Positions 1 to 64,000 of a stretch of 64,000 nucleotides of DNA are shown in pieces. Position 1 is the first letter of the stretch, and each line of letters begins with the position of its first letter. The translations under genes were made by a program, and so were the position numbers. The notes under the pieces were generated by a model. That model was not told where the DNA came from. It ran no database searches and saw only the letters and a list, made by a program, of their open reading frames with translations. The stretch is from Oopsacas minuta (taxonomy: Eukaryota; Animalia; Porifera): the NCBI GenBank assembly GCA_024704765.1, contig JAKMXF010000111.1, positions 359,113 through 423,112 on the forward strand, in the 5' to 3' direction.

Positions 1-65
1 GTCTCAAAAAGATAGCAAAACATTGCAAATAAACAAATATTTACACAAATATAATAAATGTAAAG

Positions 66-373
66 TTAGAACAAAATTTTATTTAAGTAAAATGAATTCT
101 TTTCCAAAACAGAATCAGCAAAACAAACTTTCTTTTCTCCAACAAAATATCCAATATAGTAAGCCCTATGTACCAAATCACCAATAAGCCAATCAAATCC
201 TGCCCCCTCTTGTCCAATGAAGCCCGTGGTACAATACTCTCCCTCTTTGGAGATAATATATATAGAAGGAGGGATTTTTAATTCATTTGTTCCAGCGAAC
301 TTAAATGGCACATCTGGGAGATTATTTGGATCACAATTTGGTATCAGATATCCATCCTCTGTTTGCACAGCAC
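66..373 (-). CDS. Terminal exon of a pepsin-family (A1) aspartic protease; upstream exons not identified
   Basis: Translation GAVQTEDGYLIPNCDPNNLPDVPFKFAG..KIPPSIYII..CTTGFIG..WLIGDLVHRAYYIGYF..KVCFA matches the pepsin C-lobe pattern (C..LP.I.F..G, C.SGF, WILGD.F.R.YY..FD, VGFA). A tttag acceptor sits at 378-374. No catalytic DTG/DSG motif is in this exon. Confidence 0.7.
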
Positions 374-1419
374 CTAAAGCATGTATGGAATGTGAATAGA
401 TATGATTTTAACACTTTCAATAATAGCGTACTTAGAGAAAAGGTTGTTCGCCAATGTTTTGTGCTCTTTCAGTCATCAAAATGACAACTATATGTAGTAT
501 GTGTATGTGTGTGGATATTAGAATACTCTCAGGGCGAGGGATATATTGTTATGATTTATGGTATATCTGTAAATATTTTCTGACATAGAATATCACAGAA
601 AAATGAGTTTACCAAGGTTAGGAACCATTGTCTCATAGCTTCGTTATAACGAGACTTTACTATATTATGTGTAATTGAATCTATTCGCATAAGAACAGTG
701 TCTAATAATATTTGAGATATATTTAGACACACATTATATGATACGGATACTTGTAATAGATATATTATACTCTATACACACAATATGTATAAGCTTCTGT
801 ATATAGTTCTATATTATCAGAACGATGGAAATGATGTATAAAGTTAAAGGGGGAATTTATCGAAACATTTGATAATCAATTATGATAAGTATAGGTTTAT
901 TATATGAATTATGAAAAAAAGTCTCATTATTTATTGAACAACCCTTGTATATATCGTACTCTTGCTGCAAGTCGAGCGTTACACCTCCAATGTGCATTAC
1001 AGGTTGGAAGTTGTTCCGTATAGAACCAAAGAAGGAGTATTTTGAGGTGGTTCTTCTGTTTCTGGCTCGGAAATGAATTTTGAGATTGGAGAAGTTGTTC
1101 CACTGTTGGTGGAACAACGTCTCCGTCACATCTCGGATTTGCTCGTTCAGCTCTTTGTCGACCACAGCCGCCAGTAGAGGTAATTTAACCCTCTCAGTTA
1201 ACTTTTCCAAGAGTTTGGTATAGCTCTCATTGGGGCGCTCTAGCGCCCCAATATATTCAACGCAATAGTGTATTCATAAGAGAAGGTGATATATTCGACA
1301 AATTAAATATTGGTATTTTGATATTATGGTATAAATACACGTATGTATTGAGATCAACCATTGAAGTTATAAAATTCCTATACGAAGTGTGTGATAGTTA
1401 TCTGATAAATAAAAGGTAA

Positions 1420-1623
1420 TTACCTGTTGAAATCCAAATAACACAATTTAGAAGCATCTAACGCATTAATTGACATTAATATTTCAAGATTTGTATTAGA
1501 AAAACGTTTGCCAAGTTCTCTTATGATCATTGGAATAGCATCTGCTTTAAAAGACTGGCCAGAACTCATGCCCTCGAACTTGGCTCTGACACCTTCGATC
1601 GAAAAGAGAATTTTCATAGTCAA
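1420..1623 (-). pseudogene. Degenerate hAT-type transposase fragment
   Basis: IIRELGKRFSNTNLEILMSINALDASKLCYLD resembles the EL..RFS....I...I.AL.P....FLD stretch preceding the hAT dimerisation domain. No TIRs found. Confidence 0.4.
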
Positions 1624-1900
1624 TTTATCTTCCGATCATAGAACACACTAATTTGGAATCTGTTAACCACATTTCCTAGTGATATCTCAAGTAGTAATTG
1701 TTTATAGCCAATATTTCTCCAGCAATTCGTGTCCACTTGATTGAATTTTCTTGCATAGCTAAGTTCAAACCTATGCATTATAGATAACACCTCATGAAAA
1801 CACCAAAGAGATTATAAAGTTACCAGAATTGGTAGAATCATACTTTCAACGACTATACTGGGGTAATCGAGTATGCTGAGTCTGAATATTGTAAACAACA

Positions 1901-2006
1901 TCAATATTATTAAATCTCAATTGTTGTTTGTTTGTTTGTTTGTCCGTTGAATACCTCGAGGCGCAATGCGCCAAGTTCATCATGAGGCGGCGAGCCAAAG
2001 GCTCGT
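1901..2006 (+). mobile_element. Non-autonomous Helitron-like fragment
   Basis: a|TCAATATTATTAAA start, then a (GTTT)n microsatellite and the hairpin CGAGCC-aaa-GGCTCG. A similar 5' end occurs at 21560. No CTRR 3' end seen. Confidence 0.35.
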
Positions 2007-5000
2007 ACATTTTAATATTCGTAGATTATAATGTGTGCGTTAGATTTCATTGAGATAGTTAGCTTTAGATTTAGATATTCTCAGTTTATTAGATTTCCGT
2101 GTAGATTAGCTGATATTATTCATGCTCTTTAGTTATATCTTGTAATTTGATTAAACTAGTCTCACCAATTCTAAGTTTTTGGTATAAGTACGTAGTGTTA
2201 TTAACAAAATGACAGTTATTATATTCTCGTGAAATAACTCGAAAGCCCTTCTGCCATACTTTTTGGAAAGCAATGAATATTTTTTATATATATGTAAATG
2301 GCATATTGTATTACTTCGAGAACCAACATGAGTATATTTTGAATAAGAGTTTATGAGTCCTGACCAAGTACAAGTATACAAGGATAGTATTGCTTGAAAG
2401 TGCTTGAAGTTCATCAATTTGGGACAGAAATCCAAGTTCAGAATTGGCCGTCTTATCCATTCATAGCAAATGTAAAGCCCACCATATTTACCAACACGAA
2501 TGACACGATGCGATTTTCTGTATCCAACACTTGTATGTTAGTCTAAATACTAGCCATTGGAAACTTGGAAATATGTCTTGTGTGAAGCATTAAGCTTATG
2601 ATTTGGTGCATACCTGCCTACCACACTCACAAACATGTAACTCAATTTTATTGTATATCCTATTTCAGTACCAAATGAATCAAAAATGCTGTCAGCAATA
2701 ATATTATTGAAACATTCGTAGTGTGATTATTACTTATATACTGTGTGAGGCTAGCAATGTGGAAATAGCTTACAGAAAAATTGAACAGCTTTAGTGAATG
2801 TCTTCAGCAAACATAATCTTCAAAGAGGATTCTAAATATGAGAGGGATGCAACATAACTTTATACATCTGTAATAAAATCACTTACGGCAAGTACATCCC
2901 TTCTTCTGAATAGTTATTAATTACATATAATCTTACAATTTGGAATACATACTTCTAGTATGTATGTATAACTACTAGAGGGCGCAAACCCAGTCCGAGT
3001 TCGAGTCCCATTTGGCTGAGGCTTAGTTTGAGCTTCTGCCTTCGTGCCGGGCTTGGGACCACACCTGTCATTAAATTTTGAAATAATATGGTTTAATTCC
3101 ATATAATAAATTCAATTCATTGATTAAATTTGTATTCAAACTTCCTGATTGTACTATTGCGTGGTAGAATTACTACCTCTATTACTGGTACCATTTTATA
3201 CGAGCGTGAAGTTAGCAGCGAGCTAACAGCGAGAAATCGAGCACACTTTGAATCGGTATATTTTTGTTACCATGGGGTGCAGAGAGGTGCCATTTGGAGG
3301 ATACCAATACTATGCTAGGTAGTTTAGACAATTTGTTAATTAACACAGGTAAACAAATGATGTAATATAAGAAGTAGGAAAATAATGGCACAAAGAGTTC
3401 AGGTCTACTTTACTAATTTTTCACTTGCTAATGTGCTAGATAACATGCTACTTGATGACTTATCCCTAGCTAACGTTATTGATTTTGAAGTAAGTACTTG
3501 CTAATTGTAGCTAGTAGAATCTAATTCAGATTCTTTGTTCCGAAAATTCACTTTATCTTCTGAATGAACTTTTGTCACTGGTTGAAAATGACTTAATTAG
3601 AGACGAAGATATATCCTCTTTTCTGTTAACGGGTGTACATCTTTCTTATCGTTGAATCCATAAGCCGAATATTTATTCCAACAGCAGTTCCAATCTTTAT
3701 ATAGGAATATGTCAGTTTTGAGCAATCGTACTGCTAAAATAACACCAGGTCGATACCCACAGTAGCTTTGAATGGCTATCCGTAGGCTTTAGGGTCTTGG
3801 GTACATTTAAAGCGCATAAAATGTATTATGTATCTATGGGTTATTGCGTATAACTAGTTGATTGACAGCAAAATATTATTGGTATGGCTTCTATTTTTTG
3901 AGTTATGGTGACGTAATCACAATTTGTGAAACATGTAAACCAGCATAAATCTATTTAGGTTGGAGTTAGGGGTATACAATATATTATTTACTTATGGGTT
4001 AATCACTATTTAAAGTAGATTGGCCAGATATAGTATTTTATATGGCTTCTATTTTCCTTGTTATGATGACGTAAGCAAATTTATAAAAGTTAAATTCCGG
4101 AAATATGTGTTATTTGAGTTATTTAGATAAAGTGTTCACACTAAAATCATTTGCCAAGGGGTAAAGTGTTTAGATTGTAAATTTAACGTTCTTTTTGCTG
4201 TATTATTACGGCAATAGCAATTTTAGCAAAGAAACGAATATAATTGAAATTTAAATTAGTCGGGTAACTTGGACGTTTTTGCGTGTTCTTAATACCCGAC
4301 GGTTAATTATCCTTTAAATTTAAATAAAACTATTGTAGCCTTATTTCGATCCAAGTGTTTGGTCCTGTCATAAACTCCTCAGTTACCTCGCCTTTTCCGC
4401 AATACACGTCAGATAGATCAGTGTTAATTAACGTTTGCGCCACTGGGGATAGGTCGTTGTGGGTCGCGTTTCTATTATCTGGGCTCGCCGTGATTGGGCT
4501 TGCGCAGCCTGAATAGCCTCGGACAGAGGTCCCCACAAGTTTTGATGTACCTTGTCATTGAGCGTTTGTGAAACTATTTGTGTGGAAGTTGAAGAATGAA
4601 GGCAAGACGCTACTCAAATATTAACGAATTAAATAATATGTCTCTTGATCGTTAGTCTGGTGAAGCAAATTTGCACCTTTCAGCCTGTGGGTGTGTCCGA
4701 TTCCTCCACATTACTACACCTATAAGAATATTACTAAACCTTTCAGAACTGGACAGACACATCATTACGCTTACTGAAAGCATCACGTTCATACTTCAAT
4801 TAGCTGAATTTCTCCGAATTTAGGAGAATTCGCCATCTGAAAGATCAAATATCTGGATGAAGGAATCGACTACCGTTCTGATTGATGGTTGAGAGAGAAG
4901 AAAATCAAATGCTTCCTAGTTATGCATTTAGAATTTAAAATATTTGCTAGAAATTTAGTAAAATAAAGTAGTATAATATGAATTGCTTAAATTCTGAAGT

Positions 5001-5326
5001 ACTTAAAAATTAACGGGTCGCTCTAATAAAAATGCTTGGTGTTCATTTGCGGGAAGTTGCGGGAGGCTGGATTTAGTTCTAAATTACAGATAATATCATG
5101 ACAAATCACCCTAAAACTTTATATTACCTGGCCACGACTGGCCACAGTGAGTTTGAGTCGATTTGTAGTTGTTATTATTTGTATTATTAACATGGCTGTT
5201 GTTGCTCATAATCGAACCATCTGAATAGAATTCAAAACTCGCCAATAACTTAGCGAAAAGCCATAAATCAGTATCAAAATGAGGCAGTATAAAATTCCCT
5301 GAATTTTCTTAACTCTATGAAACACT

Positions 5327-5470
5327 TAGGCGCCGTTGCAGGGGGACAGAGGAGCCTGCCCACCCTTGGAAAAGTTTTTGAAGGCTGGGTCTATCTCGCC
5401 CCAGGATGCCAGGGGCTTGGTCTTGCTCCATCTCCCAAGATTTTCACAAAAATTCGAAATTCTACGCCTA
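5327..5470. mobile_element. Small GC-rich MITE-like insertion
   Basis: Present in the left duplication arm and absent at the matching site of the right arm (about 27017). Ends are TAGGCG...CGCCTA. Confidence 0.45.
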
Positions 5471-5956
5471 TGATAAAACGAAACATCTTTAAAACATATA
5501 TCGAAAATACACTTGCTCCAAAGATAGCTATTTTCAATAGAGAAGTTAGCCATACATCTATACAAGCAGATCCTACACTATACCAATGGAATAAAGATTC
5601 ATCATAGATATTTACCTCATGGATATAATGGATAATGAATAGGCCTGTTGTGACTGATAAGTCGATTCTTATAAATAGAAATAGGAAGAGAGATATCGAG
5701 AAATATGCGAGATAAACACGAGGACAGATATTTTGGGGGCTTTATTCATTATAATTTAGAGTTTTAACAGAGTGATCAGGTTACAGAGCTTATACTTGAT
5801 TCAGGCTGTTAGCTGTAAGTTATGTTTAGTTACAATTATGGCTCATTCAATTACGTTAATTCATGAATATAGTTAAAGCTAATGACAAGATAACTAAGTG
5901 AATATTAACAAATTACAGTATAGTATAGTATGCTATGACACTAATGCTTGGAGTAT

Positions 5957-7213
5957 TCAGAAAGCTAGGAGATTAAATTTCTTGTTCCTTTGAGCTACAA
6001 TAATTTTATTCTTTTTGTCAATAGCTACTCCATAGGGATAATTGAACTTTTGATCTCCTGGTAGCATATCACTACTAATAGTGTGTAGGACTTCTCCTTT
6101 ATTGGAGAATATCTTGATTTGATTTCCTCCCCAATCCGCTACGATAATATTCCCCACTTGATCAATTGAGAAGAAATAATTCCAAATAATCTCACGTTTT
6201 CCTATCAAACACCTTACTAGCTCTCCTTCTAGAGAGAATATTTGTAGATGGAAAGGGGGATAGTAACCAAACATGACATACATGTTATCTTCGTACAGTT
6301 TTATGCTATCTGTTTCTGTATCGGATTTAACTTGAGTAGTTTTGAGTTTGATTCTTTTCAGGAATTTGAGATCTTCATCAAACACGATTACTGATTTGTT
6401 CTTAAGCTCACATCCATAAACATTCATGTCTCTATCAATGTCAACTCCCCAGACTCTTCTCTCTGTTTTAACCGATTTGATAGACTCATGGCTTGACTTT
6501 TCTATCTTTACTAGCTCATCTTTAGCAGATACGAAAATGAATTCATTCATTAGAGCTATTCCAATAGGCCATTGAGGTGTTGGTATTTTGTAGAGATGGT
6601 TACCTTCTCCATCGAATACTTGTATTATGTTAGCGCCATTATCAGCAACAAATATATTCTGTGTTTTGTTGTCAATTGCTATTTGCCTGGGATTAGCAAT
6701 CTCACCAGAACCTGTCCCTTCTCGAAACCAGAGAGGGCACAATTTCACAGAATTGTCAACTGGTATTATAGGTCTCTCCTTCTGTGCCACAACCTTACAC
6801 ACATCAATCACTGATTGTTCCAGCTGTTCCATCTTCCAGTCCAACTCTACCCACCCCACATTCACACTCCTTGCTACCTCCTCTCTGATCTCATCTTCTA
6901 GCGTTCTTAGATTCTTCTCGAGTACTTGCTTCAATTTGTTCTTTGTCAAGTCCCTCTTTAGTCCTTCTCTGGCTGTGCACAATTGCTGGAGGAGTTCTCT
7001 CTTCTCATTGAACTCTTGTCTCGCTCTCATAACAACCTCATCTATCTCTTTCAACAGACTATGCTCCCTCACTACCAACAGACTGTGTAACTGCTGGAAG
7101 TTACAACTCACTTTCTCTTTCCCTATCTGCACATGGTTAATCAGATCTGTTAGATTCCTCTCTAACTCATCCACACACATCAGTTCTCCTACTGCTGATA
7201 CTCGTGTCGCCAT
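5957..7213 (-). CDS. Intronless coiled-coil + NHL-repeat (beta-propeller) protein, copy 1; TRIM-NHL-like without RING/B-box
   Basis: 418-aa ORF with an N-terminal heptad-rich helix region and NHL motifs PRQIAIDN..NIFVAD, PIGIAL, FSIDQVGNIIVADWGGNQIKIFS and YPYGVAIDKKNKIIVA. Confidence 0.9.
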   Translation of the reverse strand: MATRVSAVGELMCVDELERNLTDLINHVQIGKEKVSCNFQQLHSLLVVREHSLLKEIDEVVMRARQEFNEKRELLQQLCTAREGLKRDLTKNKLKQVLEKNLRTLEDEIREEVARSVNVGWVELDWKMEQLEQSVIDVCKVVAQKERPIIPVDNSVKLCPLWFREGTGSGEIANPRQIAIDNKTQNIFVADNGANIIQVFDGEGNHLYKIPTPQWPIGIALMNEFIFVSAKDELVKIEKSSHESIKSVKTERRVWGVDIDRDMNVYGCELKNKSVIVFDEDLKFLKRIKLKTTQVKSDTETDSIKLYEDNMYVMFGYYPPFHLQIFSLEGELVRCLIGKREIIWNYFFSIDQVGNIIVADWGGNQIKIFSNKGEVLHTISSDMLPGDQKFNYPYGVAIDKKNKIIVAQRNKKFNLLAF

Positions 7214-8316
7214 AACTCTTAACTCAAACGTCGAATTTTAACTAGAAATAATATACAATTAAACAAATAAAGAGTGTATTATTTGATAATCTAAATAGGC
7301 AGACAATTGTTATTAGATAGAATTACATTTCTCTAATTATAGAAGACCTTTCAGATATCTGATTTTACCAATTTAAAGATTTATGGTATAAACAATTGCC
7401 AAACAACTACCTAACATCAACTCGTACATAATATCAATCCAAATCGAGGGGCTTAAAATCCTCTAATCACCAGCTAGACGCGGGTGTATAACTAATACAA
7501 GAAATGACTGGGTCCACAAACAATAAGAAACACTCTTAAGACAATATCGATTGTAAAATAGATACTAGTTGACTGGCTCCGGTATAAACTGATAAGAGCT
7601 ATTGTCAGTTCATTTTAGTTTAGTATGATGAGTTTGGAATTTTTCTGCTGAAGAAAACAGAAACAATAAAGTTCAAAGAGTAAGTAATCGACTAAACTTG
7701 TAGTTACAAACGAGTTTACTCAAAAGCAATTGGAGATAAGTTCTGTGAGTAAATCTCCGGGTAGACAACTGAAAATTGGTGAAGAAGATCTTCTCTCTTC
7801 TCTTTTGTGAGAGAAAAATCTTTCACAAAATTATCTAAAAGTTTTCAACTCTTCCCTTGTCTTGGTCGGTTCAATTATGACTTTCATACATTTTGACAAC
7901 GGACTGTAAGTTATCAGTTTTTCTGAGAGAAAGTCTTGGAAAGAGTCTTGGATAAACATGATAAATACATAGTTACAATTTAAAAATTGCATACCGTAAA
8001 TATTTCCTTGACAACGGACAAGCAAACAAACAGACAAACAAAAACACAATAGAGATTGAAAAATATAGATATGATATACATACAGATAGATTGCGTTTTA
8101 GTAAGGTACATCCTCGCTAATACGAACAGCACTGTTCTGATTAGAATATAATTCGTTCGGATTAGCGAAATCAAATGCACAGAAAACAATACTATAGAAT
8201 CTGGGAGCCTATTCTTTTGAAAGTTGTTTATACGATGGAATTGCGTCCAACATATGTAAAAAAGTAATTGTATTAATCCACAGTAGAATTGGAGACAATT
8301 AGTTATTTGTGAACAT

Positions 8317-9317
8317 TAGGTCTATCTCGGTTGTGTTTGTATTTCATCCAACCGAATAGATTTTCTATAGGGTTCATATCTGGACTTTGACTTGGCCAAT
8401 CTAGCTAATTATTTGGCATATTTTCGGCCATCCAAGTCTTGACCCCACGACTAGTATGTTTTGGGTCGTTATCTTGAATCAAAAACCACTCTGTGCCATG
8501 AAAGACATTGACGTTCTCCAACAAATGCCGCTTCAAAATCTCGACAAAGAATTGTGAATCTAGATTCTATGAAAAATACACAGAGGGAAGGTACCAAATG
8601 AGGAAAACGCAGCCCATCTGCGTACCTTTGCTGAGTGCTTGACTGTTGGTTGATAAATTCTCCTAGGACCTTTACACCACATTCGCACTCTACCAGCATG
8701 AATCCAGAAACTAACTTCATCTGAAACACAGCATGACACCAATTTCGATCTTTATTCTTTGTAGCTCACTCAATACGTGCCAGTCGATTTTTCTCAGTTA
8801 GCATTGCCAAACGAATCGGATAGGGCTTTGAATGAACAAGTGATTTTAGACAACGGTAGACAGTTCTTGTGGAGACATTAATGCCACGTTTCTGGCAGAT
8901 TTCTTCCGCTATTTCATGCCAGAGTTTTTGCTTATCATTAGACACATATTTGGTACAGGATAAAGCGATTTTCTTCCGTAGATTGTCTGGCCTACCAGCT
9001 CCTCTCTTGTGATTTAATGTTTCCCATTTATTATAACGCTCCTTTATTCTGTAAACAGTCGTCTTGTTTACACCGCACAGATGCGCGATTTCAATGGCAG
9101 AGTGCTTTCCTCCCTGGAGTAATACTACAACCTTGTTTCTAGTTGCTTCCTGGGCCATCAAGAGATCAAATCGATGTTAGGCGAAAAGAAAATCTAATTC
9201 AAAGATAAACATGGTTAGTAATGATGACTTAATCAGTAGATATAAATGCCTAAAAATAGAAACAGCCACAAAATTCAATTTGCACAAAAATTACATCAAA
9301 CATAGTAAAACTACCTG
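8317..9317 (-). mobile_element. Truncated, decayed Tc1-like transposon (DD35E spacing)
   Basis: HTH ORF 8766-9161 (GRP motif, VSTRTVYRCL), then VFSDE, WAAFSSFGT, and QDNDPKH...DWPSQSPDMNPIENLF in other frames with stops. I count 35 residues between the second D and the E. The 3' end is cut at the duplication boundary. Confidence 0.85.
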
Positions 9318-9331
9318 TAGAACAAGAAGGA

Positions 9332-9850
9332 AGCTAATCCTGCGGAATGCTTTTTCGGGCCTTCGGCCCTCACGATTGTCTTTTGGAGTTTACGAACGTT
9401 ACGCGTCCGCATATAATAGCCTCCAGGCACCTATTTATTAGATTTTTTTATTCACTGGTATATTTAAGCTTACCTTGTAGTACATTACTCAAGCGTTACT
9501 TATCTCTTAAATCCATTCACATCTCTTGCATTATAAGGCTATTTCGATTTTGAAATTCTAATTTGTTGTGTTGAGTGTCCAGAACTCAAAAAATATCCCA
9601 GACTTTTTCATATTATCCGAAGGAAGGAATCTGATTGGCCAACGTTGACCTCCGAAAATGCATTGATTTATATGGACGAGGAGTGAAAAATTCATATAGC
9701 TTGTCCATATTGTTTCGATTCAAAAAATTATTCTTTTTTGGAAGGTTGAGTACAACTTAGTCGACACACAAAATTTGGTTCGAATCGCCCCAGGCATCCC
9801 TGAGAAAACGCGTGGACACACACACATACACTTTGTTTTATATATAGAGA
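9332..9850 (-). mobile_element. Non-autonomous Helitron-like element
   Basis: The minus strand begins a|TCTCTATATATAAAACAAAG(TG)nTCC. A GC hairpin GGGCC-gaa-GGCCC lies near the other end, followed by a degenerate 3' terminus. Confidence 0.5.
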
Positions 9851-10850
9851 TTAGGTATATACATTTCGACCACTAAAATGACTCAAAATATCGTTTCCAT
9901 TGACCCACCCCCTTTACTCATGAATTCTACTTCATACACATAGTTATACATATATTTGATTGACATATAAATTTTTGCAATTCTAATTAATTTGGGCTAA
10001 GAGTCTAAAATCTTACAGGTAAAAACATTTTGTCACCTCTCTAGATAGTTTGAGAGATATCGCTTTGATATTAGATTATGTTCCTAGATCAATCACATCC
10101 CACACACATGCCGGTTTTCAAGTTCCTAGATCACGAGTTCTGCAATCAATTCTGGATACAAAAAATAGAAACATCTAACCATCGAGTTTAAATATATAGG
10201 AAATCAATAATTATATGATTTAATATCTAACTCACCACAGAGCGGATAGAATTTTGTAAACCGATCATTTTATACTAGGATAGTGGTGTTTTATGATCTC
10301 CTAAAAGAGATAATTCTTAAATGTGAGATTTGTGATGTTTATAGTATATCATGACTTACACAAATGTATTCATTGTGGAACCAGTAAGGAATGTTTGTGT
10401 GCTTGATAATTCAGCCATACATCTAGCTCGTAGATCCTCATCTGATCATACTCTGGCTTGGAGGTAGAGTCTGCACTATTGGTATGGCTGAGGGATGTCC
10501 AAACATCTCGTTTAATTTTTGTAATTAGGTTTTTAAACTCCTCACTTCCCAAGGGGATAAATTACCCTGCCAAGTAAAGGCTATTCCGATCTTTTCTCCT
10601 ATGATCTGAGTAAATTGATCTATCATACGGGAAAGCCGGAGTTTGGTGTTGTGCTTTGTCATACTTAGAGGCTTTGGTTATGGTTTTAGCTAATCCGATG
10701 CCGAAAATATTCTAATTCGCCATTAAATTATATTACTTATATATTAATAATTACAATAATTAAATAAAACAGATATGGAAAAATTCAAAATTAATATCCT
10801 ATTTAATATCGCAGGTTTTCCTGGGCCGATTCCAAATTTGTGCGCATGCT

Positions 10851-10922
10851 CAAAGTAGCAATGAGCATAATCAAAGTAGCAATTGAGCATAATCAAAGTA
10901 GCAATGAGCATAATCAAAGTAG
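10851..10922. repeat. Tandem repeat of 21-22 bp (AATGAGCATAATCAAAGTAGC), about 3.5 copies
   Basis: Directly visible; no spacers. Confidence 0.8.
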
Positions 10923-11230
10923 TATTTATTATATGACAAATTTTATCCCATGGAAAAACTTTTGAAAATAAACAGGAAATATACAATAACTAATTTGAAT
11001 ACCACAATAATTACAAAATATAGTAAAGCAACAATTATCATTAATAAACACAGTAATTTCTTAGGATACAACCTAACAGCAAGAATAACTATTAGTATTA
11101 TACATATATTTATATACGAGATATACATACAAGGGAAAGATAGAGCACAAATTCAAAGCATGTAGTCATGTTGTAAGAATACTGTTGGAATGATGTTCTT
11201 TTATAGATATGAAATCTTTAGATCCTATAT

Positions 11231-14200
11231 TTATATGTTTTCATAAATTTTAATAGCATTCTTGTCGCTTGTCTGTTTTGGAATAACATCATTGCCATAA
11301 ATATTTGATATTTTTATATCTGCATCTGAAGTGTTCAATGATTTCTCATTTGTTCCCAAACACACAGGATTTGATTTTCCGTGAAGTTCTACATTCTCTG
11401 TTCGATTATTAATGGCGTGAGTAGGTATACTTCTCTTTTTGCATAAGAAGATGAAAATTGATACTAGAATGCATGTGCCAATGAGGATAACCATGAACAG
11501 CAAGATAATTATTGCAATGAGTAAAACAGTAAAGGTTGGAGCTGGCGTTGATACTATTGTTGTAAAATGTGTTGTAGGATTTGTTGTAGGATTTGTTGTA
11601 GGATTTGTTATAGGATTTGTTATAGAATTTGTTATAGAATTTGTTATAGGATTTGTTATAGGATTTGTTGTAGGATTTGTTATAGGATTTGTTATAGGAT
11701 TTGTTGTAGGATTTGTTATAGGATTTGTCGTAATTGTTAATGTTCGAATAGATATATGAGCAGTTGTGTAAGTTACGCCAGAACCAGTCAGTCGTATCAG
11801 GGAGAAATTTCCACTATTTGTACTAGTTAATTCGGGGATAATATATGTAGATGTAATTATTGTATCTTTTTGGTTTGAAATCATCCATAAACATTCAGGT
11901 AGACTGCAGGTGAATGTAATATCTTTTGTGCCAAGAAGTATACTGATCACTTTTGGAGATGGAAACATTGGATTAGTTATATCACTGAATGATTCGTTAT
12001 ATCCTTCATAGCTGACTGTTATTGTAGTAGTGTCTAATAATGTAGGGGTATTCGGTATATACTAGAATTTTCACATTGATAATATTATTTATGGCAAATT
12101 ACCTTTGATAGCTAGTTGTAGGCTCCCTAATAATGTAACAGGTCTCATCCCAAATATACAACTGAACACATAGACACCTGTTCCTACATTAGAGAATACT
12201 GTACTCAAAAGAACAGGGTTAGGATACTCAATACTGTAGGTTATATTTTCAGCATCTTTGACTATATCTGTTATCCAACGTATCATACTGCCAGGAATAA
12301 TACTATTATTATTATTTGAATAGTAGATCTTTGAGGCAGGAGAAATCACTGAATACTCAACTTGTAATTGACTATCAAAGTTAGATATAACTACAATGGA
12401 TAAATGCGTATTTTGAGTTGATCACATTATACAATTATACAAATCAATTCCTACCTGTAATTGAATCAATATTGATCTGTATAGCACAGACTTCTTGTCC
12501 ATTCCAGTTAGTTACATACAACTTATACAAACCAACATTTTGTAATGTAACAATATTTGGAATTGTTAGAGTAGAGAGTGAATAGTTTCCATCTGGATGT
12601 ATCCATTTCCCCTCAATGTTACTTGTTATAGAAACATCTTTGACACCAATAGGGATTTCTAGATTATTAATGGCGGGGTACACTGCTGAAATATGTTCAA
12701 CAATAATGTCACCATACAGAACGATTATTTGTGGAACTAGAAACAAATAGGAAATGATGAGTGAGGAATAATATACAGTGACATGAGTACCTTTAATACG
12801 AATAATATTTGTGGAAATTTTAACTCCATTTCGTGAGCAGCTCATGCTCAAGTTAGTTGTTGAAGAATTATCCATCAAACTGTATATATTGATAGGATTG
12901 AGTAGAGTAGCTACATCCTGTACAAACCAGCCAAACAGAGACAAACTGCCACCATCCATAGGATCACATAATAGTAATACATCCTGTCTGTCTACTCCTA
13001 CAATATAGTTGTATGTAGCACCTGATATAGCAACTAGATGGGAGATTATAATGATACAGTAGATAATGGATATAGTGGTAATGTCAGAGGCACTGAATTT
13101 TCTACAAAATTATCACTATATCCATTATAATTATCCATAGTACAACTAAATATGGAAATGATAAAGATAAATCTCTTACCTGTTGTCAAAGAGAGATCAT
13201 ACAAACCAATTGTATGAGATAATGCAGCAGTTAATTGACACTGATAATATCCTTGTTTTGAGATATTAATTGCTAACCAACTGAATCCAGATTCTGTGTT
13301 GCTATGAGTTGCTATCAATTCTTCGCTGTTTGTAAATTCTGCGTTTGCAGAAAATCTCCAGATTACTACACCACTCAATCCACCACAAACTAATGTAATA
13401 GATTCGTGTAAGAACGTGTTGCCATTCAATATTCGAAAGTCCAATCCTTCATTCGTAAGTTCTCCGAATATACCAACTAAAAGAAACCATTTAAACCTCT
13501 TAACCAAATAACTATTAATACATTACATTAGCTGACCTGTTGTTACAGTACTGTTTGATGGTCTTCTACAGATGAATGTATTTCTTATCATTTCACAGCT
13601 TACCGTCTTCCAACTTCCTTGTCCAGCTTTGATTATTTCAACACAATCTTCATCCCCAGCAGATGGTACACCTCCTGTCCAGTTTGTATGACTATATACT
13701 GAACCATCAATCCAGGAATAAGTTCCATCACCATCTCTATCATTCAATCCTATCCAGCAATTACTCACTGTATCAGGGATAATAGTGTATAAGTAATTAT
13801 TCTCTCTCTCTGTAGTAATACTAGTCAAGTCACCACCCCATATAGCACAACTAGATTGAGCATCTAACCAGTTGATTCCATCACTCACTTCAAATACTCG
13901 ATAGCATGAACCTTCATAGATCAGATCACATCCTTTTGAATTACCTATATATATTATGGAACGGGAGGAAATATATTGAGATTCAAATTCGTCGTTTCAT
14001 TTGACACCAATTGATATATAGTATTCATTTTATATTCATTCTCTTCATAGATCTATAAAATTTACAGCTCACAATTACAGTGGAACCTCGCTTAACGGCC
14101 ACTCCAGAATTCCGGCCACTCCAGAATTCCGGCCACTCCGCTATTCCGAATTACGGCCATACTTTTAGAACGAAACCCTATTTTAACTTCAGAATTACGG

Positions 14201-17200
14201 CTAATCTTAACAATAGGAATCACTATTGGATGTTTGAAAACGAAAACAATTTCTGGACAATTAAATAACAATACATTGGAGTGTATACATATAAATGCAA
14301 AGCAGATTAATGAGACAGTAATTCATACATTATTAATGGCATCGAGCAATCGCAATGAGCTGGATCTCAAACGGAAAGTGGGGTTAATTCATAATTCTTC
14401 TGGACAATCGCATCGGCAATTGACAAGTAAGATTCAACATAGGAAAAACCCAAGTATCTTCCATGCTAAAACGAAAACAGAGTATTTGGCCGATTATGAG
14501 ACAGAAAGCGCCATTGCTATTCCAACGAATTTAATGTACTTGACACTACTATGTGGGATTGGTTTCAATCTGCTCGTCCAAAAAACATAACCCTCTTCGG
14601 GCCCTTAATAGAATATGATTTCTTTCAAAAATTTTCACAATTATGGCCACTTTTCTCGGTCCCGAGGGTGACCGTTTTTCCGGGGTTCCACTGTAGTTAT
14701 TTTTCTGGCGCCTTAAGTAAATTAGGATAATCTGCACATTTTTTGCACGAAAAATCTATTTGATAGTTAGTAATATATGAGTGGTTAAAATACTTAGTTT
14801 CTATGTTTTTCATTTACATATCATGACTTTCAAAGAACTCGACAACAATCGTTTCGTTTGTATACATTCGATAGCCTGAGTCCTTGGCCAGTAAACAGAA
14901 TATTAAATAACTAATAGCTATTTCATACGAAAGAAACACGAAACATTTGATAGGAGATATTTTCAACAATTTGCATATTCAGTATTGTTTTCATGGAAAA
15001 ATAGTGTAAATATCAGGCTTCTGATAATTTGAAACAATTACCTGGTTTATTGCAGAAATAACAATTTCTATTATCTGTACAATGCGGATTAGCCCATCCA
15101 TCTGATAATATCGCTCCTGTTGGCCTATATCTGTGTCTACCACAGTTCCAATCATCAGCTGCTACAGGATATGACTGTCCAAATGTGCCGAAGTTCCTAT
15201 AAGTACTGCTACTACCATCTACCCATACAAATGCATTAGCATCAGTTCCAGCATCATTTTCTATATCATTTAGACCAATCCAACATGCAAAATAATTATC
15301 TATATCTGTACTGCTATAGAACAGTAAGCTATCTTCTATTGCTGAGTTGATTGTAACAAGATTTCCTCCCCAGTTCAGGCAAGCAAGTTGACTAGTAAAC
15401 CATGTTGTGCCAGTGCTAGTGAAGAACCCAATTGCTGAATCATCGTATGTTAATTCAATATCAGGAGTTCCTAAAATAACTCTTATAATCAAAATTCGAT
15501 TACTTTTCGATTTGATAGAATTTAGAAGTCATTTACTGATTGTATTATATATGACAAATAACATACCAGTCACTGTAGTTGAAGATGTCAGATTAATCTG
15601 AATGATACATACTTCAACATTATCCCAGTTGTTAGTATAGAAATTGTATATTCCATTGTTTTGTGATGAAAAATTTGGAATAGTTAAAGTAGATCCTGGA
15701 AAATTCGTATCATCTGGAAGAGTCCAACTACCATCAATATTGATTGACAGGATAACATCTTTTACTGCTGAAGGAACTGCTAACGTATTCACATCTGGAT
15801 AGAGTAGTGAAAAGCTTCCAGCTAGTACAACACCGTAACTTATTGTTAACAAGGGAGCTACAAACAATATGAATCGATAATTGTAATCAAAAGAATATTT
15901 CATTCAATATACAAGATGTACCTATTACGCTGATAGTATTTGTTGAAAATACAGAGACACCTCTCCTGCAGGTAAATTCGGTAGAAGTCTCTGGTAAACT
16001 TGCTCTTGAATTATATATATTGATAGGATTAAAGAAGTCTCCGCCACCTGATAGTGTCCATCTCATCATACTCAGACTACCATTGTCCATTGGATCACAC
16101 AACAGTAATACATCCTCTCTGTCAATTCCAACTATATATTGATATGAAGCTCCTGCTGCAACTAAATAGAAGAATTTGAGTTCAATGAATTCGTAAGTGG
16201 GATAATATAAAAAATATCAGAATAATATACTCACCAGTTGTTAAAGATGTATTATACAAACCAATAGTGTATGTCAATGAATCGGCTTGGCACTGATAAT
16301 ATCCTTGTTTATTAATATCAACTGTTAGCCAACTCAATCCATTTTCTGCTTTACTATATGTTGCTGTAAGGACTTCACTATCTGATAGATCTGAGTTCTC
16401 TGAAAAATTCCAAAAGATAACATTACTCTCTTCTCCTCCACAAGCTAATGTACGTGAAGTGAACAAGAAAGTATTTGAATTAACCAATTTGAAGTCAAAT
16501 CTTTCGTTAGTGAGATCTCCAAATCTACCAACTGAGAGTAGATAATATTAATATGAAACATTCCTAGAATATATGTATATCCGTAGTATATAATTACAAA
16601 CCTATTGTTACAGTACTAGTTGATGCTCTTTTGCATACAAAAGTGTTTAGATTATCCTCACAGTTCACACTCTGCCAACTAACATCTCCATCTGTGTTAA
16701 TTTCAATACAAGTACCATCATTAGTGGGGGGATTTGTCCAGTTCGCATAGCTAAATGTTGTACCATCAGTCCAGGTATAAGTACCCTCTTGCCTCCGATC
16801 ATTCAATCCTATCCAATAATTATTACTCATTATGATAGTGTGTAAGTAATTATTCTCTCTCTCTGTAGTAATACTAGTCAAGTCACCACCCCATACAGCA
16901 CAACTAGATTGAGCATCTAACCAGTTGATTCCATCATTCACTTCAAATACTCGATAGCAAAATCCATTATAGATCAGATCACATACACTGGGTGTTACTA
17001 TAGGTACACAAAACACAATTATTGCTCTAATTCTATATACAAATGTTAGATACAAGAGAGAAAGTTACTCTCGGGTACGCAATATATTCTTATCAGGGGC
17101 GTCAGGTTGACCAAAATAATGGAGGGGCCGTTGTACTCACTACTCATTTTACCTTTAACTACACAAATTTTAATGAATTGTAAAATGAATTTTCTATCGA

Positions 17201-20200
17201 ATTTAATGACTTTGTTAACAAATATGACTTTTATAATGGAGAAATTCAGAATATAACATATTTAGAATATCCTTTAATGTATTTCTGAATTGATTAATTC
17301 AAATTTCGTAATTGCTCGATAAGGAATCTATAGTTGTGGTATTTCGTAATTAAACAATAATAAGAGCTTCTAGACTCTACGGTGTGAATAATACAAACAT
17401 TATTAAATCCCGTCAATAACTAGTTGCTCATATTACATTCATTACAAATCCATAAATTTGCATTTTTTATCGGCTAGAAGTATTAAGTATTACAATCATG
17501 TAATACATATTTATTTGCTGTACATTGAGAAAACTAGGAAATTGGAATATTAGAATCTCTTCCAAGTGAGCATAAATTTCAAAGAAACTGGGGGAGCGAT
17601 CCCCCGGAACCTGACACCCCTGTCCTTATACCGTACATATTGCTATAAAAGGTCTCATTATACTTGTATTTACATAAAACATACAAATATTGTGTTACCT
17701 GTTTTTGTGCAGAAGTGACATTCCTTAGGAGTATTACAAACATGATTAATCCATCCATTTGATATAGGGCCAGTACCTCCTGGTTTATATCTGAAACGAA
17801 CACAATCATAATTAGCTGCATCTACAGGGTATGTATTTCCTAATGTTCCGAAGTTCCTATATGTACTTGTGTTGCCATCTACCCACACAAATGCACTACC
17901 ATCAGTACCAGCATCTACAAGTATATCATTCAGACCAATATAGCATCTAAAGTTTATTTGTATATCTGTTATACTATAATATAATAAATCATCTTCTACT
18001 TCTGACTTGATTGTAGCAAGATTTCCTCCCCATAAGATACAGCTGAGTTGTGCAGTTAGCCAGTCTATAGAAGGTGAATTGGTGAAATATCCAAATGTTG
18101 TTCCATCAAATGTAAATTCTTCTTCTGGATCCATAACTAAGATAGATTATGTATTTGTATAAATATCGCTACTTTCTGAGGTAAGTGTATTCAGCGTGTA
18201 TATATTCAAGAGCCTTTTCATGTATGTTAATTTTGCAATATAATTCATAGAATATTTGTTTAAATAATATTTTACCTGTAAGAGCAGGTGATGATGTAAT
18301 GTTAATCTGCATAGCAATCACCTCTTCTTGATCCCAGTTGTCATCAGTATAGAATGTATATATTCCTTCATCAGCTTGTATGAATTCTGAGATAACTAAA
18401 GTGGAACTTGTAGTATCCACACCTTCTGGATCAGTCCATTTTCCTTCTAGGTTAATGGTGAGAGAAACATTTTTTGTTTCTAATGCGACATCAATCACAT
18501 TAATTGATGGATATGTTAATGAGAAGCTTTCAACCAGAAACTGACCGTAGTGAACGGACATTTCGGGAACTAAAGCAACAGTTTGTATATATAAGGATAG
18601 CTTTTATTGAAATGATATGAAACTAACCTGTAATTGAAAGATTGATAGTAACGATGGTAGTGCCATCTCTCATACAGCTAAATTCTGTAGACTCTGTTGG
18701 TAATGTAGCACTCTCAGAATTTACGTGAATTGGGTTATTGTACGTACTATCCCACATAATTGTACTCAAACTACCAATCTCAGTAGGATTACACAACAGT
18801 AATACAGTGTCTCTGTCTACCCCTACTATATACATGTATGTTTGTCCTTCAACCGCAACTAGATAGATAAGCTAGTCTTATCAAAACTGTAAAATATATT
18901 AAAATATATTAAAGTGATCTACTTACCTGTTGTTAAGGATGGATCATACAATCCAATCGTATAAGTTTCTGAATTGGCCTCGCACTGATAATATCCTTGT
19001 TTGGTAATATCAACTGCTAACCAGCTCCATCCAGCTTCCATATTCTCATAGGTTGGTGTTTCTGGTTGACTAGAGGATAGATCTGAATTCTCTGAAAATA
19101 TCCATGTAATGGCTATATTCTCTTCTCCTCCATAAGCTAATGTATTTGAATTGAAGAAAAAATTGTTATCACCAAGTGTTACAAAGTCTAATCTTCCATT
19201 AGTAAGTTGTCCAAATCCTCCAACTAAAACATGTACATATACTATATCAAATTACTTGTGTTTATAGTACAAATAATATATACTGACCTGTTGTTACAGA
19301 TGAAGATCTTTTACAAAGAAAAGCATTTCTCATTGTTTCACAATCCACAGTCCCCCAACTACCCTCTCCAGCTCTTATTATGTCAACACAATCTTCATTA
19401 CTAATAGATGGTTCACTTCCTGTCCAGTTTGTATGACTATATACTAAACCATCAGTCCAGGTATATGTCCCCTCTACACTCCTATCATTCAATCCTATCC
19501 AACAATTACTCACTGTATCAGGGATAATACTGTATAAGTAATTATTCTCTCTCTCTGTTGTGATACTAGTCAAGTCACCACCCCATACAGCACAACTAGA
19601 TTGAGCATCTAACCAGTTGATTCCAGTACTTACTTCAAATACTCCGTAGCAAGATCCATTATAGATCAGATCACATCCTCCTGAGTTACCTATCAAATTC
19701 TGTAACTAAAACTTGAATACAAGTATTTACAACTGATCAATTGGTAGGAATTTAATGAATTTCATTATCGTTTTCACTGTGTTTTCCTTCTTTTATGTAT
19801 TGCTTTAAAGTTTTGGGTCTTATATTTTCCTATAATCAGTTACCTGGTTTGTTGCAGAAGTAACAAGGTCTTGTAAGGGCACAAGGTCTATTAATCCAAC
19901 CTGTTGATAATACACCTCCGACTTGGTATCTGAATCTAACACAGTTATCATCAGCATCTCCTGAGGGACTTGCGAGTCCAAGATTTGGATCGAAGTTCCT
20001 ATAAGTACTGTTACTATCATCTACCCATACAAATGCACTGGCATCAGTACCAGCTTCATTCTCCATATCATTCAGACCAATGTAACATGAAACATAGTCT
20101 ATAACAGGATCTGGTGCACTATAAAACAATAAGCTATCTTCTACTGCTGACTTAATTGTTGCGAGATTTCCTCCCCAATTATTACATTCTACTTCAGCAT

Positions 20201-22653
20201 CTGGCCAATTTATTGGGCTCTCTATGAAGTATCCAAAGATTGTATCGTCATATATTAGAGAAATATTTGGAGTTGTTGCTTGAGCTAAAGAGACAGATTT
20301 AGTACAGTAGTTTGAAATTGATCAACAGTTTGAGATATGTACTTGCCAATTTCCTGATTTTTGCGGGACATCTCCCTATTTTCTCTAATCAGGTTGGCAA
20401 ATACTCGTACAGATATATCCATAGCCTACTAAATATAAGGCCTAACAGTAAAAGTACAAGTGATGCAGTTTTAGCTGCAAGAATTTATATACATGGTTTC
20501 TTTATTGCAGAAATGCATTTCTGCCTGAATAAATGTATTACATTTTTGTAGGACATCAAATTTTACACCAATAAATGCTAAAAATTTCAGGAATGCATCT
20601 ATATATGGGTCTAGCAAGTATATATTTAGAAAATATGTCATTCTTTGATGCCTCGTAGAACGTGAAATATTGCATTTAACAACTCAGAGTGAATAAATGA
20701 TATAATCTATATACTTTATACAAAATGTCAAAAATTTGTCATTTAAAGTTGGCTCATTATTAAGTTACGGTAGGGACCATGGATGAAGAATTTTTATGAT
20801 CATTTAATGATGACTCGAGAATCATTAAAATTATGATGAAATCAGAATAGTCAATAGATACTATTAACCCGACTTCCATACCCTTGTAATACATTTTGAT
20901 ATGATATGTCGCAGCAATGTGACTATGCCCATATATGGTCATTTTAAAGATCCTCAATACTCATGAATTATTTCATATCAAAATGTATTACAAGGGTATG
21001 GGAAGTCGGGTTAGTATCTATTGACTCTTCTGATTTGATCATAATTTTAATGATCCTCGAGTGATAATTAAGTATTCCTAATAATATGTCATCCATGGTC
21101 TCTACCGTAACTTAATAATGAACCAACTTTAAACGACAATTTTTGATATTTTGTATAAAGTATCCTTAGATTATATCATTTATTCACTTTGAGTTGTTAA
21201 ATACAATATTTCACGTTCTACGAGGCATCAAAGAATGACATATTTGACTAAATATATGCTTACTAAACACATATGTTGACACATTCCTGAAATTTTTTTA
21301 GCATTTATTAGTGTGATATTTGATGTCCTACAAATTTGTAATACATTTATTCAGGCAAAAATGTATTTTTCTGCAATAAATAAAGATGTCCATAAATTCT
21401 TTAGGCTAATACTACATCCGTGGTACCAAAATTTCTAGTTACGGTTAGGCCTCATGTTTAGTAGGCTATGATATATCATATATGTTTTTTTGGCATCTGC
21501 ATTTCCGGGACTGTCACGGCCCGTAAATTAGGCACGTCCACTACTGAACGTATTCATTATCTATATTATTTAAATTTAATTATTGTTCGTGTGTTTGTTT
21601 GTGTGTCCACTTTGTATTAAAATAATAGGGAAAGTTGATCTGCGTATATAATATAGGGAATAATATATCCTTCTATTGACGATATAGGAAAAGTAAACAA
21701 TTACATTGGGTAATAGAGTATACTGAATCGGGATTTCATACTTTCGAATTAATCATATGCAAATGTATTTATTGTTTTTATGAATATATGGGAATCAAAT
21801 AGTTGAAATGTCGAAATATGCTTAGAGACTTGCTCTCAACAAACATATAGAGGTAACTAAGTATGCTAAATTTCGCCTTTTTAAGTTTCTCATAAGTGAA
21901 TTCTTTGTTGTTATATGGCTATTGTGAAGAATGGTTGAATTGTTAATTTATTAATTCAATTTGCAATAAAATTTATAAACATCGAAAATTCTATGAAAAA
22001 TCTAGATTTCTGCTCTGTTTATAAGGTAATCTTTCTAGAATACTTCAAAAAATTTAACTTTACAAGTAGAGTAAAAACTTGTGGTGTCTGCAAGTATTAC
22101 ACACTTTAATTGTAGATGTACAAAGAAGAAATTGTATGGAATTCTGAAAACCTTCATCAAGAAATTTCTCTGAAAAGTATCAAGCCGTCGTGTGAAATAC
22201 TAATGATGATGAATCGATTTTATCTACTATATTATCATAGTATGATCTAATCAATCTAAATATTACCCATCTAGTAGCGTAAGAAGCTTGTCTTTACAAT
22301 AATCATGGATAAATATCATAATATGATAATGCAATTCAAAGGTTCTAAAATAAACAATAATGGAGTGTGCATTAGTTAATTCCTGACACCTAACACATAT
22401 TTAGTTTATCGATAATTTAACAAGGTGTAGAAGTGTGTATTAGCTATTGCAAGGTGATAGATCGAATGCTTGCTAGGTCGAGGCGAGTTTCGCACCCGAT
22501 CGATCGGATTCGGTTATGGAAAATGGTGACAGGTTCCATCTTCCATGACTTCCATCTCTGGTCTAGAATGCATTTGTAGTACATACCTGATTTAGTCAGA
22601 ATTATTGTAGCAATTATCACAAATAATAATACAACTTTACAATAGAATTCCAT
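11231..22653 (-). CDS. Gene A: C-type lectin / Ig-like multidomain type I membrane receptor without a PTP domain (18 exons, ~2047 aa)
   Basis: GT-AG exons: 22653-22587 (signal MEFYCKVVLLFVIIATIILTKS), 20284-19844, 19689-19288, 19223-18927, 18858-18628, 18569-18276, 18136-17699, 16997-16602, 16531-16235, 16161-15922, 15857-15567, 15470-15042, 13944-13537, 13476-13180, 13033-12791, 12736-12455, 12390-12103, 12033-11231. All internal exons are multiples of 3 (phase 1-1). Six CTLDs (W..A...C..WGG.L..I, WIGLND, W.DGS), Ig-like domains (GYYQC; G.Y.FY), a TM helix and a short tail. Confidence 0.85.
11571..11728 (-). repeat. Coding 12-bp tandem repeat, ~13 copies, encoding a (TNPI/TNPT/TNSI)n mucin-like stalk in gene A
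   Basis: The AGGATTTGTT(G/A)T unit lies directly before the TM helix. Confidence 0.9.
14078..14693 (+). mobile_element. Internally deleted pogo/Tigger-like element
   Basis: TA|CAGTGGAACCTCG ... CGGGGTTCCACTG|TA. It retains a frameshifted N-terminal HTH (ELDLKRKVGLI..SHRQL..FNIGKTQVSSMLKRK). It lies in gene A intron 12. Confidence 0.85.
17094..17622. mobile_element. MITE (~530 bp)
   Basis: 15-bp TIRs CAGGGGCGTCAGGTT / AACCTGACACCCCTG (1 mismatch), with an imperfect flanking repeat TTCTTAT/TCCTTAT. Intronic in gene A. Confidence 0.7.
20420..21470. mobile_element. Foldback (near-complete palindrome) element, ~1.05 kb, in intron 1 of gene A
   Basis: Arms of about 500 bp are inverted around about 20940 (e.g. 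TTCTTTGATGCCTCGTAGAACGTGAAATATTG vs CAATATTTCACGTTCTACGAGGCATCAAAGAA). Flanked by a direct repeat with an ATATATC core. Confidence 0.85.
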
Positions 22654-24160
22654 TATTTCAGAATTCCTCAACATTTTAGATTTTTGTTGATTGATTCATT
22701 CAATAACTTTCATTATATAATAATGCAAGCATTACAGAGGATAATTTACTGTATTAGTTAGAAATATAATACATCCTTTATGATTTCTAATAATGAAAAA
22801 TATTTTAGTATATGAATAATGTACTGCATTATTTCAGAGTCTGTGCATTAGATTTCCTGGAAGTACAGAAGTCCTGTAAGGTACACACACACAAACACCA
22901 TTTATGGTAACATGCCTAAAGTTATATGACTCACACAAGTGAATATTTTCCCTTAGATCTCTGAACACGCGTCAGAGTCTCATTACACGTCGGCGGCTGG
23001 AAGATGAAAGAAAGTGTACACCAAAATTCATATAACAGTATGATTCATGAATTCTTTGATTGAAAATATGGTCGAAGTTAAGTATATATAATTTCACTGT
23101 TGGAAGACATAGGACTTCAGCCGTGATCGGTTTTAGCGAGTAATTGTTTTTAAAGTGAAAGAGCATCAACCTCTCAGTTTGGTGGAAATTTGTTCCCAAA
23201 TGAAATATATACATAAGTCTCACTTATAGCTAATTTATTCGATAAAATTCGAAAAAGTTTCGTTAACATTCAACGTGTTTGCAACCGAATAGTTCAATAT
23301 TTGGTTACCAACCGAATATCAGTATTCGGTTAAGCAACTATTCATCAATACTGATATTCAGTTCGATCGGTTTCAACTTTGAAATTCACCCATTTTTACA
23401 ATTTAGAAACAAAGATTAGTAGCAATAGATTAGAAGAAAATCGAATCTATGAATTAGCCCAGTTTCAGTGACTAATATCAACAATACATGTAATTTCGCA
23501 TTTTCAAGTTTCTTATATGTAATTTTATTGTTGCTTTTATGAATATAAAGTAAATATATTAGTAAAATCTCAAAATATACATAGATACTTACCCCAAACG
23601 GCTATAAAGGGGGTAAATTCTTGCATGTAACTCCACCAATTCTAGAAGAGCACTAGAAGTACCTATTGTTTACTATCAAATATTGAACATCTAAGAACAA
23701 TAGAATTATTACCGATGACATAGTGATATAAAATGAATATTTTTCATTTACTTTCAGCAAAAAACCTATACCAATATTAAAATTCTAGAAGATTACGCAG
23801 GTGTAGAATATTTTCTCTTTCGAAATCTGTGAAAATTTTGGCACCTTGCCTTTCATAATTTTTGCTAGATGCCAGACTAAATTTTGGCCAGTGTGAAATA
23901 GTGGCACTTGGTGTCCGATTGATTAGCAAAGGGGATGGGGGGTACACCCGACGAATATCTTCAATAGTTCTCAAACCATATGTCAGCTTAATTCTATCTA
24001 GTTTTGGCTACAGGGCTTTCAAGGAGAATAATATATAGACAACCATTTCAAACTGGGCCACTATACTAAAGTATAGTCGGAACAGTAATAATCTATGCTC
24101 TATATTCTCACTAATCAGAAAGGTCCGAAAGGTTATACAATTTTGGAAAATGATAAAAAA

Positions 24161-27100
24161 TATTCACAAATAACAAATTGTCTCTAATTCTACTGTGGAT
24201 TAATACAATTACTGTGTTACATATGTTGGACACAATTGCATTGTATGAACAACTTTCGAAAGAATTGCTCCAAGATTCTATAGTATTGTTTCCTGTGCGT
24301 TTGATTTCGCTAATCCGAACGAATTATATTCTAATCAGAACAGTGCTGTTCGTATTAGCGAGGATGTACCTTACTAAAACGCAATCTATCTGTATGTATA
24401 TCAAATCAATATTTTTCAATCTCTATTGTGTTTTTGTTTGTCTGTTTGTTTGCTTGTCCGTTGTCAAGGAAATATTTACGGTATGCAATTTTGAAATTGT
24501 AACTATGTATTTATCATGTTTATCCAAGACTCTTTCCAAGACTTTCTCTCAGAAAAACTGATAACTTACCGTCCGTTGTCAAAATGTATGAAAGTCATAA
24601 TTGAACCGACCAAGACAAGGGAAGAGTTGAAAACTTTTAGATAATTTTGTGAAAGATTTTTCTCTCACAAAAGAGAAGAGAGAAGATCTTCTTCACCAAT
24701 TTTCAGTTGTCTACCCAGAGATTTACTCGCAGAACTTATCTCCAATTGCTTTTGAGTAAACTCGTTTGTAACTACAAGTTTAGTTGATTACTAACTCTTT
24801 GAACTTTATTGTTTTTGTTTTCTTCAGCAGAAATATTCCAAACTCATCATACTAAACTAAAATGAACTGACAATAGCTCTTATCAGTTTATACCGGAGCC
24901 AGTCAACTAGTATCTATTTTACAATCGATATTGTCTTAAGAGTGTTTCTTATTGTTTGTGGACCCAGTCATTTCTTGTATTAGTTATACACCAGCTCTAG
25001 CTGGTGACCAGAGGATTTTAAGCTCCCCGATTTAGAGTTGATATGATGTACGAGTTGATGTTAGGTAGTTGTTTGGCAATTGTTTATACCATAAATCTTT
25101 AAATTGGTAAAATCAGATATCTGAAAGCTCTTCTATAATTAGAGAAATGTAATTCTATCTAATAACAATTGTCTGCCTATTTAGATTATCAAATAATACA
25201 CTCTTTATTTGTTTAATTGTATATTATTTCTAGTTAAAATTCGACGTTTGAGTCAAGAGTTATGGCGACACGAGTATCAGCAGTAGGAGAACTGATATGT
25301 GTGGATGAGTTAGAGAGGAATCTAACAGATCTGACTAAACACGTGCAGATAGAGAAAGAGAAAGTGAGTAGTAACTTCCAGCAGTTACACAGTCTGTTGG
25401 TAGTGAGGGAGCACAGTCTGTTGAAAGAGATGGATGAAGTTGTTATGAGAGCGAGACAAGAGTTCAATGAGAAGAGAGAACTCCTCCAGGAACTGTACAC
25501 AGCCAGAGAAGACGTAGGGAGAGACTTGACAAAGAACAAATTGAGAAAAGTACTCGAGAAGAATCTACGGACGCTAGAAGATGAGATCAGAGAGAAGATA
25601 GCAAAGGGTGCGAATGTGGGGTGGGTTGAGTTGGACTGGAAGATGGAACAGCTGGAACAATCAGTGATTGATGTGTGTAAGGTTGTGGTACAGAAGGAGA
25701 GACCTAGAGTCCCAGTTGATTATTCTGTGAAATTGTGGCCTGTCCGGTCCCGAGAAGGAACAGGTTCTGCTGAGATTGCTAATCCCAGGCAAATAGCAAT
25801 TGACAACAAAACACAGAATATATTTGTTGCTGATTTTGATGCTAACATAATACAAGTATTCAATGGAGAAGGTAACCATCTCTACAAAATACCAACGCCT
25901 CAATTGCCAGTTGGAATAGCTCTAATGAATGAATTCATTTTCGTATCTACTGAAGACGAGCTAGTAAAGATAGAAAAGTCAAGCAATGATTCTATCAAAT
26001 CGATTAAAACAGAAAGAAGAGTCTGGGGAATTGACATTGGTAGAAACATGAAAGTTTATGGATGTGAGCTCAGACACAAATCAGTAATTGTGTTTGATAA
26101 AGATCTCAAATTCCTGGAAACCATCAAACTCAAAACTACTCAAGTTGAATCCAACACACATACAGATAGCATGAAACTGTACAAGGATAACATGTATGTC
26201 ATGTTTGGTTACCATCCTCCTTTCCATCTTCAAATATTCTCTCTAGAAGGAGAGCTAGTGAGGTGTTTGATAGAAGAAAGTGAGATACGTTGGAGTGATT
26301 TCTTCTCAATTGATCAACTGGGAAATATTATCGTAGCGGATTGGGGAAGAGATCAAATCAAGATATTCTCCGATAAAGGAGAAGTCCTACACACTATCAG
26401 TAGTGATATGCTGCCAGGAGATCAGAGGTTATATCGTCCCTATGGAGTAGCTATTAACAAGAAGAAGAGAATTGTCGTAGCTCAAGTGGACAAGAAATTT
26501 AATCTCCTAGCTTTCTGAATACTCCAATTATTTCTATTGCGTCTTGTATTAGTGTCATAGCATACTATACTATACTGTAATTTGTTAATATTCATTTAGT
26601 TATCTTGTCATTAGCTTTAACAAAATATATTAATTAACGTAATTGAATGAGCCATAATTGTAACTAAGAATAACTTACAGCTAACAGCCTAAATCAAGTA
26701 TAAGCTCTGTAACCTGATCACTTTGTTAGAACTCTTAAATTATAATGAATAAACCCAACTGTATCTGTCCTCGTGTTTATCTCGCATATTTCTCGATATC
26801 TCTCTTCCTATTTCTATTTATAAGAATCGACTTATCAGTCACAACAGGCCTATTCATTGTCCATTATATCCATGAGGTAAATATCTATGATGAATCTCTA
26901 TTCCATTGGTATAGTATAGGATCTGCTTGTATAGATGTATGGCTAACTTCTCTATTGAAAATAGCTATCTTTGGAGCAATTTTACTTTCGTTGTGTGTAA
27001 AAAAGATGTTTCGTTTCTTAGAGTTAAGAGTATTAAGGGAATTTATACTGCTTCGTTTTGATACTGGATTTATGGCTTTTCGCTATTGGTGAGTTTTGAA

Positions 27101-27176
27101 TTCTATTCAGATGATTCTATTATATCACCAACGACAGCCATGTAATAAAACAAATAATAACAACAACAAATCGACT
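24161..27176. repeat. Right arm of the inverted segmental duplication (partner 5156-8316)
   Basis: Reverse-complement match to 5156-8316. Confidence 0.92.
25262..26518 (+). CDS. Intronless coiled-coil + NHL-repeat protein, copy 2
   Basis: 418-aa ORF colinear with copy 1. I count about 72 amino-acid differences (about 83% identity). Confidence 0.9.
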   Translation: MATRVSAVGELICVDELERNLTDLTKHVQIEKEKVSSNFQQLHSLLVVREHSLLKEMDEVVMRARQEFNEKRELLQELYTAREDVGRDLTKNKLRKVLEKNLRTLEDEIREKIAKGANVGWVELDWKMEQLEQSVIDVCKVVVQKERPRVPVDYSVKLWPVRSREGTGSAEIANPRQIAIDNKTQNIFVADFDANIIQVFNGEGNHLYKIPTPQLPVGIALMNEFIFVSTEDELVKIEKSSNDSIKSIKTERRVWGIDIGRNMKVYGCELRHKSVIVFDKDLKFLETIKLKTTQVESNTHTDSMKLYKDNMYVMFGYHPPFHLQIFSLEGELVRCLIEESEIRWSDFFSIDQLGNIIVADWGRDQIKIFSDKGEVLHTISSDMLPGDQRLYRPYGVAINKKKRIVVAQVDKKFNLLAF

Positions 27177-27318
27177 ATTCATCTTATATTTTGGACATTA
27201 TTGTGCTGGAATGTGTTAACAGATATTGTGTACTTCTGTATGTTGTATTGTATAGTGCATCTTGAACCCGGTCAATAGGCTTTCATAGGAGAAATAGCTT
27301 AAATAGGTTAGTTAATAT

Positions 27319-27737
27319 TAGGGCATTAGTATCGCGCGATCATTGATCACACGATCACGATCTGTTTTTGACGATTGAAGGATGATCGCCGGTCATTTTA
27401 TAAACAGTCATTGAGTGTGTGATCGCGAAAAATTTTCGATCATATTCTCGATCTTTTAGCCAGACAGGATTTGAAAATTTGCGAATCTAGACCCCAAATG
27501 TATGTACTAATTTTCATGACAAACCGACAGATAGATTACGCATGGCCGCCCGGACGGACTGACTGACGCAGGTAGCATCTTCCTATATGAGGTGCTGATA
27601 AATTTCAGAAATGTGATCGGACAAATGATCGTGATTGTGATTGCGATCCTTTTTGGTGCAAGGATCGGAATCATGACCTCCGATCATGTTTTATTGAACG
27701 ATCGCGATCATGAATTTGGCGATCAACTAACACCCTT
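27319..27737. mobile_element. hAT-type MITE, GATC-rich
   Basis: Perfect 8-bp TSD GTTAATAT (27311-27318 / 27738-27745); imperfect TIRs TAGGGCATTAGT / ACTAACACCCTT. Confidence 0.75.
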
Positions 27738-27899
27738 GTTAATATCAATGATAGTTCTTTGGGGGGAAACTGGGACGCTACTGAGAGAAGAACCTGTTAA
27801 AGAAGAGCCAGAAACTGAAGATAAAAGGATGAGAATGTTACTGGGATGCTCAAGGGTTTGTTATGATAATATGTAGAGTAGAGTTCGCCTATTAGCAAA

Positions 27900-29420
27900 T
27901 AGTACTTGTAAGAATTTCCCTTGCTATTAGAGGAATTATTTCCAATAGAAAATGGATTCTAATTCCCTGAAAAAACTTGTTACTAAGCGGACACCACTAC
28001 AGTTACTCCTATACTCCTACTGTTACACCATAATATATTTAGGAACTATTCTATTGCTATCATTCTGCAGACCATTTATTCAATATTTACTGCTTGCATT
28101 CGCATTCTTATTAATTGGAGCTCTAAGCAACACATCCATTTTATTTGGAACAGGTTATGAATCACATTGTAGTTACAGCTGACATAAGTAGTTTCTACCA
28201 TTCACTGATCATTCTATTATCATACAAGTTATACTGTAAATGAAATAATACAGAAACAAATTGAAACAGAATACAGTGGAACTTCATTTATACGAACACC
28301 AGCGGACGGTTAAAATTAGTTTGCCTTATCCAGAGTTCGTATTTACTAGAGTAATCATAATAGAATAGCGATTGCAGGGAACTCATTTTGTGTGAATATT
28401 GATTTCTTTAGACTTAAGAAAAAGATAGGGAGGAGTTTGAAGTCATTGATTTTGTGGAGGTAAATACTGTTGTGCTGATAATGGGTGTACCTGAATAAAA
28501 TAGCTTTACTCTTGAGTTTTTGGCTTACCTGTGGTGGTTGGATGTATTCAAGTACTGTAGTGTATATTTGTTCAGCTCCACCGCTTTTGATATGACATCT
28601 ATATGATCCTTACACATTAACTGACAATTCGCTGATTCCATTTTCGCTAGAATCGGCATTCCTAGAGTTTTATACATTGCCTCCTTTAGCTTTCTAGTCA
28701 CATGAGACTGTTCTATTATTATGAGACTATGTATCAGTTCTACAGGCTAGATATATTGATGAGGATGTCGTTGGTGATGGATTGATATTGTCCATTCTCT
28801 CTCATAGCAAATGCACTACCTATGAAGAAAATAACTTAAGCTAGAGTCCTAATTAGCTATTTCTAAATTAGTTTTGTGTACATATATAATTATCTAGTTA
28901 TTAACAGTATGATAAATCATCGAAATGTTCATGACATTACTTACCTGGTTTTCTACAAATAGGTTCTCTGTTACTACTAGAATGGGTAGAAACCCATACA
29001 AAATAACCATTAATTGCAATACAACCTTCAGGAGCATTTATTATAAGCTCCTGAGTATATGTTACTGGATAACCATCTTCCCTATTTGATAATTCATTGT
29101 AACTCGAATAATTCAATCCAATCCACACAGGTGTATCCAATGAATTACCAGGATAATTCGCTACAAGATCTGTAACATTCATTCTCATTTTCTGAATTTA
29201 TACTTGTTAAATTTCCTCCTCTTGTAATGCAATTTTGTCCAGAATTCTCCCAACAAATATAAGGCTCCTAGATATAACTAATACACTATTGTTGAAGAAT
29301 ACATCACAATCTGTTCCAAAATCTAATAACAAACAAAGATATATCCATTGTAGAAATTTAAAATCTCTCCAAGATCTAGTAACACATTCATAATCTGAGT
29401 AATCTCTGATAAAGCAAATT
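27900..29420 (-). pseudogene. Decayed C-type lectin / Ig-like receptor relic (gene C)
   Basis: Frameshifted CTLD exon (DCDVFFNN..., CITRGGNLTSI, PVWIGLN, CIAING, ICRKP|gtaag at about 28945) and an Ig exon at about 28540-28820 (ENGISELSVN*GSYRCHI) with stops. Confidence 0.6.
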
Positions 29421-29478
29421 GTCAAAGTTTATTCTATAATAGTGATAAACACACATACTTGTTCAATATACACGAATA

Positions 29479-29549
29479 CAGTGGATGCCGATTATATGAA
29501 CTTCGTTCGGAGTAGTAATACATGTTCATATAACGGCACGCACCCACTG
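29479..29549. mobile_element. Tiny Tc1/mariner-type MITE (~70 bp)
   Basis: TA|CAGTGGATGCCGATTATATGAAC ... GTTCATATAACGGCACGCACCCACTG|TA. Confidence 0.6.
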
Positions 29550-32072
29550 TATGGTTGCTCACATACTATATTTGTAGTTGATTGAAGAATACTTAAATTA
29601 TAGCATATCAAAAGATTGAGAGGAAGTTATATCACAAAATATCCCAAAGATAACAATAAGCTTAATTGCATACCCAAACAACATATTATAGATTCAGTAA
29701 ATATTCCCCTACAAACTAATCACTAAATTTATATATAATTATTACATGCTATGTTAAAACTAAGGAAATATTATCATAATTCTGATGGTTGTAACTCGAT
29801 ATATTATTGCCTACACATTAGAGGCAGCTTGGTATTTTATGTTTGTGATGTAATCATATTAAATATTTCTTTGATAATTTTCATATCCAACCTTTATTGA
29901 ACAACTTGGTTCTTCAAACTGAGGTACACTATTGTACTTTGCTTGTTTGTCATCTTTGCCGATTCATATACCACATTTACTCAAATAGTAGCCCCTCCTC
30001 GTACAATCATCATAATCGCGCGCTACATTTGGGTGACTGCGTACACAATCATTGCTGTGATAAATCTGACTCCATAGCATTTAAACTACGATAGACTAAC
30101 ATAATGACTTTCATATTAATCATATACACTGGCTAGCTTGATACTAGAATCTCATAAATGTAACCTAAAACTCTTCATTATCTTCTCTAATTCATAATTG
30201 CATGATTTATATTGCCACGTTACAAAAAAAAGGAATATTCCCTATCCTATAGGAAAAACAATAATTATGAACCTGTTATCCATTTCCTATAATCGCATTT
30301 ACGTTTCCATATTTTCTATTCATGGTTGTGTGGGCCCGATTATGCACTATTTTTGGACACTTTGTAAAAGTCCACCCATATGGTAACACATTAGTAGGTT
30401 ATCATTGCATCATTAAGCTCCGCTAACGTACGTAAATACAAATTGATGATGCAATTATTAGCAATTATTGAACAATCTTTTCATGATAATTTTAGGTAAC
30501 ATACACTTAGCTATGAATTTCTTAATTAGAAATTCATTGTTCGTCTTATCTGGAAATTCATAGTAACCATGTTTGTATTAACGAGATTCCACTGTATTTC
30601 TCAAATCCTGCAAAATCTAGTAAGCAAGTATAATATGAAACTGATTCGCATACAAACAATCATAATTATCATTGAACATGTCTCATTGTCTATTAGAACA
30701 CAGAATATACAACTAGTAATATATGTATATACGAATATGTATAACAATGAATACAGGAAACTTAATAGAAAAATATTCACAAAATGTCAAAACATCACGA
30801 TGTAAATTAGAGATGAATAGAACAATATTCATTAAGGAGAGAATAGCAAGTTGTATAACACGCCTATAAGAGGAATAGATAATAGAAATATTGTGTGAAG
30901 AATTGGTATAAGAGTGTTATAGATGGACTCACGTTCTGCCGAAATTATAATTACTTATCGAATTGAATATGGAAACATTAAAACTAGTCACACAAAATAA
31001 TACTAGATAATTGAGCTGTTAAAAGTGATAACATTGGTAAGCTTGAAGGGGAAGGTTTACCCTGCATTTCCACAGTTTTCTCGTTTACCCTCCAAAAGTG
31101 ATGTCGTTGCATTTTTTGATAGTCCTCTATCTTACGAATACGTGGAAAAATTTAGAGCTCTATCATAAATCCTCCCGAAATATTTGGGATTATCGCTACA
31201 TGCCCTAATTTTGTCATCAAACCACCCAACCATAAGTGCAAAGTACACCCCAATAGACACATTTTAGTAAAATTGATGCTATACCAATTATTGCATAAAT
31301 ACGTAGTATCTATATATGTATATAACATGTATGTATTCATTTCATAGCCCTATATGGAAATCTTTTATTTGCAAACAGTGGCATTTTTCATGGGAGTAAG
31401 TGGTGTTTCTTCTTCCTCGATTTTCCAAAAACGTTTTCAGCCGCAATTTTCGCCTAGCTAAAACTACCAGACTAGGCCAGTTGGCCTCTATGTCAGATAG
31501 ATTCTAAAACTCAACCGTTTTGAATAACCTGTATGAAAATTGTCTCACTTCTTTATCAAAAAACACAATTTGAGAAAATTTCACGAATTTGATGAATTTT
31601 GTGTATCCGTGTCAAACCAACAACCCAACCATAATTGACCAAAATAATGATATATGTTGTATAATGAATTCTAATCGAGAAATTTTGTCTACAATGGATC
31701 TGGAAATTTTTTAAGATAATTCGAGGAATATAGACAGCCAGTTTCTCAAAGAACAATTGAAGGAATTGGATATAGAAAATTTGCACAGTTTTTACTCATA
31801 TTGTTACGGGCAAATATTATCGTATTTTGGAATCTACACAGCTGTCCAGATTCGAAGTAAAACTTCCATAAAATCGGATAACTGAAACAAGTATAAGTAC
31901 TCTAGGGTATACTTTCCCTTTGAACAGAAAGGTATAGTAATAATCATTGAATTGCGATTACTAAAATAGATATCAATTTGAAAATATTAATAAGTAATTT
32001 AGATTGGAAACTGATACCAAGAATCCGAAAAATATTTTCAGAAATTTGAAATATTTACGTAGCAGTAGGAAG

Positions 32073-35000
32073 TCATTGAGATATATCGTCAATACAATAT
32101 ATTTTCTTATAAACGAGGACAGGAATGTATATGACAGTTAGAAAATACTTACCAAGGTAGGAACCATGTTCATTCTCTGTCTACGCGAGTTCTTAACAGC
32201 ATTGAAGATATTGATAGATTTTCTTATGTTAAGTTCTCTGATAGAATTCAGCACTGTTATTATAATGCCAGTCTTAGAGATACCATCTTCACAATGTATT
32301 ATTATAGGAACATTATTTGAGTCTTGTTTCTGTTTCATAATTCTGATCAAAAGTATATCAGCTAAAGCCATTTCAAGTACAGTACCATCTTCATTCCATA
32401 TTGGAGATATACACTGAGTAAATGAGTGTTCCTTTCCTACTAAAGTATTCTTCAAAGAGATTTCCTGTTTCACAAATGCATTGGTTTCAGTAGAATTGAT
32501 CAAAGTAGAAACAAAAGGTTCACAATTGATAGGTTCATCCTTCTTAGGCCAGTAACAGACACGATTAGATATTCCACTGAGTATCTTAGCTTTCTCCTCT
32601 CTCGTAGTCAGCATTATCACCATACTAGCTTCTGTTTGATAGATCATTTGTAGGAAATCTAGATGTGTCTCTTTAGTTGGATTGATGGTAGCAATGAATT
32701 GATAATCATTAATATAGCTAGCATTGATATAATTACAGTCAAAATGTGGAGAATCTAATACAACTCTGTTTTCATCAAATGGTAGAATGTTTTTGAATGG
32801 ATTTTTCTGCAAACTTTCCTCTTTCAGTGCATTGTCACTCTCTAGTACAACAGTCTTCTTGGATTCTTCGTTTAACTTTTGAAATTCTACAGAAAGTGAT
32901 GAATCTTCTCCAATTCCAGATTCTACATACTGTTGATATTTGATAGGGAAATCTTTCATAGGTATGAATTTAGCAGTGAATTTCTTGTTTTCTATTATAG
33001 GACTCATTGGTGTGTATTTCTCATAATTCTTCATTTCGCTATTACCACTTTGCTCTGTTTCATTAACTATTTCGTGTGGAATATTTGAAAAATATGCAAA
33101 ACCACGTTCATTGGGGTTAATTGTTTCGTCCAGGGTTGTCAATGATGTCTCATTTGTTATCACATACTCACGATTTGGATATGTTGAGAGATCTATGTAC
33201 TCTTTAGTTTGTTGATTGGCTTCAGGTTGATTTTCATAACTAGGATAACCTCCTCTACCTCCTATATTGGAGTAAGTGGGATTAGAATGTTCAGACAGTT
33301 TGGCTTTATTAGATTGCCTTCTAATCTTTACGCATAATAAGATGAATATTGGAGTTAGAATAATTGTCGCTACAATTATTGCCATAATCAATAACACATT
33401 TATTATTACTATGGTTATCAAAGGAATGTTTGTTACTGCTTCTGTAGGATTTGTTGGAGTTGTCACAAGTTGTATAGAAATATGAGCCGTAGTGTACTTC
33501 ACACCATAACTTGTAGAACGAATAAGTGATATGTTTTCACTAAACGTTAATTGAGGAATAATATACGTAGATTTGATCATTGTATCTTCTTGATTTGAAA
33601 TCATCCATTCACATTCAGGTAGACTGCAGGTTAGCGTAATGTCTTTTGTTCCTTGAAGTATACTGATTACTTGTGGAGATGGAAACATTAGATTATTCAC
33701 ATCACTGAATGACATATTGTATCCTTCATAGCTGACAGTTATTGTAGCAGTATCTAGAAATTATGTAAAAGAAACCTCAACATATAAGCTATAGAGATAC
33801 ACATTTTGTTGCTATGTGTGGATCTCATACACATTTAACAACCAATTTACCTTTGAGAGCTAGTTGTATAGTACCTAACAGTGCAACAGGACTCATCCTG
33901 TAGAAACAACTGAATGTATGTAAACCAGCTCCCACGTCGTTGAATACTACAATCAGTAGAGCTGGATTTGGATACTCAGCACTATATGTCAAAATGTCAC
34001 CGTCTTCTACATTGTCTGTTGTCCAAAGGATCTCATTATCTGCGACCATATCATCAGAGTAATAGAGCATTGAGACAATTGAATCCCGAGTATAATCAAC
34101 TTCTTGAAAAGGGCCATCAAAGCTTGTTATCTCAACTAGAAATACAATTATCAAGTAATATCAATGAAGAAAGATGGTCTAACAGTCTATTACACAAGAG
34201 CTACCTAGGGAATCTGTATTCACTATAAAGAATGCGTATGCCATATCTGAACCAATTTCACAGCTGTAGTATCCAGGTTCATTAGAATTCACAATCAAAC
34301 TACTAATCCCAGTTTCAATAGAGAATGTTGATAATGAAGTTTTGTCTATTTTCATACCATCCTTTGTAGCCATAAAATACCACGCTACACTATCTCCTAT
34401 ATTCGAGATTGAACACTGTAACACCGTAGAGTCTTTTAGTAAAATTGTTGAATCGTTTGAGATTGAATCAGTTGATGAAGTTGAAATTGGATTTGTCACA
34501 AAATAACCTAAAGTAATCTCGTGGTACAATATGTTTAAAACTCGGTTGAAAAAATATTTGTTTCAAACCAACCATTTCGGATTAATTCTGCCTGAATCGC
34601 AATCACTTCAATTCCATCCCAGTTCATGATATAGAATTGATACAGTCCAAAGAATTCATAATCAAGAGTTGCATAAGATATAGTTTGAGAAGAAGAATAT
34701 GTAATATCTGGAAGTTTCCATCTCCCTTGTAGATTTGTTGAGATAGAGAAATCTTCTATTCCAATCAGAAGTTCAAACATATTCGTGTCAGGGTATACAG
34801 TATTGAATGCTTGATCTGATGTAGATGTAGATACTGTAATTATTGGAGCTACAGAGAGAATTTGAATGTGAAATAACTGAAAAATACACTATAAAGCTAT
34901 GTAAATTGTGTAGTTCCCAAGATAAGAATTCCTCAAATTATACTAGAAAAGTACTTATTTCATAGTGTCTATATGCATTATCGCCAAATATGTATAGTTA

Positions 35001-38000
35001 AAATTGCACTTGTCTTCGTGGTTTGTTCAATAGGAATATACACTTACTATATATATTTACTGTATTCAACAGGATGATATTATCGTTACTATCACAAGTC
35101 AATTGATTACTCTGTTCAGGTGAGTCACTGCTCCATTCAAAGATATTTATAGGATTGTTCAATATGCTTCCATCTTCAATACTCCATATCAAGCTACTCA
35201 AGCTATAACTACTGTTCATAGGATCACAAAGCAGTAATACATTCTCTCTGTCTATACCTACTGTATATGTGTAAGTAGTTTCTGTTACGGCAACTAAAGG
35301 GAAAGAATACTAATAGATAACGATAGGCCATTATAACAATCTAGATTCCAAAGCGTCGTGCCAAAAGGTTCGAGAATTGTGAAAGTATGGGTTCCCTATA
35401 TATCTTCCAGACTCTTACCAACACTTCATAATCAATTCAATACTTTTATAACATATTTGATACCATGTTCCCCACCACTTACTTGTTGTAGTTTGATTGA
35501 ACAATCCAATTGTATAACTATTGATATCGTCTATTTGACACTGATAATATCCTTGTCTAGTATTATATATGTCTAACCAACTGATTCCAGTTTGTGTGCT
35601 ATTATTTGTGGTTGTAAGCTCTTCAATATTTGATAGATCTGAATTTTCTGAAAATTTCCATACAATAGCATTATCTTCGTCTCCTCCACAAGCTAATGTC
35701 AGTGATTGGTACAAGAATCTGTTTCCACTCATAGATTGAAAGTCTAAACCTTCATTGATAAGTTCACCAAAACTGGCACCTATATATGATCTACATGAAT
35801 ATTGTTCAGCTGAAAACCAACGAAATTGAATGATTATATACTGACCTGTTGTTATAATTGAAGATCTTTTGCATAGAAAAGTATTCCTTGTGATTCCACA
35901 GCTTACAGTCCCCCAACTACCCTCTCCAGCTCTTATTATGTCAACACAATCTTCGTTACTAATAGATGGTACCATGCCTGTCCAGTTTGTATGACTATAT
36001 ACTGAACCATCAGTCCAGGTATAACTTCCATCTCCATCTCTATCATTCAATCCTATCCAGCAATTACTCACTGTATCAGGGATAATAGTGTATAAGTAAT
36101 TATTCTCTCTCTCTGTAGTAATACTAGTCAAGTCGCCACCCCATACAGCACAACTAGATTGAGCATCTAACCAGTTGATTCCATCACTCACTTCAAATAA
36201 TCGATAGCAAAAGTCATCATAGATCAGATCACATCCTTGTGAGTTACCTATTCAAAAATGAAAATTTGAGAATACTTATTTCTAGTATATTCAATTATAT
36301 AAGAATGGAATTGAATTGATACTGTATGTCAGAGTTTCAACCTTGTAGTATGAATTATCTTGAAGTACTCAATTTCGGGTTGTATACTTTTATCTACTAT
36401 CACTCACCTTGTTTATTGCAAAAGTAACAGAGTCTAGTTAGTTGGCAACCTCTATTAATCCAACCGGTTGATAATACACATCCGACTTGGTATCTGAATC
36501 TAACACAGTCATATTCAGGATTCGAATCTGAGGGGCTTGATATTCCATAATCTGATTGAAAGTTCCTATAAGTACTGTTGCTACCATCTACCCATACAAA
36601 TTCACTAGTATCAGTACCGGCCTCTACATCTATATCATTTAGACCAATATAACATGAAAAAGTATCTAAATCTGTTATGCTATAGAACAATAAGCTGTCT
36701 TCTTCTGCTGACTTGATTGTAGCAAGGTTTCCTCCCCAGTTGATGCAATAAAGTTGAGCAGTTATCCAGTTGATCCCAGAAGAAATCGTAAAATATCTAA
36801 AAGTGTTACCATCTAATATAAATTCTTCTTCTGGATTCATTTCTAACAAACAAGATTATCATTGTTATTATTATATTAATACTCAAATTTTAATTTCCAC
36901 GAGTATAAATATTACACATATATCAAGTAATTATTACCTGTAATAGCTGGTGAAGAAGAAAGATTAACTTGTATAGCACACACATCAACTCCATCCCAGT
37001 TGTTAATATAGAATTTGTATAATCCAGTATTTCCTTCCATGAAATTATCAATTGTTGTAGTAGATCCAGTAGGATTTGTAACACCAAGAACAGTCCACTT
37101 TCCAACAATATTGGTAGAGAGAGTAATATCTTGTGTTGATAATGGAATAGCAATTTCATTCACAGCTGGACAGAGAGCTGTGAATTTACTAGCACTGATG
37201 CTACCAATTTGAATTGATATTTCTGGAACTAAAACAAAAACACAATATTATTATTGGTCTCCTGGAATCTACAATGTAACATGTGCAGATAGAGACCAAT
37301 ACGATCTTTCCGCATGATTTCATTCTAACGACCAGGCCATTATGTGGTCGCTACTAATATATCTCCCTGCATACTTCATATCAGATAATGAAACAACCAT
37401 AACTGATTAAATAGTTACCTTGTATGCTGATAAAGTTTGAAAATATAATATTTGAATCTCTCATACAATTTAAGCCAGTAGATTGTTCTGGTAAATTATT
37501 CCTCTCATTGTATATGTTGATAGGATTTAGGAAATCTCCACTACCTGTTAGAGACCACTTCAACATACTTAAATCACCACTGATCACAGGATCACATAAC
37601 AGTAATACATCCTCTCTGTCTACTCCTACTATATATACAAATGGAGTACCGTCAGATGCAACTAAATGGAACAATTTAATGTCAATAGATTAGTAAGTGG
37701 GACAATAATATATAGAAATATGTTGAAACACACAAAGATATACTCACCTGTTGTTAATGAATTATCATATAAACCAATCGTATAAGTTTCTGAATTGACT
37801 TGACACTGATAATATCCTTGTTTGGTAATATCAACTGTTAACCAGCTCCATCCTGCTTCTGTACTACTATATGTTGCTGTAAGTACTTCACTATCTGATA
37901 GATCTGAGTTTTCTGAAAATATCCATGTAATAGCTATATTTTCTTCTCCTCCATAAGCTAATGTATTTGAAATGAACAAAAATGTGTTTTCACTAATTGT

Positions 38001-41000
38001 TTCAAAGTCTAATCCTCCATTAGTAAGTTTCCCAAATCCTCCAACTAAAACATGATATGTTTTATTAACTGATTCCAATAGCTTATTATTTATATGGGGG
38101 ACGCAGAAAATGACCCAAAACCGAAGTCGGAATTTGACCTAAAATATTAGCTTGGGAGAGCATGTATATAATGATTAATTAATTAAGTTTAATAAACCGT
38201 TTTGTTTTCTAAATGGATTTATAAAAATGGATTTCTAGAAACGAGGACGTGATAGGACAATTTATATTGCATTAATTAGAAACTCTTTACCATTGGGAGG
38301 GGATTAGGGATTTAGTTCACTTCCTTATTGGTCTGGGAGTTTCATTTGTACTCGTTGTTAAGCTACCTATGGGCGGGGATGTGGACAGAGTGCAAATTTT
38401 GTGTTTGTATCTACTTTTGTTGGATATATTATTAGAAAACCGTTTGCAAATTCCTACTACCAATATTATTGTGGGTCAAATTCATGAGTCCCTTTATATG
38501 ATATTGTAGTATTGCCATTATACCAACCTGTTGTTACAGATGAAGGTCTTTTGCATAGAAAAGCATTTATCGTTGTTGTTTCACAGTCTACTGTCCCCCA
38601 ACTACCCTCTCCAGCTCTTATTATGTCAACACAATCTTCATTACTAATAGATAGTTCGCTCCCTGTCCAGTTTGTATGACTATATACTGAACCATCAGTC
38701 CAGGTATATGTTCCCTCTACACTCCTATCATTCAATCCTATCCAGCAATTACTCACTGTATCAGGGATAATAGTGTATAAGTAATTATTCTCTCTCTCTG
38801 TAGTGATACTAGTCAAGTCACCACCCCATACAGCACAACTAGATTGAGCATCTAACCAGTTGATTCCATCACTTATTTCAAATAATCGATAGCAAGATCC
38901 TTCATAGATCAGATCACATCCTTGTGAGTTACCTATCAAATTAAGTAACTAAATTAAATAAAAGTATTTTCAACAGTTTAGTAAATTGAAAGGAACAAAA
39001 TACATTATATTATATTATATTTCCCAGTTTAGAATTTTCCTTCCTTATCTGTATTATTTTAGTGTCACCATTGTCCAGGATTTATACATCAATACAGGAT
39101 TCTCGAGAATAATATTTTGAATACTCGGTTGTTAAAATTATGTGATTAGAGATCAACTCCCTGAAGATGTCTAGTTTTACCCATAGCATACTATTGCTAT
39201 ACATAACACATCATAACTCATTTTAGAACCTGCATGCAGTTAATATATAATCTTGCTATCACACAGCTATGTCTTTAGCTTTTCTGAAAAATATCCGTAG
39301 ATTCTTAAACTGGTTACCAATACCAGCGGCAGCTTTGTAATGTTAAATGAGATCTCACGCTATTTCTATTACAAAATTGAACATCCATTTATATTTCAGG
39401 GGCGGATCTAGAAAAATCTGGTGGGGGGGTATGCCGCCTACCCAAACGTCATAATATTCAATTATTGGATTTTGCTCTTTTACTTTATCATTATTTGTTT
39501 TTTCCCTTATTTTAACAAATTGTAATTATACTATAACAGCCAGTATTTCTCAATATGTAGTGTTTTAACCCAGCATCAACAAATATTTCATAGTGATGTA
39601 TGGATTTTATGCGATTTTTATGTTAGGCTTAATCTCCATGACCAATTTAACCATTTTGACAAGTATTCTAAGGTACTCCAAAATAATTGTGTTCTTAATA
39701 CAAACATTATGTATGTGTGACGAAATAAATAATTTCACAAAGCTGGTGGGGGGGTATGCATACCCCCCATACCCCCCCCTAGATCCGCCACTGTTATATT
39801 TTTATATAAATTCTTGTCAAATGATTATTTATATATTGTCCAGGATCTTGCCCAGGACTTTGAAAAATATTTCCTCGAGAATTCCAGAAATATTAATGTA
39901 TGATGCTCCAATATACTGGAATTAGAACTAAATATGCTGGTCACCGTAAAATGTATTTTAGAGGCTTATTTTTTACTACAATCACTTACCTGCTTTGTTG
40001 CAGAAGTAACAAGACCTGGTAAGGGCACAACGTCTATTAATCCAACCGGTTGATAATACACCTCCATTACTTTGGTATCTGAATCTAACACAGTCATTAT
40101 CAGCAGCTTCTGAGGGACTTGCAATTCCAAAGTTTGATTGGAAGTTCCTATAAGTACTGTTACTACCATCAACCCATACAAATGCACTAGCATCAGTACC
40201 TGCCTCTACATCTATATCATTTAGACCAATTAAACATGAAAAAGCATTATCTAAATCTGTTATGCTATAGAACAATAAGCTGTCTTCTATTGTTGACTTG
40301 ATTGTAGCAAGATTTCCTCCCCAGTTGATGCAATAGAGTTGTGCAGTTATCCAGTTGATCCCAGTGGAAATTGTAAAATATCCAAAGGCGTTATCTTCTG
40401 ATATAAATTCTTCTTCTGGGTTCATTGCTAACAAACAAGATTATTATTATTATATTAATCATCAAATTTTGATTTCCATGAGTATAAAATGCATTACATA
40501 TATCAAGTAACTATTACCTGTAATAGCTGGTGAAGATGAAAGAGTAATTTGTATAGCACACACATCAACTCCATCCCAGTTGTTAATTTGGAATTGGTAT
40601 AGCCCAGCATTTCCTTCCATGAAATCCTCAATTGTTGTAGTGGATCCAGTAGGCTCTGCTACCCCAAGAACAGTCCATTTTCCAACAATATTGGTAGAGA
40701 GAGTAATATCTTGCGTTGATAATGGAATATCGAACACATTCATAGCTGGACAGACAGCCGTGAATTTACTAAGACTGATGCTACCAATTTCAATTGTTAA
40801 TTCTGGAACTAAAGGAATAGACAATATAAATACATGTATTGTGGAATCCACAATGAAATATGTGCAAATGGAGACCAATACGATCTTTCCGCATCATTTC
40901 ATCCTAATGGCCAGTCCATTATGTCATTTATATGGCTGTACTAATATGTTCCCCTCACAGCCTACGAAACCAAAGCCTATCCACGATATTTAACAATGGA

Positions 41001-44000
41001 TAACTTTAAGTCTCTTAAAATTGACTTGCAATTTTATTTTTATCGATAAAACAAAACCGGTGCATTTTGGCTCCAATAAATGTATAATTGATGGTTTTTT
41101 AATTTACAAATGCCATATTATCCAACTATTACCAGTTTGAAATGACGTCATCTGTTTGGTTAGTAGGGTAAAATGTTGTACTATTTTGAGGCTCTGATAA
41201 ACGATCACTACTGCCTCTTCCATTCCAGAATTTATATCAAGTGATATAAGGATGTTTATACATATATTATAAATTTTTGTAATTATTAAGTTGTCACGTT
41301 ACTGAGTTCTATTAGATACCATGGATGGCACATATTTCGGCAATATCGACTTTTAACTCGATAGTCGCTAGAATTATTATCAATTAAGTCCAACAAATAT
41401 GTGCTACATAGCCAACGTCCCATACCCTTGTCATATATTTTCATATGATATCTCAAACCGGTATGACGCAATCGTGATTATGCCCATATTTGGTTATTAT
41501 CAAGATTACGCAATAGTGCTTCAAGATATCATATGAAAATATATTACAAGGGTATGGAAAGTTGGGTATGCAGCACATTTTGGTTGGACTTAATTGATAA
41601 TAACTCTAGCGACTATCGAGTTAAAAGTCGATATTGCCGAAATATGTGCCATCCATGGTACCTAATATAACTCAGTAACGTGACAACTTTATCATTACAA
41701 AAATTTTATAATTTATATATAAACATCCTTAGATCACTTGGTAGTAATTTTGGAATCGAAGATGCAGTAGTAATCGTTTATCAGAGTTGTAAAAATGGTA
41801 CATTTTTCACGATATTTTTCCCTTCTAACCAAACAGATGATGTAATTTCGAGCTGATAATAGTTGGATACTATGGCATTTGTAAATTAACCATCAATTAT
41901 ACATTTATTGGAGCCAAAATGCACCGGTTTTGTTTTATCGATAAAAATATAATTGCAAGTCACATTTAATAGACTTGATGGTCCATGAAATTCTAGTCCG
42001 TGGATAGGCTTTAGTTGCGTGAGTTGTGTGTTCTCCTGTATACTACATATCAGATAATGAAACATCATTGATTAAATTGTTACCCTGCACGCTGATAAAG
42101 TTTGAAAATATTATACTTGAATCTCTCACACAATTTAAGCCAGTAGATTGTTCTGGTAAATTATTCCTCTCATTGTATATGTTGATAGGATTCAAGAAAT
42201 CTCCACTACCTGTTAGAGACCACTTCAGCATACTTAAATCACCACTGACCACAGGATCACATAACAGTAATACATCCTCTCTGTCTACTCCTACTATATA
42301 TACAAATGGAGTACCTTCTGTTGCAACTAAATGGAACAATTTAATGTCAATAGATTAGTAAGTGGGACAATAATATATAGAAATATGTTAAAACACACAA
42401 AGATATATTCACCTGTTGTTGATGAATTATCATATAATCCAATCGTATAAGTTTCTGAATTGACTTGACACTGATAATATCCTTGTTTGGTAATATCAAC
42501 TGTTAACCAGCTCCATCCTGCTACCATATTCTCATAGGTTGCTGTTTCTGGCTGACTAGATGATAGATCTGAATTCTCTGAAAATAGCCATGTAATTGCG
42601 ATATTCTTTTCTCCTCCATAAGCTAATGTATGTGGGCTGAACAAAAATGTGTTTTCACTAATTGTTACAAATTCTAATCTTCCATTAGCAAGTTGTCCAA
42701 ATCCTCCAGCTAAAGCAAGAAATAATATAATGCTGAATTCAATAGCTACTATATATGGTATTGTAGTATTGTTTTGATACTGACCTGTTGTTACAGATGA
42801 TGGCCTTTTGCATAGAAAAGCATTTATCGTTGTTGTTTCACAGTCTACAATCTCCCAACTACCCTCTCCAGCTCTTATTATGTCAACACAATCTTCATCA
42901 ATAACAGTTGGTTCACTCCCTGTCCAATTTGTATGACTATATACTGAACCGTCAATCCAGACATAAGTTCCATCTCCATCTCTATCATTCAATCCTATCC
43001 AGCAATTACTCACTGTATCAGGGATAATAGTGTATAAGTAATTATTCTCCCTCTCTGTAGTGATACTAGTCAAGTCACCACCCCATACAGCACAACTAGA
43101 TTGAGCATCTAACCAGTTGATTCCATCACTTATTTCAAATAATCGATAGCATGATCCTTCATAGATCAGATCACATCCTTGTGAGTTACCTATCAAATTA
43201 AGTAACTAAATTAAATAAAAGTATTTTCAACAGTTTAGTAAATTGAAAGGAACAAAATACATTATATTATATTATATTTCCCAGTTCAGGATTTTCCTTC
43301 CTTATCTGTATTATTTTAGTGCCACCATTGTCCAGGATTTATACATCAATACAGGATTCTCGAGAATAATATTTTGAATACTCGGTTGTTAAAATTATGT
43401 GATTAGAGATCAACTCCCTGAAGACGTCTAGTTTTACCCATAGCGTACTATTGCTATACATAACACATCATAACTCATTTTAGAACCTGCATGCAGTTAA
43501 TATATAATCTTGCTATCACACAGCTATGTCTTTAACTTTTCTGAAAAATACCCGTAGATTCTTAAACTGGTTACCAATACCAGCGGCAGCTTTGTAATGT
43601 TAAATGAGATCTCACGCTATTTCTATTACAAAATTGAACATCCATTTATATTTTTATATAAATTCTTGTCAAATGATTATTTATATATTGTCCAGGATCT
43701 TGCCCAGGACTTTGAAAAATATTTCCTCGAGAATTCCAGAAATATTAATGTATGATGCTCCAATATACTGGAATTAGAACTAAATATGCTGGTCACCGTA
43801 AAATGTATTTTAGAGGCTTATTTTTTACTACAATCACTTACCTGCTTTGTTGCAGAAGTAACAAGACCTAGTAATGGTGCAAGCTCTATTAATCCAACCG
43901 GTTGATAATTCTCCTGCGAAATTGTTATATCTGGTTCTAACACAATCATGATTAGCGATTTCTGAGGGACTTGGTATACCAGGATTTGATTGGAAGTTTC

Positions 44001-44998
44001 TATAAGTACTGTTACTACCATCTACCCACACAAATGCACTAGCATCAGTACCAGCCTCTACATCTATATCATTTAGACCAATATAACATGAAACATAGCT
44101 TATATCAGGTTCTGGTGCACTATAAAACAATAAGGATTCTTCTATTGTTGACTTGATTGTAGCAAGATTTCCTCCCCAGTTATTGCATTCTAATTCGGCA
44201 TTTGTCCAATTTATTGGGCTCGCTATGAAGTATCCAAATGTTGTATCATCATATGTTAGAGAAATATTAGGAGTTTGTGCTTAAGAAAGAGATAAAGAAC
44301 ATGTTATTGAATTTATACGTTGGTATATTGACTAGCTAATTCTATACTAAATTGTTTAACCGAACCGTTTTGCAAAGTCCTTGTACATATATATCCTAAT
44401 ATTTACGTATAATTGTAGATTATGTGTCGGACAAATATTACAATTATTATATCGTTAAATGTATACCATGTGGCCGTCCAAACTTTGATTGAATTACTAG
44501 GACCTGCATTACGATATTGTAAGGAACCTCTAGCCAAGCGTATCGTAGCAGGTAGCAAATATGGATACATTGAATTGAACTCCACGAATTGTGGATTATT
44601 ATGGTATCCAATGCTATATTATTGGGCTGTAGCTTGGCTCGTATCAACAGTATAACCCTATGAATATTGGTTTGGCAGAAACCTAACCAACCTGGCCGCC
44701 TTTATAGCAATGAGTATATGCTAGGGTCAATTATGATATTTACCTATTCTGTTTATTAACGACCCCCAAGTGCAGTAGCTGGACAAAGGTCGTCATGACA
44801 GACACCCGCTACAAGCTATCGTATAAAAGTTATGATAATAAGGTTCGACTGTTTATGAAAAGTACGCACATGCATATACTTATTTGCTATTAGCTAAGGC
44901 AGAAATTTTAAACATAATAGATAGTTACCTGCTAAGATGCCGTAAAGTGAAGCACTTATCGTGAACAATAGAACAACTTGATAAAAGTTAGTTCCCAT
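32073..44998 (-). CDS. Gene B: C-type lectin / Ig-like receptor with a single atypical protein tyrosine phosphatase domain (at least 2421 codons)
   Basis: Exons: 44998-44929 (signal MGTNFYQVVLLFTISASLYGILA), 44279-43842, 43189-42785, 42709-42413, 42326-42084, 40808-40518, 40427-39990, 38932-38528, 38044-37748, 37661-37419, 37228-36938, 36842-36408, 36247-35846, 35779-35483, 35293-35048, 34848-34573, 34507-34205, 34135-33851, 33753-32153 (Ig-like, TM, PTP). A small terminal exon near 32105-32073 is uncertain. Confidence 0.85.
32153..32890 (-). other. PTP domain of gene B with degenerate catalytic motifs
   Basis: KNPFKNILPFD, YINASY, IATINP, DFLQM, CYWP, PIWNED, IIIHCEDGISKTG, RRQRMNMVPTL. Confidence 0.9.
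38098..38492. mobile_element. MITE with a 9-bp TSD (Mutator-like)
   Basis: TIRs GGGACGCAGAAAATGACCCAAAA and (reverse complement) GGGACTCATGAATTTGACCCACAA; TSD TTTATATGG/TTTATATGA. The paralogous intron 42710-42784 is empty. Confidence 0.75.
39397..39793. mobile_element. hAT-type MITE (397 bp)
   Basis: TIRs CAGGGGCGGATCTAG / CTAGATCCGCCACTG; perfect TSD TTATATTT; empty site at about 43646. Confidence 0.9.
40956..42028. mobile_element. Foldback element (1073 bp, Mutator-like 9-bp TSD) in a gene B intron
   Basis: Arms of about 500 bp are inverted around about 41495; TSD TGTTCCCCT/TGTTCTCCT; the paralogous intron 37229-37418 is empty. Confidence 0.88.
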
Positions 44999-46081
44999 CT
45001 CAGTTCAAGTTAGTTTGTTTCATATAATGCCAATGAATTTATTCCATAATTTACAATTTATTATTCCTAAATTCAACATGCAAAGAAGATTAGTTACAAA
45101 TGAAATACGAGAACTCTATGAATTCATCCAAATGAGTTAAGTGGAATTATTGCAACATAGAAGATAGTTCAGTGGTTCGACTACGTTTTGAAAGTATAAT
45201 ATTGGATAATTACTTTTCTTGAGTTTACTATGCAACATTCTTATTCTAATAAACTCTATAATGAGTTAGGTAACAACATGTAAGAGATTTCAGTAATTCT
45301 CAAAGCAGATTACTTTATGTAGTTTTACTTAGCTTCAGAATTGAGTCATTTATGCCGCGGTTCATAGACTGCTATACTCAACTGTATTGTAAATTGCAAA
45401 TAGATTGTGGAAGATATCTCGAATATTGTTGATTCGCCTTCACTCATTTTACCATTTCATTTGTCCAACTATCAATAGCCAGTATAATTTATGTAAATTG
45501 AGTTATCTTATCCATGAATTTGAGTTCATAATTCAAATTCAAGATATTTCATTACATTCAAGAATTATAGTAGGTTTGCATGTCAATCGACTCGACTTAA
45601 TTACACTAGCTTATGTCCAGATCTGAGACGTTTTAATCGTGAGATATCCCTGACGATTGTATTGACATTGTAAGTGGATATATTTCTGGTGTATTCATGT
45701 GGATTATAACTAATATCTCATTTCAAACTTTTGCCATGCAAAATACTCCGAATTCGCCTCTTTATACATTATTATTTTCTATTTCCTCTAGCCTTGCTAT
45801 GCTACCTACTTTTCTCTGATGAACAAGTATTGTACTATTCATTTCTAACTCCATAGGTCTGCTCAACATTTACTTATATACTCAGTATTATGGCCTCTGA
45901 GATTTTTAGATTGTATTATGTTTTTGCGTTTTATTGTATAGATTGACTATAATTTAGTATTTATGGTGAAATCAGACAACTCAACAATTACACAACACAA
46001 ATAATCAAAAGGACAAATTTTTAAACAATATGGCAGCAGGTAATGTTCAGATACTCATCATACACTTCTTTCTCCAACTCA

Positions 46082-46376
46082 CTATAGTATTGCAGTATCA
46101 TAGTAGTACTCATTCTTCAGTGCGAAGCAAGATAAGTAGTGATTCTAGAAAATATACATATATACAGTTCCACACTGAAAATGGCTCAAAATGTAAGCAT
46201 TTCGGTCGAATGTGCAAATTTTAGTTTGAAACAATAGGTTGTGGGGAAAATAGTAACTCACTAACTCTGGGATAGAATTCATTCTTTCACTTCTCAATTT
46301 CTTGATAATTTGGAAAATGTCAACCTCATTCCTCCCAATACTTTCCTGTATAGCACTAAAGAGGAGTTCTACCAGT
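46082..46376 (-). pseudogene. Orphan 3' end of a receptor PTP gene (two exons)
   Basis: 46376-46262 reads LVELLFSAIQESIGRNEVDIFQIIKKLRSERMNSIPEL|gtgagt; 46144-46082 reads NHYLSCFALKNEYYYDTAIL*. This matches the PTP C-terminal VDIF..V..LR..R..M pattern. No upstream exons found. Confidence 0.65.
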
Positions 46377-47111
46377 CTAAAACACAATTAATCTCAATTT
46401 AATTTATCCGTTTTATGCATACAAATGTATAGGATAGATTATGAAGTAATTTGACTGAGGTTTGCTGTACTATCAGTATATGGAAAATTTAACTTTAGAG
46501 ATATATTCTTACATTTATCTGTGTTGTAGGCAGTTAAAGAGTTAAATTGCTCAAATTACTATTAATAATAGAATTCTTGTGTATTGGAGAAGTTCTGTTT
46601 GGAAAGATGTTATTTTATGATGAAGGAATGAGAACAGAATATTTGTTCATTTTGATAGTATTTGTGCTGCAGATATTGTCAGCTATTGGACAAGGTAATA
46701 AATATATGTGAATTTACTGGGTATTACTTATAAGAACACTAGTTATCTAATATAGGAACCATCCTCTTGAAAACGGTTCTCATATTTTGTATAATTTACA
46801 ACGATTATGAGAACATATGTAGCTACTTCCAAGGGTGTTCTTATAAGCGATAACCATTGTGTATACAAATAGCAGTTAAATTCGTACTCATTTTGCTGAG
46901 TACACAAGTATAAATCGAAAATTCCTTATTTATAATATATAGAAGGGGATGATATTTCATTATTCTCGTAAGAGTTTTGATGGGATTTATGATTTCTTAA
47001 TTTTCTAGAACCTCAAATAACAATATCAACCATAAGCACCCCTTACACAGACTTACCTCCTGACAGCAACACTGCAGAAATATTGTACTAACTCAGGATG
47101 TTGCTTTAGAA

Positions 47112-49497
47112 CAGGGGTGCCCAACATACGGCCCGCGGGCCAAATCTGGCCCGCGTAATAATTTTATCCGGCCCGCACAAAATTTGCACTTTGTAATATA
47201 TACTATTTCTTCATGAACAATTCCTAAGCCACATTTCGATAGCATTCATACTGGGTGTCGAATTTCAATGTATTTGACATTTTGAGGATTCTTATTGATT
47301 TTAATACACGACAGGTGCATGTGTTTAGTAATAATAATCCTTAGCAGTGTATAAATATAAACTAGTATAATTCTAAGCTTATAATTGAAATTCAGATACT
47401 GCGTTTACTCATCTCCTAAATTACCTGTAGAATATATATATCATTTATATTAATGGAGCCTTGTTCTAAGAAAAGGAAAGTTGATATCGAGAGTAGAACT
47501 TTCAACGACAGCTGGACCGAGAAATACTTTTTCACCAACTTGCTTAATATGCAAGCAAGTCATCGCAGTGATGAAAGAGTACAACATCCAAAGACACTAT
47601 AGTGCTAAACATCAAGATTACAAAGCATGCTCAGGGCAGATACGGAAGGATAGAGTACAATCATTAATAAGGGAACTTTCGGTACAGCAAAATATTTTTA
47701 CAAATACTAATTTCTGAGTCAGAAAAAGCTGTTCGTGCAAGCTTTGCCATTTCCAACCTTATTGCAAAGAAATATAAGCCATTTACTGATGGTGAATTTA
47801 TCAAGGAGTGTCTTATTACTTTGGCGCAAATTATGTGCCCAGAGAAACAGAAGTTATTTGAAAACATTAGCCTTTCAAGAATGACAATTAGCCGTAGGAT
47901 AGAGAACTTATCAACAGACTTAAAACTTACTTTAGAAAAACGTGTGAGTGAGTTCCAGTACTATTCTCTGGCCCTTGATGAGAGCACAGATGCCACTGAT
48001 ACTGCCCAACTTGCTGTTTTTGTAAGAAGAATCGATTCAAAGTTTAATCTTACAGAAGAATTGGCGAACTTACACAGCCTTCACGATAAAACAACTGGAG
48101 TTGATATTTATAAAGCGGTGATGAATGGAATTGATGCTATCGGACTTAAGTTGAATAATTTATGTGAGGTAACGACAGATGGCGCACCATCAATGATTGG
48201 GAAGGAAAGGGGCTTCGTTGCTCTTCTGGAGAAAGAAAGGATCAATTCAGGAAGTAGTACTATGAAATTAGTCACAGTGCATTGTATAATTCACCAGGAA
48301 AATCTCTGTTCAAAGTCATTAATAATGCAGGGTGTAATGGAAATAGTAGTGAAAACTGTCAACTTCATTCGTGCTCGAGGACTCAATCATCGACAATTTC
48401 GAAAACTTTTAGACGAAATGGATTCTCAATATGGAGACCTTCTTTACTATACGGAAGTACGATGGTTAAGTAGGGGTGCGATGCTTCGACGCTTTTATGA
48501 ACTCAAAGAAGAAGTATTTCATTTTATGGAGGAGAAGGGGAAACCAGTTTTTCATCTCAATGATCCATTATGGTTGTGTGACTTGGCATTTTTGGTCGAT
48601 ATCACTCAATATTTGAATAACCTCAACTCAAAATTACAAGGAAAAATCTGCTTATTCACAATTTGTTTGACTTCATTTGCGCTTTTGAAAGAAAGCTCGA
48701 GATATGGGAAAAACAATTAATAGAAGGAAATCTTTATCACTTTGAAACCTTATCAAAACATTCCCCTCCAGATACAGGTGTATACGCAATCGAAATCAAT
48801 TCCCTGCACAAAGAATTCAAGAATAGATTTAAAGATCTTCGTAGCAATATTGTAAACTACGCTATATTCTCAAATCCTTTCTCTTTAGAACCTATTGAAC
48901 TCCCCGAGCATCTCCAGCTAGAATTGGTTGACATGCAATGTAACCAGGACTTGAAAGCAAAATTCAATGATGTCACACTGATGGACTTTTATCAAAAGTA
49001 TTTATCATCATCAGATTACCCCAATCTTATCAAGCATTGTAAGATGATGGCTTGTTTATTTGGGAGCACATACATATGTGAACAACTGTTCTCCCAAATG
49101 AAGCTAGTAAAAAGCAAATGCAGAACTGTTTTAACTGATAGACATCTCGAAGATACATTAAGAATAGCTACTACGGATATGGAACAAAACATCGACCATA
49201 TAGTCAGACCTATGCGTCATCAATCGTCATCCATGTCAAAGTAGTAAATCATTGTCTGTACTCGTATTAGCGGTGGTAAAATGAGTATTCGGGTTTCTTA
49301 TTAGTTAGTATTTTTGATCATTTTCTGTAGTCTGCCAATATTTCATTTGTGTGTTCCCTTTCTGTAGCATTTCCACTTGGATATTCCAACAAATTTTCTC
49401 TAAATAAATCTGAAAATTATAAATTGGTCCATGTGGCCCCACCAAACTATTGAGGAAGCCAATGTGGCCCGAAATTAAATCGAGTTGGGCACCCCTG
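47112..49497 (+). mobile_element. hAT transposon of the SPIN/Charlie (GTF2IRD2-like) type, 2386 bp, frameshifted
   Basis: Perfect 14-bp TIR CAGGGGTGCCCAAC; TSD CTTTAGAA (47104-47111 / 49498-49505). Transposase runs from ATG 47453 (KRKVD..R.F...W) through SLALDESTD, TTDGAP, HCIIH, RWLSRG and GSTYICEQLFS to 49244. Confidence 0.95.
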
Positions 49498-50382
49498 CTT
49501 TAGAAGCTAATATAGCAGGGATATGGGAGAGACCTGACAAAACAAATACTAACGATAATACAATCAATTTTGATGTTTTCACTGTAGCCAATGTTGGTTG
49601 TACAAATTTTATGCTGATGATAGAAACGGAGAATTAACTATACAGATTGTCATTTCTGGTACAGGTAAATATTGTATATATCACGTCTGTAAGTATGTAC
49701 GTCAATAAATATTGTGGAATCCGCCTATTAGCTACTATTTTCATCGACATGGTCATAAAGTGATGGTTTGTATGGTAATTTGTGTGTATAATAGAAAATT
49801 GCTTAATAATAGAACAGAGCTTAGAGAAAAAGTATTGGCTATACAACTAGATATATCTGTCGATCACGGTTGAAGATTTATGATCGTAATGAAGAATAAC
49901 CCAAATAAGTTATTACTTCGTTTTCTGCATTTCCGACAATTTCGATATTTTTACACCGTGATGACGTCATAAAATCACACATCTTGCAGACCGTATTCGG
50001 TTGAACTAATGTAAATTGAAAAAAGTATTGATATACAATATTTCTTCCAGGTAGTAACTTTGCTGAAATGACGTCATCAGGAGTATACAACTTACTCTCT
50101 GGTTATGAAGTGTTCTATACTGATACTACATTAATTTGTACTACAAGTGATACAACTGTACCTCAATGGAGTTATGTAGGAATTCCAAGTGGTAACAATG
50201 CATCATTAGGCATATGGAATTCTGATACAGGGATAAGTACATTGAATATACAAACAACAGCATAGGGATATTTTACATATATTGTAGGAGCGACCTACGC
50301 CATCACTGCATCTGTATTTGATCCTAGTATTACAACAGGTAAGATAGAAATAGAATGTGTATTAGTAAAATGAGTATTTGAT

Positions 50383-50631
50383 CAGAGATGGAACTGGTTG
50401 GCATTTTTATGACCCGACCCGACTGGCCTGTCAACCGATTGTCCGATCAATCTTATGCAACACTAAATAATAATGAATGAGCATAAATCTTATTAATCAT
50501 GTTATATTATATTATGAATCACTTCAATAACGAAAATAGACCTCATTACAAGTGTTATAAGCCTTATTTAAGTTATTTCGAGTATCAAATTAGTTCAACC
50601 GGTCGGTGAACCTTGGCCGGTTCCATCTTTA
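50383..50631. mobile_element. hAT-type MITE (~250 bp)
   Basis: TIRs CAGAGATGGAACTGG / CCGGTTCCATCTTTA; TSD TATTTGAT/TATTTGAA. Confidence 0.7.
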
Positions 50632-51149
50632 TATTTGAACATATTCATGTGTAATTAGTTGTGAAGCAAGGAGGAAATACTCATACTCATACTCTAAGGA
50701 AGTAGATTCTTCAGATATACAACTGTTATGTACAAATGCTATGGACAGAGCATTACCTGATATGAAATGGAGTTCTTTTGAGAATCCTGTAGTTCTCAAT
50801 AATGTACCAAACCAAGAATATGATACATTTGAATGTAAATTAGGATCTGGTGTTATACTAAGTGTAGATCTATTAGTACAAGGTGAGTACCTGTATTTTA
50901 CTTTCAATAAACTTTGAATGTATTATTCCAAAATTGGTTGGTTTCAATAGGTCCATCGGAGATAATATTATTCTCTACACCGGTGTCAGAGGGGCAGTGG
51001 TCCCCCGGGTGAGCTGTCCCCCCGGACTTGTGGCACTAGGGTCAGTAGTCCTCCTTTTGGGTCAGAAGTCCCCTTTCGGCACTAGGGTTAGTAGTCCTCG
51101 GGTTGTATGTAGAAAATACCAAATTAGTAAATACAAGTGATACTTTATT

Positions 51150-51321
51150 GGGAGTACTTATATAAAGCTGAGCTATAGTAGAGCACAGTTTTTTGTCTAA
51201 TAGAAAATCAGAAAACCGGAAGGTGTTAGTCAAAGTCGGGAGGTGTTAGTTCAAAACCAATAAAAATTCAATAGAGAAAAAACTGTGCTCTAGTAGAGCT
51301 GAGCTATATATAAGTAACCTC
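51150..51321. mobile_element. Mutator-like MITE nested in the Ginger element
   Basis: Perfect 9-bp TSD TACTTTATT (51141-51149 / 51322-51330); inverted arms of about 45 bp (TACTTATATA.AGCT.AGCT.TA.TAGAGCACAGTTTTTT). Confidence 0.8.
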
Positions 51322-51489
51322 TACTTTATTATACTTGTAGATGTTGCATATACCACAGAGTGATTTACGTGACAAATTTATATTGGAACTTACGATAACA
51401 TTCAAAAACTCATTGGTTGAGTATATATTAGTATACATTTGAAGTTATACTGTAATTTCTCAATTTTCTTGCATTTGATTATCTACAAT

Positions 51490-54074
51490 ATGTTTGAAGT
51501 TTTGTATGATCAGATATACGAATATTCAGCTTTTAAACGCTATCCTTTAAATTCTTCCAAAAACGAACGCCGAATTATTCGTCGGAAAAGTTATGAACAT
51601 TTCTTCACAGCTGATGGCCTGTTGCACTACTCTGCAGTTAGCACTACGAAAGCACTAAAATCAGCCAACCCATTAGATAGAACATGGAGAACCGTTGTAC
51701 GTTCATGCGATGAGGGAGAAAGGGTTTTAGAATCTTGCCATTCCAGTGACTTTGGTGAGTATATTAGTAATTCATTTACAACAATGTAATAGAACTATAA
51801 TTTCTTCCATAGAAGTAATTTCTTTTACAGTTTAAAATTATCTAGGTGGACATTTTGGGCGAGACAAAACGTACGAAAAAGTTGCAGCCCGTTTTTACTG
51901 GCCTAATATGTACAATGATGTACGTAAATATGTTGCAGCTTGCGACATTTGTCAGAGAGTGAATGAATCTGGAAATTTTATAAAGGCTAAAGCTCCCTTA
52001 CATCCGATAAAAGTTGATCCAGAGGTATGGAAAATGGTACGTTCTTCTGTCGATTTTCATTCGCACCGTTCTAATTTTACATCGATGTCTTTTTAACTTT
52101 TATAGGTGGGAGTTGATTTGATTGGACCACTTACAATGACACCAAGAGGTAATAAATACATTATTACCCTGGTTGATTACTTCTCAAAGTGGCCAGAAGC
52201 AGATGCATTACCAGATAAGAGTGCTAAAGGTGTTGCTCTCTTTCTTTATAAGACTATGTGCCGGTTTGGATGCACTCAGGTAGTTATCAGCGATCAGGGT
52301 AGAGAATTCGTTAACAAAGTGAATCAAGAGCTATTTGATCTAACTAAAACAACTCATAGAATTTCTACCGCCTACCACCCTCAAACAAATGGTTTAGTTG
52401 AGCGATTTAACCAGACCATTCAACGCGCTCTCCTAAAGCTTGTAATAAAAGAACAAGATAATTGGGATATGTACATTGATGGAGTTCTATTTGCATATAG
52501 AACATCTGTACAAAAGACAACAAAAAAATCGCCTTTCGAAATAATGTACCTTCGGTGAGATATTTGTAACTGTTCTATGCTAGAATTTTTAACTCGATTA
52601 CATTCTACAGTGAAGCTATCCTGCCGATTGAGATGGATTTTATGCCTGAATATCTAAATATCCCTGCGGACCCTAACATAGATGCATTTATTTGCCAGAT
52701 GAATAACATAAAGAAGTCGCTTTATGGAAAGGTTGATAAGAATATCCAGGAGGGACAGGAAAAACAGAAGAATGAGTATGATAAAAAACAAAAGCAATCT
52801 AAAGTAAGTCTTCTTAAGAATTATTTAGTATTTACATACCAGTTTATATGTTTTGCTCTAGAATTTTAAACCAGGTACACTAGTTCTCCTTCGAAATAGT
52901 GCTAAGGATGGAAGAAAGGGTGATAAATTTCGAATGCGGTATCTTGGACCATATGAAATTTTTCAAGATATTGGGAAGGGAGTTTACAAGCTTCGCAATT
53001 GTGTAACCGGAATTCTCCTCAAAAAAACTCAGAATATCTCCCGTCTAAAGTTGTACTGCAAGAAGAAATTTCAAATCAGATCGAATCATGTATCAGGCTA
53101 CAGATATTCAAAACAAAGAGCGATGCAAACTGGAATTGTAGAGTCTGAAAACGAACTGTGTGAGAAGGAACCGAAAGAAGAACTTGTCATTTCTGTTGAC
53201 AGAAAAGACAACGTAAGTAATCATTCTATATAAATTTAGGACAATCAACGCAAACAATTCAACCTCAATAATCATGGTTGATACAAAATGGTTTGTGTAG
53301 CTTCTCTTTAGTTTAAAATTTTCATTCTGAACTCTAAATCGAGAAATTATCCGTTAGAATATACACAATTTCATAAAATCACCTGATAGTCCCCCTTACA
53401 CGAATAAAGTCTACCTTCTTTAATAGGAGTCAATAAACGGTACAATATCTTCAAGTCCTCCATCACCATCTCCATTCTGGGTGCACAATCTGTATCTCAG
53501 CCCAACTGATGAGCTAGAAATACTAAATGGACTTTGGCTGACAGATAAACACATTGTTGCGGCTCAAAAATTGTTGAAAAACCAGCACCCACTTACAAAT
53601 GGGCTTGAAGATCCCCTCATGCTTGCAGAAAAGCTTTCATATAAATCAACTTCAATCTCATTTGTCCAGATTGTCAACTTAGGTAGGACACACTGGGTCT
53701 GTGTCTCAAGCTTTAATTGTCTACCTGGAATTGTGGATGTTTATGATAGCATTCCAGCATGTTCTCTGGGTTCGTTATCTTTGAGAAAACAAGTGGCCTC
53801 AATAATTAAAACAACTGAACGCAGTTTTGAACTACATTTTGTTGAAACTCAAAGACAATCAGGGGGAACAGATTGTGGACTATTTTCTATAGCCTTTGCT
53901 ACAGCACTATGCCAAGGCATTGACCCTCATACGTGCTCCTTTGATCAAACTCAGATGAGGATACATCTGCACAGCTGTCTAGAACAATTGAACATGACTC
54001 TGTTCCCTTCTTCAAAAAAGCCACGTCGAAAGTGCACGAAGAGATGGCAGAGAAAGATCGTAGTAGCAAACTGA
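51490..54074 (+). CDS. Spliced Ginger transposase: H2C2 zinc finger, DDE integrase core, GPY/F motif and C-terminal Ulp1-like protease
   Basis: Exons 51490-51754, 51846-52036, 52106-52554, 52611-52803 and 52862 onward join in frame: CHSSDFGGHFGRDKT..CDICQR, GVDLIGP, SDQGREF, QTNGLVERFNQT, REAILPIE, RYLGPYEI. 53481-54074 has THWVCV..VYDS..QRQSGGTDCGLFSIAFA. The junction to the protease exon is not resolved. Confidence 0.82.
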
Positions 54075-54637
54075 GTAGAAATATTTGAATTTGAAATAGG
54101 TTTCACTAGTACAATACAAAGGTATTTAGAAAGTAGATAATATCTTTGGATAAATCCGCACTAGTGCCAGAGGTCCGCTGGGGGACATCTGACCCAAAGT
54201 GGGGACTACTTACCCTAGTGCCAGAGGTCCGGGGGACACTCCACACTAGTGCCATTCGTCGGCGGGACTCCTTGCCCTAGTGCCACTAGTCCGGGGGGAC
54301 AGAATTTAGGGAGGACACATGACACTACCACACCGGATACAGTATATTCTAAGTTGCCTAATGAGATGAATAGAGCTCAAATATTGGCATTATCTCAGGA
54401 TGTTTTGCTGGAAACTGACCTCAAAGGAAGATGGGAAATTGATGGTTCTTCAATCAATAACAGTTAAATCCTATTTAAGCCATTTACTGTAGATATGGGT
54501 GGTTTGTACAAGTACTATGTAATTGGTTGGGGTGGTACAGAAGCTTGGCAATTCAAATTGAGATTTTAACTTCAGGTAAGTGAATAAATTGTAGTAAATA
54601 TTATTATTATATATCAATTTATGCTATATATAATATA

Positions 54638-55971
54638 ACGGGTGAGCACTAAAATTTTAGACATATTTTATAGTTCATCATAACAACGAGATATTTCCAA
54701 ATTCATAAATCTTTGTTCACCAATGCATTATTTGTATATAGATTTCAAATTCAATCCATTTTCGATTATTTTAGAACATAGCATCTGGAGATGGATCATA
54801 TGAAAGTGACACAACGGCGACACATTATTGGACAATTTTTTCTTAAAAATTATGAGCATGGGATTTCTTATACAGTTAAGCATTTTTTGGCGTTTGGAAT
54901 CGCAAGATCTACTACCTACAACATCATTTCTACCATCAAGAATAGAAGAACCCTAAACAGGAAGTTGGGTAGCGGTCACAAGTCTGTCAAAATGCCCAAG
55001 AGGCTCCGGCGATCTCTATTGTGCAAAATTAGCAATAAAATAGGAGTCTCCACCAGAAAAATGACTCGAAAATTCGATATCTCTCAATCATATGTTCGTT
55101 TGATTATCAAAGAGAATGGTGTTACATATCGTAAATATAAGCGAGTCCCAGATAGCAAACCTGAACAAGAATTGAGGGCTAAGTCCAGGTGTCTAAAATT
55201 ACGGAGAGACTTTTTCCCCCATCAAGCACAACTCAAATTGTAATGGATGACGAATCGTATTTCGGACTAAAGGATGACAATATCAATGTCAATAAGGGTT
55301 ATTATATTTCAGAATCTCTCTTAGCCAAGTCTCTGAATCCTAGAATCAGTTATATTCGTAAATCCAAGTACCCACCTAGACTTTAAATTGGTTAGCAATT
55401 TCAAACGAAGGCTTATCGGAGCCATACTTTTGTCCTCGGAATCTTTCAGTTACTGGCGAAATTTACCGAAATCAATGCATAAAAAAGCATCTAATTCCTT
55501 TCTTAGAAAAGTTTCATGATGAGGGTGAACATTACTTCTGGCCTGATCTAGCAAGTAGCCATTATGCGAAAGATACGCTTAAACTTCTTGAAGATCTAAA
55601 TATCCCATATATTCCAAAATCTGCTAACCCTCCTAATACACCTCAATTAAGGCCAATTGAGGATTTCTGGGGCTATTTGAAATCCAAAGTTTATGAAGGT
55701 GGGTGGGAAGCTAAATCCTTCAGAATGTTGAAGCAAAGGATTCGGAAATCAATCAGGCAAGTGGAATTTTCAATTGTCCAAAGGCTATTTTCAAGTGTCA
55801 AGACTAATATCCGAAAATCTGCAGACAATGGCCCATTAGCAGCGATCCATTGAGTTCTAGCTAAATTACAATGTAATTAAACAAATATGATCGAATTATA
55901 CAATGCTCTGTTGATAATTGATACATGCTCAAACAGGATGAAATTTGTCTAATTTTTTAGTGCTCACCCGT
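54638..55971 (+). mobile_element. IS630-Tc1-mariner element, DD37E type, 1334 bp, frameshifted
   Basis: TA|ACGGGTGAGCACTAAAA ... TTTTAGTGCTCACCCGT|TA. Motifs VMDDESYF and WPDLASSH...NPPNTPQLRPIE, with 37 residues between D and E. Confidence 0.92.
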
Positions 55972-56794
55972 TATGCAGTAACACTTGAATCCATTGAAAT
56001 AGTTATAACCCAAAATACTGATAATCCTAGTTCACATACCACAATCACACTCCATAGCAACCAAAAATGGTGCGGTGAGTATCACAATAGTGCTCTTATA
56101 TCTGGCGAATTTCCCTCTGAAGTGGACACAATCTGATACAGTGATAATAAGGTTATCGGTGTAATTACAGTGGCAGATAGGAGGCCCCCTAGAGATTGGA
56201 ATGTTACTGGATGGGTTGTTTGGTATAGAACTGAAACTGTGAGTGGGGAGCTTGATAAGATCAGGAGTGTACCCTTGAGGATCAGGGAAGCTGCTGCTAA
56301 AAACTGAAGGCGAATTATCTCCCTCCATATTGAGCGAGTTTCCTGTGACGGCCAAACATCCACTTCAACAAATCTACTTGATATTTATGGCTAATTACGT
56401 GACGAATTCCTGAATAATGGACATGTAAACAACAACAAATATTCTCCCCATCAGATTTAGAGTATACACAGAGTACTGTAAGCTGATAGTCTATTGGTTG
56501 ATTGTTAAGCCTATCTGAGGCTGTAATTTGATTGGTGAGAAGAAATTAACAGAATTCTATTTTTAGCAAATCAGGTAGGTCTATTAGGGAACAAAAGTGT
56601 CTCTTTGGCCCAATTATATCCCTGGTGGCACGATAGATATGACACAATTAGCACCAGAAGATAGCTACTATTCATTTATGCAATTAGAATTGAACTAAGC
56701 ATATACTAGTCATATTTCTAGAATATGACTAGTAATAAATTTGTATGTACAGAATCTGTATATAAAGATGTTATAATGAATAGTAAATATACAT

Positions 56795-59700
56795 ATGGCA
56801 GAGACACAAACTATTTCAAACCTCTTAGCGTTTAGTATCAAATCCATAATGCTAAATTCATTCCTACCAGGGACGGACTGGCGTACGGGGAGACCGGGAG
56901 ATTTCCCGGTGGGCCGGTGAGCTTCTGACACCCCCTACGCAAAACCTTTCAAACACAATATCAGAACTGGGTCCACACCTGTACCATGTAAATACTGTTG
57001 AGCGATCGAAAATATGGAGATTTTTAGTGTCAGCCCCTAACATTAGTTTTCAATTTAATTATACTATTCAGTTCTCAATTCTTAGATTATTTAATATTAT
57101 TACTCCAAATAACGTTATGGCAGATGGATATAACAAGCAGAAAAGGAAAGGAGGAGCTGAAAAAATTCGGGAAAAAAGAGGTTACAGCTCAAAGATGCTG
57201 CTAATCAACCTGGACAGCAGAGAATTGGATCGAGAACTTCATCTGAATCCAATATACCTGTGAAAATCGGGGTCTGTATTGCTGTAGCTGAGTCCTCAAT
57301 TACCAAAACAGGTAGTGAACAAATACAAAAATGTAGTATAGAATGTCAAGGATCTGATACTGATTCCAGTGGAGAACAGATGGATGACTACACTTCAGAA
57401 GCTCATGTTGCTGTCCCGACTAATGTACTCAGAGCTGAAATCGGGACGACATCATATGAAGATGAATTGACTATGGAGCAATCCCAGGAATATAGGGAAG
57501 AAGCGCATAATGTTGGCTTACCAGAATGTGTAGATGCATATTTCACCAAACCTACAGAAAATGAGAGAAATTCCTTTTTCCATTACCACCCACAAAAACC
57601 ACTTACTAAGATTCCATTCAATCCAGAAAAAGCATAAAAGAGGGGGTGGTTTTTCACGTCATTGGTTAACATATTCTGAATCTAAAGAGGCTTTATTTTG
57701 TTCTGTCTGTCTGGCATTTAGCAAACCGTCTGAGTCCAACAAATTTACTCTTGGAATGAGTACTTGGAAGCATGTTTATCAAAGAATTGAAGAACATGAA
57801 AGTTCTCAATATCACAAGCAAAATATAGATGCTTTCTTAATACGCTCTTCTGAATGTGATATTTCCTTTCTTTTGGTAAGAGACGCTACAAATATACGCA
57901 AATCACAGGTTATTCAAAAACGCAGAGTTATGGAACGAATTATTGATATACTCATGTTCATAGGAAAGCGTGGTCTGAGTTACAGAGGTAATAAGGCTGA
58001 AAGTGCCTTTCTTTTGGATGATCCGTTAATTGATCATAGTAATTTTTTAGAACTTTTATTGTTACTGTCAAAATACGATGAAATACTAAGAGTTCATCTT
58101 GACAAAGTAATATGTAAGAGCAAGAAGAGACACAGTTCGCTTTGTGAAGGTCAAAAAGGCCGTGGATCTCTCATCACCCTTATTTCCAAAACTACGTTAA
58201 ACTATATTCTTGAGACAATCCATCAGTTGCAGCTTGATTTAATAGTTCAAGAAGTGAAAAAGCCGGGATCTACTCCATTCAGATCGATACAACTCAAGAT
58301 ATTACAACTACAGATCAGTGTTCAGTAATTATTCGTTATGTAACTGATCAAGTACATGAATGTCTTCTTGCTTTCGTAGCCAGTAACTCAGGTAAGGGGT
58401 CAAGGTTATTCGAAATGCTTCACACTATTTTGAAAACCAAGAATTTGAAGATTTCTCATTGCGTTTCTGACAATACTGATGGTGCAGCCAACATGGCTGG
58501 ACAATATAATGGCCTCAACGCATGGATAAAACAGGCATCGCCTAATCATATTCATGTATGGTGTTATGCACATGTATTAAATCTGGTCATCACAGAAGCC
58601 ACATCCTCAAATTCAACTTCTATTTCTCTTTTTGGAATACTGAACTCCTGCGCTACTTTTTTCTCTAATTCCTACTTGAGAATGAACGCCTGGAAAGGCA
58701 ATCTCAGTGAATCAAAAGGATCACATAAGCTGAAACGACTTCAGGCAATAGGAACTACTCGTTGGTGGTCAAAAGACAGAGCACTAAAAAATATTTTTTG
58801 GGAATTGGAAAGATCCTTTCAATGCATTATTTGTAAATCTTATTGAAGTTTTGGATTCAATCTCCAAAGCAGCTGAAATGAACGTAAAGGCAAGGTTTGA
58901 TGCTCAGGCATTACTGAGTGGCCTAATAAAATATGAAACAATTTTGGTTGCACATATTTACCTTAGATTATTTCAAGTGACTACTCCACTTTCTGAATAC
59001 CTTCAAACTTCTGGTCTCGACTTCATACAAGCTCAAGGAATGACTGTAACAACTATGGAATCCCTTAGGAGAATGGAAGATGAATTTGAGTCCATTATAC
59101 TTACTGCTAACAAATTCATTGAATCTCAAAATGAAAAGCTAGAATTATTAGACTGTGATATTTTCTTGATAATTCACTTCCTCTTAGAAGATACAGAAAG
59201 AAAAATATAATGCCAGGTGATGAAGCACCGGATGAGTCACCAACTGATGCACTGGAAAGATTTAACATCGAAACTTCTAATGTAATTATAGATACAACTA
59301 TACAAGGTATAGAAAGAAGGTTTCGAATACATGAAGATCTCTATGCTTCGATTTCTTACTTTGATCCTCGCAATTTTAACAAGATAAAGTTACAAAATAC
59401 CTTGCCGGATTCCGCACTAGAAAAGGTGTCTACTTTACTTAAACAACATTTTCCAGAAATCATAGTGGATGATTTAAGAAATGAACTCATTTCTCTTGCT
59501 AATACAGCATTCCAGAAAGTTCTGCCTGAAAACTATCAAACACTAGTTGAAAATGAAAGTGATGATCTGGAAACGGGACACGAAAAGAGCTGCAAGAACT
59601 GTATGACATGTGTTTACACGTGTCTATTAAGATACAATATGTATGTAAGATCATACCCTACACTTTTTGCAGCTTACAAGTTTCTATTGACAATATCAGT

Positions 59701-60456
59701 TACACAAGTTGCATGTGAACGATCGTTCTCTAAATTGAAGCACATCAAAACAAAATATCGCAATCTTCTAACACAAGAACACCCGGAGGGATTCATGATG
59801 ATGTGCGTAGAAAAGGACATTTTAGTCCAAGTAGACCCCAAGAAAATAATCAATCATGTTGCGAATAAAAGTCAGGAATTGTCAAAGCTTTTACAGTTTT
59901 AGGTTTGAAAACATCATATAGAATTTTGTATAAAAAATAAATCTGTTTTTAGTAAAGTGGGCCGGTTTAATAATATTTTCCCGGGCCGAATATTTGAGCC
60001 AGTCCGTCCCTGATTCCTACTCATGCCTCTAGCGGGACTGAACCTTACAGGAGCCATATTATACTTCCTGTATTCAGATTTAGGACATGAAATTCCTTTT
60101 AGAATATCAGCGGGTGTTGTGTGTATTACATTTTTCCTGTTTAGTGTTGTATTCGCTGTCGTAACGCTAATCGGATCGGCGCTTAGATTAATGTATCAAG
60201 ACCATGTGAGGAAGATCGGACTCAAAATGTTGATAGTAGAAAATTCGGTATTGTTTCTATTCTTTGGCGCCAATTTTGTTGTGATGATAGCTGGATTTAT
60301 AGTGGGGGTGTCAGTAATGCCCTGTTGTATATTCCTGTAGCAGTAGCCCCAGGAATATGTTTGTGTCAGTGTGGTCTGTTTGGTTATGGAAGTGTCTATA
60401 TTGGTATGATTTGTAAGAGTTTTTATTGGAAAAGAGATAACAGAAAACCAGCGTGA
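56795..60456 (+). pseudogene. Small multi-pass (about 4 TM) membrane protein gene interrupted by a hAT insertion
   Basis: Removing the element and one TSD joins MAETQTISNLLAFSIKSIMLNSFL in frame to LMPLAGLNLTG.... A probable frameshift near 60310 continues to ...WKRDNRKPA*. Homologous to 62788-63278. Confidence 0.7.
56868..60012 (+). mobile_element. hAT transposon (ZMYM1-like / TTF-zinc-finger type), 3145 bp, fragmented transposase
   Basis: Perfect 15-bp TIR CAGGGACGGACTGGC; TSD ATTCCTAC (56860-56867 / 60013-60020). Motifs FSRHWL.YSE..EALFCSVC, GKRGLSYRG, DNTDGAANMAG, HVWCYAHVLNL, TTRWWS and QVACERSFSKLK. Confidence 0.95.
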
Positions 60457-60909
60457 TTATTGTTTATTGTTTATTCTTGTTGTTTTGTTTGTAGGTAAGT
60501 ATGCTGTTTATAATATTAAAATTAAATTGAATATTCGTTACGTAGCGTATAGCAGTAAGAGATTGTCCTGTAGGCAGAATTATAGGAAATTGCATTGCGA
60601 AATTGTTCTATAATATTCTATATTATTAAAGCATTTTACATCAAATTTCAATGCAAATTAATGGAAGAATTAACCAAATATTAGCACAATTTGAGTACAA
60701 TTATGATAGACCTTTATGACCCCATTGGATTAAATTGGACCCATTAAATATCGGCAATTATTAATGTGTAATTTCAACATATTTAATCCAAAATAGAAAG
60801 TAATGATTAAACTCCACAATTAATCTAATTATCATAAATATTTAGTATGATATAAATTAATACCAATATAATAACAACGAACATAATTCAATAAACACAA
60901 TATTATTTA

Positions 60910-62025
60910 TTAACTGCCTTTGGATAACGGTTGAACTATAACAGGACTGTCTGGAGTATCATAAACAGGACTGTTAGGGTGTTTGGATACAACAGGATCA
61001 GGATCAGGACTGTCTGAATGTACCGAGTCGGCAGCAACAGGGACAGCAGGACTGTCTGGAATATCATAAACAGAACTGTTAGGTTGTTTGGATGCAACAG
61101 GATCAGGATCAGGATCAGGACTGTCTGGAAGTGTTTGTGGTATCAAAGCAGGTATCTCATAATATACCGGTGGTATAACACGTATCTCTACAAGATTATC
61201 TCTCTTAATGTTTTGGTTGGAAAACAATATGTCCTTCTCTAGAAGTGCCGGTTGTATAGCACGTTTCTGTGTATTTGTCGATTTGATAACAGGTGTAGGT
61301 TTCTGTGTATTTGTCGATTTGATAACAGGTGCAGGTTTCTGTGTATTTGTCGATTTGATAACAGGTGCAGGTTTCTGTGTATTTGTCGATTTGATAACAG
61401 GTATAGGTTTCTGTCTATTTGTCGATTTGATAACGGGCGTAGGTTCGTGTGTATTTGTCGATTTTATAACAGGTGTAGGTTTCTGTAGACGTTTATTTTT
61501 TGCTGGGCCTCTAGCAGGTATCTCTGCATATGATGGTAGTTCACTACGTTCAAAAGGCAACTCAGAACGTCTCTTTCGACATTTAATTTTTGTACTGCAC
61601 TGACCCACACAGCATAGACCGAAGCATATCAAAAACAGAATATTTATAATAATCAAACATGGCAGAGCCACCAACGTCCCATAGGTATATAGCGATTTTA
61701 CTTTAGAGGTAAATGTCAATATGAACAGGATGATATCTATCACTAGATGGATAACTACGACTATACTTGTAATTCCCAGACACGCTAAGCTTCCGGTGAT
61801 ATTGTCAGATATTGACATAAGGCACGCACAACAGGAAAGACAAGAAACAACAAAAGGAAGTGGAGTAATTGTAAAATACACAATCTCCGCGATATGGCAA
61901 AACCCTTCATTCTCACCAGTACAATTTGTACCAAGTAGATAAGATAGAGCTGAATAAATATACACAAAAGTGAAAGCTGAACAATACAAACAACATACAA
62001 AAGATATTACGTTTCCGAAGCACAT
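60910..62025 (-). CDS. Multi-TM (about 4 helices, Cys-rich) protein with a repetitive Pro/Thr/Lys cytoplasmic tail and YxxP motifs
   Basis: 371-aa ORF with hydrophobic N-terminal segments, (QKPTPVIKSTNT)x6, (DP)n and the motifs YEIP, YDIP, YDTP. An upstream ATG at 62072 is out of frame. Confidence 0.7.
   Translation of the reverse strand: MCFGNVISFVCCLYCSAFTFVYIYSALSYLLGTNCTGENEGFCHIAEIVYFTITPLPFVVSCLSCCACLMSISDNITGSLACLGITSIVVVIHLVIDIILFILTFTSKVKSLYTYGTLVALPCLIIINILFLICFGLCCVGQCSTKIKCRKRRSELPFERSELPSYAEIPARGPAKNKRLQKPTPVIKSTNTHEPTPVIKSTNRQKPIPVIKSTNTQKPAPVIKSTNTQKPAPVIKSTNTQKPTPVIKSTNTQKRAIQPALLEKDILFSNQNIKRDNLVEIRVIPPVYYEIPALIPQTLPDSPDPDPDPVASKQPNSSVYDIPDSPAVPVAADSVHSDSPDPDPVVSKHPNSPVYDTPDSPVIVQPLSKGS
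61265..61486 (-). repeat. Coding 36-bp tandem repeat, 6 copies
   Basis: The unit TTCTGTGTATTTGTCGATTTGATAACAGGTGTAGGT repeats without spacers. Confidence 0.92.
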
Positions 62026-62361
62026 ATCTTCACCATATACACTGAGATAATATTCCCAAGTTTGAGTTCCATTCTAATATATATTTATGCAATCTGATCT
62101 ACATACTAAACTAAGGAGATGCTTAATATTATATCACACGGATACTCCATGAATTGTTATGAATCATCTCCTGTAGTATATTTATATTCTAGGGGAACTA
62201 AAGTGATAACAAGCTAGCTTCACGAACAGCTCGATTGGCCTAGAGTATACGACCAATTCCATATTCTACTCATAGAATATCTGAGATTCTATCAGTTAGA
62301 AATTATATGTGTACACAAGGAAAGTATTCATAATTATATGCGGGAAATCTAACACAATATT

Positions 62362-62393
<32 letters not shown>
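62362..62393. repeat. (AAC)n microsatellite
   Basis: Directly visible. Confidence 0.95.
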
Positions 62394-62787
62394 ACATAAG
62401 TCAGTAACCACCTTCACTATACCCATTTAAGACACAGTACGTATAATGCAATTATACATACAGGCTGGCAGAAGCAAATTAAATGTTCATAGCTGCCCCA
62501 TACAAACTTCCACAATAGTTAGCATAATACCCTTTGAGCAGCCCTGCTAGGTCCAAGCCTGATAGCCACTGCCACTGTATGAAACAATGAAAATATATTT
62601 TCTGAGAGAAAGGGGGCTTGGTAACTTTAATAGATTAGTAATTATTAACACAAGCACATATATACGTAGATATTTACGGATAAATAATAATAATAATAAT
62701 AATAAAAATAATATATCTCAAATATAAACAAATCTACAAACCTAACACAATAATAACAATATACAATATTTAAGGAGGGTCTCTCTG

Positions 62788-63278
62788 TTAATAACAACTA
62801 ACACATCCAATAAACATACAACTGTATACAAACAAACCGAACTGAATTGCACAAATACAAGGCAGAATGAATGAAGAATATGGATTATATAGATAATACT
62901 CATACTTAAGGAAACCATAATCAATTTCAATAAAACTGGCAGCAATATTGCCAATATAATAAATAAGAAGTATAAATAGTAATATATTTGAGGTGATTAA
63001 CAAGCAGAGACCAATTTCCCTATGTTTCCTCCCTTTCATGAATCCAAAGCAGGACCCTATCATGGTAAGTAATGTAATTATGATACAAAATACAGTACTT
63101 ATTGTATGTGCTATCATTCCGAACAAATCGAAAGGAGTTGAATTATAAAAATATAAGAAAAAATAAAAAAAGATGCTGTCACATTAGCTCCCAGAATAAT
63201 CAGTAAAAACATAGAATTTAGTATTAGTGAAGTAATTCCAAACACTAATAAATGACTGATAATTGTTGTTTCTGCCAT
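62788..63278 (-). CDS. Small multi-TM protein, paralogue of 56795-60456; frameshift in a poly-T tract (pseudogene or sequencing indel)
   Basis: ATG 63278 gives MAETTIISHLLVFGITSLILNS... and is out of frame with 63126-62788 (TMIGS..REIGLCLLITSN vs TLIGS..RKIGLKMLIVEN in the paralogue). The break falls in the T7/T6/T5 runs at 63141-63171. Confidence 0.6.
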
Positions 63279-63893
63279 TTTCCCTTTGAAATAGAAATAT
63301 TCTTAAAATCTATGTAATATAGTAATTGGTGCTGTATATATTTATAGTAATCTGATCTTACATACTAAACTAAGGAGATGATTAATATTGATCACACGGA
63401 TACTCCATGAATTGTTATGAATCATCTCCTAGAGTAAATTAAATTATAGCAGAACTAAGGTGGTAATAAACTAGTTTCATGAACATAGCCTGCCTTGCAT
63501 TTTACATACTGTGTGCTCGATGGGTATAGTGAAGGTGTTTACCTGCATAAGTCGGTAAACACCTTCACTATACTCATCAAGCACACAATACGTATAATGC
63601 AATTATAGATGCAGGCTGGCGGAAGCAAATTAAGTGTTCATAGCTGCCCCATACAAATTGGTGTTATAACTTGTTTGTTATACGGGTACAATCACAACAT
63701 GAGAGGAGAGGTTCCATATATCCCAATTGGAATATGGTATATGATGATATGATTAATAGTATATCACATAGTAGAGTATGTACAGTGGACCCTCGATAAT
63801 CCAAACAGTAGAAAATAAAGAAATTTTGGTTTAAAAATAATAATTTTCAATCGGAATTTGAAATTTTAACATGTACAAAGTACATAATAATAA

Positions 63894-63905
63894 TAGTAGT
63901 AGTAG

Positions 63906-64000
<95 letters not shown>
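63894..64000. repeat. (TAG)n microsatellite running off the window end
   Basis: Directly visible, with two GAG interruptions. Confidence 0.95.

Follow-up and report, generated by a model that had tools for sequence, protein, structure and literature searches.

Receptor protein tyrosine phosphatases (RPTPs) are usually described with ectodomains made of Ig, FN3, MAM or CA modules, and a sea-urchin "PTPRLec" may be a described RPTP with C-type lectin-fold domains (CTLDs). Vertebrate paired receptors (KIR, LILR, SIRP, Ly49) are clustered paralogues with near-identical ectodomains, opposite cytoplasmic wiring and tyrosine motifs in their tails, while the ectodomain of PTPRN is a RESP18-homology luminal domain with neither CTLD nor Ig arrays. 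Together with phogrin/PTPRN2, IA-2/PTPRN makes up the R8 pseudophosphatase group (PMC2638020), whose members are, like the product of the gene described here, type-I membrane proteins with one degenerate classical PTP domain. In tandem RPTPs, the second domain (D2) is inactive or nearly so (PMC2638020), and partner docking by known D2 domains does not depend on phosphorylation, as in the case of PTPRK D2 and Afadin (PMC9640194). The pseudophosphatase PTPRU still binds the substrates of its active paralogues and may compete with these phosphatases for them (PMC7320164); like the product of the present gene, this receptor has pseudophosphatase domains only, two in its case, and is a dead sister among active ones.

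The window analyzed here is the whole stretch of 64,000 nucleotides from the glass sponge Oopsacas minuta. Exon-by-exon reconstruction on its minus strand gave a 20-exon gene running from 44998 to 30807, with a coding sequence of 7,320 nt (2,439 aa) free of internal stops and frameshifts and with GT..AG splice sites at all introns. The 18 ectodomain introns (exon 1 through exon 19) are all in phase 1, including a 66-nt in-frame intron directly after exon 13. The exons encode, in order, a signal peptide, three cassettes of CTLD-B, CTLD-A, Ig1, Ig2 and Ig3, then IgX and IgY, and a long exon with IgZ, the transmembrane (TM) helix, the tail and the PTP-like domain, as follows:

44929..44998, minus strand: exon 1, ATG at 44998 and signal peptide (23 aa plus 1 nt, ending in phase 1)
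43842..44279, minus strand: exon 2, CTLD-B1 (Pfam Lectin_C 33.6 bits, E 7e-08; phase 1-1)
42785..43189, minus strand: exon 3, CTLD-A1 (Lectin_C E 2e-16)
42413..42709, minus strand: exon 4, Ig-like type 1, copy a (W and GYYxC signature)
42084..42326, minus strand: exon 5, small beta-sandwich module type 2 ("Ig2"), copy a (invariant C22, W35, C65)
40518..40808, minus strand: exon 6, Ig-like type 3, copy a (AF2 model and structure matches to Ig)
39990..40427, minus strand: exon 7, CTLD-B2 (Lectin_C E 5e-07)
38528..38932, minus strand: exon 8, CTLD-A2 (Lectin_C E 3e-18)
37748..38044, minus strand: exon 9, Ig-like type 1, copy b (81% identity to exon 4)
37419..37661, minus strand: exon 10, module type 2, copy b (92% identity to exon 5)
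36938..37228, minus strand: exon 11, Ig-like type 3, copy b (81% identity to exon 6)
36408..36842, minus strand: exon 12, CTLD-B3 (Lectin_C E 2e-09)
35846..36247, minus strand: exon 13, CTLD-A3 (Lectin_C E 1e-17)
35483..35779, minus strand: exon 14, Ig-like type 1, copy c (sub-threshold Pfam Ig matches)
35048..35293, minus strand: exon 15, module type 2, copy c (aligned with the other type 2 copies)
34573..34848, minus strand: exon 16, Ig-like type 3, copy c (aligned with the other type 3 copies)
34205..34507, minus strand: exon 17, Ig-like X (Pfam Ig_3 E 0.0075, below cut-off)
33851..34135, minus strand: exon 18, putative Ig-like Y (kept in 8 paralogous loci)
32153..33753, minus strand: exon 19, putative IgZ, TM, Tyr-motif juxtamembrane segment and D2-type PTP-like domain up to "...MVPTL"
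30807..30863, minus strand: exon 20, 18 codons for the final PTP helix, then the stop codon

This model bears out the single open frame with six CTLDs in three same-order modules, the TM helix (about aa 108-140 of exon 19) and the single PTP domain of an earlier first-pass annotation, and corrects the gene end that it had placed at 32073. After the codons for "...MVPTL", a GTAAGT donor at 32152 opens an intron of 1,289 nt; the overlooked last exon, in phase 0 with that donor, begins behind a TTATAG acceptor and aligns with the exon for the C-terminus of NCBI protein P0087 (BLOSUM score 93). At the other end, exon 1 encodes a hydrophobic N-terminus, closes on a GTAACT donor and shares 77-91% identity with exon 1 of paralogues. 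DNA identity between cassettes 1 and 2 amounts to 86-95%, and the pair represents a recent internal duplication; genes of the family carry one to three cassettes each.

All six CTLD exons match Lectin_C (PF00059) at 30.9-67.1 bits, against a gathering cut-off of 22.6, and the closest solved relatives of CTLD-A are CTLDs of PLA2R, DEC-205 and Endo180 (single-domain E about 1e-13 to 1e-07). Read directly from the translation, the EPN/QPD triplet and the WND motif of Ca-dependent sugar binding are absent from the CTLDs of this gene: CTLD-A has EPT, ELS or VPS with WEIVD, WGTVD or WGTVS, and CTLD-B has neither motif, with WIN present. "Lectin" therefore designates a fold here, and not a demonstrated activity. 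Members of the mannose-receptor family (PLA2R, DEC-205, Endo180, MRC1) are likewise multi-CTLD type-I receptors, in which many CTLDs also lack the sugar-binding motifs. Membership in that family was nonetheless rejected, since the present gene has no ricin-B or FnII domain, alternates its CTLDs with Ig-like triads and ends in a PTP-like domain, when mannose-receptor tails hold endocytic motifs only.

The nine or more Ig-like domains reported in the first-pass annotation correspond to 12 Ig-like exons, of which only some have support for an Ig fold. The AlphaFold modeling that it had proposed for them favors Ig3 (exon 6; pLDDT 81, pTM 0.73, eight strands), whose model matches Ig domains of MDGA1, RAGE C2, KIT and NCAM with Z of 6-8 (Foldseek and VIA), but leaves the Ig fold of Ig2 unconfirmed, given a pLDDT of 70 and a best Z of 4.7; the cysteines and tryptophan of this module are invariant in 13 copies. 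Ig1, with a C..W..YxC pattern whose W and GYYxC are invariant in 13 copies, weakly matches NCAM2 and titin Ig domains in profile searches (E about 0.5), and exon 14 gives sub-threshold matches to Pfam ig, Ig_3, Ig_4 and Ig_5 (E 0.07-0.1). No Pfam Ig profile exceeds its cut-off in the Ig-like exons of this gene, the best being the Ig_3 match of IgX, which also matches Ig_2 below cut-off (E 0.056); a Pfam search with IgY returned no match.

The intracellular part of exon 19 matches Y_phosphatase (PF00102) with an E of 1.6e-42 over profile positions 2-221 of 234, and the helix beyond this match is encoded by exon 20. The four deviant catalytic signatures noticed beforehand are real: KNPF, WNE, HCEDGISKTG and MVPT occupy the columns of KNRY, WPD, HCSAGVGRTG and MVQT of human RPTP-alpha (6uzt alignment) and are maintained across the 120 aligned homologues. 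The P-loop keeps its Cys, has Lys for Arg, thus departing from CX5R, and holds two acidic residues; in the WPD loop (WNEDG vs WPDFG), Asn-Glu stands for Pro-Asp, and the general-acid Asp is absent; the Q-loop Gln is replaced by Pro; and the pTyr-stacking Tyr is replaced by Phe, at a position that varies across the family. The PTP part evolves with a dN/dS of 0.20-0.34, versus 0.5-1.0 in the juxtamembrane segment. To judge from these alignments, the degeneracy of the catalytic motifs is conserved under purifying selection and does not reflect decay. Conservation of the Cys and of the HCxDGISKTG loop as a whole is striking, an observation that counts against the proposal made below in that it could mean chemistry or redox sensing, not mere docking.

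As a matter of fact, the closest known counterparts of this domain, which share its fold, are the D2 domains of tandem RPTPs, those of the vertebrate R4 and R2A types and, nearest of all, those of the lectin-fold/Ig RPTPs of O. minuta itself. In the latter, D1 is canonical and D2 shows WNE/D, HCxDGxxK[TS]G and Pro for the Q-loop Gln, and an intron after "..P.L" lies at the same position in their D2 and in the present domain, which is 36-44% identical to the D2 and 26-29% identical to the D1 of these paralogues (BLASTP). The 60 best solved matches are of the R4 and R2A types, with tandem chains of RPTP-alpha, RPTP-epsilon, RPTP-sigma and LAR at the top; the D2 stretch scores slightly above D1 in 6uzt (76.5 vs 68.6 bits), and D1 above D2 in RPTP-sigma (4bpc). 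Membership in the R8 group was rejected: PTPRN is absent among these 60 best solved matches, the ectodomain is of the CTLD/Ig type and the PTP domain is D2-derived. Since the deviant motifs are the D2 signature of the tandem RPTPs of this genome, the gene is a D1-less, D2-only derivative. Upstream of its single PTP domain, a stretch of about 30 residues recalls the last part of D1 and the linker, with D1 itself absent. The pseudophosphatase proposed in the first-pass annotation thus stands as regards its degenerate motifs, not as an oddly mutated catalytic domain. The D2 of a tandem RPTP follows D1, whereas here it lies alone behind a Tyr-motif segment and, with no D1 in the gene, cannot recruit substrates to D1 in cis; its expected role is likewise non-catalytic docking or regulation (PMC9640194, PMC2638020). 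PTPRU differs in keeping both its D1-D2 tandem and a MAM-Ig-FN3 ectodomain, when D1 is deleted here and the ectodomain is made of CTLD and Ig-like modules.

The ectodomain itself is not peculiar to the degenerate tail. A sister gene on contig C345 has a canonical D1+D2 tail and is 74-91% identical to this gene at its membrane-distal end, and a neighbor within the window joins the same cassettes to a short tail. A unique association of this ectodomain with a pseudophosphatase was accordingly rejected, and the unit of interest is the family, not the single gene, because the outer part is common to active, dead and short tails. The architecture recurs at at least five loci (two on C345, and C99, C16 and C17), and at these loci, as in another species, the same exon order stands directly upstream of the PTP exon. 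On a contig of this related organism, whose CUX1 is 77% identical to that of O. minuta, genes of the form Lectin_C x4 ... Y_phosphatase lie in tandem. In keeping with the earlier statement that this architecture was not recognized from any described family, neither the searchable literature nor the nearest ESM Atlas clusters yielded the combination of CTLD and PTP domains (PF00059 with PF00102).

On this basis, we give a probability of roughly 0.6 to the reading in which the gene is functional, belongs to a family of type-I receptors that expanded in tandem in glass sponges, and derives from lectin-fold/Ig RPTPs through loss of the active D1. Its most likely role is non-catalytic, either in signaling through its Tyr motifs or as a scaffold partner of active paralogues. 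The ectodomain would bind the same or similar ligands as these paralogues, clustering would lead to phosphorylation of the tail tyrosines and recruitment of SH2 proteins, and the D2-type domain would act as a phosphorylation-independent docking or regulatory module, by analogy with vertebrate RPTP D2 domains. The gene could then be a "signal-on or scaffold" counterpart of its phosphatase-active sisters, on the model of paired immune receptors.

This reading supposes that the gene product does not dephosphorylate phosphotyrosine, as its motifs suggest. Phosphotyrosine binding by the dead pocket, which the first-pass annotation had envisaged, is doubtful as well, because of the Lys in place of Arg, the two acidic P-loop residues and the loss of the stacking Tyr. 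To our knowledge, no Cys-based PTP works with Lys replacing the P-loop Arg. It is therefore rather improbable that the domain is not dead, whether it would act on a non-phosphotyrosine substrate or undergo reversible oxidation as part of a redox-sensing or atypical enzymatic receptor, even if the Cys and its loop are shared by the 120 homologues and the D2 of tandem paralogues, the PTP domain is under purifying selection, and a pseudophosphatase domain with redox-sensitive Cys chemistry has been described (PMC7320164). Four catalytic positions are altered together, acidic P-loop residues disfavor phosphate, and activity is negligible even in D2 domains with less severe changes, the replacement of WPD by WPE costing about three orders of magnitude (about 1000-fold) (PMC2638020).

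A ligand sink or dominant-negative, which would compete for ligand or cap the D1 of its sisters head-to-toe without any signal of its own, is about as improbable. The likeness of its membrane-distal end to that of the active paralogue fits such a role, as do the head-to-toe D1-D2 occlusion known for RPTP-gamma (PMC2638020) and the almost neutral dN/dS of the juxtamembrane segment between closest paralogues (0.97). Yet YEN, EYIDL and EY[MV]TI are kept in about 70-85% of 113 members within this otherwise fast-evolving segment, which argues for signaling by the tail. Of the four Tyr motifs listed beforehand (TYSNI, SYENQ, EYIDL, TYPNR), all are present in the gene; conservation across the family is restricted to YEN and EYIDL among them, and the likewise conserved EY[MV]TI-type site had been missed. 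An ITAM-like YI[DE]L-x7/8-YMTI occurs in 56 of 120 relatives, the closest paralogue included; in this gene the pair reads YIDL-x7-YVIT and is degenerate, since its second half departs from YxxL/I-x6-8-YxxL/I. At least 56 SH2 stretches were counted in the genome, among which an SH2-SH2 pair on contig C309 adjoins a PTP match; a Syk-type kinase was not identified, the two tandem-SH2 open reading frames checked not being kinases.

With regard to splicing, Logan contigs of four runs of unspecified kind have GT..AG joints exactly at introns 36937-36843 (exon 11 to 12, in contigs of run X1), 35482-35294 (exon 14 to 15) and 34204-34136 (exon 17 to 18, in one contig), with short sides of 21-26 nt, some joints possibly stemming from paralogues at least 95% alike; the contig spliced at intron 35845-35780 is paralogue-like. 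That the lectin/Ig and PTP exons are separate genes, the locus a pseudogene copy or the third cassette an assembly duplication is very improbable: NCBI does have two distinct proteins at sister locus C16, "C-type mannose receptor 2" and "RPTP epsilon-like", no contig of the four runs connects lectin exons to the PTP exon or bridges exons 18 and 19 (one crosses that intron unspliced), and cassettes 1 and 2 are very similar, but both C16 models meet inside one Ig exon, NCBI PTP models start at an internal Met in Ig-like exons and lack a signal peptide, exons 18 and 19 are phase-compatible, their order is shared across loci and species, the 7,320 nt remain open, and the duplicated cassettes differ by 5-14% and are therefore not a collapsed-repeat artefact. 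The NCBI models at C16 and C17 split or truncate these receptor genes, and domain-architecture surveys would therefore miss the receptors there.

Going back to the D1-less receptor family, its gene set resembles paired immune receptors because in sister genes the same outer part is joined to an active phosphatase; the resemblance extends to clustered paralogues, differing tails and Tyr motifs and is an analogy only. We tentatively raise the possibility, unlikely as it may be, that glass sponges possess a built-in paired-receptor system, in which one fast-duplicating lectin-fold/Ig ectodomain would be wired to three alternative tails: an active D1+D2 phosphatase as the "off" arm, an ITAM-like/YxN segment with a lone D2 as the "on" arm, possibly capping the D1 of its sisters, and a short tail. 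The "off" arm would then have its phosphatase built in, when that of vertebrates relies on an ITIM to recruit one, and the TM of the short-tailed form is devoid of charged residues, unlike paired immune receptors.

Overall, a whole RPTP clan is here mounted on lectin-fold/Ig cassettes of freely duplicating phase-1 exons, and the stand-alone D2 offers a natural experiment on D2 function without D1. The same ectodomain on active, dead and short tails, in tandem arrays shared by two species, provides a testable candidate for primitive paired-receptor signaling in sponges. If this were true, immunoreceptor-style tyrosine signaling, ancestral or independently invented, would exist in one of the earliest-branching animal lineages, where it would be used for self/non-self or microbe recognition.

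On the minus strand of the window, the open segments between 45.0 and 32.1 kb connect via GT..AG introns with the frame preserved throughout, and the assembled receptor gene comprises 20 exons and 7,320 coding bases, that is 2,439 codons without a stop, which bears out the single open frame proposed in the first-pass annotation. All 18 ectodomain introns (18/18) are in phase 1. The gene nonetheless runs beyond the extent first assigned to it (32073-44998), since its final exon, identified through its resemblance to the C-terminal exon in the NCBI protein P0087 with a score of 93 versus at most 20 anywhere else, falls outside those limits:

30863-30807, minus strand: last exon, 18 codons, TTATAG acceptor, 1,289 nt beyond the previous exon

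Two other ends were considered. A read-through to '...MVPTLVSIF*' at 32138 is ruled out by the GTAAGT donor found directly after the exon end '...MVPTL' and by the matching last exon, and a candidate last exon at about 31.9 kb ('GKYTLEY...') was dropped on the same comparison with P0087. The NCBI protein RyPTPR4a of Oopsacas minuta shows 98-99% identity to the window. The genome searched was a 61.46-Mb assembly in 365 contigs, and domain, similarity, and fold searches took each exon separately, rather than the joined 2,439-aa product, as their query.

Transcripts came from one sample, through Logan contigs of four runs of unknown kind that cover the region. Contig joints of the form CT..AC (GT..AG on the minus strand) coincide exactly with introns of the gene model, 36937-36843, 35482-35294, and 34204-34136; a further spliced contig at 35845-35780 is paralogue-like, and one contig crosses the intron between exons 18 and 19 unspliced. 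The flanks of the joints span just 21-26 nt, paralogues at least 95% alike could have contributed to them, and no Logan contig of the four runs links a lectin exon to the phosphatase (PTP) exon. The data thus support transcription and splicing of the gene, short of one full-length transcript.

The ectodomain exons follow the order CTLD-B, CTLD-A, Ig1, Ig2, Ig3 in three successive cassettes, then three further Ig-like units, IgX, IgY, and IgZ. The six C-type lectin domains (CTLDs) initially counted all pass the Pfam Lectin_C threshold, and the nearest relatives of CTLD-A are CTLDs of the mannose-receptor family. As read from the sequence, the EPN/QPD and WND motifs are absent from both CTLD types, and sugar binding by these domains is therefore not implied. 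Support for the proposed Ig-like array, judged on Ig1, Ig2, Ig3, and IgX, is uneven among exons: for Ig3, a predicted model (pLDDT 81) matched many Ig domains at Z 6-8; Ig1 shows a C..W..YxC pattern, sub-threshold Ig matches, and a best E of about 0.5 for its profile against solved structures; and IgX has a sub-threshold Ig_3 match at E 0.0075. The predicted model of Ig2 reached Z 4.7 in its best match and would at best be a generic beta-sandwich. Cassettes 1 and 2 show 86-95% DNA identity, introns included, the mark of a recent tandem duplication inside the gene; the third cassette is much older. Pairwise dN/dS gave no clear signal of diversifying selection in the ectodomain exons, none being clearly above 1, with top values of 0.84 for CTLD-B1 and, on very few changes, 1.0 for the Ig3 of the third cassette.

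The four deviant catalytic signatures reported for the single PTP domain were confirmed by alignment to RPTP-alpha (6uzt), in which KNPF, WNE, HCEDGISKTG, and MVPT stand opposite KNRY, WPD, HCSAGVGRTG, and MVQT. Across 120 aligned homologues, about 36-66% identical to this PTP-like domain, KNP, WNED, HC[EQ]DGISKTG, and MVPT are retained, and dN/dS against four paralogues amounts to 0.20-0.34 in the domain versus 0.5-1.0 in the juxtamembrane segment. The degenerate motifs are thus conserved rather than decaying.

In the tandem receptor phosphatases (RPTPs) of O. minuta and of a related organism, the membrane-proximal domain (D1) is fully canonical (VHCSAGVGR[TS]G, MVQT), and the membrane-distal domain (D2) carries WNE/D and IHCxDGxGK[TS]G, with the Q-loop Gln replaced by Pro in several. 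Since the domain of the gene studied has D2 motifs, shares with tandem-RPTP D2 the position of an intron after '..P.L', is 36-44% identical to D2 versus 26-29% to D1, and has an alignment to tandem RPTPs that begins in the ~30 residues closing D1 and in the linker, it is a D2 standing alone since the loss of D1. As a separate observation, the synonymous divergence of the PTP exon from its counterparts on contigs C99 and C345 of the same genome (L003/L004) is 0.20-0.25 in the PTP part and 0.7 in the IgZ part, a contrast suggestive of gene conversion, or of a mosaic ancestry, among the paralogues.

Related genes carry the same kind of ectodomain on alternative tails:

G000:C345:194944-206563 (L031, L026): active sister gene, with signal peptide, two CTLD/Ig cassettes, IgZ, transmembrane (TM) helix, D1, and D2
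window 11231-20273, minus strand: short-tailed neighbour, with three CTLD/Ig cassettes, IgY, IgZ, a TNP[IT]-repeat stalk, and TM helix

The active sister is 91% identical to the gene studied in the signal-peptide exon, 74% in CTLD-B, 85% in CTLD-A, and 86% in Ig1. Its last exon encodes IgZ, the TM helix, a canonical D1 (KNRF, WPD, VHCSAGVGRSG, MVQT), and a D2 in which the P-loop Lys is replaced by Met (HCQDGAGMSG); this D1 and D2 exon lies at 194.9-197.2 kb, with the rest of both cassettes upstream. CTLD/Ig arrays are also found on the tandem RPTPs of contigs C17 and C312. The short-tailed neighbour, with cassettes 40-90% identical to those of the gene studied, has a TM helix free of charged residues and a tail of 70 aa that holds two YxN sites and lacks a PTP domain.

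At two loci of C345 and one of C99, a D2-only PTP exon is immediately preceded by exons in the order seen in the gene studied; the arrangement is similar on C16, with apparent frameshifts, and the CTLD and Ig exons of C17 are more distant. Family genes have one to three cassettes. A contig of another organism bears genes built as Lectin_C x4 ... Y_phosphatase in a tandem array, and the CUX1 genes of that organism and of O. minuta are 77% identical. At sister loci, NCBI models split or truncate family genes: P0087 starts within the IgZ exon, at an internal Met, and lacks a signal peptide, and at C16, P0258 ('C-type mannose receptor 2') covers one half of the locus and P0091 ('RPTP epsilon-like') the other, the two meeting inside the IgX exon.

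The window further contains the following features:

25262-26518, plus strand: ORF of 418 aa in a single exon, its N-terminus coiled-coil-like, with NHL/beta-propeller repeats (Pfam NHL, E 1e-07) and without RING
28940-29267, minus strand: CTLD-like motifs (WIGL..., C-terminal C..K) in short open segments flanked by the NHL gene and the receptor 3' end
46148-46387, minus strand: isolated open segment that covers no more of a D2-type domain than its last ~45 residues and ends '...MNSIPEL' then GT
47481-59902, plus strand: transposon-derived ORFs, including two hAT-type elements (Dimer_Tnp_hAT, E 0.002 and E 3e-09; the first with a sub-threshold DUF4371 match, the second with zf-C17orf113), the integrase core of a retroelement (rve, E 4e-10), and an ORF with weak resemblance to Ulp1/YopJ-like peptidases
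60913-62025, minus strand: ORF of 371 aa without Pfam match, in which several hydrophobic helices give way to tandem 'KPxPVIKSTNTQ' repeats and then to an end rich in Pro and Asp

The segments at 28940-29267 had no Pfam match and may be a degenerate CTLD exon. The segment at 46148-46387 is almost the same as the end of D2 in P0129, a tandem RPTP; the rest of a PTP domain found no match upstream of it in the 46-64 kb of the window, a region full of transposon ORFs, and the segment is probably a relic.

In the tail, the tyrosines conserved among 113 relatives are those of GYENL (83/113), KEYIDL (78/113), and EYMTI (97/113), together with a further YxN site. Among the motifs singled out by the first-pass annotation, EYIDL and the YEN of SYENQ are conserved and TYSNI and TYPNR are not. 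An ITAM pattern, YI[DE]L-x7/8-YMTI, occurs in 56 of 120 relatives, the closest paralogue included, and the gene studied reads YIDL-x7-YVIT at this ITAM-like position. The genome holds at least 56 SH2-coding stretches; no Syk-type kinase was identified, neither of the two tandem-SH2 ORFs examined having a kinase domain. At C151:4579-6474 (L023:280-2175), three SH2 domains share a single ORF with a caspase-like domain (Peptidase_C14, E 7e-07), an unusual architecture.

In the searchable literature, neither a CTLD-bearing RPTP clan nor stand-alone D2 receptors turned up, and nothing on RyPTPR4a or PTPRLec by name, in agreement with the initial remark that the architecture was not recognised from any described family. 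None of the nearest ESM Atlas clusters (all scores <0.9, leads only) combines Lectin_C with Y_phosphatase. Sea urchin may have a 'PTPRLec'.

What can be regarded as established is how the receptor is built, that it is conserved, that its PTP-like domain is kin to D2, and that it has sister genes with other tails. Because Lys for Arg, Glu for Asp, Pro for Gln, and Phe for Tyr are all found together, when a WPE variant alone lowers activity by about three orders of magnitude (PMC2638020), the D2-type domain would be catalytically inactive toward phosphotyrosine. The phosphotyrosine binding at first ascribed to its degenerate pocket is unlikely too, given the Lys and two acidic residues of its P-loop. 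A pseudophosphatase receptor can compete with active paralogues (PMC7320164), and head-to-toe occlusion of D1 by D2 is possible (PMC2638020); complex prediction for the D1 of the active C345 sister and the D2-type domain scored 0.00, which is no call either way. D2 domains can also dock partners independently of phosphorylation (PMC9640194). Overall, the finding belongs with RPTP and pseudophosphatase receptors. The tail tyrosines would be phosphorylated and then recruit SH2 domains, and the D2-type domain may serve as a docking or regulatory module.
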